Positions 1-45,264 of a DNA stretch of 45,264 bases are shown one piece after another. Every line of letters starts with the position of its first letter. Positions within the stretch are counted from its first letter, which is position 1. A program made the translations under genes and the position numbers. Below the pieces are notes generated by a model. That model was not told the origin of the DNA, ran no database searches, and saw only the letters and a list, made by a program, of their open reading frames with translations. The stretch is from assembly GCA_041752155.1 (NCBI GenBank), contig JBGSHR010000238.1:1-45264 (forward strand), in the 5' to 3' direction. This DNA comes from Thiobacillaceae bacterium. GTDB taxonomy: Bacteria; Pseudomonadota; Gammaproteobacteria; Burkholderiales; Thiobacillaceae.

Positions 1-28
1 CCGGTGATGACGAGGTGCCGGATTTCCA
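1..28 (-). CDS. 5' end of an unidentified CDS; only 9 codons (MEIRHLVIT) are visible and the gene continues beyond the window
   Basis: The reverse strand reads ATGGAAATCCGGCAC. The ATG overlaps the metG stop as TAATG, which suggests translational coupling. The fragment is too short to identify. Confidence 0.3.
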
Positions 29-2167
29 TTATTTGACTTGCATGCCAGGCGTGGCGCCGGAATCGGGGGAGAGAATGTAAAGGCCGCCGGTCTTGCCTTC
101 TGGATCGGAGGCGGCGAGCACCATGCCTTCGCTCATGCCGAACTTCATCTTGCGCGGCGCCAGGTTGGCCACCATCACCGTCAGCCGCCCCACCAGGGAC
201 TCGGGCGCATAGGCGGCCTTGATGCCGGCGAACACGGTGCGGGTCTCCGTGCCGATGTCCAAGGTGAGCTTCAACAGCTTGTCCGCCCCCTCCACGTGTT
301 CGGCGTTGGCGATGCGGGCGATGCGCAGGTCCACCTTGGTGAAGTCGTCGATGGAGATGAACCCCGCTCCCTCCGGGAGAGGGGCCTGGGGTGAGGGAAC
401 GCTGGCGGGTTTGGCCGCGGCGGCTTGCTGATGCGCGCCGTGGCGCACCGGGTGCTCGGTAGCCGGCCGGGCTCCCTCACCCCCAGCCCCTCCCCCGGCG
501 GGGGAGGGGAGCAGGCTTTCCCGGTTCTCTTCCACCATGGCCTCGATCTTCTTGGGGTCGATGCGGGTCATCAGGTGCTTGTATTCATTGATGGCGTGAT
601 CCGCGAGGAGGGTGCCGGCGTCGGCCCAGGTCAGGGGCGGAATATTCAGGAAGGCTTCCACCTCCTGGGCCAGTCTGGGCAGCACGGGCTTGAGGTAGAG
701 GGAGAGCAGGCGGAAGGCGTTGACCGCCACGGTGCAGGCCTGGTGCAGCTCCGCGTCGCGGCCTTCCTGCTTGGCCATTTCCCAGGGCTTGTGCTGATCC
801 ACGTACTGGTTGGCCAGGTCCGCCAAGGCCATGATCTCGCGCAGGGCCTTGCTGAATTCCCGCGCCTCGTACAGGCCGGCGATGTTCGCGGCGGCCGCCT
901 GCATGGCGGGCAGGGGGGTGTCCGCGCTGGAAAGGGTGCTCAACCTGCCGGCGAAACGCTTGCTGATGAAACCGGCGGAACGGCTGGCGATGTTGACGAA
1001 CTTGCCGATCAGGTCGCTGTTCACGCGGGCGGCGAAGTCCTCCAGGTTGAGGTCGATGTCTTCCAGGTTGTTGCCCAGCTTGGCGGCGTAGTAGTAGCGC
1101 AGCCATTCCGGATTGAGGTGGTTGAGATAGCTCTCGGCGGTGATGAAGGTGCCCCGGGACTTGGACATCTTGGCGCCGTTCACCGTGAGGAAGCCGTGGC
1201 AGAACACCCCGGTGGGGGTGCGGAAGCCGGCGTGGTGCAGTTCGGCGGGCCAGAACAGGGCGTGGAAGTAGAGGATGTCCTTGCCGATGAAGTGGTACAC
1301 CTCGGCCTGGGAATCCGGCCGCCAGAATTCGTTGAAATCCAGGCCGTTGCGGTCGCACAGGTTCTGGAAGCTGCCCATGTAGCCGATCGGGGCGTCCAGC
1401 CAGACGTAGTAGTACTTGCCCGGTGCGTCGGGGATCTCGAAGCCGAAGTAGGGCGCGTCCCGGGAGATGTCCCAGTCGGACAGGCCGCCTTCCAGCCACT
1501 CGTTGAGCTTGTTGCCGGCCTCGGCCTGGACCTGGGGCGGGGCGATCCAGCCGCGCAGGAAGTCGGCGCAGCGCGGGTCGGAGAGCTTGAAGAAATAGTG
1601 GTCGGACTGCTTCTTCACCGGTGTGGCGCCGGACACGGCGGAGAACGGGTTGATCAGGTCGGTGGGCTGGTAGGCGGCGCCGCAGGCCTCGCAGGAATCG
1701 CCGTACTGGTCCTTGGCGTGGCACTTGGGGCATTCGCCCTTGATGAAACGGTCGGGCAGGAACATCTGCTTGACCGGGTCGTAGAACTGCTCGATGGCGC
1801 GCACTTCGATCAGGCCGGCGTCCTTGAGGCGGGTGTAGATGGTGTCGGCGTAGTGGCGGGTTTCCGGGGTGTTGGTGGAATAGAAGTTGTCGAAGGCCAC
1901 GTGGAAGCCGTCGAAGTCGCGCTTGTGCTCGTGCCAGGTGCGCGCTATCAGTTGTTCCGGGGTGATGCCTTCCTTCTCCGCGCGCAGCATGATGGGGGTG
2001 CCGTGGGTGTCGTCGGCGCACACGTACCAGCATTCGTGGCCCTGCATCTTCTGGAAGCGCACCCAGATGTCGGTCTGGATGTATTCCACCAGGTGGCCCA
2101 GGTGGATGCTGCCGTTGGCGTAGGGCAGGGCGGAGGTGACGAGGATTTTTCTATTCGGGCGGGACAT
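29..2167 (-). CDS. metG: Methionyl-tRNA synthetase with C-terminal Trbp111/EMAP-like tRNA-binding domain
   Basis: 712-aa ORF. The N-terminus reads [19 protein letters not shown] (HIGH motif). A KMSKS motif (GAKMSKSRG) and a CPKC...C..C zinc knuckle are present. The C-terminal [11 protein letters not shown]...GLYILSPD is a tRNA-binding domain. Confidence 0.97.
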
Positions 2168-2211
2168 GGCGATCTGCGGGCTGGAAATGGCGCTATTTTA
2201 CGCAGCCCGGC

Positions 2212-3570
2212 GTGGACAGGAGACGGCAATTGGCAAAGACACAGCGCAGCGCCCTCAGGCCCGGCGTGACCAGACGCGAGGTGTGGGCCTGGGCCATGTT
2301 CGATTTCGCCAACTCGGGCTACACCACCGTGGTCATCACCGCCGTGTTCAACGCCTATTTCGTGGCCACGGTGGCGGGCAACGCGCCCTGGGCCACCCTG
2401 GCCTGGACCGGCGCCCTGGCCCTGTCCTATGCCCTGATCATGCTCACCGCCCCGGCCCTGGGGGCCTATGCCGATCTGCGCACGGCCAAGAAGCGCCTGC
2501 TGGCCATCACCACCGTTGGCTGCGTGCTGGCCACGGCGGCCCTGGGTCTGGCCGGGCCGGGGGACATCTGGCTGGCGGCGTTGTTGGTGGTGGTGAGTAA
2601 CTATTTCTTCGGCACCGGCGAGAACCTCATCGCCGCCTTTCTGCCGGAACTGGCCCGGGGCCGCTCCCTGGGCTGGGTGTCGGGCCTGGGCTGGGGCCTG
2701 GGCTACCTCGGCGGTATCGTCAGTTTGGGCGCCAGCCTGGCCTATGTACTGCATGCCCAATTCCTGGGCCAGTCCGCCAGCCAGTTCGTGCCGGTGACCC
2801 TGTTTCTCACCGCTGGCATTTTTGCACTGGCCGCCTTGTCCACCTTCCTGTTCCTCAAGGAGCGTCCCATGGGGGAGGGCTCCGCCGAGCATCCCGTGGT
2901 GTCCGCTTACCGCCGCATGCTGGATACCCTGGGCCGCGCCCGCGACTATCCCGATCTGCTCCGCTTCCTGGTGTGCATCGTTTTCTATCAGGCCGGAGTG
3001 CAGGCGGTGATCGCTCTGGCTGCGGTCTATGCCCAGCAGGCCATGGGTTTCAATACCCAACAGAGCATCGTGTTGATCCTGGCGGTGAACGTGATGGCCG
3101 CCCTGGGGGCGTTGGGCTTCGGCCATGTACAGGATCGAATCGGCCACAAGGCGGCGGTGGCCTGGACCCTGGCCGGCTGGCTGTTGACCATCGTCCTGGC
3201 CTGGCTTGCTCCGGGGGCGGGCCTGTTCTGGCTGGCCGCCGGCTTGGCGGGCTTGTGCCTGGGGGCTTCCCAGTCCGCTGGTCGAGCCATGGTTGGATAC
3301 CTCAGTCCTCCGTCGCGGCGGGCGGAGTTCTTCGGCCTGTGGGGCATGGCGGTGAAGTTGTCCTCCATCCTGGGACCGGTAACTTATGGCGCGGCCGTGT
3401 GGCTGAACGGCGGCGCGCATCGGTCCGCCATGTTGACCCTGGCGCTGTTTTTCATCGTCGGTTTGGTCGTGCTAACCGGTGTGGATATGCGCCGGGGGCG
3501 GCGCGCGGCCTTGCGGGGGGAAAAAAAGAATATGGAAATCCACGTTGCCGCCGCGGAAAGGCTTGGATAG
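2212..3570 (+). CDS. MFS transporter, UMF1/Atg22-like family
   Basis: 452-aa polytopic membrane ORF with the family-typical REVWAWAMFDFANSGYTTVVITAVFNAYF N-terminus. The start is GTG, so the exact start is uncertain. Confidence 0.8.
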   Translation: MDRRRQLAKTQRSALRPGVTRREVWAWAMFDFANSGYTTVVITAVFNAYFVATVAGNAPWATLAWTGALALSYALIMLTAPALGAYADLRTAKKRLLAITTVGCVLATAALGLAGPGDIWLAALLVVVSNYFFGTGENLIAAFLPELARGRSLGWVSGLGWGLGYLGGIVSLGASLAYVLHAQFLGQSASQFVPVTLFLTAGIFALAALSTFLFLKERPMGEGSAEHPVVSAYRRMLDTLGRARDYPDLLRFLVCIVFYQAGVQAVIALAAVYAQQAMGFNTQQSIVLILAVNVMAALGALGFGHVQDRIGHKAAVAWTLAGWLLTIVLAWLAPGAGLFWLAAGLAGLCLGASQSAGRAMVGYLSPPSRRAEFFGLWGMAVKLSSILGPVTYGAAVWLNGGAHRSAMLTLALFFIVGLVVLTGVDMRRGRRAALRGEKKNMEIHVAAAERLG

Positions 3571-3573
3571 AAT
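3545..3573 (+). promoter_or_regulatory. Candidate sigma-70 promoter for tRNA-Val
   Basis: TTGCCG-N17-TAGAAT followed by the GC-rich discriminator GCGCC, about 12 nt upstream of the tRNA 5' end. It overlaps the MFS gene stop codon. Confidence 0.35.
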
Positions 3574-3585
3574 GCGCCACTCTTT

Positions 3586-3662
3586 AGGCGCGTAGCTCAG
3601 CTGGTTAGAGCACCACCTTGACATGGTGGGGGTCGTTGGTTCGAGTCCAATCGCGCCTACCA
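3586..3662 (+). tRNA. tRNA-Val (anticodon GAC)
   Basis: Cloverleaf read by eye. The acceptor stem is AGGCGCG/CGCGCCT. The D-arm is TAGCTCAGCTGGTTAGAGCA. The anticodon stem is CCACC/GGTGG with loop TTGACAT. The T-arm is GGTTCGAGTCC, and the 3' CCA is encoded. Confidence 0.95.
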
Positions 3663-3759
3663 GCTACCCATAGGAACAATACGAGATGGATGTTCGAACT
3701 TGCACGATCCTCTGGATCTCCCAAGCGGCTTGAGCCTTATCTCGATATTGACCTGAAGA

Positions 3760-3790
3760 AAAAGTGCGGCCAGCCCGCACTTTTTTTTTG
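3760..3790 (+). terminator. Rho-independent terminator downstream of tRNA-Val
   Basis: GTGCGG-ccagc-CCGCAC hairpin followed by a run of 9 T. Confidence 0.8.
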
Positions 3791-3835
3791 CCTCGAATTT
3801 TTTGTATTTGATTGATCGATTTTCCGGAGTCGGAC

Positions 3836-5731
3836 ATGCCTCAGATCAGATTGCCCGATGGCTCGGTTCGGGCCTTCGATAACCCGGTGACCGTGGCCCA
3901 GGTGGCGGCCAGCATCGGCGCCGGCCTGGCCCGGGCGGCCCTGGCCGGCAAGTTGGACGGCCAGTTGGTGGATACCTCCCATCTGATCGAACAGGATGCG
4001 GACCTGGCCATCATCACCGACAAGGATGCGGACGGCCTGGACCTGATCCGCCATTCAACGGCCCATCTCCTGGCCTACGCGGTCAAGCAGTTGTTCCCGG
4101 ATGCCCAGGTAACCATCGGCCCGGTGATCGAGGACGGCTTCTATTACGACTTCTCCTTGAAGACCCCCTTCACGCCGGAAGACCTGGCGGCCATCGAGAA
4201 GCGCATGGCGGAGCTGGTCAAGCAGGACATCCCGGTGACCCGGGAGGAGTGGGATCGGGATGCGGCGGTGGACTTCTTCAAGTCCATCGGCGAGCACTAC
4301 AAGGCGGAGCTCATCGCCAGCATTCCGGCCGGCCAGACCATTTCCTTGTATCGGGAAGGCGACTTCATCGACCTGTGCCGGGGCCCCCACGTGCCCAGCA
4401 CCGGCAAGCTCAAGGTCTTCAAGCTCATGAAGCTGGCCGGCGCCTACTGGCGCGGCGACTCCAAGAACGAGATGCTGCAACGGGTGTACGGCACTGCCTG
4501 GGCCAACAAGGACGACCTGGCCGCCTATCTGCATCGTCTGGAAGAGGCGGAGAAGCGAGACCACCGTCGCCTGGGCAAGCAGCTGGACCTGTTTCATCTC
4601 CAGGACGAAGCGCCGGGCATGGTGTTCTGGCATCCCCACGGCTGGGTGCTGTGGCAGGAGATCGAGCAGTACATGCGCGGGAAATTCATCGAGTACGGCT
4701 ACCAGGAAGTCAAAACCCCCACGGTGATGGACAAGAGCCTGTGGGAGAAGTCCGGCCACTGGGACAACTACCGGGAACAGATGTTCACCACCGCCTCGGA
4801 GAACCGGGATTACGCGGTGAAGCCCATGAACTGCCCCGGCCACGTGCAGATCTTCAATCACGCCCTGCGCAGCTACCGGGACCTGCCTCTGCGTTTGGCT
4901 GAGTTTGGTTCCTGCCATCGCAACGAGCCCTCCGGTGCGCTGCATGGCCTGATGCGGGTGCGTGCCTTCACCCAGGACGATGCCCACATCTTCTGTACCG
5001 AGGATCAGATCCAGGCCGAGGTGTCGGACTTCATCAAGATGCTCCAGGCCTGCTATGCGGATTTCGGCTTTGCCGACGTGCTGGTGAAGCTCTCCACCCG
5101 TCCCGACAAACGGGTCGGTTCGGACGAGAGCTGGGACAAGGCGGAGGCCGCCCTGGCGGCGGCGCTGGAACAGAATGCCCTGGCCTTCGATCTGCAGCCC
5201 GGCGAGGGCGCTTTCTACGGACCCAAGATCGAGTTCACCCTGAAAGATTCTTTGGGCCGGCTGTGGCAGGTGGGCACCATCCAGCTGGACTTCAACCTGC
5301 CGGTGCGCCTGGGCGCCGAATTCGTGGACGAGGACAACACCCGCAAGCCGCCGGTCATGCTGCACCGGGCCATCCTCGGCTCCATGGAGCGCTTCATCGG
5401 CATCCTCATCGAACACTACGCCGGCAACTTCCCGGTTTGGCTGGCGCCGGTGCAGGCGGTGGTGATGTGCATCACCGATGCCCAGGCGGAATATGCCGCC
5501 CAAATCACGGAAGCCCTTAGAAAACAAGGCTTCCGCGTGGTTTCGGACTTGAGAAACGAGAAGATTACCTATAAAATCCGCGAGCACTCCATGCAGCGCG
5601 TGCCGTTTCAAGTGATCGTGGGCGAGAAAGAACGCCTGGAAAACAAGGTGGCGGTGCGAGCAAGGGGTGGCGAGGATCTCGGCCAGATGGGCCTTGAGGA
5701 CTTGGTCGCCAAGCTGCGTGAGGGGATTTGA
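3836..5731 (+). CDS. thrS: Threonyl-tRNA synthetase
   Basis: [14 protein letters not shown] is a TGS-domain N-terminus. Class II motifs are present ([28 protein letters not shown]). The ATG at 3836 has a GGAG SD upstream and is preferred over the TTG at 3812 used by the ORF track. Confidence 0.96.
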
Positions 5732-5794
5732 ATATCACAGGAGCCGATGAAGCTGATCGGCTCCTCGTTTTTTGACCATTAAAAGGGGCTTGAG

Positions 5795-6316
5795 ATAGCA
5801 CAGGACAAGGAACCCCGAATCAACGGCGAGATCGACACGCCTCAGATTCGACTGGTAGGGGTGGACAGCGAGCAGCTGGGTATCGTGAGTCTGCGGGAAG
5901 CGCTGAGCAAGGCGGAAGAAGCTGAGCTGGATCTGGTGGAGATTGCGCCTCAGGCGGAGCCTCCGGTATGCCGAATCATGGATTACGGCAAGTTCAAGTA
6001 CCAGGAGAGCAAGAAGCAGCACGACGCCAGGCTCAAGCAGAAGCAGATCCAGGTCAAGGAAGTGAAGTTCCGCCCGGGTACCGACGAGGCGGATTACCAG
6101 GTCAAGCTGCGCAATCTGGTTCGCTTCCTGGACGAGGGTGACAAGGCCAAGATTACCCTGCGCTTCCGTGGTCGAGAGATGGCCCACCAGGAATTGGGTT
6201 TGCAGTTGCTCAAGCGGGTCGAGGCGGATTTGGCCGAACTCGGTGTGGTGGAACAGTTTCCCAAGATGGAAGGGCGGCAGATGGTGATGGTCCTGTCCCC
6301 GAAGAAGAAGAAATAA
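5795..6316 (+). CDS. infC: Translation initiation factor IF-3, probable non-canonical AUA start
   Basis: The frame is open from the stop at 5780-5782. The conserved IF-3 N-terminus [22 protein letters not shown] lies upstream of the first GTG (5861). ATA at 5795 is preceded by the AAAAGGGG SD. Confidence 0.85.
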
Positions 6317-6433
6317 GTTATCGATTTTGTGAGGTGGGCACGGCCTCTTAACCGTGCCGAACAAGTGCCGTATGGCTAGTCAAGCGCTCCCGTTGGGGGC
6401 CGCCAGGCGGCATCGAAGAAAAGGAGCATTCCC

Positions 6434-6631
6434 ATGCCCAAGATGAAGACCAAGAGCGGGGCCGCCAAGCGCTTCCGCGTGCGGGGCAGCGGCAGCATTA
6501 AGCGGTCCTCCGCCTATATGCGCCACATCCTCACCAAGAAGACCACCAAGCGTAAGCGCCACCTGCGCGGTATGTCTGACGTCAATCCCTCCGACATCGG
6601 TCACGTCCGTGACATGATGCCCTACGCCTAA
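6434..6631 (+). CDS. rpmI: 50S ribosomal protein L35
   Basis: 65 aa, [16 protein letters not shown]..., with an AAGGAG SD upstream. Confidence 0.97.
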
Positions 6632-6645
6632 AAAGGAGACCAGAC

Positions 6646-7011
6646 ATGCCTCGCGTTAAACGTGGTGTTACCGCCCGCGCCAGCCACAAGAAGGTGTTGG
6701 ACGCGGCCAAGGGTTACCGTGGCCGTCGCAAGAACGTATTCCGGGTAGCCAACGAAGCGGTCATGAAGGCCGGTCAGTATGCCTATCGTGACCGTCGCCA
6801 GAAAAAGCGTCAGTTCCGCGTATTGTGGATTGCCCGTATCAACGCCGCCGTGCGCGAGCTGGGTATGGACATGACCTACAGCGTGTTCATGAACGGCCTG
6901 AAGAAGGCGAACATCGAGATCGACCGCAAGGTGCTTTCCGACATGGCCATCTTCGACCAGCCCGCCTTCGCCAAGATTGCGGAACAGGCCAAGGCCAGCC
7001 TGGGAGCCTAA
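6646..7011 (+). CDS. rplT: 50S ribosomal protein L20
   Basis: 121 aa, [18 protein letters not shown]...[12 protein letters not shown]. Confidence 0.97.
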
Positions 7012-7029
7012 CTAGCTCCCAGCACTACT

Positions 7030-7056
7030 AGGGAGGCCTGAGAGGGCCTCCCTTTT
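7030..7056 (+). terminator. Rho-independent terminator after rplT
   Basis: GGGAGGCC-tgagag-GGCCTCCC hairpin followed by TTTT. Confidence 0.8.
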
Positions 7057-7070
7057 CATTTCCGGGTTAG

Positions 7071-8066
<996 letters not shown>

Positions 8067-8084
8067 TTCGCCGGGATACCTGTC

Positions 8085-10439
8085 ATGCAATTCTCCGAAG
8101 CCTGGCTGCGCAGCCTCGTCAATCCGAACCTGACCACCGAGCAGCTTGGCCATGTGTTGACCATGGCCGGCCTGGAGGTGGAGGCCATCAAGCCGGTGGC
8201 CGCCGCTTTCACCCGGGTGGTGGTGGGGGAAATACTCGCCGCAGAGAAACATCCCGATGCCGACCGGCTCCAGGTCTGCCAGGTGGATGTGGGCGAGGGC
8301 GTGCCCCTTACCATCGTCTGCGGCGCCCCCAATGCCCGCGCCGGTCTGAAGACCGCCTGCGCCCGGGTGGGTGCCGAGTTGCCTGGTATCCAGATCAAGC
8401 AGGCGAAGGTGCGCAATGTGGAGTCCTTCGGCATGCTGTGTTCCGCCAAGGAGCTGGGCATGGCCGAGGCGGCCGATGGCATCATGGAATTGCCCGCGGA
8501 CGCGCCGGTAGGGGCCCAGTTGCGCGATTGGCTGAACCTAAATGACCGCCTCTTCACCCTCAAACTGACCCCCAACCGGGGCGATTGTTTATCCCTGGCC
8601 GGTATCGCCCGGGAAGTGGCGGCCCTGACCGCCATGCCGCTGAATGCGGTGGACAGCAGCCCGGTGCCGGCCGCCTTGATGGATGTCCACCCGGTCGCCA
8701 TCGACGCCCAGGCCGCCTGTCCGCGCTACTGCGGTCGGGTGATCCGTGGAGTCGATACCCGTGCCGCCACGCCCCGCTGGATGGTGGAGCGCCTGGAGCG
8801 TTCCGGCCTGCGCGCCATCCATCCGGTGGTGGATGTGACCAATTACGTCTTGCTGGAGCTGGGCCAGCCCATGCACGCCTTCGATCTGGCCCGCCTGCAA
8901 GGCGGCGTGCTGGTGCGCATGGCTAACGCAGGAGAAAAGCTGGACCTGCTCAACGAGCAAACCATCGAACTCAGGGAAGATGCCCTGGTGATCGCCGATG
9001 AAAGTGGCGCCCTGGCCCTGGCCGGCATCATGGGCGGTGCCGCCAGCGCGGTGGGGAATGCCACCTGCGATCTGTTCCTGGAAGCTGCCCATTTCGCCCC
9101 CGATGCCATCGCCGGGCGGGCCCGTGCCTATGCCCTCTCCACCGATTCCTCCCACCGCTTCGAGCGCGGGGTGGACCCGGAGTTGCCAAGACTGGCCATG
9201 GAACGGGCCACGCGCCTGATCCTGGATATCTGCGGCGGGCAGTGCGGACCGGTGGTGGAGACCGGCTCGGGTGTGTCTGAGCGAGGGGCCATCCCTTTCC
9301 GTCCGGAACGGGTCCGGCGCGTGCTGGGCTTCGATCTGGTGGATGCCGCCATGGCGGACATCCTTTCCCGCCTAGGGATGAAAGTGGCTGCGGCCGAAGT
9401 CGGTTTCCTGGCTACGCCGCCGAGCTACCGCTTCGATCTCGCCCGTGAAGTGGATCTGATCGAAGAAATCGCCCGGGTGCACGGTTACGACGCGATTCCG
9501 GCCATCGCTCTGTGCGACGAGCGCGCCATGCTGCCCTTAGGAGAGGGCGAGCGCCCAGAGCGAGAAATTAAAAATCTTTTGGTGGCAAGGGGTTACCAGG
9601 AGATTATCACCTATAGCTTTATATCCTCTGAGCTCGACCTGGCCTTCCGCGACGAGGGGGGGAGCATTCCTTTGCTCAATCCCATCGCCAGCCAGATGGG
9701 GGTCATGCGCGGTGGGTTGATGGGCGGGCTGGTGCAGACCCTGCGCCACAATCTCAATCACGGTCAGGAACGCGTGCGCGTGTTCGAGGCCGGTCGAGTG
9801 TTTAGCTCGGCGGATGCCGAGGGGCAGCCTTTGCGCATCGCCGCCCTGGTTTATGGTGCGAACCGCCCGGAACAGTGGGGAGAGCCCGCGCGTGGGGCGG
9901 ATTTCTTTGACCTCCGTGCCGACCTGGAGGCCTTGCTGTATCCCCTGTCGGCCCAGTTCGTTGCCGCCGAGCACCTGGCTCTGCATCCGGGTCAGTGTGC
10001 CCGCATCGAACTCGGTGGACAGAGGCTAGGCTGGCTCGGGTCCTTGCATCCACGGCTGGTGCAGAAATTCGGTTTTGCCAAGGCTCCCGTCCTGTTTGAG
10101 CTGGATCTGTTGCCCCTGACATCGCGCGATGCGCCTCGCTATCGTGGCATGCCGCGTTTCCCGGCGGTGCGCCGCGATATCGCCGTGGTGGTGGATGAAG
10201 GTGTGCGTGTGGGGGATATCCTGGCCTGTGTGAAGGCCTCCAAACCCGCGATAGTGGCGGATCTAGCCTTGTTCGACGTGTACCAAGGGCAGGGTGTTGA
10301 TGCCGGCAAAAAAAGCCTTGCTTTCAAGGTGTTGTTACAACATACTGAGAAAACGCTTACGGATTCTGAAATCGACGTGGCGGTACAGGATGTGGTCAAC
10401 ATTCTGAACAATAATTTCAACGCTAGCTTGCGCGGTTGA
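8085..10439 (+). CDS. pheT: Phenylalanyl-tRNA synthetase beta subunit
   Basis: 784 aa. [14 protein letters not shown] is the typical N-terminus. tRNA-binding, B3/4, B5 and FDX-ACB regions are recognisable. Confidence 0.97.
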
Positions 10440-10456
10440 TTACGGAGTCTTACCGC

Positions 10457-10765
10457 ATGACCCTCACCAAAGCAGAACTGGCCAACCTGTTGTTCGAAAA
10501 GGTCGGCTTGAATAAACGCGAAGCCAAAGAGATGGTGGAGACCTTCTTCGAAGAGGTGCGCACCGCCCTGGAAAAAGGCGACAGCGTAAAACTCTCCGGT
10601 TTCGGCAATTTTCAGCTGCGCGAAAAGCCCCAGCGTCCTGGGCGTAACCCCAAGACCGGTGAAGAGATGCCCATCACCGCCCGGCGCGTGGTGACCTTTC
10701 ATGCCAGTCAGAAGCTGAAGGCTATGGTGGAAGAAGCCCATGTCGGACCATCTGCCGAACTCTGA
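10457..10765 (+). CDS. ihfA: Integration host factor alpha subunit
   Basis: [28 protein letters not shown]...[23 protein letters not shown] 10457 has an ACGGAG SD and is preferred over the TTG at 10436, which overlaps the pheT stop. Confidence 0.93.
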
Positions 10766-11123
10766 ACTCCCCCCCATTCCGCCGAAACGGTATTTCACCA
10801 TCGGCGAAGTGAGCGAACTGTGCGGCGTCAAGCCCCATGTGCTGCGTTACTGGGAGCAGGAATTCTCCCAGTTGAAGCCGGTCAAGCGGCGCGGCAACCG
10901 ACGCTATTATCAGCATCACGAGGTGATGTTGATCCGGCGCATCCGGGAACTGCTCTACGAACAGGGCTTTACCATCATTGGCGCGCGCAACCGCCTGCTT
11001 TCCGACGGCCCGGAAACTGGAAGTATTGCCCATGAGGATCCGCTTGCCTCGACGGCTGACGGTGTGGACTTGGCCAGCCTCAAGCGCGAACTGGGCGAGA
11101 TCATCGAGTTGCTCAAGCACTAG
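10740..11123 (+). CDS. MerR-family HTH transcriptional regulator (conserved partner downstream of pheST-ihfA)
   Basis: 127 aa with [26 protein letters not shown], a MerR-type HTH. It overlaps the ihfA 3' end by 26 nt. Confidence 0.85.
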
Positions 11124-11476
11124 CTGCTTGCCCGCCGCCCCTCCGGGCCTCGTTTTCTCCCCTTCGCCATATCGCCTCGGTGTTGTCGCAGGGCGAGCAA
11201 ACATTCCAGATGCTTCCCAAACACGGGGCGATTCACCTAATCTGAGCGGCGCATGATTCCCGCCATGCTCAGGAGGTGTAGCCGTGCTCCAGGAAATGAC
11301 CGACGATATTCTTGTCTTCCCGGTGCGGTGCGGCTCGGCCCGACCAAACCGATGTGGAGCAGAGTAGTGCGCGCCCTCATTGCCCCAAACCTGGACGATA
11401 CGTACCTGGCCATTTATCTCTGCATCACGTTTCACCCGAGTGAAACGGCGGACGGGCTGGGCTGAGGCTATAGATC

Positions 11477-12925
11477 ATGGGGCAGGAGATCGCGCGCACG
11501 GTTTTCTCGGCAGATGATTTCCAGCGCTTTCATGGGGCTCTCGCCGAGGAGACCCGGCAGCTGGCTGCCTTTGCGCGGGACGGTGGATTCATGGATCCAC
11601 GTTACGTGGTCGGGTTCGAACTGGAGGCTTGGCTGTTGGATCATGCCGGTCTGCCCAATCCCATCAACCAGCCCTTCCTGAAAGCCTTGCACGATCCGTT
11701 GGTGGTGCCGGAACTCTCCCGCTTCAATGTGGAGATCAACGGGCCGCCCCAGGAAATGGGCCCCGGCGCGTTGTCGGCACTGGAATATTCCCTGCGCGCT
11801 ACCTGGGCCCGATGCCAGGATACCGCCCACGCCATGGACACCATGCTGGCCATGATCGGCATTCTGCCCACGATCCGCGACGAAGACCTGGGTCTGGCAA
11901 ACCTCTCAGCCCAGAATCGCTATGTCGCGCTCAATCAGCAAGTCCAGCGGCAGCGGGCCGGTGAACCGATTTGCATCGATATCGACGGGATGGACCCGCT
12001 CCGGATAAAGCGGCCGGACGTCATGTTGGAAGCCGCCACCACCTCGTTTCAGGTGCATCTGCAGGTGCCTTATCACCAGGCCGGTCGTCATTACAACGCC
12101 GCGCTGATTGCCAGCGCCCCGGTCCTGGCGGCCTCCACCAATTCACCGCTGCTGTTTGGCCACAGGCTGTGGCGCGAGACCCGCATCCCCCTGTTCGAGC
12201 AGTCGGTGGAACTGGGCGGTTATGGCGGCCTGGCGGATCGGACGGTACGCCGCGTCACATTCGGTCGGAGCTATGTGGACCGGGATCTCATGGACCTGTT
12301 CCTGGAGAACCTGACGCTCTATCCGGTTCTTTTGCCCATGGGGCAACTGTCCACCGGGCAAAACTATCCCCACTTGCGTCTGCACAATGGCTGTATCTGG
12401 CGCTGGGTCAGGCCCCTGCTCGGTTTCGATGCGGATGGCTTGCCCCATGTGCGCATCGAACAGCGGGTGTTGCCCAGCGGTCCCACAATCCTGGACATGA
12501 TGGCCAATGCCGCCTTTCATTTCGGTCTTACCCATGCCCTCGCCAGCAGTCCCAGGGCGCCGGAGCGGGAACTGGCCTTCGTGGATGCCAGCGCCAATTT
12601 CTACCGCGCCGCGCGGGAAGGCCTCGATGCCCGGCTGGTATGGTTGGACGGACGCAGCTACCCGGCGCCGGAGCTGATCCAGGCGTGGTGTTTGCCCCTG
12701 GCACGCCAGGGGCTTGCAGATCTCGGCCTGGAGTCAGCCGAGGTGGAGCGTTATCTGGATGTGTTGGCGGCTCGGGTAGCCAGCGGCCAGACCGGGGCAG
12801 AGTGGCAACTGGGCCGGCTGGCACGCGAGCGGGGGGATGTGGCGCGCATGATGGAGGTCTATTTGCATAACCAACGTGCCGACTTGCCGGTGCATGAATG
12901 GGATGTCCGAGAAGATCCATGCTGA
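11477..12925 (+). CDS. GCS2-family carboxylate-amine ligase (glutamate-cysteine ligase family 2-like), substrate unknown
   Basis: 482 aa. The GFELEAWLLD...FNVEINGPP...TTSFQVHLQVP...PLLFGHRLWRETRIPLFEQS pattern is typical of the GCS2/YbdK-type fold. The assignment rests on motif recall only. Confidence 0.7.
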   Translation: MGQEIARTVFSADDFQRFHGALAEETRQLAAFARDGGFMDPRYVVGFELEAWLLDHAGLPNPINQPFLKALHDPLVVPELSRFNVEINGPPQEMGPGALSALEYSLRATWARCQDTAHAMDTMLAMIGILPTIRDEDLGLANLSAQNRYVALNQQVQRQRAGEPICIDIDGMDPLRIKRPDVMLEAATTSFQVHLQVPYHQAGRHYNAALIASAPVLAASTNSPLLFGHRLWRETRIPLFEQSVELGGYGGLADRTVRRVTFGRSYVDRDLMDLFLENLTLYPVLLPMGQLSTGQNYPHLRLHNGCIWRWVRPLLGFDADGLPHVRIEQRVLPSGPTILDMMANAAFHFGLTHALASSPRAPERELAFVDASANFYRAAREGLDARLVWLDGRSYPAPELIQAWCLPLARQGLADLGLESAEVERYLDVLAARVASGQTGAEWQLGRLARERGDVARMMEVYLHNQRADLPVHEWDVREDPC

Positions 12926-13941
12926 CCATTTACGACCATGTCCCCCACGGACTACTGCACCAAGCGGCAGCCGGCCTTGGGGAGATACTGTCGGGCCCAA
13001 CGTTGCTCCACCTGCCCGGCCGGCGCCCGGATGCGCTATTCGTCTCCGTGCTGCTGCACGGCAACGAGGACACGGGGTGGCTGGCGGCTCGGGCGATCCT
13101 GCGCAAATACGCACAGATGCCGTTGCCGCGCGCTTTGTCCCTGTTTATCGGCAACCTGGAGGCGGCGCGGGTGGGCGTGCGCCGCCTGGATGGCCAGCCG
13201 GACTACAACCGCGTCTGGCCCGGTAGCCCGGAGCGCCATCTGCCCGAAGCCGCCATGATGGCGCGGGTGGTGGAGGAGATGCGGGTACGTCAGGTGTTCG
13301 CCAGCATCGACATCCACAACAACACCGGGCTGAATCCCCACTACGCCTGCGTCAACCGGCTGGACCGGGATTTTCTCCATCTCGCCCGCTTGTTCTCGCG
13401 CACGGTGGTTTATTTCGTGCGTCCCCTGGGGGTGCAGTCCGCCGCCTTCGCCGAGTTTTGTCCCGCCGTCACGCTGGAGTGCGGCAAGCCCGGAGCGCCA
13501 GGCAGCGTGGAACATGCGGTGGAGTTCCTGGAGTCCTGTCTGCACCTGTCGGAATTTCCTGTCCATCCGGTGGCTGCCGGCGATGTGGATCTATTCCATA
13601 CCGTCGCCACGGTCAAGGTGCCGGAACACCTGAGTTTCGGTTTCGGTCCCCAGGGTTTTGATATCGAGTTTGCCCCGGAGCTGGACCACTTCAACTTCCA
13701 GGAGCTGGCATCGGGCACCCTCTTGGGGCGGACTCGTCCGGGCGGGTGGGCCTGTCTCGCCGCGCTGGATGAACAGGGCCAGGACGTGGGCAGACGGCTG
13801 TTCGATTGCGCCGATGGCCTGATTCGTCTGAAGCGGGCGCTGATGCCCGCCATGCTCACCCGGGACGAGCGGGTGATCCGCCAGGATTGCCTGTGCTACC
13901 TCATGGAACGCCTGCCTTACCCGGACGCGCGGGAGCGTTGA
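12919..13941 (+). CDS. Succinylglutamate desuccinylase/aspartoacylase-family (M14-like) zinc hydrolase
   Basis: The family Zn-binding motif is present (VSVLLHGNEDTGW, then DYNRVWPG, then IDIHNN). The ATG at 12919 overlaps the upstream stop (ATGCTGA). Confidence 0.7.
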   Translation: MLTIYDHVPHGLLHQAAAGLGEILSGPTLLHLPGRRPDALFVSVLLHGNEDTGWLAARAILRKYAQMPLPRALSLFIGNLEAARVGVRRLDGQPDYNRVWPGSPERHLPEAAMMARVVEEMRVRQVFASIDIHNNTGLNPHYACVNRLDRDFLHLARLFSRTVVYFVRPLGVQSAAFAEFCPAVTLECGKPGAPGSVEHAVEFLESCLHLSEFPVHPVAAGDVDLFHTVATVKVPEHLSFGFGPQGFDIEFAPELDHFNFQELASGTLLGRTRPGGWACLAALDEQGQDVGRRLFDCADGLIRLKRALMPAMLTRDERVIRQDCLCYLMERLPYPDARER

Positions 13942-13983
13942 GGGAAACCGGGTCATATTTCCGCATTATTTCTGCAATCGTTG

Positions 13984-14012
13984 TTTACCCGGTGTTCCTA
14001 ACCCCATATAAT
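13984..14012 (+). promoter_or_regulatory. Candidate sigma-70 promoter for tRNA-Pro (and possibly surE)
   Basis: TTTACC-N17-TATAAT followed by the GC-rich discriminator GCGCGGCG, immediately upstream of the tRNA. Confidence 0.45.
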
Positions 14013-14022
14013 GCGCGGCGTT

Positions 14023-14100
<78 letters not shown>

Positions 14101-14125
14101 TTTTTCTCTCCTATTTTCGCGGCTC

Positions 14126-14872
14126 ATGCGAATTCTCCTAAGCAACGACGACGGCTATTTTGCACCAGGACTGGCCGCCCTCGCCGCAACCCTTACCAGC
14201 CATGGTCATGACGTCACGGTAGTCGCGCCCGAGCGCGACCGCAGTGGTGCGAGCAATTCCCTGACCCTGGACCGGCCGCTTATGGTGCGCCAGACGCCAT
14301 CCGGGTTTCATTACGTCAACGGTACGCCCACGGATTGCGTGCATCTGGCCGTAACCGGCTTGCTGCCCCAATTGCCGGACATGGTGATTTCCGGCATCAA
14401 CCACGGCGCCAACATGGGGGACGATACTGTCTATTCCGGCACCGTGGCGGCGGCGACCGAGGGGTTTCTTCTGGGCATTCCCTCCGTGGCGGTCTCCCTG
14501 GCCAATCTCCAGGGCGAACATTTCCAGGTGGCGGCGGACTTTGTGGCGGAGCTTGCCGGGCGTTTCGCCGCCCAACCCTTTCCCGAGCATGTGCTGCTCA
14601 ACGTGAATGTGCCGGATGTGCCGGCGGACCAGATCCAGGGCGTGGAGGTCACGCGTCTGGGGCGGCGCCACAAGGCCCAGGACACGGTCAAGACCATCAA
14701 TCCCCGCAACCAGACCATGTATTGGGTCGGCGCGGCGGGGGCGGCCCAGGACGCCGGGCCGGGCACGGATTTCCTGGCCATTTCCAAAGGGCGTATTTCC
14801 ATCACCCCCTTGCAACTCGATCTCACTCGCTATGCCCAGATGGATCTGGTGCAAGACTGGCTGAAGCGATGA
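14126..14872 (+). CDS. surE: 5'/3'-nucleotidase SurE
   Basis: [16 protein letters not shown]...[22 protein letters not shown]. The ORF-track start at 14060 would overlap tRNA-Pro. Confidence 0.95.
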
Positions 14873-15525
14873 GCAGCTCCGGCATCGGCATGACCTCCCA
14901 GCGGGCGCGGGCGCGCATGCTCGAGCGCTTGAAGGAACAGGGGATCAAGGACCCCATGGTGCTGGCCGCCATGGGCGCCATACCGCGTCATCAGTTCCTG
15001 GAAGAAGGCATTCAGCAGCGCGCCTACGATGACACCCCCTTGCCCATCGGCCAGGGCCAGACCATCTCCAGTCCGTATATCGTCGCCCTGAGTTGCGAAT
15101 TGATATGCCAGGGCCGCGCCCTGGAGCGCGTCCTGGAGATCGGTGGTGGTTGCGGTTACCAGGCGGCGGTGTTGTCCAAGCTGGCGAAGGAGGTGGTGAG
15201 CCTGGAGCGCATCACCAAGCTGGTGGGACGGGCACGCCAGAACCTGCGCGATATCCGCATCAACAACGTGCTGATCAAGAATGCCGACGGCAGCCTGGGT
15301 TTTTCCACCGGCGCGCCTTACGATGCCATTGTCGTGGCGGCGGCCATGCCCTACATCCCCGAGGCCCTGAAGCAGCAGCTCAAGCCCGGGGCGAGACTGG
15401 TGGCCCCGGTCGGCGCGGGCGACGTGCAACGCTTGATCATGGTGGAAGCCCTGCCGGAAGGCGGCTTTAGCGAGAAAGAGCTGGAGGCGGTGAAATTCGT
15501 TCCACTCCTGTCCGGAGTCAGTTGA
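14869..15525 (+). CDS. pcm: Protein-L-isoaspartate O-methyltransferase
   Basis: [10 protein letters not shown]...[15 protein letters not shown]...[19 protein letters not shown] overlap with the surE stop. Confidence 0.94.
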
Positions 15526-16277
15526 CTCTTATATTTGCCTTGCTGGCGGCGCTCTGGCTGTCTGGTTGTGGTGGCGCCCGCTACGCCGCTCCTGTGAGCG
15601 ATGCCTCCCGTTCGAGCAGTCATCGGCCGACTCCGGCCAAGTCCTATCCCCCCGCTCCTCCAGGCCAATATCGGGTTTTGCCAGGTGATACCTTGTACCA
15701 GATCGCCTTCGACCACGGCCTGGATTACAAGGATCTGGCCGCCTGGAACAAGCTGGTCGATCCCGACCATATCGCCGCCGGCAGCGCCTTGCGCCTCACT
15801 CCCCCCAAGGCGCCGGTGAGGCTCACCGCGTTGCCCAGCAACCCGTCTGCCGAACCGCGACCCTTGCCGGCGGAACCTACCGTCGCCAGCATGGTGTCGG
15901 AAGATGCCCCCGTCCTTTGGAGCTGGCCCAGCCGGGGGCAAATATTGACCTCGTTCGGTGAAGGCCTGAATAAAGGGATCGATATCGCCGGCCGCAAAGG
16001 CCAACAGGTTCAGGCCGCGGCGGCGGGCCGGGTGGTCTATGCGGGTTCCGGCTTGCGGGGGTATGGAAAACTCATCATCATCCGTCACAACAAGCACCTG
16101 CTGTCCGCCTATGCCCACAATGCGCGCATCCTGGTGGTCGAAGGGCAAAATGTCGCGCGCGGCCAGGGTATCGGCGAGATGGGCGACACGGATGCGGACC
16201 GTACCAAACTGCATTTTGAGATTCGCGAGCACGGCAAGCCCGTGGATCCTATGAACTACCTAACTACTGCCGGCTGA
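15522..16277 (+). CDS. nlpD: LysM-domain M23 metallopeptidase lipoprotein (NlpD)
   Basis: Lipobox LSGC; LysM motif ([14 protein letters not shown]...LAAWN); M23 C-terminus ([19 protein letters not shown]...[10 protein letters not shown]). The TTG start overlaps the pcm stop (TTGA). Confidence 0.88.
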
Positions 16278-16296
16278 GAGAGTGTGAGGATGCAAG

Positions 16297-17238
16297 ATGC
16301 AAGAAGAGAACGAGCTCGAACCTGAAGGTGAATTGGAGCCATCTGTTGAACAAGAGGTGGAAGAGGGGCATGAATCTACTCATGCCGAAGTGAGCCATGA
16401 GTACGAAGCGGCGCAGGACGTCACCCAGATATACCTGAATGAAATCGGTCGGGAGCAGTTGCTGACCCCCGCTCAGGAACGCTCCTTGGCTCAGCAGGTC
16501 AGGGAAGGGGATTTCCCGGCGCGCCAGAAGATGATCGAACACAATTTGCGCCTGGTGGTGAACATCGCCAAGCACTACATCAACCGCGGCTTGTCGCTGC
16601 TGGATCTGATCGAGGAAGGCAACCTGGGGCTGATGCATGCCCTGGAAAAATTCGAACCGGAGCGGGGCTTCCGCTTTTCCACCTACGCCACTTGGTGGAT
16701 ACGCCAGAACATCGAGCGGGCCATCATGAACCAGTCCCGCACCATTCGCCTGCCGGTGCATGTCATCAAGGAACTCAACGTCTATCTGCGCGCCCAGCGC
16801 CATCTGGAGACCCATGGCGTACCGGACGCCGGCCCGGAGGAGATTGCCCACCTCACCGGCAAGACGGTGGAAGAGGTGCGTCGGATACTGGCCCTCAACG
16901 ACCGGGTCGCCTCCCTGGATGCGCCCTTGGACATCGATCCGACACTTTCCATCGGCGAGGCCATCGCCGATGACCGCTCGGAACAGCCGGAAGACATGTT
17001 GCAGACCGCCGAGGTGGAGCACTACGTGCAGGAGTGGCTGACCGAGCTGTCCGACAAGCACCGCTGGGTGATCGAGCGCCGTTTCGGCCTCGACCACCAG
17101 GACGTGGCCACCCTGGAGGATCTGGCCGAGCACCTGGGCGTGACCCGGGAGCGGGTGCGCCAGATCCAACTGGAAGCCTTGCAGACCCTGCGCCGCATCC
17201 TGCGCCGCAAGGGCATGTCCAAGGACGGGTTGCTGTGA
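16297..17238 (+). CDS. rpoS: RNA polymerase sigma factor RpoS
   Basis: 313 aa. Sigma-70 regions 1.2-4 are present ([34 protein letters not shown], ...). It sits in the conserved surE-pcm-nlpD-rpoS context. Confidence 0.93.
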
Positions 17239-17903
17239 CGGCGACGTTGCCCTGGGATCAGATCGACACCGTCTTGCTGGACATGGATGGCACCCTGCTG
17301 GACCTGCATTACGACAACCACTTCTGGCAGGTTTATGTGCCGGAAAGGTTTGCCGAGAAGCACGGCCTGCCTTATCAGGACGCCCATGCCGAGTGTTTTC
17401 GCCGCTATGACGCCAAGGCGGGAACCCTGGACTGGTACTGCGTGGATTATTGGACCGAGCAGCTCGACCTGGACATCGCCCACTTGAAGCAGGAGGTCGC
17501 CCACCTGATCGCCGTGCATCCCGATGTGCCGGAATTCCTGGCCGCGGTGAAGGCCGCCGGCAAGCGGGTGGTGCTGGTCACCAATGCTCATCTCAAGAGC
17601 TTGAATTTGAAGATGGATCGCACCGGCTTGCATGTGCATTTCGATGCCATGTACGTCTCCCACGAATACGGTATCGCCAAGGAAGAACCGGCATTCTGGG
17701 GCGCGCTACAAGTCAACGAGGCGTTCGATCCGGCCCGTACCTTGTTGGTGGACGACAGCCTGCCCGTGCTGCGCTCGGCCCAGAGTTTCGGCATCGCCCA
17801 TTTGCTTGCCGTGTTTCGTCCCGACACCCAATTGCCGGACAAGGACGTGGGCGAGTTTGCCGCCATCCGCCGTTTCGGAGAGATCATGCCGGTGGCGCCA
17901 TGA
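17235..17903 (+). CDS. HAD-superfamily hydrolase, YrfG-like GMP/IMP nucleotidase
   Basis: [21 protein letters not shown] (HAD motif I) and VLVTNA (motif II). A GTG start is required upstream of motif I and overlaps the rpoS stop (GTGA). Confidence 0.8.
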
Positions 17904-18586
17904 CCTTATCCAAAGTCGATTGCGATGCCCTGCGCCGGGTTTACCTGTTTTCCGGCCTGGAAGACGGCGAATACTTGGAAGCCATCGAGCACGCCAGCGC
18001 TCTCCAGGTGGCGCCAGGGCAGATGTTGTTCAGCCAAGGCGATACCGCTCAGGCCATCTACTGGGTGGCCGAAGGAGTGATCCGCCTGTTCCGCGCCTCG
18101 CCCCAGGGCGATGAAAAGGTGATTGAACTGGTGGGGGCCAACCGTCTTTTTGCCGAAGCGGTCCTGTTCATGGGCGGACGTTACCCGGTCAATGCCGTGG
18201 CCCAGACCCCGGCTCGGCTCATCGCCATCGACGGTCCGGCGTTCAAGGAGTGGCTGGCCAAGGACGCCAACCGTTGCTTCCGCCTCATGGCCGGCATGAG
18301 TGCCCGCCTGCACAAACTGGTGAACGAGATTGACCGGCTCACCCTGATGAAAGGGGCGGATCGCCTGTTGCAGTATCTGCTGGACCATTCCGACCCGGAT
18401 GAAACCGGCCGGCAGAAGGTGGAATGGGAGGCGCCCAAGCAGGTCATCGCCTCGCGCATCGGCGTCAAGCCGGAAACCTTGTCGCGTCTGCTGCATAAAC
18501 TGACCGACCAGGGCTGTATCGAGGTGTCGGAGCATATCCTCTACATCAGCGATGCGGAGCAGTTGCGCCAAGCCGAGTTGGACTAG
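17900..18586 (+). CDS. Crp/Fnr-family transcriptional regulator (no FNR-type N-terminal Cys cluster)
   Basis: cNMP-binding-like beta-barrel (LFSQGDTAQAIYWVAEGVIRL) plus a C-terminal HTH (VIASRIGVKPETLSRLLHKL). ATGA overlap with the HAD gene stop. Confidence 0.88.
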   Translation: MTLSKVDCDALRRVYLFSGLEDGEYLEAIEHASALQVAPGQMLFSQGDTAQAIYWVAEGVIRLFRASPQGDEKVIELVGANRLFAEAVLFMGGRYPVNAVAQTPARLIAIDGPAFKEWLAKDANRCFRLMAGMSARLHKLVNEIDRLTLMKGADRLLQYLLDHSDPDETGRQKVEWEAPKQVIASRIGVKPETLSRLLHKLTDQGCIEVSEHILYISDAEQLRQAELD

Positions 18587-18619
18587 CGGCTCGCCACACG
18601 GGCGCGTCCTGCGTCCAGG

Positions 18620-18991
18620 TTAATCCCCCAGGATCAAGGCCGCGGCCACCCGCCGGCCTTCCGCCGCCAGGATGTTGTAGGTGCGGCAGGCGGCGGCGGT
18701 ATCCATCACCTCCACACCGATACGTGCTTTGATCAGGCCGGCGTAAAGGCCGGGCGCGGGGAAGCGCATGCGCCCGCCGGTGCCCAGCAGCACGATCTCC
18801 GGGGCGCGCATGGCCAAGGCGTCGAAATGGACAGCTTGCAGGGCGGCGAAGCCTTGGGCCCAATCGTTTACCACCTCATCTGGCAGGACGATCAGGCAGC
18901 GCTCGTGGCGCTCGCCATTCACCAGGATGTAGTCGGGCCCATAACCGTTGATCTGGTTTACCCCGGCCGTTTTGGACAAATGAAGTTTCAT
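18620..18991 (-). CDS. Mth938-like (DUF498/NDUFAF3-like) domain protein
   Basis: 123 aa. The pattern I.GYG...I.VNG......IVLP...V..W......PEIVLLGTG......P......GIGVEVMDT.AACRTYNIL..EGR.V is typical of this family. Confidence 0.75.
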   Translation of the reverse strand: MKLHLSKTAGVNQINGYGPDYILVNGERHERCLIVLPDEVVNDWAQGFAALQAVHFDALAMRAPEIVLLGTGGRMRFPAPGLYAGLIKARIGVEVMDTAAACRTYNILAAEGRRVAAALILGD

Positions 18992-19065
18992 TGAATGTGT
19001 CGCTGGATTGCCCGTGAAATGGGCACTCGGGTAAGATTACATGCTTTTACGGCGCCCGGTCACCG

Positions 19066-20253
19066 ATGGACGAGTTTCCCAGAATTTCGCGACTACCGCC
19101 TTATGTGTTCAACATCACCGGCGACCTGAAAATGGCCGCCCGGCGACGGGGCGAGGACATTATCGACTTCGGCATGGGCAATCCGGATCAGCCCACGCCG
19201 CCGCATATCGTCGAGAAGATGATCGAGACCGCCCGGCGCGGCGACACCCACCGTTACTCGGTATCCAAGGGCATCCCGCGCCTGCGCAAGGCCATCTGCA
19301 ACTGGTACAAGACCCGCTATGACGTGGATCTGGACCCGGAGAAGGAGGCCATCGCCACCATCGGCTCCAAGGAGGGCATCGCCCACCTGTCCCTGGCCAC
19401 CTTGGATCGGGGCGACATCGTACTGGTGCCCAATCCCAGCTATCCCATCCACATCTACGGCCCGGTGATCGCCGGCGCCGACATCCGCCACATTCCCATG
19501 GTGCCCGGGGTCGACTTCTTCCAGGAGATGGAAACGGCCATCCGCAATCATTGGCCGCGGCCGAAGATGCTCATCCTGAACTTCCCCAGCAATCCCACCA
19601 CCCAGTGCGTGGAGCTGGAGTTCTTCGAGAAGATCGTCGCCATGGCCAAGGAGTACGGCATCTGGGTGGTGCATGATCTGGCCTATGCCGACATCGTCTT
19701 CGACGGCTACAAGGCGCCGTCCATCATGCAGGTGCCGGGCGCCAAGGACGTGGCGGTGGAATTCTTCACCTTGTCCAAGAGCTACAACATGCCCGGCTGG
19801 CGCGTCGGCTTCATGGTGGGCAACCCCAAGCTGTGCGCCGCGCTGGCCCGCATCAAGAGCTACCACGACTACGGCACCTTCACTCCCATCCAGGTGGCGG
19901 CCATAACCGCCCTGGAAGGTCCCCAGGAGTGCGTGGCCGAGATTTGCGACATGTACCGCAAGCGCCGCGATGCCCTGGCAAAGGGCCTGAACGATGTGGG
20001 CTGGAAAGTGGCGGCCCCCAAGGCCACCATGTTCCTGTGGACCCCCATCCCGGAGCCTTATGCCCATCTCAAGTCCCTGGAGTTCTCCAAGAAGTTGCTG
20101 GGAGATGCCAAGGTGGCGGTCTCTCCCGGCATTGGATTCGGCGAATACGGCGACGACCACGTGCGCTTCTCCCTGATTGAAAACGAAATGCGTACGCGTC
20201 AGGCCGTGCGCGGCCTGCGCGACATGTTCAGAAAAGACGGATTAATCAAATGA
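19066..20253 (+). CDS. Class I/II PLP-dependent aminotransferase (AlaC/aspartate aminotransferase-like)
   Basis: 395 aa. RLPPYVFNI..., DFGMGNPD, and [13 protein letters not shown] (PLP-lysine motif). It sits in the conserved position upstream of hom-thrC. Confidence 0.9.
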
Positions 20254-21581
20254 AACCCATGAATGTAGGCCTGCTGGGCATCGGTACGGTAGGCGGCGGT
20301 ACCTGGACGGTCCTGACCCGCAACCAGGAAGAGATCACCCGCCGCGCCGGCCGTCCCATCCAGATCACCGCCGTGGCGGACCGCAACCTGGAGCGCGCCC
20401 GGGAACTGATCGGCGCGGCGGCCCTGGCCGAGGGCAAGGTCCGCCTCACCGACGACGCCTTCAGCGTGGTGAACGACCCGGATATCGACATCGTCGTGGA
20501 ACTCATCGGCGGCTACACCCTGGCCAAGGACCTGGTGCTCAAGGCCATCGAGAACGGCAAGCACGTGGTCACCGCCAACAAGGCCCTGCTCGCCGTGCAT
20601 GGCAACGAGATCTTCGCCGCAGCCCAGAAGAAGGGCGTCATGGTGGCCTTCGAGGCCGCCGTGGCGGGGGGCATTCCCATCATCAAGGCCCTGCGCGAGG
20701 GCCTCACCGCCAACCGCATCCAGTGGCTGGCCGGCATCATCAACGGCACCACCAACTTCATCCTGTCCGAGATGCGCGACAAGGGCTTGCCGTTCGACGC
20801 TGTGCTCAAGCAGGCGCAAGACCTGGGCTACGCCGAGGCGGACCCCACTTTCGACATCGAGGGCGTCGACGCCGCCCACAAGGCGACCTTGATGGCCTCC
20901 ATCGCCTTCGGCATCCCGGTGCAGTTCGACAAATGCCACGTGGAAGGCATCACCAAGCTGGAGTCCAAGGACATCCAGTACGCCGAGCAACTGGGCTACC
21001 GCATCAAGCTGCTGGGTATTGCCAAGCGCAAGGCCAACGGCGTGGAGCTGCGCGTGCATCCCACCCTGATCCCCGGCAAGCGCCTGATCGCCAACGTGGA
21101 GGGCGCCATGAACGCCGTCCTGGTGCAGGGCGATGCCGTCGGCGCCACCCTCTATTACGGCAAGGGCGCCGGCGCCGAGCCCACCGCCAGCGCGGTGATC
21201 GCCGATCTGGTGGACGTCACCCGCCTGCATACCGCCGATCCCCAGAATCGTGTGCCCCATCTGGCGTTCCAGCCGGACCAGCTCTCGGACCTGCCGGTGT
21301 TGCCCATGGACGAGGTGGAGACCGCCTACTACCTGCGTCTGCGCGCCTACGACAAGCCCGGCGTGCTGGCCGAGATCACCCGCATCCTGGCCGATCTGTC
21401 CATCTCCATCGACGCCATGCTGCAGAAGGAGCCGGCCGAGGGCGAGGACCAGGCCGACGTGGTGATGTTGACCCACGTGGCGCGGGAGAAGGACGTCAAC
21501 GCCGCCATCGCGCTTATCGAGGCCTTGCCCAGCATCGCCGGCAAGGTGACGCGCATCCGTCTGGAAGAATTGGGTAGCTGA
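20250..21581 (+). CDS. hom: Homoserine dehydrogenase with C-terminal ACT domain
   Basis: [12 protein letters not shown] Rossmann motif and central [17 protein letters not shown] overlap with the upstream gene. Confidence 0.95.
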
Positions 21582-21582
21582 T

Positions 21583-23019
21583 ATGCGTTATCTCAGCACC
21601 CGGGGCAACGCGCCCACCCAGTCCTTCCTGGAGATACTGTTAGGCGGACTGGCCCCCGACGGCGGCCTGTATCTGCCCGAGCGCTACCCGCATTTCTCCG
21701 GCGATGATCTGGCCGCCATGCGGACCATGGACTACCGTCAGCTGGCCTTCGTCATTTTTTCACGCCTGACGGACGACATCCCGGCGGCGGACCTGAAGGC
21801 CTTGATCGATCGCACCTATACCGCCGAGACATACAGCCACGGCCGCCCGGATTCCGATTTCACGCAAATTGCCCCGGTACGCCGATTGAAAGATGGCCTC
21901 TACCTGCTGGAACTGTCCAACGGCCCCACACTGGCCTTCAAGGACATGGCCATGCAGCTCCTGGGCAATCTGTTCGAGTACGCTCTGGACAAGGCCGGCC
22001 GGGACATCAACATCCTCGGCGCCACCTCCGGCGACACCGGCTCCGCCGCCGAATACGCCATGCGTGGCAAGCACCATGTGCGGGTGTTCATGCTCTCGCC
22101 GGTGCAGGGCATGACCCGTTTCCAGCAGGCCCAAATGTATAGCTTGCAGGACGAAAACATTCACAACATCGCCATCCGCGGGGTATTCGACGACTGCCAG
22201 GACATTGTGAAGAATGTTTCCAATGACCTTGATTTCAAATCTAAATATCGCATCGGCGCGGTCAATTCAATCAACTGGGCCCGGGTTGCCGCCCAGGTCA
22301 TCTACTACTTCAAGGCCTACTTCGCGGTCACCACGGAAAACCAGCAGCAGGTGTCTTTCTCGGTGCCATCGGGCAACTTCGGCAATGTCTGCGCCGGCCA
22401 CATCGCCCGCATGATGGGCCTGCCCATCCGCAAGCTGATCGTCGCCTCCAACGAGAACGACGTGCTGGACGAGTTCTTCCGCACCGGCGTCTATCGCCCG
22501 CGCAAGGCGGCGGAGACCCTGCACACCTCTAGCCCGTCCATGGATATCTCCAAGGCCTCCAACTTCGAGCGCTTCATTGCCGACCTCACCGGCCGCGACA
22601 GCGCCCGGGTGGCGGAACTGTGGCGCGCGGTGGATGCCGGCGCCAGCTTCGATCTCAAGCCCTCCGGCCTGTTCGACCAAGTCCAGCAGTTCGGCCTGGA
22701 GTCCGGCCGCAGCACCCACGCTGATCGCCTGGCGACCATACGCATGGCCTGGGAACAGTTTGGCACCATGATCGATACCCATACCGCCGATGGCCTCAAG
22801 GTGGGTCTGGAACATCGCGAGGCCAGCGTGCCCCTGGTGTGCCTGGAAACGGCCCTGCCCGCCAAGTTTGAGGACACCATCCAGGAGGCCCTGGGACGCA
22901 AGCCGGAGCGGCCCGCCGGATTGGAAAACCTGGAAGATCTGCCCCAGCGGGTAGAGGTGATGGAAGCTGACACGGAAGCGGTAAAAGCCTTGATCGCCCG
23001 CTACGCCAGCACTGCCTGA
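21583..23019 (+). CDS. thrC: Threonine synthase
   Basis: MRYLSTRG... with the PLP lysine context GPTLAFKDMAMQ. 478 aa. Confidence 0.95.
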   Translation: MRYLSTRGNAPTQSFLEILLGGLAPDGGLYLPERYPHFSGDDLAAMRTMDYRQLAFVIFSRLTDDIPAADLKALIDRTYTAETYSHGRPDSDFTQIAPVRRLKDGLYLLELSNGPTLAFKDMAMQLLGNLFEYALDKAGRDINILGATSGDTGSAAEYAMRGKHHVRVFMLSPVQGMTRFQQAQMYSLQDENIHNIAIRGVFDDCQDIVKNVSNDLDFKSKYRIGAVNSINWARVAAQVIYYFKAYFAVTTENQQQVSFSVPSGNFGNVCAGHIARMMGLPIRKLIVASNENDVLDEFFRTGVYRPRKAAETLHTSSPSMDISKASNFERFIADLTGRDSARVAELWRAVDAGASFDLKPSGLFDQVQQFGLESGRSTHADRLATIRMAWEQFGTMIDTHTADGLKVGLEHREASVPLVCLETALPAKFEDTIQEALGRKPERPAGLENLEDLPQRVEVMEADTEAVKALIARYASTA

Positions 23020-23036
23020 ACCCGGTTGCGTGATCC

Positions 23037-23068
23037 AAAAAACAGGGCGCTTTTAGTGCCCTGTTTTA
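23037..23068. terminator. Bidirectional rho-independent terminator between convergent thrC and lplT
   Basis: AAAAAACAGGGC-gcttttagt-GCCCTGTTTT. The hairpin is flanked by an A-run on one side and a T-run on the other. Confidence 0.8.
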
Positions 23069-23113
23069 TTTCGCACCGGGTGTTCCCCGTGCATTCGACC
23101 CTGGCAAAGCGAT

Positions 23114-24331
23114 TCAGTGCACTTCGTCGTAGCGGTGCCGGCGCCAGATCACGGTCATGGCGATACTGATGAAGAGCCCGAAGGACACGATCACCCAGTG
23201 GATGTGCACCCCATGGCCCACCATGAAGGTGTAAGCCCCAAGCAAGACCAGGATGCCGATGTTCTCGTTGAAGTTCTGGATGGCGATGGAGTGGCCCGCG
23301 CCCATGAGCAGGTGGCCACGGTGCTGGAGCAGGGCGTTCAGCGGCACCACGAAATAGCCGGACAGGACGCCGATGACGAACATGAGGCCCATGGCCAGGC
23401 GCCAGTCGGTAACAAAGATCATGGCGATCACGGTAAGGCCCAGCAAGATGCCCGCCGGCAGCACTTTCACGGAATCCTCCAGTTTCACCCACTTGCCCGC
23501 CACCGCCGCACCGACGGCGATGCCCACCGCCACCACCGCCATCAACTGGGTGGCATGGGTGAGGTCGAACTTCAAATTAAAGGCCGCCCAGGCCAGGACC
23601 ACCAAGCGCAGGGTGGCGCCGACCCCCCAGAACAGGGTGGTCACCGCCAGGGAAACTTGACCCAGGGAGTCTTTCCACAACAGCCGGAAGGAATGCCAGA
23701 AGTCGTGCAGCAGATAGAGCGGATTCTTCTTGGGCGGCTTGTGGTCGATGGGGAGCTGGGGGATGTACAGGTTGATCCAGGCTGCGCCCAGATAGAGGAA
23801 CAGGATGATGAGGATGGAAAACTGGGGAATGCTGAGCCAGTCCGCCAATCCCCATTGATGTAGCGCGGCGCCGGCAATCCTGGGGCTGATGAGCAGGCCG
23901 CCGACGATGGCCCCCAGAATGATGGCGACCACCGTCGCGCCTTCCATCCAGCTGTTTGCCTTCACCAGATCGGAGGAGGGGAGATACTCGGTCAGGATGC
24001 CGTACTTGGCCGGGGAATAGGCCGCCGCGCCGATCCCGACGATGGCATAGGCGTAGAGCGGTTGCATGCCGGCCAGCATGGCGAGACAACCGACCACCTT
24101 GATGGTGTTGGAAATGAACATGACCCGGCCCTTGGGCATGGCGTCCGCGAATGGGCCGACAAAGGGGGCCAGCAGGATGTAGGCGATGACAAAGAATTCT
24201 TGCAACAGAGGCGTGTGCCAATCTGGTGCGGAGAGGGCTGTCAGGAGGGCAATGGCAGCGAAGAGGAGGGCATTGTCGGCTAACGCGGAAAAAAATTGCG
24301 CAGCGAGAATAATGTAAAAACCGCGATTCAT
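23114..24331 (-). CDS. lplT: Lysophospholipid transporter LplT (MFS)
   Basis: 405 aa. AQFFSALADNALLFAAIALL, AAAYSPAKYGIL and VVPLNALLQHRG match motifs recalled from E. coli LplT. Confidence 0.85.
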   Translation of the reverse strand: MNRGFYIILAAQFFSALADNALLFAAIALLTALSAPDWHTPLLQEFFVIAYILLAPFVGPFADAMPKGRVMFISNTIKVVGCLAMLAGMQPLYAYAIVGIGAAAYSPAKYGILTEYLPSSDLVKANSWMEGATVVAIILGAIVGGLLISPRIAGAALHQWGLADWLSIPQFSILIILFLYLGAAWINLYIPQLPIDHKPPKKNPLYLLHDFWHSFRLLWKDSLGQVSLAVTTLFWGVGATLRLVVLAWAAFNLKFDLTHATQLMAVVAVGIAVGAAVAGKWVKLEDSVKVLPAGILLGLTVIAMIFVTDWRLAMGLMFVIGVLSGYFVVPLNALLQHRGHLLMGAGHSIAIQNFNENIGILVLLGAYTFMVGHGVHIHWVIVSFGLFISIAMTVIWRRHRYDEVH

Positions 24332-24499
24332 TAGGCCGTTTAGTTGGCGGTACGTTGTGGATATTTCCTGGCGATTTATAACATGAGCCCGCGCGGGCAG
24401 CTATCCGTAAACCATTATTCCGAGCGGGTTTCGGGGGGATTGGCGGGGATCGCCGTGGAAATCGCCGGACGGCGCTAGTACGACTGTCATAGATAAGCA

Positions 24500-24522
24500 A
24501 ATTATGATTCAATTGCATAATT
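24500..24522. promoter_or_regulatory. LysR-type (T-N11-A) palindromic operator in the lplT / LysR divergent intergenic region
   Basis: Perfect inverted repeat AATTATG-N9-CATAATT in an AT-rich stretch 24 nt upstream of the LysR gene start. Confidence 0.5.
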
Positions 24523-24545
24523 AATTTTTATCAGCTTATAAGCAT

Positions 24546-25466
24546 ATGGCGGATCGCCGACTGCAAGTTTTCCATACCGTGGCCAAGCAGCTGTCCTTCA
24601 CCAAGGCGGCTGAGCTGCTGTTCATGACCCAGCCCGCGGTCACTTTCCAGGTCAAGCAACTGGAAGAGCATTTCAATACCCGCCTGTTCGAGCGCTCCCA
24701 CGGCAAGATTTCCCTCACGCCGGCCGGGGAGCTGGCCCTGGATTATGCCGAGCGCATCCTCAATATGACGGGGGAGATGGAGGCCCGCATCTCCGAACTT
24801 ACCGGCCAGGTCAGTGGCCCGCTGCTGATCGGCGCGTCCACCACCATTGCCGAATACATGCTTCCCCGCCTGTTGGGCGAGTTCAAGAAGAAGCACCCGG
24901 AAACCCAGGCGCGCTTGACCGTGGCCAACTCCGAAACCATCGAGAACAAGGTCGCGGACCACACCCTGGATCTGGGGCTGATCGAATCGCCGTCCCATCA
25001 TCCCAACCTGGTCACGGAAGTCTGTTGTGAAGACGAATTGGTGATGATCTGCGCCCCCTTCTCGGATCTGGCGAAGATGTCCTCCGTGAGTCCGCGCCAA
25101 GTGGCGGATCATCCCTACATCACGCGCGAGTCCGGTTCCGGTACGCGCGAGTGCATCGACGACTTCCTGCGCCTGAACGGGGTCAATCTGGACGAGGTCA
25201 ATCTGGTCATGGAGTTGGGCAGCCGGGAGGCCATCAAGGGCGCCGTGGCCGCGGGCCTGGGCGTCGCCGTGGTGTCCAGCACCACGGTGGTCAAGGAGGT
25301 GAAGCTGGGCGAGCTGGTCTCCATCCGCCTGGAACCGCCCCTGCGGCGCCAACTCACCCTGGTTTATCCCCAGGAGAAATTCCGCAGCAAGTTGCTCCAG
25401 GCCTTCCTGGACTTCATGGAAAGCAGCCCGCTCATCAAGGAATACGCGCTGCCCAAGGCGAACTGA
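24546..25466 (+). CDS. LysR-family transcriptional regulator
   Basis: LQVFHTVAKQLSFTKAAELLFMTQPAVTFQVKQLEEHF is an N-terminal wHTH, followed by a substrate-binding-like C-terminal domain. Confidence 0.92.
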   Translation: MADRRLQVFHTVAKQLSFTKAAELLFMTQPAVTFQVKQLEEHFNTRLFERSHGKISLTPAGELALDYAERILNMTGEMEARISELTGQVSGPLLIGASTTIAEYMLPRLLGEFKKKHPETQARLTVANSETIENKVADHTLDLGLIESPSHHPNLVTEVCCEDELVMICAPFSDLAKMSSVSPRQVADHPYITRESGSGTRECIDDFLRLNGVNLDEVNLVMELGSREAIKGAVAAGLGVAVVSSTTVVKEVKLGELVSIRLEPPLRRQLTLVYPQEKFRSKLLQAFLDFMESSPLIKEYALPKAN

Positions 25467-25813
25467 TGACCGCTGACGAACGTCGCCTGCTGCGCGCCTT
25501 TCGGGCGCTGTCGGAAACCCGGCGGCAAGGCCTGCTGGACTATGCCGAATTCCTCCTGGCCCAAAACCAGCCGGAGCAGGCCGCCCCTTCCCCCATCCCC
25601 CTGGACATCCCCCGCCCCCCCCAGGAGAGCGTGGTCAAAGCCATCAAACGCCTGCGCGAAACCTACCCCATGCTGGATCGGGCCAAGATTTTGCATGAAA
25701 CCTCCGGCCTCATGACCCAGCACCTGCTCCACGGTCGCTTGGCGCCGGACGTGATCGACGATCTCGAGGCCCTGTTCCGCCGTTACTACCAAGACCACAT
25801 CAATCCCCAGTAG
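25466..25813 (+). CDS. Hypothetical protein (115 aa: helical N-terminus, Pro-rich linker, helical C-terminus)
   Basis: The ATG overlaps the LysR stop (TGATG). GC3-rich codon usage is consistent with real coding. No family recognised. Confidence 0.6.
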
Positions 25814-25865
25814 CGTGTTCCCGCCACCTGCAAGACAATCCCGGCTGGAATATCGAGGTAACGCC

Positions 25866-26561
25866 ATGACCAACGCCGACCCGGCTGAATTGGACAAATT
25901 CAGCCAACTTGCCCACCGCTGGTGGGATACCAACTCCGAATTCAAGCCCTTGCACGACATCAACCCTCTGCGCCTGGACTGGATCGACCAGCATGCCGCC
26001 ATCCCAGGCAAGCGTGTGCTTGACGTGGGCTGCGGCGGCGGCATCCTGGCCGAGAGCATGGCCACCCGGGGCGCCCAGGTGAGCGGCATCGACCTGTCAG
26101 AAAAGGCCCTCAAGGTGGCCAAGCTGCATCAGTTGGAATCCGGCGCCCAGGTAGACTACCGCCTGATCGCCGCCGAGGATCTGGCCGCCGAACAGCCGGC
26201 GGGCTTCGATGTGGTCACCTGCATGGAAATGCTGGAACACGTGCCCGATCCCGTCTCCATCATGGCGGCTTGCGCCCGCATGGTGAAGCCGGGGGGCTGG
26301 GTGTTTTTCTCCACCCTGAATCGCAACCCCAAGAGCTATATGTTCGCCATTCTGGGCGCCGAATACCTGCTCAATCTGCTGCCCAAAGGCACCCACGACT
26401 GGGCCAAATTCATCAAGCCCCACGAGCTGGCTTCCTACGCACGCCAAGCCGGCCTGGAACCGGTGGAACTCATGGGCATGACCTACAACCCCTTCACCAA
26501 AGTCTATCGCCTGGAACGGGATACCGACGTCAATTACCTGCTTGCCTGCCGGCGTGGTTGA
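25866..26561 (+). CDS. ubiG: Bifunctional 3-demethylubiquinone-9 3-O-methyltransferase / 2-polyprenyl-6-hydroxyphenol methylase
   Basis: [10 protein letters not shown]...[13 protein letters not shown]......[16 protein letters not shown] (SAM motif). ATG 25866 has a GAGG SD and is preferred over the ORF-track start at 25815. Confidence 0.93.
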
Positions 26562-27213
26562 TACCGTCCTGTTCGACCTGGACGGCACCCTGGTCGATAC
26601 CGCCCCGGATCTGGGCCATGCCCTGAACGAGATGCGCCGGCGGCGCGGCATGCCGGCCCTGGCGGATGCCTTGACCCGGCCCCAGGCCTCCCATGGCTCC
26701 CAGGGCATGCTGCGCCTGGGCTTCGGCATCGAACCCGACCACCCGGATTTTCCGACCCTACGCCAGGAATTCCTGGCCACCTATGAAGCCCATCTCACCG
26801 CCAACTCCCTTGTGTTCCCGGGCATGGCGGAGGTGCTGGCCGAGCTGGAGGGCAGGGGGCTCAAGTGGGGGGTGGTCACCAACAAGCCCGCTCGCTACAC
26901 CGAACCCTTGCTCGCCCATCTGGGCCTCATGGCACGCGCCGCCTGCGTCGTCTCCGGCGACACCTGCCCCCAGTCCAAGCCCCATCCCGCTCCCATGCTG
27001 CATGCCTGCCACGTGGCCGCCAGCAACCCCGCCCACTGTCTGTACGTGGGCGATGCCGCCCGCGACGTGGAGGCCGCGACGGCGGCGGGCATTCCAACGC
27101 TGGTCGCCCTCTATGGCTATCTGGGCGAACACGATCAGCCGGAACAATGGGGGGCGGCGGGTTTCATCCGGTCGCCGGCCGGCTTGCTTGACTGGCTGGG
27201 GCTTGGCGCGTAG
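26542..27213 (+). CDS. gph: Phosphoglycolate phosphatase (HAD-IA)
   Basis: [22 protein letters not shown] and [12 protein letters not shown]. It occupies the usual ubiG-gph position. The start could be TTG 26542 or GTG 26554. Confidence 0.88.
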
Positions 27214-27273
27214 ATTGTTTTTGTCCCCGGGATTGAACTTTCGCTCAGGGGCTATATCTTAAGTACTACCACT

Positions 27274-27634
27274 GGGGCCGACCTGGCTTCGACGTGGGTT
27301 GCAAAGCAGACAAGGGCATACCGAGGACCAGTTCCCTCGTAAATCCAGCTGGAATTTATTAGTCGCCAACGACGAAACCTACGCTCTAGCCGCTTGACGG
27401 CTAGACTCCACACCGGTTGGTCCATGGGCCGGGCTGGGAAACCAGCAGTGGAGTCATACACATGGACTCGCTTTGACTCGGGCCGCTTGAGTCGAAGTTA
27501 AATTAAGGTGGCTCGTTTGAACTCAGCCTGTCTGGCCGGCGGGGTTCAGATTAAAAACAAATGACCGGACTAAGTATGTAGAACTTGCTGTGGAGGACTT
27601 GCGGACGGGGGTTCGATCCCCCCCGGCTCCACCA
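27274..27634 (+). ncRNA. ssrA: tmRNA (SsrA), tag ANDETYALAA
   Basis: The 5' GGGGCCG pairs with the 3' CGGCTCC, including the G3:U Ala-identity pair. The T-arm is GGTTCGATCCC and the 3' ACCA is present. The tag reading frame is GCC AAC GAC GAA ACC TAC GCT CTA GCC GCT TGA at 27365-27397. Confidence 0.95.
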
Positions 27635-27660
27635 GTTGATTGTCTGAAGTAGTCCGACGA

Positions 27661-27702
27661 AGGCCGGTAAACCAAGAGAAATCAAGGTTTCCGGCCTTTT
27701 TC
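27661..27702 (+). terminator. Rho-independent terminator after ssrA
   Basis: AGGCCGGTAAACC...GGTTTCCGGCCT long hairpin followed by TTTTT. Confidence 0.75.
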
Positions 27703-27853
27703 TTGCCTGAAATCCCCGCGCCACGCGGGGTTTCTGCCATCCGTGCAGCGGGTGGGATCTCGCCGAAACGCCCGAATTTGGCCACTTTCCTGGCCATAGC
27801 CGTCTCTTTTCTCCGTTTGGCCCGCGGGTAGGCGCAGATGGTGCTCTAGCAAA

Positions 27854-27914
27854 CTCATGAGGTGCTCATGAACTGCTCATGGGAGAAGTTCATCGCCGTG
27901 TCATGATCCGTCAC
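27854..27914 (+). promoter_or_regulatory. Array of six helically phased TCAY direct repeats (Pho-box-like) upstream of the phosphoesterase gene
   Basis: TCAT occurs at 27855, 27866, 27877, 27890 and 27901, and TCAC at 27911, giving spacings of 11, 11, 13, 11 and 10. The last two units read GTGTCATgatcCGTCAC, compared with the Pho box CTGTCATawawCTGTCAY. A -10-like TTTAAT lies at 27929-27934. Confidence 0.5.
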
Positions 27915-27952
27915 GACAATGGCGCACTTTTAATTCGACTAGTGGGTACGCC

Positions 27953-30889
27953 ATGGAACGCATCGATCGCTTCATCTGGACTTTGCAACGTCTGATTGCG
28001 GTTCTGTTCCTGAGTCTGGCTGGCAATCTGGCTTGGGCCGCGGATCTGGTGCCCTACCTGCAAACGCCGACTGCCACCTCGATCTGGGTGTCCTGGAAAT
28101 CGGCGGCGGTGGGCACCCCGGTGGTCGAGTACGGCACCACGGCAGACAACCTGAACATGCAGGCCACCGGCTCCAGCCAGCAACTGGCGGCCGACTACTT
28201 CTTCCAAGGCGTACAGCTCACCGGCCTGAGCCCCGAGACCTTCTACTACTACCGCATCAAGACCGGCGCCCAGGTGTCCAATGTCTACCGATTCCGCACC
28301 CAGCCTACCCATGGTCAGACCAGCGGCAAGTTCCGCATCCTGGTGGCCGGGGATCACCAGATCCGGGACCAGAGCCGCTACCTGACCCTGATGAACGCGG
28401 CCAAGGCCAAGATCGAATCCATGTACGGCCAGCCCCTGGAAGAGGTGGTCAACCTGCTGGTGAACGACGGCGACCAGGTGGATGTGGGCACTCTGGACCA
28501 CTACGAGCAGCTGCATTTCCGCCAGTCGGCGCCGGTCTCCAAGAACATCCCCATCATGACCACGGTGGGCAACCACGAGGCCTACTACGACCCGGGCATG
28601 GCCAACTGGAAGGCCCACTTCTTCATCGACGGCATCAACTACAAGGGCCACGCCCCCGGGCCGGACGAGCGCTACTACGCCAACCACGTGGGCCGGGTGT
28701 TATTCATCCACCTGGACAGCGAGGCCACCAGCGACATCCAGAAGAACTGGGCCCAGGCGGTCATGGCCAGCGCCGACGCCGACCCCGAGGTGGACTGGGT
28801 GATCAGCGTCATCCACCGGCCCTATCAAGCGGAACAATATGTGGGCGACATCTCCGGCTGGTTCCGGGATCAGGTGATGCCCATCCTGTCCGCCTCCCGC
28901 AAGCATGTGCTCAACATCGCTGGTCACCATCACCTCTACGCCCGTGGCCAGACCCGGGATTGGCCCACCTACCACATGATCTCCGGCGGCACCGCCTGGG
29001 ACCAGTTCTGGGGCCAGTCCACGGAAAAGGACTTCGATGATGTGCAGAAGACCATCGCCAATTGGACCTGGCAGCTGATCGAGATCGACGTGGCCACCAA
29101 GGAGATGACCGTCCGCTCCTATTCCGAGGCCCATCCCAAGCTAGGCTTCGTCTATACCAGCCGTTTGACCGATGAATTCCACCGCAATCTGAATCAAGGC
29201 GCGCCGGAGCAGCCGCACCTGACCAATGCCATCAGCGGCCCCATCACGCTGCCGTTTACCTTCACCAGCTCGGAATTCCAGTCCGCCTTCGGCGAACAGT
29301 TGAACAGCACCCAGTTCCAGTTCTCCCGCAACCCGAGCTTTAGCGATCTGGTGCTGGACCGCATCCGCGACACCGAAAACCTCTATGGCGACACCGGTGC
29401 GCCGCTATACGAGCCGGTCGATATCCATGCCGGGCTCAACATCCTGTCCTATGAGCTGCCGCAATATGGTTTGCCCAATGGCGGTTACTACGCACGTGTT
29501 CGCCATCGCGACCGCAACGTGGAATGGTCGGCCTGGTCCGAAGGCGTGTTCTTCAGTATCGAGGGCAGCACCGAAGGCAGCCCGGTCCTCACACTGGCCA
29601 AGACGGTCTTCGTCCCCGCCGATAAGGTGCGCGTCGACTACGCCAATGGCACCGGCAATACCAAGGACTGGGTCGGTATCTTCAAGAAAGGCCAGACCCC
29701 GGGCAGCGTTGGTTCCACGAAGTTCGCCTACGTCACCGGCCCCAACGGCTATGTGGAGTTTTCCGGCCTGACCGCCGGCGCCGAGTACTACGCTGGCTTC
29801 TTCTCCAATGACGGCTACGGCGAGATCGCCGATAGGGTGAATTTCTACGTCGGCAGCCAGCCCAGCGTGGTCATCAATAAGACCGAGTTTGCGGTGGGCG
29901 AGGCGGTCAACTTCAACTGGACCAACGCCCCTGGCATGAGCACCGACTGGATTGGCGTCTACCGTGTCGGTCAGGTTCCCGGCCAGGTTGGATCGACCGC
30001 TTGGACCTATGCGCCGACGACCAACGGCAGCGTCAGCTTCCCCGACCTGGCCAAGGGTTACTACTACGCCACCTTCATGGCCAACGACGGCTACTTCGAG
30101 ATCATCGATCGCATCTACTTCTCGGTGGGCGACAGGATCGGCACCCTGACCATGGTCAAGACCGCTCTGGATGCCAGCGAGGACTTCGACATCGCCTTTG
30201 CCGACGGCCCCGGCATCGCCAAGGATTACCTGGGCATCTTCAAACTGGGCGATACCCCTGGCGTGGACAAGCTGGTGACGTATTACTACTTCGATGGCAA
30301 GTCCCTGGGCAGCGTGCATGTCACCGAGGATCTGCCGGACGGTAATTACTTCGTGGCCATGTTCACAAACGACTCTTACACCGAAGTCTCGAACCGGGTG
30401 GAATTCTCTGTTGGCGAGGCGCAGCTGCCGCCGCCGCCGGCCACGCTGAGCATCAACAAGGGCCAATTCTTCGACACCGAGCCAGTCGTGCTGACCTGGG
30501 CCAACACCCCCGGTGGTGCCAAGGATTGGATCGGCATCTACAAGGCCGGACAGACTCCGGGCGGCCCGGATTCCACCCAGTGGAGCTACGTCGCCGGGAG
30601 TTCCGGCAGCAAGAGCTTCAGTGGCCTGGTGGCGGGTGACTACTTCGCCGCGTTCATGATCAACGACGGCTACACGGAAGTCACCCCCCGAGTGAGCTTC
30701 AAGGTGATCAAGCTGGGCGACATCACCGGCGACGGCAAGGTGGACCTGGCCGACCGCAACGCCCAGCGCGCAGCCATGGGCAGCTGCTTCGGTGACACGC
30801 GCTACAACGCTGCCGCCAACTTCGACGCTGACAGTTGCATCACCCAGAAGGATTACAAGCTGTGGTACGCGATCTTCAAGAAGCAGTGA
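27953..30889 (+). CDS. Secreted multidomain phosphoesterase: signal peptide, PAP-type FN3 N-domain, calcineurin-like metallophosphatase, FN3-like domain, 4 tandem SKICH-like repeats, C-terminal dockerin-like module
   Basis: Signal peptide AVLFLSLAGNLAWA/AD. Metallophosphatase motifs are VAGDHQ, GDQVD, GNHE, VIHRP and GHHH. Four ~90-aa repeats contain (K/T)DW(I/V)G(I/V)(F/Y)K.GQ.PG. The C-terminus reads GDITGDGKVDLAD...NFDADSCITQKD. Confidence 0.85.
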   Translation: MERIDRFIWTLQRLIAVLFLSLAGNLAWAADLVPYLQTPTATSIWVSWKSAAVGTPVVEYGTTADNLNMQATGSSQQLAADYFFQGVQLTGLSPETFYYYRIKTGAQVSNVYRFRTQPTHGQTSGKFRILVAGDHQIRDQSRYLTLMNAAKAKIESMYGQPLEEVVNLLVNDGDQVDVGTLDHYEQLHFRQSAPVSKNIPIMTTVGNHEAYYDPGMANWKAHFFIDGINYKGHAPGPDERYYANHVGRVLFIHLDSEATSDIQKNWAQAVMASADADPEVDWVISVIHRPYQAEQYVGDISGWFRDQVMPILSASRKHVLNIAGHHHLYARGQTRDWPTYHMISGGTAWDQFWGQSTEKDFDDVQKTIANWTWQLIEIDVATKEMTVRSYSEAHPKLGFVYTSRLTDEFHRNLNQGAPEQPHLTNAISGPITLPFTFTSSEFQSAFGEQLNSTQFQFSRNPSFSDLVLDRIRDTENLYGDTGAPLYEPVDIHAGLNILSYELPQYGLPNGGYYARVRHRDRNVEWSAWSEGVFFSIEGSTEGSPVLTLAKTVFVPADKVRVDYANGTGNTKDWVGIFKKGQTPGSVGSTKFAYVTGPNGYVEFSGLTAGAEYYAGFFSNDGYGEIADRVNFYVGSQPSVVINKTEFAVGEAVNFNWTNAPGMSTDWIGVYRVGQVPGQVGSTAWTYAPTTNGSVSFPDLAKGYYYATFMANDGYFEIIDRIYFSVGDRIGTLTMVKTALDASEDFDIAFADGPGIAKDYLGIFKLGDTPGVDKLVTYYYFDGKSLGSVHVTEDLPDGNYFVAMFTNDSYTEVSNRVEFSVGEAQLPPPPATLSINKGQFFDTEPVVLTWANTPGGAKDWIGIYKAGQTPGGPDSTQWSYVAGSSGSKSFSGLVAGDYFAAFMINDGYTEVTPRVSFKVIKLGDITGDGKVDLADRNAQRAAMGSCFGDTRYNAAANFDADSCITQKDYKLWYAIFKKQ
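29582..30706 (+). repeat. Four tandem in-frame ~90-aa domain repeats inside the phosphoesterase CDS (about 29582-29854, 29861-30130, 30131-30416, 30440-30706)
   Basis: The protein-level repeat is V.(F/V).W/Y......KDWIGIYK.GQTPG...ST.W.Y.....GS..F..L..G.Y.A.F..NDGY.E...RV.F.VG. The DNA copies are diverged, so this is not a recent duplication. Confidence 0.85.
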
Positions 30890-30921
30890 TGCGCACCTGA
30901 CCCAACCCGATTTCTGGAGAA

Positions 30922-32073
30922 ATGTTCATGACCCCCAAGATTTTCCCCCGCCACGCCCTTGGCGCGGCCCTGCTGGTAGCCTTGTTGTCGGTCGCCAGCT
31001 TCGTGCCGGCAGCCCACGCCGCCTGGAACACCAATCTGATCGTCAACGCCGGGGCTGAAGACGCCGTCGGTGGCGACGGCACCTTTGCATCGAATTTGCC
31101 CGGCTGGAACGTGACCGGCGAGTTGACCGCGATCGACTATTCGCTCGGCTGCCCCGGTGGCTATCCTTGCCTGACCGATCCGGGCCCCTCCGATCCCGGC
31201 CTGAATCATTTCGGTAGCGGCTACGCGGCTTCCTCCAGGGGCACCCAGACCATCGACCTGAGTTTCGCCCAGGGCGGCATCAACGGCGCCGGGGCTTACT
31301 ATTCCTTGTCAGGTTGGCTGGGCGGTTATGCCAGCCAGACAGACAATGCCATTCTGTCCGTCAGTTTCCTGAATGCCTCCAATCAGGTCATCGGCGGTAG
31401 TGGCGTCGGGCCGGTATCGGCCGCCGAGCGGGGCAACGCGACCGCCATGCTTTACCGTGAGGCAACTGGCTGGATGCCGGCAGGCACGACGTCCGCCCAG
31501 GTGGAATTGCTCATGACCCGTACCGGCGGCACCTCCAACGATGGCTACGCGGACAACCTGGCCCTGAGCCTGGCTCCCGCCAACGTGGTGATGACCGCTC
31601 CCGGCCAGGCGGCTGTCGGCGCCAGCTTTGACGTGACCGTCGCCGTGATGTCGCCCTTCGCCAGCGGCTACAGCGGTGACGAGTTGCTCGCCTTCGGATT
31701 CGACCTCGGCTTCGACCCCGCCTTGGTGAGCCTTACCGGCGTCAGCGTCGCCGGCCCCTGGGACGATGACAGCGGATATTTCAGCGACGTGGCGGTGGCC
31801 GGGTCGGTGTTCGAGAGCATCGCCGACGCGGATCAGGGCACGGTCGATCTGGCGACCCTGACCTTCAAGGTGCTGGCCGAGGGCGATGTCCTCATCGACG
31901 TCCATTCGGATGCCGCCGGCAATCTCAACGAGGGCCTTACCTACGGGCTAGGTGACAACGTCGACCTTTACGGCCGCGCCAGCGTGGTTCTCAGCCCGGT
32001 ACCGGAGCCCGGTGAATGGCTGATGATGTCCGCCGGGTTGCTGCTTCTTGCACTGCGTCGTCGCCGGAACTGA
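30922..32073 (+). CDS. PEP-CTERM-anchored surface protein: signal peptide, jelly-roll/CBM-like domain, cohesin-like domain, PEP-CTERM sorting signal
   Basis: Signal peptide ALLVALLSVASFVPAAHA/A. The N-domain runs NLIVNAGAED..LPGW...NDGYADNLALSL. The cohesin-like stretch is GASFDVTVAV...LLAFGFDLGFDPALVSLTGVSV...LATLTFKVLAEGDV. The C-terminus is PVPEPGEWLMMSAGLLLLALRRRRN (31996-32070). Confidence 0.8.
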   Translation: MFMTPKIFPRHALGAALLVALLSVASFVPAAHAAWNTNLIVNAGAEDAVGGDGTFASNLPGWNVTGELTAIDYSLGCPGGYPCLTDPGPSDPGLNHFGSGYAASSRGTQTIDLSFAQGGINGAGAYYSLSGWLGGYASQTDNAILSVSFLNASNQVIGGSGVGPVSAAERGNATAMLYREATGWMPAGTTSAQVELLMTRTGGTSNDGYADNLALSLAPANVVMTAPGQAAVGASFDVTVAVMSPFASGYSGDELLAFGFDLGFDPALVSLTGVSVAGPWDDDSGYFSDVAVAGSVFESIADADQGTVDLATLTFKVLAEGDVLIDVHSDAAGNLNEGLTYGLGDNVDLYGRASVVLSPVPEPGEWLMMSAGLLLLALRRRRN

Positions 32074-32100
32074 AACCGCGGTTCAACATGCTTCATCCCA

Positions 32101-32133
32101 GCCGCCCGCTCCGCGGGCGGCTTTATTTATTTC
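32101..32133 (+). terminator. Rho-independent terminator after the PEP-CTERM gene
   Basis: GCCGCCCGC-tcc-GCGGGCGGC perfect 9-bp stem followed by TTTATTTATTT. Confidence 0.8.
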
Positions 32134-32152
32134 TCGGGTGTTCCGCCTTCGC

Positions 32153-33352
32153 ATGATCGACCTCTTCCGCCGCCTTCTGCTTCTGCTGGTATGCCTGCCG
32201 ACCCTGGCTTTCGCCCACATCAGCGGCTTTACGGATACCTCCATCCAGATTTCGGCCACCGGCATCCGCATCCTCTATACCCTGCCTAGCGACAGCCTGC
32301 TGGAACTGGTAAAGCCGCCTGTGGACGATCCCCGCTCCGCCTCGCCGGAACACTACCTCGACGCGGTGCGGAGCGGCTGGTCGGTCATGTCTGGAGGGGA
32401 ACGCTGTCTGCTTACCCAGGCACAGGCCCGTTCGCTGGAAAACTTGCCGTCTTATCAATATCAATTCACTTATGTCTGCCCTCATGGGATGGATGAGCTG
32501 ATCCTCCGCTATGGCTTGTTCTTCAAGAAATGGCCCGACCACGAGAATTTCGTCCGGGTGTTCATGGCCGACCAGCGCCAGCGCATGCGCTTTACCGCGG
32601 AACACCAGGAGTTCGCGATACCTGTCGCCTCTCTGCTGGGCCAGTGGAACAAAGCCCTGGCCATGGGCTTCTTCGAGGCCGATCCCAACCGAGGCCTGAA
32701 GGATGCCCTGGAGGGGCGCGAGGGCAGCATACCCCGGGTCGTCGAGCCCACGCCCAGTCTGGGCAGCCTGGATCTGGCCCAGATCGATCCGGGTTTCATA
32801 CGGCTGGGGCTTGGCCACATCTTCATGGGCCTCGACCACGTGCTGTTCGTCGTCGGTCTGGTTCTGGTCACTTCCTCCTGGCGCCGCCTGCTGGCTCTGA
32901 TCACGGCTTTCACCGTGGCACATTCGGTCACGCTTGGCCTATCCACCCTGGGGCTCATCGACTTCGACCCCGTCATCGCCGAGCCGCTGATCGCCCTGAC
33001 CATTCTGTATATCGGCCTGGAGAATCTCTGGACGCTCTATCGAGCCAAGGCCGAGGCCAGCGTCGGTGTCACCGGGGCGATGCTGCGCCGCGCCGGCCTG
33101 GTGTTCGTGTTCGGTTTGATCCACGGCGTCGGTTTCAGTTACGTCCTGCGCGAGATGGGGTTGCGCGAGGATTTGCTGGGTTCCTTGCTGTATTTCAACC
33201 TGGGCGTGGAACTGGGGCAATTGGCCATCATCGCCCTGGTTCTACCCATTGTGCTGCTCTGGCGCCGTCTGGCCTGGGGTGTCAGGCTGACCGCCGGGGC
33301 ATCTTTGCTGGTGGCCTGCGCCGGGGCGCTCATGTTCATCAGCCGGATTTGA
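32153..33352 (+). CDS. HupE/UreJ_2-like membrane protein with ~220-aa N-terminal periplasmic domain
   Basis: Signal peptide LLLLLVCLPTLAFA/HISG. The C-terminal half carries GHIFMGLDHVLFVVGL, AFTVAHSVTLGLS, FGLIHGVGFS and NLGVELGQL. ATG 32153 is chosen because the ORF-track start at 32048 would run through the upstream terminator. Confidence 0.75.
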   Translation: MIDLFRRLLLLLVCLPTLAFAHISGFTDTSIQISATGIRILYTLPSDSLLELVKPPVDDPRSASPEHYLDAVRSGWSVMSGGERCLLTQAQARSLENLPSYQYQFTYVCPHGMDELILRYGLFFKKWPDHENFVRVFMADQRQRMRFTAEHQEFAIPVASLLGQWNKALAMGFFEADPNRGLKDALEGREGSIPRVVEPTPSLGSLDLAQIDPGFIRLGLGHIFMGLDHVLFVVGLVLVTSSWRRLLALITAFTVAHSVTLGLSTLGLIDFDPVIAEPLIALTILYIGLENLWTLYRAKAEASVGVTGAMLRRAGLVFVFGLIHGVGFSYVLREMGLREDLLGSLLYFNLGVELGQLAIIALVLPIVLLWRRLAWGVRLTAGASLLVACAGALMFISRI

Positions 33353-33382
33353 ACTTGGCATATCGGCTCGGAGGAATTAACG

Positions 33383-33889
33383 ATGTTCACGCAAAACATG
33401 TTCAACCTGTTCAGTACCTGGGTTCTGGTTTGGGCGGCACTGGCCGGCCCGGGGCAGGCTCTTGGGGATGCCCTCAAGCCGGGAACCCGCTATGTGCTCC
33501 AGGGCGACACGATTTACGATCGCAAGACTGACCTCACCTGGCAGCGCTGCACCTACGGCCAGCATTGGCGGGAGGTCGGGGAATGCCAGGGCGAGCCCCG
33601 GCGCCTGACTTTCGATGACGCCAACAAGTTGAAGCTCGGCGGCTGGCGCCTACCCACCCTTGACGAGCTCAATTCCATCGTCGTGCGTGGCCGCAAACCG
33701 AGTATCGATGCAACCCTGTTCCCGAATACGCCACCTCTGTATTACTGGGCCACTGACAACCGGGACAACTCGTTCGCCTGGTATGTGTTTTTCGAGAACG
33801 GCGTCGCCAACCACTACTTCCCGCCCCGCACCAACAAGGATTTGGCGCGGCTGGTGCGCAGCGGAAAATGGCCCCCAGGCAAGCCCTGA
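33383..33889 (+). CDS. Secreted DUF1566 (Lcl C-terminal domain) protein
   Basis: Signal peptide, then TDLTWQRC...GQHW...LTFDDA...GGWRLPTLDELNSI...YYWA, which is the DUF1566 signature. Confidence 0.75.
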   Translation: MFTQNMFNLFSTWVLVWAALAGPGQALGDALKPGTRYVLQGDTIYDRKTDLTWQRCTYGQHWREVGECQGEPRRLTFDDANKLKLGGWRLPTLDELNSIVVRGRKPSIDATLFPNTPPLYYWATDNRDNSFAWYVFFENGVANHYFPPRTNKDLARLVRSGKWPPGKP

Positions 33890-34386
33890 GCGCCGCTTCG
33901 CTCTGGCGCCACCTCGTCGTGGCCGGGGCCGAGTTGGTCTGCTTCGTGGCCAGCGCCGGCTCCAGCGAGCTTCTGGTCGGGGCCGGACGGTTCATCGCCG
34001 ATCACGATCAGGTTCATGACCGCCAAACGGGTCTCACCTGGCAACGTTGCAGTCTCGGCCAGCGCTGGGACGCTGAACTGGGCTGCGTCGGCGTGGCGCG
34101 GAAGATCGAGTTTGCCGAGGCCCGGCAACTGGAGTCGGCTGACTGGCGCTTGCCCACGCTGGCCGATCTGCGCACGCTCTACCGTCTCGACCTTCAGGAT
34201 CTTGCCGATCCCGCCGCATTCCCCGACGCCCCCACCACTTGGTATTGGGCACTGAGTCCCGGGGCGACCCAGGCGGTTTGGGGCGTGGCCTGCGATGGGG
34301 AGCGCCGGGACACCTGCTCCCGCGGCGGCGGCCGCGCCGTTCGCCTGGTTCGCCGTCGGCTAGATCCGGCGGGGAATATGAAATGA
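33868..34386 (+). CDS. DUF1566 (Lcl C-terminal domain) protein, tandem paralog
   Basis: TGLTWQRCSLGQRW...IEFAEA...ADWRLPTLADLRTL...WYWA. It overlaps the upstream paralog by 22 nt. The start is uncertain and the N-terminal hydrophobic segment is a weak signal peptide. Confidence 0.65.
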   Translation: MAPRQALSAASLWRHLVVAGAELVCFVASAGSSELLVGAGRFIADHDQVHDRQTGLTWQRCSLGQRWDAELGCVGVARKIEFAEARQLESADWRLPTLADLRTLYRLDLQDLADPAAFPDAPTTWYWALSPGATQAVWGVACDGERRDTCSRGGGRAVRLVRRRLDPAGNMK

Positions 34387-34681
34387 CTGGAATGAACTGA
34401 CCTTGATGCGCATGCCCCCGTATGGGGGGCGAGGACAAGCCCCTGCGGGTGGACTTGCACTGGTTGACGCCCGAAGAGAGACCCTCTACGACGATCTGCG
34501 CGACAACCGCATCCGCGCGGGGCCCAGCCGGTTTCGGATGGTCGCCGGGCGGGTTAACATACCCACAAAATGTAGAGGGTGACCGGTAGATAGAAAAACA
34601 CCGGCAAAGAATGAAATCTCACTTGGAAACGGGATGGTGCCCCAGTAACCCCTTCCAGTGCAGTCTGGGAGGATAGCCACT

Positions 34682-35662
34682 GTGAATAATTACCGACGGA
34701 GACTGCTAGCCGCCGGGCTCGGCTTGCCGTTCGCCGGCTTGGCCGCCTGCACCCGCCCCGCGCCGTTATTACGCGTGGCAGGCATTGTCTGGGTGGGCTA
34801 CGAACCTCTGTTCCTGGCGCGAGAGCTTGGCTATTACGAGGCCCAGTCTCTGCGGCTGGTGGAGATGCCCTCCAACACCGCCGGTCTCATGGCCCTGGCC
34901 ACAGGCGACGTGGAGGCCGCCACACTTACCCTGGATGAATTTCTCATTGCCCGCGAAGGCGGCTTGGACGTGCGTGCCATTCTGGTGTTCGACGATTCCG
35001 CCGGGGCCGATGTGGTCATGGGGCGTCCCGAGATCCATGAGCTCGCCGACTTGCGCGGCAGGCGCATCGGTGTGGAGAACACCGCCGCCGGCGCCCTGAT
35101 GCTGGCCAAACTTCTGGAAGCCGCCGCGCTTTCCCCCGCGGACATCATCAAGGTGCCCCTTACCGGCGGACGTCATATGGAAGCCTATCGGACGCATCGG
35201 GTGGATGCTTTGGTGAGCTTCGAGCCCTATGCCACGCAGCTTGCCTCCATGGGGGCTCGACGCCTCCTGGACAGCAGCCTTTTTCCGGGCTTGATTGTGG
35301 ATGTATTGGTGGCGCGGGCCGCCGCGCTGGATGCGCAGCCGGAGCAGTTCCAGCTGCTTACAGACGGGTATTTTCGTGCCTTGGATCACCTGCGGCAGGC
35401 GCCGCAAGATGCCGCTGCCCGCATGGCGCCGCGCATGGGCATCACCCCGGATGAAGTGCTTGTGGCTCTGAAGGGCGTGCGCATGCAGGACCGTGCCGCC
35501 AATCGGGCCTGGCTCGATGGCCCGGAAGCGCGGCTATTCCAGGCGACTCGCGCCGTGGCGCGCATCATGCTGCAGTCGGATTTGTTGCAGGCGATGCCCG
35601 ATCTTGAGCATCTGGCGGATCCTCGTTATTTGCCGTCCACTGAGAGCCGGGGCGCGGCATGA
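34682..35662 (+). CDS. Periplasmic solute-binding lipoprotein, NMT1/SsuA/TauA-like (nitrate/sulfonate/bicarbonate type)
   Basis: GTG 34682 lies 8 nt after a GGGAGGA SD. The N-terminus has the twin-Arg RRRLLAAG and the lipobox LAAC. The body fits a type-2 PBP (GYEPLFLARELGYY..., GRRIGVENTAAGALML). Confidence 0.75.
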   Translation: MNNYRRRLLAAGLGLPFAGLAACTRPAPLLRVAGIVWVGYEPLFLARELGYYEAQSLRLVEMPSNTAGLMALATGDVEAATLTLDEFLIAREGGLDVRAILVFDDSAGADVVMGRPEIHELADLRGRRIGVENTAAGALMLAKLLEAAALSPADIIKVPLTGGRHMEAYRTHRVDALVSFEPYATQLASMGARRLLDSSLFPGLIVDVLVARAAALDAQPEQFQLLTDGYFRALDHLRQAPQDAAARMAPRMGITPDEVLVALKGVRMQDRAANRAWLDGPEARLFQATRAVARIMLQSDLLQAMPDLEHLADPRYLPSTESRGAA

Positions 35663-38493
35663 TGGCATGGCGCTTCCCTCTCAAGTGGGCGCTGCCTCTG
35701 GGGCTGGCGCTGGTGTTGTTGGTGGTGAGCGGTATTTCACTTCTCAATACGCTGGAAAAACGCCAACAGTTGCTCACGGAACAGGCGCGCAGCGAACTGC
35801 TCGGTGATGCGGCCCATATGGCGCGTATGGCGGAACAGGGGTGGCAGACCAGCCGCAGCTTGGTGGAGGCCGATCTTGCCCAGGTGGCCTCGGACCCTCG
35901 GGTAACCGCGGTATTGGTGCTGGACGACACCGGGCATGTGATCGCTGCCCACCGCTATGCCTGGCGTGAACGGCAGGTGAGTGCCGTCATGCCGGCATTT
36001 GATGAAACATGGCGGCTCAAGGTCGTGGCAGGCCGTCTGCCTGAGTTTCGCGCATCCGCCGATGGATTGCGCATGGACGCCCTGCATCCCTTCGTGTTGC
36101 CCGCCGCCGCCTCGGAAGTGCGCAGCTCCCGCAAGGGCATGGTCTATATCGCTCTTGATCTGGCCAATGCCCGGCAGGAGGCGCGCTACTACGTTTTGTG
36201 GGCGCGCGCGCCAGAGTTGTTGGCCACGATATTGGTGCTCATCTTTGTGGCCTGGCTGCTGCACCGCTGGGTAGCGCAGCCCCTTGGCCGCCTCGGCCAA
36301 GCTGCCGACGCCCTGCGTCAGGGGCGGCTGGACGCCCGGGTGGCGGCGGAAGGTCCGGCTGAAATTGCCGCCCTCGCCCTCAGCTTCAACGCCATGGCCG
36401 GGGCCATGCAGCAGGCCCAGGCGGCGCTCGCGGCAAGCGAAGAACAGCTGGCGATCACCCTGCATTCCATCGGCGATGCCTTGATCGCCACAGATGGAAA
36501 AGGGCGGGTCACGCTGATGAACCCGGTGGCCGAAGAATTTACCGCCTGGACCTTGGCGGAGGCCCGGGGACGGCCTATCGCCGACGTGTTCGTGATCGAG
36601 AGCGCTCTTACCGGCGCGCCCGCGGAGATACCCGTGGACCGTGTCTTGCGCGAGGGCGTGGTGGTGGGTCTGGCCAACCATACGGTCCTGGTGGCGAGAG
36701 ACGGTATTCGCCGGGATATCGCCGACAGCGCGGCGCCCATCCGGGATGAGCAGGGCGTCGTGCAGGGCGTCGTGCTGGTATTCCACGATGTGACCGAGCA
36801 GTACAAGCTGCGCAAGGCCCTGGCCGACAGTGAACTGCACTTCCGCACCCTGGCCAATGCGGGACAGGCCCTGATCTGGACCGACGGTCCCGACAAGAAA
36901 TGCGATTACCTCAATGAACCCTGGTTGCGCTTTACCGGCCGTACCTTGGAACAGGAGATCGGCGAAGGTTGGATGGAGGGGGTGCATCCCGAAGACCTGG
37001 CCCACGGCCTGAGGGTCTACAACGCCGCCTTCGATAAGCGCGAATCTTTCAACATGGAATATCGCCTGCGCCATGTCAGCGGGGAGTTCCGCTGGATCGT
37101 GGAGCAGGGCGGTCCCCGTTACGACAGCGAAGGGCGGTTCCTCGGTTATGTCGGCCATGGCATGGACATCACGGAAGGCAAGCGCGCCGAGGCGGAAATC
37201 CAGCACCTGGCCTACCACGACCCCTTGACGGAACTACCTAACCGCGCCCTGTTCCTGGACCGCCTCTCTCAAGCCCTGGCCGCGGCACGGCGCGCCAAGC
37301 GCTACGGTGCCCTGCTGTTCGTGGACCTCGACCAATTCAAGCGTATCAACGACGTCTACGGCCACGCCCTGGGAGACGCGGTGCTGAAGGAAGTGGCGAC
37401 GCGTCTGCGCTTCTATCTACGCCAGGGGGATACGGTGGCGCGGCTAGGAGGAGATGAGTTCGTGATCCTGGTGCCGGAACTGTCGGCCGAGGCCGAAGCC
37501 GCCGCGACCCTGGCGCTTTCAGTGGCGGAAAAGATCCGTACCGCCCTGGAAAACCCCATCCATATCGACGGTCAGGACTACCGGGCCACGGCAAGCGTCG
37601 GCATCACCCTGTTTCCGAAAGATACGGAAAGCGTGGACGACCTCATGCGCGAGGCGGACATCGCCATGTACCGCGCCAAGGAAAGCGGACGCAATGCCCT
37701 GGCCTACTTCGAGCCGGGTATGCAGGAGGCGGTGACTCAGCGCTACGCCCTGGAGCAGGAATTGCGGGAGGCTGTGCTCCAGGAGGCGTTCGAGCTTTTC
37801 CTGCAATCCCAGGTGGACGTCACCGGGCGCATCATCGGCGCCGAAGCCCTGGTGCGCTGGCGCCACCCCGAGCGTGGCTTGATCTTGCCGGCCACCTTCA
37901 TCCCGGTGGCGGAAGAGTCCGGGCTCATCGTCGCCCTCGGCGATTGGGTGCTGCGTGAATCCTGTGGCCTGATCGCCCGCCTCGATGCGGCGGGACACAG
38001 CCTGCGCATCGCCGTCAATGTGAGCCCGCGCCAGTTTCGTCAGCCCAATTTCGTCGCCCGGGTGAAGGAAATTCTCAGCGCCACCAGTGCCGATCCCACC
38101 CGCCTCACCCTGGAGATCACCGAGAACCTGCTGGTTGAGCACGCCTCCGAAGGCGTGGCGCGCATGACCGAGCTGGCGGCCTTGGGTATCCGCTTCGCCA
38201 TCGATGATTTCGGTACCGGTTATTCCTCTCTGGCCTATCTGAAGCGCCTGCCGCTGTTCGAGCTCAAGATCGACAAGAGTTTCGTCCAGGACGTGCCTGG
38301 CGACCCCAACGATGCGGCCCTGGTTGAAACCATCCTTTCCATGGCGCGTCACCTGCATTTCGAAGTGGTGGCCGAGGGTGTGGAAACCCTGGCCCAACTG
38401 GATTTCCTGAAACAACACGGTTGTGAACGTTTCCAGGGTTATCACTTCCATCGTCCCCAACCTATGCAGATGTGGCTGGATCAACTGAGCTGA
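35659..38493 (+). CDS. Membrane sensor diguanylate cyclase/phosphodiesterase: TM, periplasmic domain, TM, HAMP, 2x PAS, GGDEF, EAL
   Basis: 944 aa. The I-site and active site read RQGDTVARLGGDEF. EAL motifs are EALVRW, NVSPRQ, EITE, DDFGTGYSSL, ELKIDKSF and EGVET. The start overlaps the SBP gene stop (ATGA). Confidence 0.92.
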   Translation: MMAWRFPLKWALPLGLALVLLVVSGISLLNTLEKRQQLLTEQARSELLGDAAHMARMAEQGWQTSRSLVEADLAQVASDPRVTAVLVLDDTGHVIAAHRYAWRERQVSAVMPAFDETWRLKVVAGRLPEFRASADGLRMDALHPFVLPAAASEVRSSRKGMVYIALDLANARQEARYYVLWARAPELLATILVLIFVAWLLHRWVAQPLGRLGQAADALRQGRLDARVAAEGPAEIAALALSFNAMAGAMQQAQAALAASEEQLAITLHSIGDALIATDGKGRVTLMNPVAEEFTAWTLAEARGRPIADVFVIESALTGAPAEIPVDRVLREGVVVGLANHTVLVARDGIRRDIADSAAPIRDEQGVVQGVVLVFHDVTEQYKLRKALADSELHFRTLANAGQALIWTDGPDKKCDYLNEPWLRFTGRTLEQEIGEGWMEGVHPEDLAHGLRVYNAAFDKRESFNMEYRLRHVSGEFRWIVEQGGPRYDSEGRFLGYVGHGMDITEGKRAEAEIQHLAYHDPLTELPNRALFLDRLSQALAAARRAKRYGALLFVDLDQFKRINDVYGHALGDAVLKEVATRLRFYLRQGDTVARLGGDEFVILVPELSAEAEAAATLALSVAEKIRTALENPIHIDGQDYRATASVGITLFPKDTESVDDLMREADIAMYRAKESGRNALAYFEPGMQEAVTQRYALEQELREAVLQEAFELFLQSQVDVTGRIIGAEALVRWRHPERGLILPATFIPVAEESGLIVALGDWVLRESCGLIARLDAAGHSLRIAVNVSPRQFRQPNFVARVKEILSATSADPTRLTLEITENLLVEHASEGVARMTELAALGIRFAIDDFGTGYSSLAYLKRLPLFELKIDKSFVQDVPGDPNDAALVETILSMARHLHFEVVAEGVETLAQLDFLKQHGCERFQGYHFHRPQPMQMWLDQLS

Positions 38494-38631
38494 CCCAACG
38501 CGGCCCTGGCGGCAATTTCCCGCCGGCAGATTTTGCCGCCCATGGCCGGTCTTGCCGCGAGGCGTCACGGTGCCTCGGTCATGAATCCTGTGGGGCTATT
38601 GCAATCAATGGGTTGGATCTGATTTATTAAC

Positions 38632-38647
38632 TGGCATGGCAGTTGCT
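38632..38647 (+). promoter_or_regulatory. Sigma-54 (-24/-12) promoter of the flgB operon
   Basis: TGGCAT-GGCAG-TTGCT matches TGGCAC-N5-TTGCW. It lies about 50 nt upstream of the flgB ATG. Confidence 0.75.
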
Positions 38648-38698
38648 AGTAGGGTTCAAGCGTTTCGCCGTCCCAGGCGAACGCATCGGAGCCCCAGC

Positions 38699-39109
38699 AT
38701 GCTGAGCAAGATCGATAACGAACTCGCCTTTGTCCAATCCGCCCTGGATCTGCGGGCGCGTCGCCAGGAGATTCTGGCGGCCAACATCGCCAACGCGGAT
38801 ACCCCCAATTACAAGGCGCGGGATCTGGACTTCGCCGCCGCCCTCAAAGGCGCCATGGGAAGCGCCAACGGCCCCCTGAAGCTAAGCCAAACCTCCTCGC
38901 GCCATCTCTCGTCGATGGACCTTGCGGGCGGCATGGCAGCGACCCTGAAATACCGTTCCGTGGTGCAGCCGAGCATCGACGGCAACACGGTGGACCCGGA
39001 CGTGGAGCGTGCCCATTTCGCCGACAACGCCCTGCATTACCAGTTTCTGCTGGATCGGGCCGGCGGCGCATTCAAGACCATGTCCATGGCCTTGGCCCCG
39101 AACCAGTAA
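38699..39109 (+). CDS. flgB: Flagellar basal-body rod protein FlgB
   Basis: MLSKIDNELAFVQSALDLRARRQEILAANIANADTPNYKARD, with a GGAG SD. ATG 38699 is preferred over the ORF-track start at 38636. Confidence 0.93.
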   Translation: MLSKIDNELAFVQSALDLRARRQEILAANIANADTPNYKARDLDFAAALKGAMGSANGPLKLSQTSSRHLSSMDLAGGMAATLKYRSVVQPSIDGNTVDPDVERAHFADNALHYQFLLDRAGGAFKTMSMALAPNQ

Positions 39110-39119
39110 GGAGCGTTGA

Positions 39120-39533
39120 ATGTCCCTGACCAACGTGTTCCAGATCGCCGCCTCGGCCTTGAGCGCCCAGTCCATGCGCCTCAACGCCGTGGCCTCCAAC
39201 CTGGCCAATGCCGATTCCGCCCATGCTTCCACTGGCGAGGGCTACAAGGCCAAGCAGGTGGTGTTCCAGGCCGTGGCGGTAAACAAGAGCGCGCCCTGGG
39301 CGCCCGGCGTGCGCATGAAGGAGGTGGTGGAAGACACCTCCCCCGCCAGGCTGGTGTACGACCCCAAGCATCCCCTGGCGAATGGCCAGGGCTATGTTGC
39401 CTACCCCAACGTGGACCCGGTGGAGGAGATGGTCAACATGATCTCCGCCTCCCGCTCCTATCAGACCAACGTGGAAGTGATGAGCACGGCCAAAAGCCTG
39501 CTCCAGCGCACCCTGGCCATTGCCCAAAGTTAA
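39120..39533 (+). CDS. flgC: Flagellar basal-body rod protein FlgC
   Basis: 137 aa. ASALSAQSMRLNAVASNLANADS...SNVDPVEEMVNMISASRSYQTNVEV. Confidence 0.95.
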   Translation: MSLTNVFQIAASALSAQSMRLNAVASNLANADSAHASTGEGYKAKQVVFQAVAVNKSAPWAPGVRMKEVVEDTSPARLVYDPKHPLANGQGYVAYPNVDPVEEMVNMISASRSYQTNVEVMSTAKSLLQRTLAIAQS

Positions 39534-39549
39534 CAAGGAGGACTGAACC

Positions 39550-40200
39550 ATGTCCGTAGCCGCCGTAGCGAGTGATAGCACCCAGACCGCAGGTCTGACC
39601 GGAAAGACGGCCACCGCCGCTCAGGAGATGAGTGATCGTTTCCTCAAGCTCCTGGTGACCCAGCTCAAGAATCAGGACCCCATGAACCCCATGGACAACG
39701 CCGAGCTCACCAGCCAACTGGCGCAGATGTCCACGGTGGAGGGGGTCAACAAGCTCAACGAGAGCCTGTCCAGCTTCGTCAAGTCCAGCCAGGCGCTACA
39801 GGGCGGTTCCCTGGTGGGGCATACGGTGTTGACGGAAGGCGATGTGTTGGAGCTGACCAGTGCCGGGGCGGCGGGGGGCATGGAGCTGGCGTCCGCGGCG
39901 GATAGCGTCAAAGTCGATGTGGTGGATAGCGACGGCAACGTGGTCAAGACCCTTGATCTGGGCAAGCAGGATGCGGGCTTGGTGCGCTTCGCCTGGGATG
40001 GCAAGGACAAGGATGGCGTCCGGCTTACGGATGGGGAATACGCCTTCAAGGTGCAAGCCACCGCCGCCGGCAAGGATGTGGAGGCTACCCCCTATGGCCT
40101 GGGCAGCGTGCTGAGCGTGACCCTCAACGATAGCGGTATGACCGCGGAAGTGGCGGGCCTGGGCATGCGCGGCCTCGATCAGATCAAGCAGATTTTCTAA
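39550..40200 (+). CDS. flgD: Flagellar hook-capping/assembly protein FlgD
   Basis: FLKLLVTQLKNQDPMNPMDNAELTSQLAQMSTVEG, followed by a FlgD Ig-like C-terminal domain. Confidence 0.94.
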   Translation: MSVAAVASDSTQTAGLTGKTATAAQEMSDRFLKLLVTQLKNQDPMNPMDNAELTSQLAQMSTVEGVNKLNESLSSFVKSSQALQGGSLVGHTVLTEGDVLELTSAGAAGGMELASAADSVKVDVVDSDGNVVKTLDLGKQDAGLVRFAWDGKDKDGVRLTDGEYAFKVQATAAGKDVEATPYGLGSVLSVTLNDSGMTAEVAGLGMRGLDQIKQIF

Positions 40201-40212
40201 GGAGTCGAAGAG

Positions 40213-41496
40213 ATGAGTTTCCAGCAAGGTTTGAGCGGTCTTAACGGCGCCTCGGTTAATCTGGATGTGATCGGCAACAACATCGCCAATGCCTCCACGG
40301 TGGGTTACAAAAGCAGTACCGCCCAGTTTGCCGATGTCTACGCCACTTCCCTCTCGGGAGGGGGGGGCTTGCAGGTGGGTATCGGCTCCAAAGTGGCGGA
40401 TGTGGCGCAAAAGTTCACCCAGGGCAATATCAGCGTCACCAACTCGCCGCTGGACCTCGCCATCAGCGGCGAAGGCTTTTTTCAGGTGGAACAGGCCGGT
40501 GCGCTCTCGTATACGCGCAATGGCCAGTTCAACATGGACAAAGACGGCTACATCGTCAACAACACGGGGCAAAGACTGACGGGCTGGGGCCTGGATGCCT
40601 CTGGCAATATCGTTGGTGGCGCTCCCGTTTCCATCCAGCTTTCACTGGCCCCGTCTCCACCCAATGCGACTACGGCGGCCACCCTGACCGCGAACCTGGA
40701 TGCCGGCAGCACGCTGATCCCCGGCGCCACCGCGATCAATCCATCCAACGCCACGACTTTCAACCATACCACTTCGGTAACGGTCTACGACAATGGGGGC
40801 AATGCCCAGGGTCTGGTGCTCTATTTCCAGCACAACTCGGTGACCACCGGCGCCACTCCCACCTCAAGCTGGACCGTGGCCGGCTATGTGAACGGCACCC
40901 AAGTGGATATGAACGGGGCCGCCGCCGGCATGAACATGAGCATGGTGTTCGATGGCACGGGCTCGCTGGATGCCGCCGCCGGCATCAACGGCGCCGCGCC
41001 CGCCGCGGTCACGGTGGCGATTCCCGCCAGCGTTCTGGGGACTGGCGCCAATGCCTTGAACCCGACATTGGACATGACCGCCTTCAGCCAATACGGCAGC
41101 ACCTTCAGTGTTTCCTATCTGGCCCAGGACGGCTATTCCTCCGGCCGTCTCGCCGGCCTGTCGGTTTCCAAGGACGGATTGATCCAGGGCCGATACACCA
41201 ATGGCCAGAGCACGAACCTGGGACAAGTCGTCACCCACAGCTTCCTCAATCCGGGCGGTTTGCAATCCATCGGCAACAACCAGTGGGTGCAGACCGCGGA
41301 CTCCGGCCCCTCGATTCCCGGCGCGCCGGGCACGGGGGTGCTGGGTAACCTGCAGTCCGGGGCGGTGGAAGATTCCAACGTGGACCTCACCGCCGAGTTG
41401 GTGAACCTGATCGTGGCCCAGCGCATGTACCAGGCCAACGCCCAGACCATCTCGGCCCAGAGCCAGGTTCTGCAAACCCTGGTCACCCTCCGCTAA
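40213..41496 (+). CDS. flgE: Flagellar hook protein FlgE
   Basis: MSFQQGLSGLNGASVNLDVIGNNIANASTVGYK ... VDLTAELVNLIVAQRMYQANAQ. Confidence 0.95.
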   Translation: MSFQQGLSGLNGASVNLDVIGNNIANASTVGYKSSTAQFADVYATSLSGGGGLQVGIGSKVADVAQKFTQGNISVTNSPLDLAISGEGFFQVEQAGALSYTRNGQFNMDKDGYIVNNTGQRLTGWGLDASGNIVGGAPVSIQLSLAPSPPNATTAATLTANLDAGSTLIPGATAINPSNATTFNHTTSVTVYDNGGNAQGLVLYFQHNSVTTGATPTSSWTVAGYVNGTQVDMNGAAAGMNMSMVFDGTGSLDAAAGINGAAPAAVTVAIPASVLGTGANALNPTLDMTAFSQYGSTFSVSYLAQDGYSSGRLAGLSVSKDGLIQGRYTNGQSTNLGQVVTHSFLNPGGLQSIGNNQWVQTADSGPSIPGAPGTGVLGNLQSGAVEDSNVDLTAELVNLIVAQRMYQANAQTISAQSQVLQTLVTLR

Positions 41497-41522
41497 TGGG
41501 CGAAAGGTAAACGGAGAGCCCC

Positions 41523-42266
41523 ATGGATCGCATGATCTACATCGCCATGACCGGAGCGCGGGAAGTGACGCGCCAGCAGGCGGCGGTGGCCCACAACCTG
41601 GCCAACGTCAGCACCCAGGGCTTCAAGCAGGAGTTGAACGTGTTCCGCGCCCTGCCGGTGGTGGGGGAGGGCGCCAAGACCCGGGCCTTCGTCATCGAGA
41701 CCACGCCGCGCACCGACTTCACTCAGGGCGCCATCCAGCAGACCGGCCGTCCCCTGGACGTGGCCTTGCGCGGGCCGGGCTGGATCGCCGTGCAGGATGG
41801 CAACGGCCAGGAGGCCTATACCCGCATGGGTAGCCTGCAAACCAGCCAGAACGGTGTGCTGCAAACCACCAGTGGTCTCAATGTCCAGGGCGATGGCGGT
41901 CCCTTGGCGGTGCCGCCGGACCAGGATGTCCTCATCGGCAAGGACGGCACCGTCTCCACCGTGCCCATCGGCCAGGGCCTCAATGCGGTGGCCATCGCCG
42001 GCCGCATCAAGCTGGTCAATCCGCCGGAAGCCGACCTGATGCGCGGAGAGGACGGGCTGTTCCGCCTCAAGAGCGGCCAGCCGGCGCCGGCCGAAGCCAA
42101 CGTGACGCTGGTGGCCGGGGCCTTGGAAACCAGCAACGTCAATCCCGCCGAGGCCATGGTGAACATGGTGAGCCTGGCACGCCAGTTCGAGATGCAGACG
42201 CGCATCTTGCGCACCGCCGAAGACAACGCCAAAAGCGCCGACAAAGTGCTGTCCCTGTCCTCTTGA
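41523..42266 (+). CDS. flgF: Flagellar basal-body rod protein FlgF
   Basis: MDRMIYIAMTGAREVTRQQAAVAHNLANVSTQGFK ... SNVNPAEAMVNMVSLARQFE. Confidence 0.94.
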   Translation: MDRMIYIAMTGAREVTRQQAAVAHNLANVSTQGFKQELNVFRALPVVGEGAKTRAFVIETTPRTDFTQGAIQQTGRPLDVALRGPGWIAVQDGNGQEAYTRMGSLQTSQNGVLQTTSGLNVQGDGGPLAVPPDQDVLIGKDGTVSTVPIGQGLNAVAIAGRIKLVNPPEADLMRGEDGLFRLKSGQPAPAEANVTLVAGALETSNVNPAEAMVNMVSLARQFEMQTRILRTAEDNAKSADKVLSLSS

Positions 42267-42279
42267 TGAGACCTGAATA

Positions 42280-43065
42280 ATGCTTAGATCACTGCACATC
42301 GCCCGTACCGGCCTGGAAGCCCAGCAAACCCAGCTGGACGTGATCTCCAACAACCTGGCCAACGCCTCGACCACCGGCTTCAAGCGTGCCCGGGCGGTGT
42401 TTGAAGACCTGCTGTACCAGATCATCCGCCAACCCGGCGCCCAGTCGTCCCAGCAGACTCAGTTGCCCTCGGGCTTCCAATTGGGCGTGGGCGTGCAAAC
42501 GGTGGCGACCGAGCGCATCTTTACCCAGGGCAGCCTGCAGCAGACCGGCAATGCCCTGGACGTGGCGATCCAGGGACGCGGGTTTTTACAGATCCAGTTG
42601 CCGGACGGTTCCCTGGCCTATACCCGCGATGGCTCCTTCCAGGTGGACAACCAGGGCACCCTGGTCACCGCCAGCGGTTATTCCGTGCAACCCACCATGC
42701 AGATACCCGCCGACTCCTTGGCGGTGACCATCGCCCGGGACGGGGTGGTGTCCGTGACCCAGCCGGGCAGTCCCAATACCGTGACCCAGCTGGGCCAGAT
42801 CCAGTTGGCCGGTTTCATCAATCCGGCCGGCCTGCAGAGCCAGGGCGAGAACCTGTTCGTCGAGACCGCCGCTTCCGGCTCGCCCCAGGTCAACAACCCC
42901 GGCACCAACGGGCTGGGCACCCTCAACCAGACCTTTGTCGAGACCTCCAACGTGAACGTGGCCGAGGAGCTGGTGAACATGATCATCGCCCAGCGTGCCT
43001 ACGAATTGAATTCCCGCGCCATCACCACTTCCGACCAGATGCTGCAGCGTCTGACTCAGCTCTGA
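42280..43065 (+). CDS. flgG: Flagellar basal-body distal rod protein FlgG
   Basis: [35 protein letters not shown] ... [24 protein letters not shown]. Confidence 0.96.
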
Positions 43066-43100
43066 TGAGGGAAGAAAGGCAAGGGGTCAGGAGAGCAATC

Positions 43101-43781
43101 ATGCGCACATGCTTCGCCGCTTTCGCCCTGCTTACGCTTTTGGCCGGCTGTGCCATGGCGCCCGCCACCGCCATCCAGCAGCCCCTGAACATCCACCCGC
43201 CGGTGTCCAATCTGGAGCAGGTCAATACCGGCGCCATCTTCCAGGCCGGAGCGAATCGCCCCAAACCCGGCCTGGCCCTGTTCGAGGACCACAGGGCTCG
43301 CTATGTGGGCGATACCCTCACGGTGAATCTGGTGGAGAAGACCGAGGCCAAGCGCAAGTCGGAAACCACCGACGAGCGCAAGGCCAATGCCAACGTCAAC
43401 ATACCCGGGCCGGTCATTCTCGGGCAGGCGCGCGGTATCGGTGCCACCGCCTGGAATCCTTCCGCCGCCGCCAAGCAGGAATTCAAGGACAACGAAACCA
43501 ATTCCAATAGCGTGACCGGTTCCATCACGGTCACCGTGGTGGACGTGTTGCCCAATGGCAATCTGCTGGTGGGGGGCGAAAAGCAGGTGGCCATCAACAA
43601 CGACACGGAATACATCCGCCTGGCGGGCGTGGTGGATCCCAACCAGATCAGCTCGAGAAACAGCATCAATTCCACCCAGCTGGCCAATGTGCAGTTCGAG
43701 TCCAAGAACAGCCAGAGCCTGGACAAGGCCCAGGTCGTGAGCATGTTGGCGCGCTTTTTTCTGACGGTCTTGCCGTTCTGA
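43101..43781 (+). CDS. flgH: Flagellar L-ring lipoprotein FlgH
   Basis: MRTCFAAFALLTLLAGC (lipobox), with GGAGA SD. The body contains SLFEDHRARYVGDTLTV...ITVTVVDVLPNGNLLVGGEKQV. Confidence 0.93.
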   Translation: MRTCFAAFALLTLLAGCAMAPATAIQQPLNIHPPVSNLEQVNTGAIFQAGANRPKPGLALFEDHRARYVGDTLTVNLVEKTEAKRKSETTDERKANANVNIPGPVILGQARGIGATAWNPSAAAKQEFKDNETNSNSVTGSITVTVVDVLPNGNLLVGGEKQVAINNDTEYIRLAGVVDPNQISSRNSINSTQLANVQFESKNSQSLDKAQVVSMLARFFLTVLPF

Positions 43782-43791
43782 GGATGCCATC

Positions 43792-44871
43792 ATGAAACGC
43801 CTGCTCATCGCTCTGCTGTTCGCCTGCCTGTCCCTACCGGCCCTGGCTGAGCGCATCAAGGACATCGCCAATATCGACGGCATCCGCAGCAACCAGGTCG
43901 TCGGCTACGGCGTGGTGGTGGGCCTGGACAATACCGGCGACAGCTCGATCCTGACCTCCCAGGGCCTGACCAACCTCATGGGCAACCTGGGCCTCGCCCC
44001 GGGCCAGAACCTGGCCAACAAGAATGCCGCCTCGGTCATGGTCACCGCCACGCTGCCGCCGTTCGTCAAACCCGGCCAGACCATAGACGTGACCATTTCC
44101 GCGCTGGGTGGCTCCAAGAGCCTGCGCGGCGGCACCTTGCTCATGACGCCTCTCAAGGGCGCCGACGGCCAGATCTATGCCATGGCCCAGGGCAACCTCC
44201 TGGTGGGTGGGGTCGGCGCCTCCGCCGGCGGTTCCTCGACCCAGATCAACCACCTGTCCGCCGGGCGCATTCCCTCCGGGGCGACGGTGGAACGGGCCGT
44301 TCCCACCCGCGTCGGGCAGGGCGACTTCATCATGCTGGAACTGAAAGAAGCCGATTTCACCACCGCCACCCGTACCAGCGCCGCCATCGAACGCAATTTC
44401 GGCCGTGGCGTGGCCATTCCCCTGGATGGCCGCGTGATCCAGGTGCGGGCGCCGACGGACCCGGGCCAGCGCGTGATGTTCCTGTCCCAGCTGGAAAACC
44501 TGAACCTCAATCCCGGCTCGCCCACCCCCAAGGTCATCATCAATGCCCGCACCGGTTCCATCGTCATGAACCAGTTGGTGGAGGTGGAGAAATGCGCCAT
44601 CGCCCACGGCAATCTCTCCGTCACCATCACCGCCGAGTCCCAGGTGTCCCAGCCCAACCCCTTGTCCGACGGCCAGACCGTGGTGACCCAGAAGGCGGAC
44701 GTGCAGATCAAGAGCGAGGACGGCGAGTTGGTGGTGGTGCCGTCCTCCGCCTCCCTCAATGAAGTGGTGAAGGCCCTCAATGCCGTGGGCGCCACGCCCC
44801 AGGATCTGCTCTCCATCCTTCAGGCCATGAAGGCGGCCGGCGCGCTCAAGGCCGAGCTGGAGGTGATCTGA
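43792..44871 (+). CDS. flgI: Flagellar P-ring protein FlgI
   Basis: Signal peptide, then RIKDIANIDGIRSNQVVGYGVVVGLDNTGD ... LLSILQAMKAAGALKAELEVI. Confidence 0.96.
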   Translation: MKRLLIALLFACLSLPALAERIKDIANIDGIRSNQVVGYGVVVGLDNTGDSSILTSQGLTNLMGNLGLAPGQNLANKNAASVMVTATLPPFVKPGQTIDVTISALGGSKSLRGGTLLMTPLKGADGQIYAMAQGNLLVGGVGASAGGSSTQINHLSAGRIPSGATVERAVPTRVGQGDFIMLELKEADFTTATRTSAAIERNFGRGVAIPLDGRVIQVRAPTDPGQRVMFLSQLENLNLNPGSPTPKVIINARTGSIVMNQLVEVEKCAIAHGNLSVTITAESQVSQPNPLSDGQTVVTQKADVQIKSEDGELVVVPSSASLNEVVKALNAVGATPQDLLSILQAMKAAGALKAELEVI

Positions 44872-44872
44872 C

Positions 44873-45264
44873 ATGCTGGCCATGCATGACACCCTGGCCG
44901 TCGATGTGGCGGATGCCCAGGCCCTCAAGGCCAAGGCCGCCAGCGGCGACAAGGAAGCCTTGCGTGGCGCGGCCCGGCAGTTCGAGTCCCTGATGGTGGC
45001 GCAGATGCTCAAGACCATGCGCGAGACCCGCTTCAACGACGAGGACGATCCCATGACGGGGGGCGACGGCCTCAAGCTCTACCAGGAACTGCTGGACCAG
45101 CAGTGGGCCGCCCGCATGTCCAGCGGCAAGGGCCTGGGCTTCGCCGAGATGATGGTGAAGGCCATGGAACGGAGTGCCGGCGTGCAGCCATCCGGGGCAT
45201 CCGCTGCAACGCCCGGTACAGCCGGCGTGATGCTGCCGCGGGCGGCCCCTCCCGCAGCGCCGGT
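44873..45264 (+). CDS. flgJ: Flagellar rod-assembly protein FlgJ, N-terminal rod-binding domain (partial, continues beyond the window)
   Basis: The ATG lies 1 nt after the flgI stop. AARQFESLMVAQMLKTMRET...LYQELLDQQWAARMS..GLGFAEMM is the FlgJ/rod-binding motif. There is no stop codon before the window end. Confidence 0.88.
   Translation, partial: MLAMHDTLAVDVADAQALKAKAASGDKEALRGAARQFESLMVAQMLKTMRETRFNDEDDPMTGGDGLKLYQELLDQQWAARMSSGKGLGFAEMMVKAMERSAGVQPSGASAATPGTAGVMLPRAAPPAAP

Follow-up and report, generated by a model that had tools for sequence, protein, structure and literature searches.

The organization of this locus raises the question of whether two neighbouring genes, one encoding a secreted phosphoesterase with a dockerin-like tail and the other a PEP-CTERM protein with a cohesin-like stretch, work together as an enzyme and its surface anchor, as proposed in a preliminary description of this DNA. 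In the window, i.e. the whole stretch of 45,264 nucleotides that was analyzed, both open reading frames were recovered as described, on the same strand and 32 nt apart, and flagellar genes such as flgD are consistent with the flagellated host that had been suggested (Table 1).

Table 1. Coordinates of the features of the dockerin/cohesin locus within the window.
Feature	Position	Strand	Basis
Phased heptamer array	27852..27914	+	Read in sequence
Gene 1, multidomain secreted metallophosphoesterase with C-terminal dockerin (978 aa)	27953..30889	+	ORF
Gene 1 signal peptide, residues 1-29, predicted cleavage after AWA	27953..28039	+	Read from translation
Gene 1 catalytic region	28061..28936	+	Pfam and sequence motifs
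Four SKICH-like beta-sandwich repeats, gene 1 residues 538-918	29564..30706	+	Pfam SKICH, motif positions
C-terminal dockerin module, gene 1 residues 919-978 (60 residues)	30707..30886	+	Dockerin_1, profile against PDB, homologs
Gene 2, anchor protein (383 aa): signal peptide, lectin/CBM-like, predicted cohesin-fold, PEP-CTERM	30922..32073	+	ORF
Gene 2 signal peptide, residues 1-33, cleavage between AHA and A	30922..31020	+	Translation and alignment
Lectin/CBM-like jelly-roll domain, gene 2 residues 35-217	31024..31572	+	Foldseek
Predicted cohesin-fold domain, gene 2 residues 218-358	31573..31995	+	Pfam Cohesin (sub-cut-off), model and Foldseek
PEP-CTERM sorting signal (VPEP, transmembrane helix, RRRR)	31996..32070	+	TIGR02595
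Intrinsic-terminator-like hairpin, between gene 2 and HupE-like gene	32100..32132	+	
HupE/UreJ_2-family membrane protein	32153..33352	+	Pfam HupE_UreJ_2, E 4.5e-43
First Lcl_C (DUF1566) protein, small, secreted	33383..33889	+	Pfam Lcl_C, E 1.9e-20
Second Lcl_C-domain protein	33868..34386	+	Pfam Lcl_C, E 3e-17

Judged by its sequence, the product of gene 1 is a PAP-like metallophosphoesterase, and the nearest solved structure is a purple acid phosphatase (6git, E 8.8e-7). Residues 37-116 form a PAP-type N-terminal Fn3-like domain and residues 127-328 a calcineurin-like phosphoesterase domain, both scoring above the Pfam cut-offs (Pur_ac_phosph_N, E 1.4e-14; Metallophos, E 1.6e-9), with the metal-ligand motifs GDHQ (133), GDQVD (173), GNHE (206), VIHRP (286) and GHHH (324). 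As the second of these motifs reads GDxxD, the protein lacks the chromophoric Tyr, in contrast to true purple acid phosphatases. Between the catalytic region and the tail, the SKICH family was matched at 34.7 bits (cut-off 23.4), and each of the four repeats carries a DW[IV]G[IV][FY]/DYLGIF motif plus an ND[GS]Y motif. Orthologs from eight loci are 65-81% identical to gene 1, and a hydrophobic N-terminus ending in A-x-A is present in every one of them.

We then focused on the tail of gene 1, IKLGDITGDGKVDLADRNAQRAAMGSCFGDTRYNAAANFDADSCITQKDYKLWYAIFKKQ, in which a duplicated, dockerin-like calcium loop had been recognized. Both EF-hand-like loops are present (DITGDGKVDLAD and NFDADSCITQKD), and the module is built of two Ca-loop/helix segments plus a conserved Cys pair; both cysteines occur in 37 sequences, neither in 6 and a single one in none. 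The pair probably forms a stabilizing disulfide. Taken alone, the tail aligned with positions 1-50 of the 57-position Dockerin_1 model, and its score of 15.8 bits (E 0.016) missed the cut-off (22.9). That cut-off was passed by one ortholog (30.3 bits) and by five dockerins that belong to the same subfamily but sit on other cargo (24.0-32.9 bits). Moreover, when a profile built from nine orthologous tails, in which 32 positions are invariant, was compared with the PDB, the four top-ranking entries were dockerins (E 1.9e-4 to 5e-4). The dockerin assignment is thus upheld by the relatives, even though the HMM score of gene 1 itself falls short. Outside cellulosomes, many dockerins have no known partner (PMC5244752).

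Gene 2 encodes the putative anchor, with 26 full-length orthologs of 54-71% identity. Its AlphaFold2 model has an overall pLDDT of 88, residues 1-33 being helical and of low pLDDT. The N-terminal domain, which found no family match in Pfam, resembled in Foldseek the Fbs1 sugar-binding domain, CBM16, CBM22, CBM61 and MAM, in line with the lectin/CBM-like jelly-roll expected there; 448 relatives of it were found in genomes. As to the C-terminal sorting signal, taken at the outset to be a textbook PEP-CTERM, TIGR02595 recognized it (20.9 bits, cut-off 16), while Pfam PF07589 did not (15.0 bits, cut-off 20.7), although orthologs exceed the latter cut-off, with up to 32.5 bits. No exosortase gene was found within the window. 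Hahella chejuensis, which has the same dockerin/cohesin gene pair, encodes 27 PEP-CTERM proteins alongside two exosortases (EpsH) (Haft 2006, PMC1569441).

The stretch of gene 2 said to bear cohesin hallmarks stayed below the Pfam Cohesin cut-off (18.7 bits, E 0.002; cut-off 24.1), but its predicted structure supports a cohesin fold. Modelled alone, the domain reached a pLDDT of 95.8, and its nine best PDB matches in Foldseek were all cohesins (E 2.7e-6 to 2e-4), as were most of the top 20; the matched cohesins include 2vo8, 2jh2, 2w1n, 6kgf, 6kgc and 4dh2, with best TM-scores of 0.67-0.70. A sequence profile of the domain did not reach PDB cohesins at E values up to 10, and a broader profile reached them only at E 0.3-1.1; therefore, the assignment derives mainly from the predicted fold. 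Weak Pfam Cohesin matches recur among divergent relatives (E 3e-4 to 0.09), and the homologs in Hahella and Aquabacterium are named 'cohesin domain-containing protein' in RefSeq. Altogether, 344 representative relatives of the domain were collected, mostly proteins of about 190 aa consisting of a signal peptide, the domain and a PEP-CTERM signal.

The decisive evidence for a module is comparative, and comes from the pairing of dockerin and cohesin genes across loci. Gene 1 lies directly 5' of gene 2 in all eight orthologous loci first examined, while the flanking genes vary, so that the co-conservation anticipated for the pair was borne out and also extends to a wider family. The cohesin-like domain was present in 51 sequences, and in 49 of these a dockerin is encoded 52-726 nt ahead of that domain on the same strand; as one of the 51 has no sequence upstream, a dockerin directly precedes the homologous cohesin-like/PEP-CTERM gene in 49 of the 50 testable loci (at one of these loci the two form part of a single protein), the exception (L115) showing none in its 488 nt of upstream sequence. 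No dockerin was found in 76 control loci (1.14 Mb) sharing just the N-terminal domain of gene 2. PAP-like cargo accounts for 15 of the loci, Hahella chejuensis among them; other enzyme cargo comprises LTD-Exo_endo_phos (LTD-EEP) nucleases, Peptidase_C25, M64, M23, GH43 and an alpha/beta hydrolase, and dockerins are also carried by legume lectin, DUF11, PKD and giant Ig-repeat adhesin proteins, giving at least ten unrelated cargo types. As the near-obligate adjacency holds whatever the cargo, the association is of the dockerin with the cohesin rather than with a particular enzyme. One polypeptide (P0157) unites the cohesin-like domain with PEP-CTERM and a Dockerin_1 match of 23.6 bits, and one locus (L089) has two dockerin genes beside one cohesin gene. 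Distance matrices of dockerins and cohesins are correlated (Mantel r 0.76 across all pairs, 0.69 once the orthologs are left out; reached in 0 of 2000 permutations), a correlation that is not separable from shared ancestry. The remaining domains are linked elsewhere too: in Actinobacteria, the gene 2 N-terminal domain, the gene 1 repeats and a PF04185 phosphoesterase occur within one polypeptide, and the same N-terminal domain is joined to PF01663 enzymes, one of which bears its own PEP-CTERM. By these sequence comparisons, the gene pair belongs to a widespread Gram-negative family and is not a one-off.

The pair is followed by the strong terminator that had been noted, a hairpin with a 10-bp stem (9 G-C pairs), a 3-nt loop and a T-rich tail, TTATTTATTT. 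The conserved unit reaches beyond these two genes and takes in the HupE_UreJ_2 gene and both Lcl_C genes. The N-terminal part of the HupE-like protein, about 210 aa, is an extracytoplasmic domain; its gene lies downstream in all eight orthologous loci as well as in Hahella and L087/L088, and is absent beside non-PAP-like cargo types in the loci compared; both Lcl_C genes are kept in seven of the eight orthologous loci, the contig of the eighth (L004) stopping short of them. At 40-100 nt 5' of gene 1, heptamers (AACTCAT, TGCTCAT, TGCTCAT, AGTTCAT, GTGTCAT, CCGTCAC) recur at about 11-bp spacing, and a run of three CTCAT in 11-bp phase is found at one place in the window, against 0.02 expected by chance. 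A clear heptamer pair was seen in a single ortholog (L002), the remaining ones having one GGCTCA(T/C); we tentatively regard the array as a candidate response-regulator site, possibly Pho-box-like.

Different explanations could account for these observations. It is unlikely, in our view, that dockerin and cohesin bind merely so that the PEP-CTERM protein can act as a dedicated carrier, taking an enzyme that itself lacks such a tag through the exosortase/EPS route, with the complex assembled in the periplasm and the cargo possibly released later. Such hitch-hiking would suit cargo that has a Sec signal alone, with no recognizable outer-membrane secretion signal, and the roughly 1:1 provision of a private cohesin gene for nearly each cargo, unlike the logic of cellulosomes. 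Moreover, related enzymes bear PEP-CTERM themselves (P0057, and a PAP2-PATR-PEP-CTERM protein in L126), so that phosphoesterases would be sorted by exosortase anyway. Nevertheless, passage through the outer membrane mediated by exosortase is not established, and the two dockerin genes per cohesin gene in L089 depart from a one-to-one carrier.

We also consider it rather improbable that the two proteins are encoded side by side without docking, with the cohesin-like domain serving as a generic Ig-like/beta-sandwich spacer of a PEP-CTERM surface protein and the tail as a Ca-dependent stabilizing or glycan-binding module with another partner, and that the genes are co-transcribed because of a shared process and not of mutual binding. 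In favour of this reading, every cohesin sequence score lies below cut-off and the profile misses PDB cohesins, and non-cellulosomal dockerins often lack a known partner, a point reportedly made for many of them by Peer et al. in 2009. However, the pairing in 49 of 50 loci over such diverse cargo, the dockerin-free controls and the fusion of both domains in one protein argue against it, and the fold search returned cohesins specifically, not generic Ig folds. Finally, the E values of the window's own HMM matches (0.002-0.026) would allow for low-information DxNxDG-like loops and a beta-strand pattern resembling these families by chance, or through annotation artefact, in functionally unlinked proteins. 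We give this next to no credence, because the gene pair is conserved: both genes are 54-81% identical in many genomes, and this conservation, the 32 invariant tail positions, the fold match and the adjacency counts exclude it.

Overall, the fold, the HMM scores of relatives and the pairing all favour the anchor-plus-enzyme reading, and we consider it likely that the dockerin cargo and the cohesin/PEP-CTERM anchor form a module displaying the enzyme at the cell or EPS surface. The gene 1 product would be exported by Sec, bearing at its C-terminus a dockerin of two Ca-binding loops. Gene 2 protein would likewise leave by Sec, its PEP-CTERM signal would be processed by a host exosortase, and it would stay attached to the cell surface or the exopolysaccharide (EPS) layer. 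The dockerin would bind the cohesin, presumably in a Ca-dependent manner, and the enzyme would thereby be held at that surface instead of diffusing off. The lectin/CBM-like domain probably binds glycan, either matrix or a phosphorylated glycopolymer substrate. The likely purpose is to keep phosphate freed from organic phosphoesters near the producing cell, and expression may be phosphate-regulated. As for the conserved companions of PAP-like cargo, the HupE-like permease and both Lcl_C proteins, a role in metal supply is a guess.

In the literature searched, no paper joined PEP-CTERM with cohesin or dockerin, and pinning of an enzyme to a Gram-negative cell surface by a tag-plus-anchor pair is apparently undescribed. 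The arrangement differs from that of cellulosomes, in which one scaffold serves many enzymes, whereas the PEP-CTERM cohesin system provides approximately one private cohesin gene per cargo.

Gene 1, which encodes the secreted enzyme, and gene 2, which encodes its putative anchor, are located on the same strand and 32 nt apart, as the preliminary description had it, and GGAG precedes the ATG of gene 2. Full-length gene 2 orthologs were found in Methyloversatilis, in one Thiobacillaceae MAG and in other proteobacterial MAGs, and in 8/8 of the first loci compared (L001-L004 and L081-L084) gene 2 is immediately preceded by a complete ortholog of gene 1, with 65-81% identity, so that the co-conservation on which the preliminary description had made its reading depend does hold. 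Moreover, gene 2 is followed by a HupE_UreJ_2 membrane protein gene in all eight loci, and this in turn by two Lcl_C genes in seven of them, the contig of L004 stopping before they are reached. Since this order is kept while the flanking genes vary among the eight loci, the conserved unit in the window extends from 27953 to 34386, past the strong terminator-like hairpin found 3' of gene 2. That hairpin had been thought to close the two genes; it is indeed present, but instead of closing the functional unit it may be a partial terminator or an mRNA-stabilising element setting differing expression levels. It occupies an 80-nt gap (32073-32153, + strand) within the conserved series of genes, only 20 nt separating its T-run from the start of the HupE-like gene. 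The HupE_UreJ_2 protein, encoded with the two Lcl_C (DUF1566) proteins in 32153-34386 (+ strand), has an N-terminal extracytoplasmic domain of ~210 aa. Its gene is also kept in Hahella and was not seen adjoining cargo (the dockerin-bearing protein encoded upstream) of any type but the PAP-like enzyme described below, with which it is therefore associated; that HupE_UreJ_2 and Lcl_C serve in metal supply is a guess. At locus L083, an extra 252-aa gene with only the lectin-like N-domain (7249-8007) lies between gene 2 and the HupE-like gene.

The surroundings of the gene pair are ordinary chromosome, with tRNA synthetases, pcm-nlpD-rpoS, hom-thrC, ubiG and gph upstream, and a GGDEF-EAL protein and flagellar genes downstream. 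A genomic island at the tmRNA gene preceding gene 1 was considered and, in its strong form, rejected: the tmRNA gene is missing at orthologous loci L001-L004 and adjoins the cassette (gene 1, gene 2, the HupE_UreJ_2 gene and the two Lcl_C genes) in the window alone, and the composition is unremarkable. Nevertheless, the context of the cassette differs between genomes, with an IS240-family transposase adjoining it once (L083) and a phage-type integrase near it once (L125), which suggests that it moves between sites. Just 5' of gene 1 (27852-27914, + strand), six heptamers ending in TCA(T/C) follow each other in ~11-bp phase, and the window has a single instance of three exact, phased CTCAT against 0.02 expected by chance. 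In its appearance the array recalls a Pho box or a site for some other response regulator, and it represents a tentative candidate lead, its conservation being weak because, among the orthologs, only L002 has a clear pair in common with it. Elsewhere in the window, two ORFs (10722-11435, - strand, 237 aa; 11477-12925, + strand, 482 aa) are without a Pfam family at E up to 1e-4.

The enzyme part of gene 1 matches two Pfam families above their cut-offs, namely Pur_ac_phosph_N (54.8 bits against 30, E 1.4e-14) and Metallophos (38.9 bits against 21.5, E 1.6e-9). As in purple acid phosphatases and calcineurin-like metallophosphoesterases, an N-terminal Fn3-like cap is combined with a Metallophos domain carrying the GD/GDxx/GNHE/H/GHxH ligand motifs, which in gene 1 read GDHQ (133), GDQVD (173), GNHE (206), VIHRP (286) and GHHH (324). 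However, the similarity to purple acid phosphatases is distant, the sole solved relative by sequence being 6git at E 8.8e-7, and the protein is about twice as long, adding four SKICH-like repeats (residues 538-918) and the dockerin. As Motif II (GDQVD) is also without the chromophoric Tyr of the true purple enzymes, we name gene 1 a predicted PAP-like metallophosphoesterase with a PAP-type cap.

The last 60 residues of gene 1 align with nearly the whole of the Dockerin_1 model (PF00404), but at 15.8 bits (E 0.016) they stay below the Pfam gathering cut-off of 22.9, so that the dockerin proposed earlier is not recognized in this one sequence by its own score. Support comes from its relatives instead: orthologous tails score 12.4-30.3 bits, one of them above the cut-off, and five members of this dockerin subfamily that are attached to different cargo exceed it as well (24.0-32.9 bits). 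In addition, a profile of nine orthologous tails, across which 32 positions are invariant, places four dockerins on top when compared with the PDB (E 1.9e-4 to 5e-4), the best alignment covering both Ca loops and repeats of the 2y3n_B dockerin. Dockerins are defined by tandem segments of ~22 residues, in each of which a Ca loop resembling that of EF-hands, with its ligands at positions 1, 3, 5, 9 and 12, precedes a helix, and both segments can be read in the gene 1 tail, with loops D-I-T-G-D-G-K-V-D-L-A-D and N-F-D-A-D-S-C-I-T-Q-K-D each followed by a helix-prone stretch; position 3 of the first loop is N or D in most orthologs. The subfamily has the signature GDLDGDGDVDxxDxxxFRSxLGKCxGDxGFxxEADYDGDGC[VI]TYADYRIWYGYY, and the module is located at the extreme C-terminus of every upstream carrier. 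Of its two cysteines (Cys945 and Cys962 in gene 1), both are present in 37 and both absent in six of 43 distinct sequences, and a single one is never found; this perfect covariation suggests a disulfide staple from the inter-repeat linker to the second Ca loop, of a kind that, to our knowledge, is not known from classical dockerins.

For gene 2, the proposed cohesin is borne out by the predicted structure but not by the Pfam score. Residues 218-358 score 18.7 bits against the Cohesin cut-off of 24.1 (PF00963), the relatives of this domain score 12.8-21.5 bits with none above it, and profile searches of PDB sequences gave no significant cohesin, the domain profile returning only spurious VDAC matches and a broader profile reaching cohesins only at non-significant E values. 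However, the model of these residues alone (pLDDT 95.8) is a nine-stranded beta-sandwich of the jelly-roll type, as in cohesins, and its best nine PDB matches are all cohesins, led by non-cellulosomal ones from Clostridium perfringens (TM 0.66-0.70, E 2.7e-6 to 1e-4); the top 20 are mostly cohesins, with types I, II and III all present. Hahella and Aquabacterium homologs are moreover named 'cohesin domain-containing protein' in RefSeq. Because no significant match to PDB cohesins was obtained with sequence profiles, the predicted cohesin fold is based on the model, on the recurrent below-cut-off Pfam matches in divergent relatives and on the RefSeq name, and it is not established by sequence alone.

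The model of the whole gene 2 protein, built by AlphaFold2 with 26 orthologs, has a pLDDT of 88. Its PEP-CTERM signal proved to be as described, with TIGR02595 at 20.9 against a cut-off of 16 and a C-terminus, VPEP-GEWLMMSAGLLLLAL-RRRRN, in which the PEP motif is followed by a transmembrane helix and a basic cluster; for Pfam PF07589 the window protein stays at 15.0, short of the cut-off of 20.7, and orthologs attain up to 32.5, and the nearest NCBIfam family to these PEP-CTERM proteins is FxDxF PEP-CTERM NF038126 (26-39 bits, cut-off 50). The lectin/CBM-like nature of the N-domain (residues 35-217) is likewise borne out, as its model matches the sugar-binding jelly-rolls Fbs1, CBM16, CBM22, CBM61 and MAM, although no Pfam family was found for this stretch (31024-31572, + strand). 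Reference genomes contain 448 relatives of it, including in Streptomyces, Catellatospora, Kitasatospora, Eremiobacterota and Myxococcales. Its settings at loci L005-L080 are of three kinds: as the sole domain beside PEP-CTERM, as tandem repeats, and joined to phosphoesterases of PF04185 or PF01663. It is a candidate new glycan-binding module associated with phosphoesterases. In Actinobacteria, the N-domain, SKICH-like repeats of the gene 1 type and a PF04185 phosphoesterase domain are found in one polypeptide. Fusions of the N-domain to PF01663 phosphodiesterases are seen in other bacteria, and one of these enzymes has its own PEP-CTERM. As read from these sequences, the cohesin-dockerin pair of the cassette appears to replace the covalent fusion of other lineages.

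A full HMMER scan with the cohesin-domain profile yielded, at E up to 1e-3, 344 representative proteins, which are for the most part ~190 aa long and composed of a signal peptide, a cohesin-like domain and PEP-CTERM. HCH_06681 of Hahella chejuensis KCTC 2396 belongs to this family; upstream of it lies a gene for an 885-aa PAP-like enzyme ending in GDLNGDGVADGADRDLL...ADYDGDGCIGRQDYRLWYAMY, and downstream HupE_UreJ_2. Further comparison loci comprised 37 metagenomic ones with small family members, for which a 14-sequence alignment subset served as query, and three obtained by exact look-up. Dockerin homologs were sought by tblastn and hmmsearch on the fetched loci, a word-indexed search with the 65-aa tail having given two fragments only. 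With the gene 1 dockerin HMM, 49 of 51 cohesin-like-domain sequences have a same-strand dockerin homolog, at a distance of 52-726 nt upstream of the cohesin domain; as one exception is without upstream sequence and the other, at L115, is a genuine orphan, the pairing holds at 49 of 50 testable loci. Dockerin and cohesin distances correlate as well (Mantel r 0.69-0.76, 0 of 2000 permutations), a correlation to which shared ancestry could contribute. The upstream partner belongs to many types (see the table below), and since the cargo changes while dockerin and cohesin stay paired, the conserved relation is that of dockerin with cohesin, whatever the enzyme, as a binding pair predicts. The comparison thus demonstrates the modules, their pairing and its independence of the cargo.

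Features in the window, and types of upstream dockerin-bearing cargo at the window and at other compared loci (L handles)
Feature	Position or loci	Strand	Remark
tmRNA (ssrA) gene	27274-27634	+	tag peptide ANDETYALAA; ~320 nt before gene 1
Gene 1	27953-30889	+	ORF, 978 aa
Cys945 and Cys962 of gene 1 dockerin	30785-30787 and 30836-30838	+	
Gene 2	30922-32073	+	ORF, 383 aa; 32 nt after gene 1
Strong hairpin with T-rich tail	32100-32132		3' of gene 2
PAP-like phosphoesterase cargo	window, L001-L004, L081-L084, L086-L088, L124, L125		
LTD plus Exo_endo_phos nuclease cargo	L090, L091, L094, L099, L120, L122		
Exo_endo_phos cargo with jacalin and ricin lectin domains	L126		
Peptidase_C25 cargo	L108, L113		
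Peptidase_M64 cargo	L101		
Lcl_C plus Peptidase_M23 cargo	L106		
GH43 cargo	L098		
Legume lectin cargo	L089		
Alpha/beta hydrolase cargo	L112		
DUF11 cargo	L097, L118		
PKD or PASTA protein cargo	L107, L109		
Giant Ig-repeat protein cargo	L093, L117		

Some loci show further arrangements. At L089, two dockerin genes (~2930-3100 and 5711-5872) precede one cohesin/PEP-CTERM gene; at no other locus examined does the number of dockerins exceed that of cohesins. At L085, dockerin and cohesin-like domain are in the same polypeptide: protein P0157 (186-917, on a 1.4-kb contig) has an N-terminal Dockerin_1 match of 23.6 bits, above the cut-off, followed by a cohesin-like domain and PEP-CTERM, and could self-associate into chains if its two modules are cognate. 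At L126, a PAP2 phosphatase with PATR (11089-13068) lies beside the Exo_endo_phos-lectin-dockerin gene and the cohesin anchor; it carries its own PEP-CTERM, and a second phosphoesterase would thus be anchored directly in the same neighbourhood.

On these grounds we consider it probable that the gene 1 dockerin binds the exosortase-sorted gene 2 cohesin, which would hold the enzyme at the cell or EPS surface. Docking would presumably depend on Ca, the PEP-CTERM of gene 2 would be processed by exosortase and direct the protein to its location, the docked enzyme would be kept at the surface, and the lectin-like domain would contribute glycan binding; the role of such an arrangement may be phosphate scavenging. 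No exosortase was found within the 45-kb window, and Hahella chejuensis, in which the homologous pair occurs, has two EpsH genes and 27 PEP-CTERM proteins (PMC1569441). The preliminary description, which had proposed this surface-display pair, is supported and extended, and its observation confirmed.

That the domain resemblances arose by chance is scarcely credible: the scores of the window's own modules below the Pfam cut-offs could be read that way, but the dockerin is found at none of 76 control loci (1.14 Mb) that share the gene 2 N-domain only. The two genes could also be mere neighbours whose products do not bind each other, a distinctly improbable reading. Accepting the paired modules, the enzyme might use gene 2 for hitch-hiking export instead of display; this we regard as unlikely. 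Rather unlikely, too, is a broader proposal in which the cohesin/PEP-CTERM proteins are dedicated carriers that define a new Gram-negative sorting route, with periplasmic capture of any secreted protein bearing the C-terminal, disulfide-stapled dockerin by its cognate cohesin, exosortase/exopolysaccharide transport across the outer membrane, and fixing in the matrix. If true, phosphoesterases, nucleases, proteases and adhesins would all be secreted and displayed by one modular piggy-back system with pair-specific recognition.

Most PEP-CTERM proteins are without an assigned role. Catalogues of non-cellulosomal cohesin and dockerin modules go back years, and for most of these modules no function is known (PMC5244752). 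The preliminary description had regarded the combination of the two systems as undescribed, and no paper pairing PEP-CTERM with cohesin, dockerin or both was found in the searched literature, a search outside which the key 2009 survey of non-cellulosomal modules falls; that survey may list some of these genes. Where exosortase and dockerin both occur in the searched literature, they are treated separately, and some cohesin-domain genes are already labelled as such in RefSeq. Altogether, these are known modules in a widespread, apparently undescribed system. The pairing offers the hypothesis that small PEP-CTERM cohesins are receptors holding dockerin-tagged enzymes at the Gram-negative surface or matrix, and through it the roles of cohesin-dockerin pairs outside cellulosomes, and those of many PEP-CTERM proteins, become directly testable in cultured bacteria, as the pair occurs in the cultured, sequenced Hahella chejuensis KCTC 2396 (HCH_06681 and the upstream gene) and Methyloversatilis. 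It would explain how floc or biofilm cells retain phosphate, nucleotides or peptides freed by their own extracellular enzymes, would supply surface-display work with natural, orthogonal cohesin-dockerin pairs whose anchoring signal is Gram-negative, and would surprise specialists of both cellulosomes and exosortases.

Among known systems, gene 2 shares with PEP-CTERM substrates (Haft et al. 2006) such as the floc protein PepA a signal peptide, a passenger domain, a PEP motif, a transmembrane helix and an Arg cluster. However, those proteins are described as end products, structural or without assigned function, and the searched literature describes no PEP-CTERM protein that serves as receptor for another protein lacking the tag. 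A cellulosome, in which glycoside hydrolases acting on plant cell walls are assembled through their dockerins on a scaffoldin that has several cohesins and a cellulose-binding module, was rejected: there is one cohesin per anchor, no CBM3 and a phosphoesterase as cargo, GH43 being the only glycoside hydrolase among the cargo types seen elsewhere.

In fold, judging from the model, the closest relatives are the non-cellulosomal cohesins of the C. perfringens NanJ/NagJ 'toxin complex' (2vo8, 2jh2, 2w1n, 2ozn), which give the best structural matches and are also those weakly touched by the broad sequence profile. The cohesin-dockerin pairs of C. perfringens serve enzyme-to-enzyme or enzyme-to-surface assembly outside cellulose degradation. 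Their modules form part of large glycosidases that a Gram-positive pathogen secretes, and they join one enzyme to another. The cohesin described here belongs instead to a small protein devoted to anchoring, which carries an exosortase signal, and the two partners are encoded by adjacent genes.

The PEP-CTERM/exosortase system has been proposed as the Gram-negative counterpart to LPXTG/sortase (PMC1569441). In logic, by analogy, the closest system would be a single-cohesin anchoring scaffoldin with a sortase signal, where a single cohesin followed by a C-terminal sorting signal receives dockerin partners at the cell surface. ScaE of Ruminococcus flavefaciens (PDB 2zf9) is such a scaffoldin, with one cohesin and an LPXTG sortase signal, and it ranks 17 among the fold matches of the gene 2 cohesin domain. 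Compared with these scaffoldins, the anchor here is PEP-CTERM in place of LPXTG or SLH, it is found in Proteobacteria, which are Gram-negative, possess an outer membrane and live aerobically or facultatively so, and single enzymes are encoded beside the anchor, approximately one cargo per anchor, with no multi-cohesin scaffold. Moreover, the cargo consists of phosphoesterases, nucleases, peptidases and adhesins rather than plant cell-wall enzymes, and the dockerin forms a subtype of its own, marked by a Cys pair and by DYR[IL]WY at the C-terminus.
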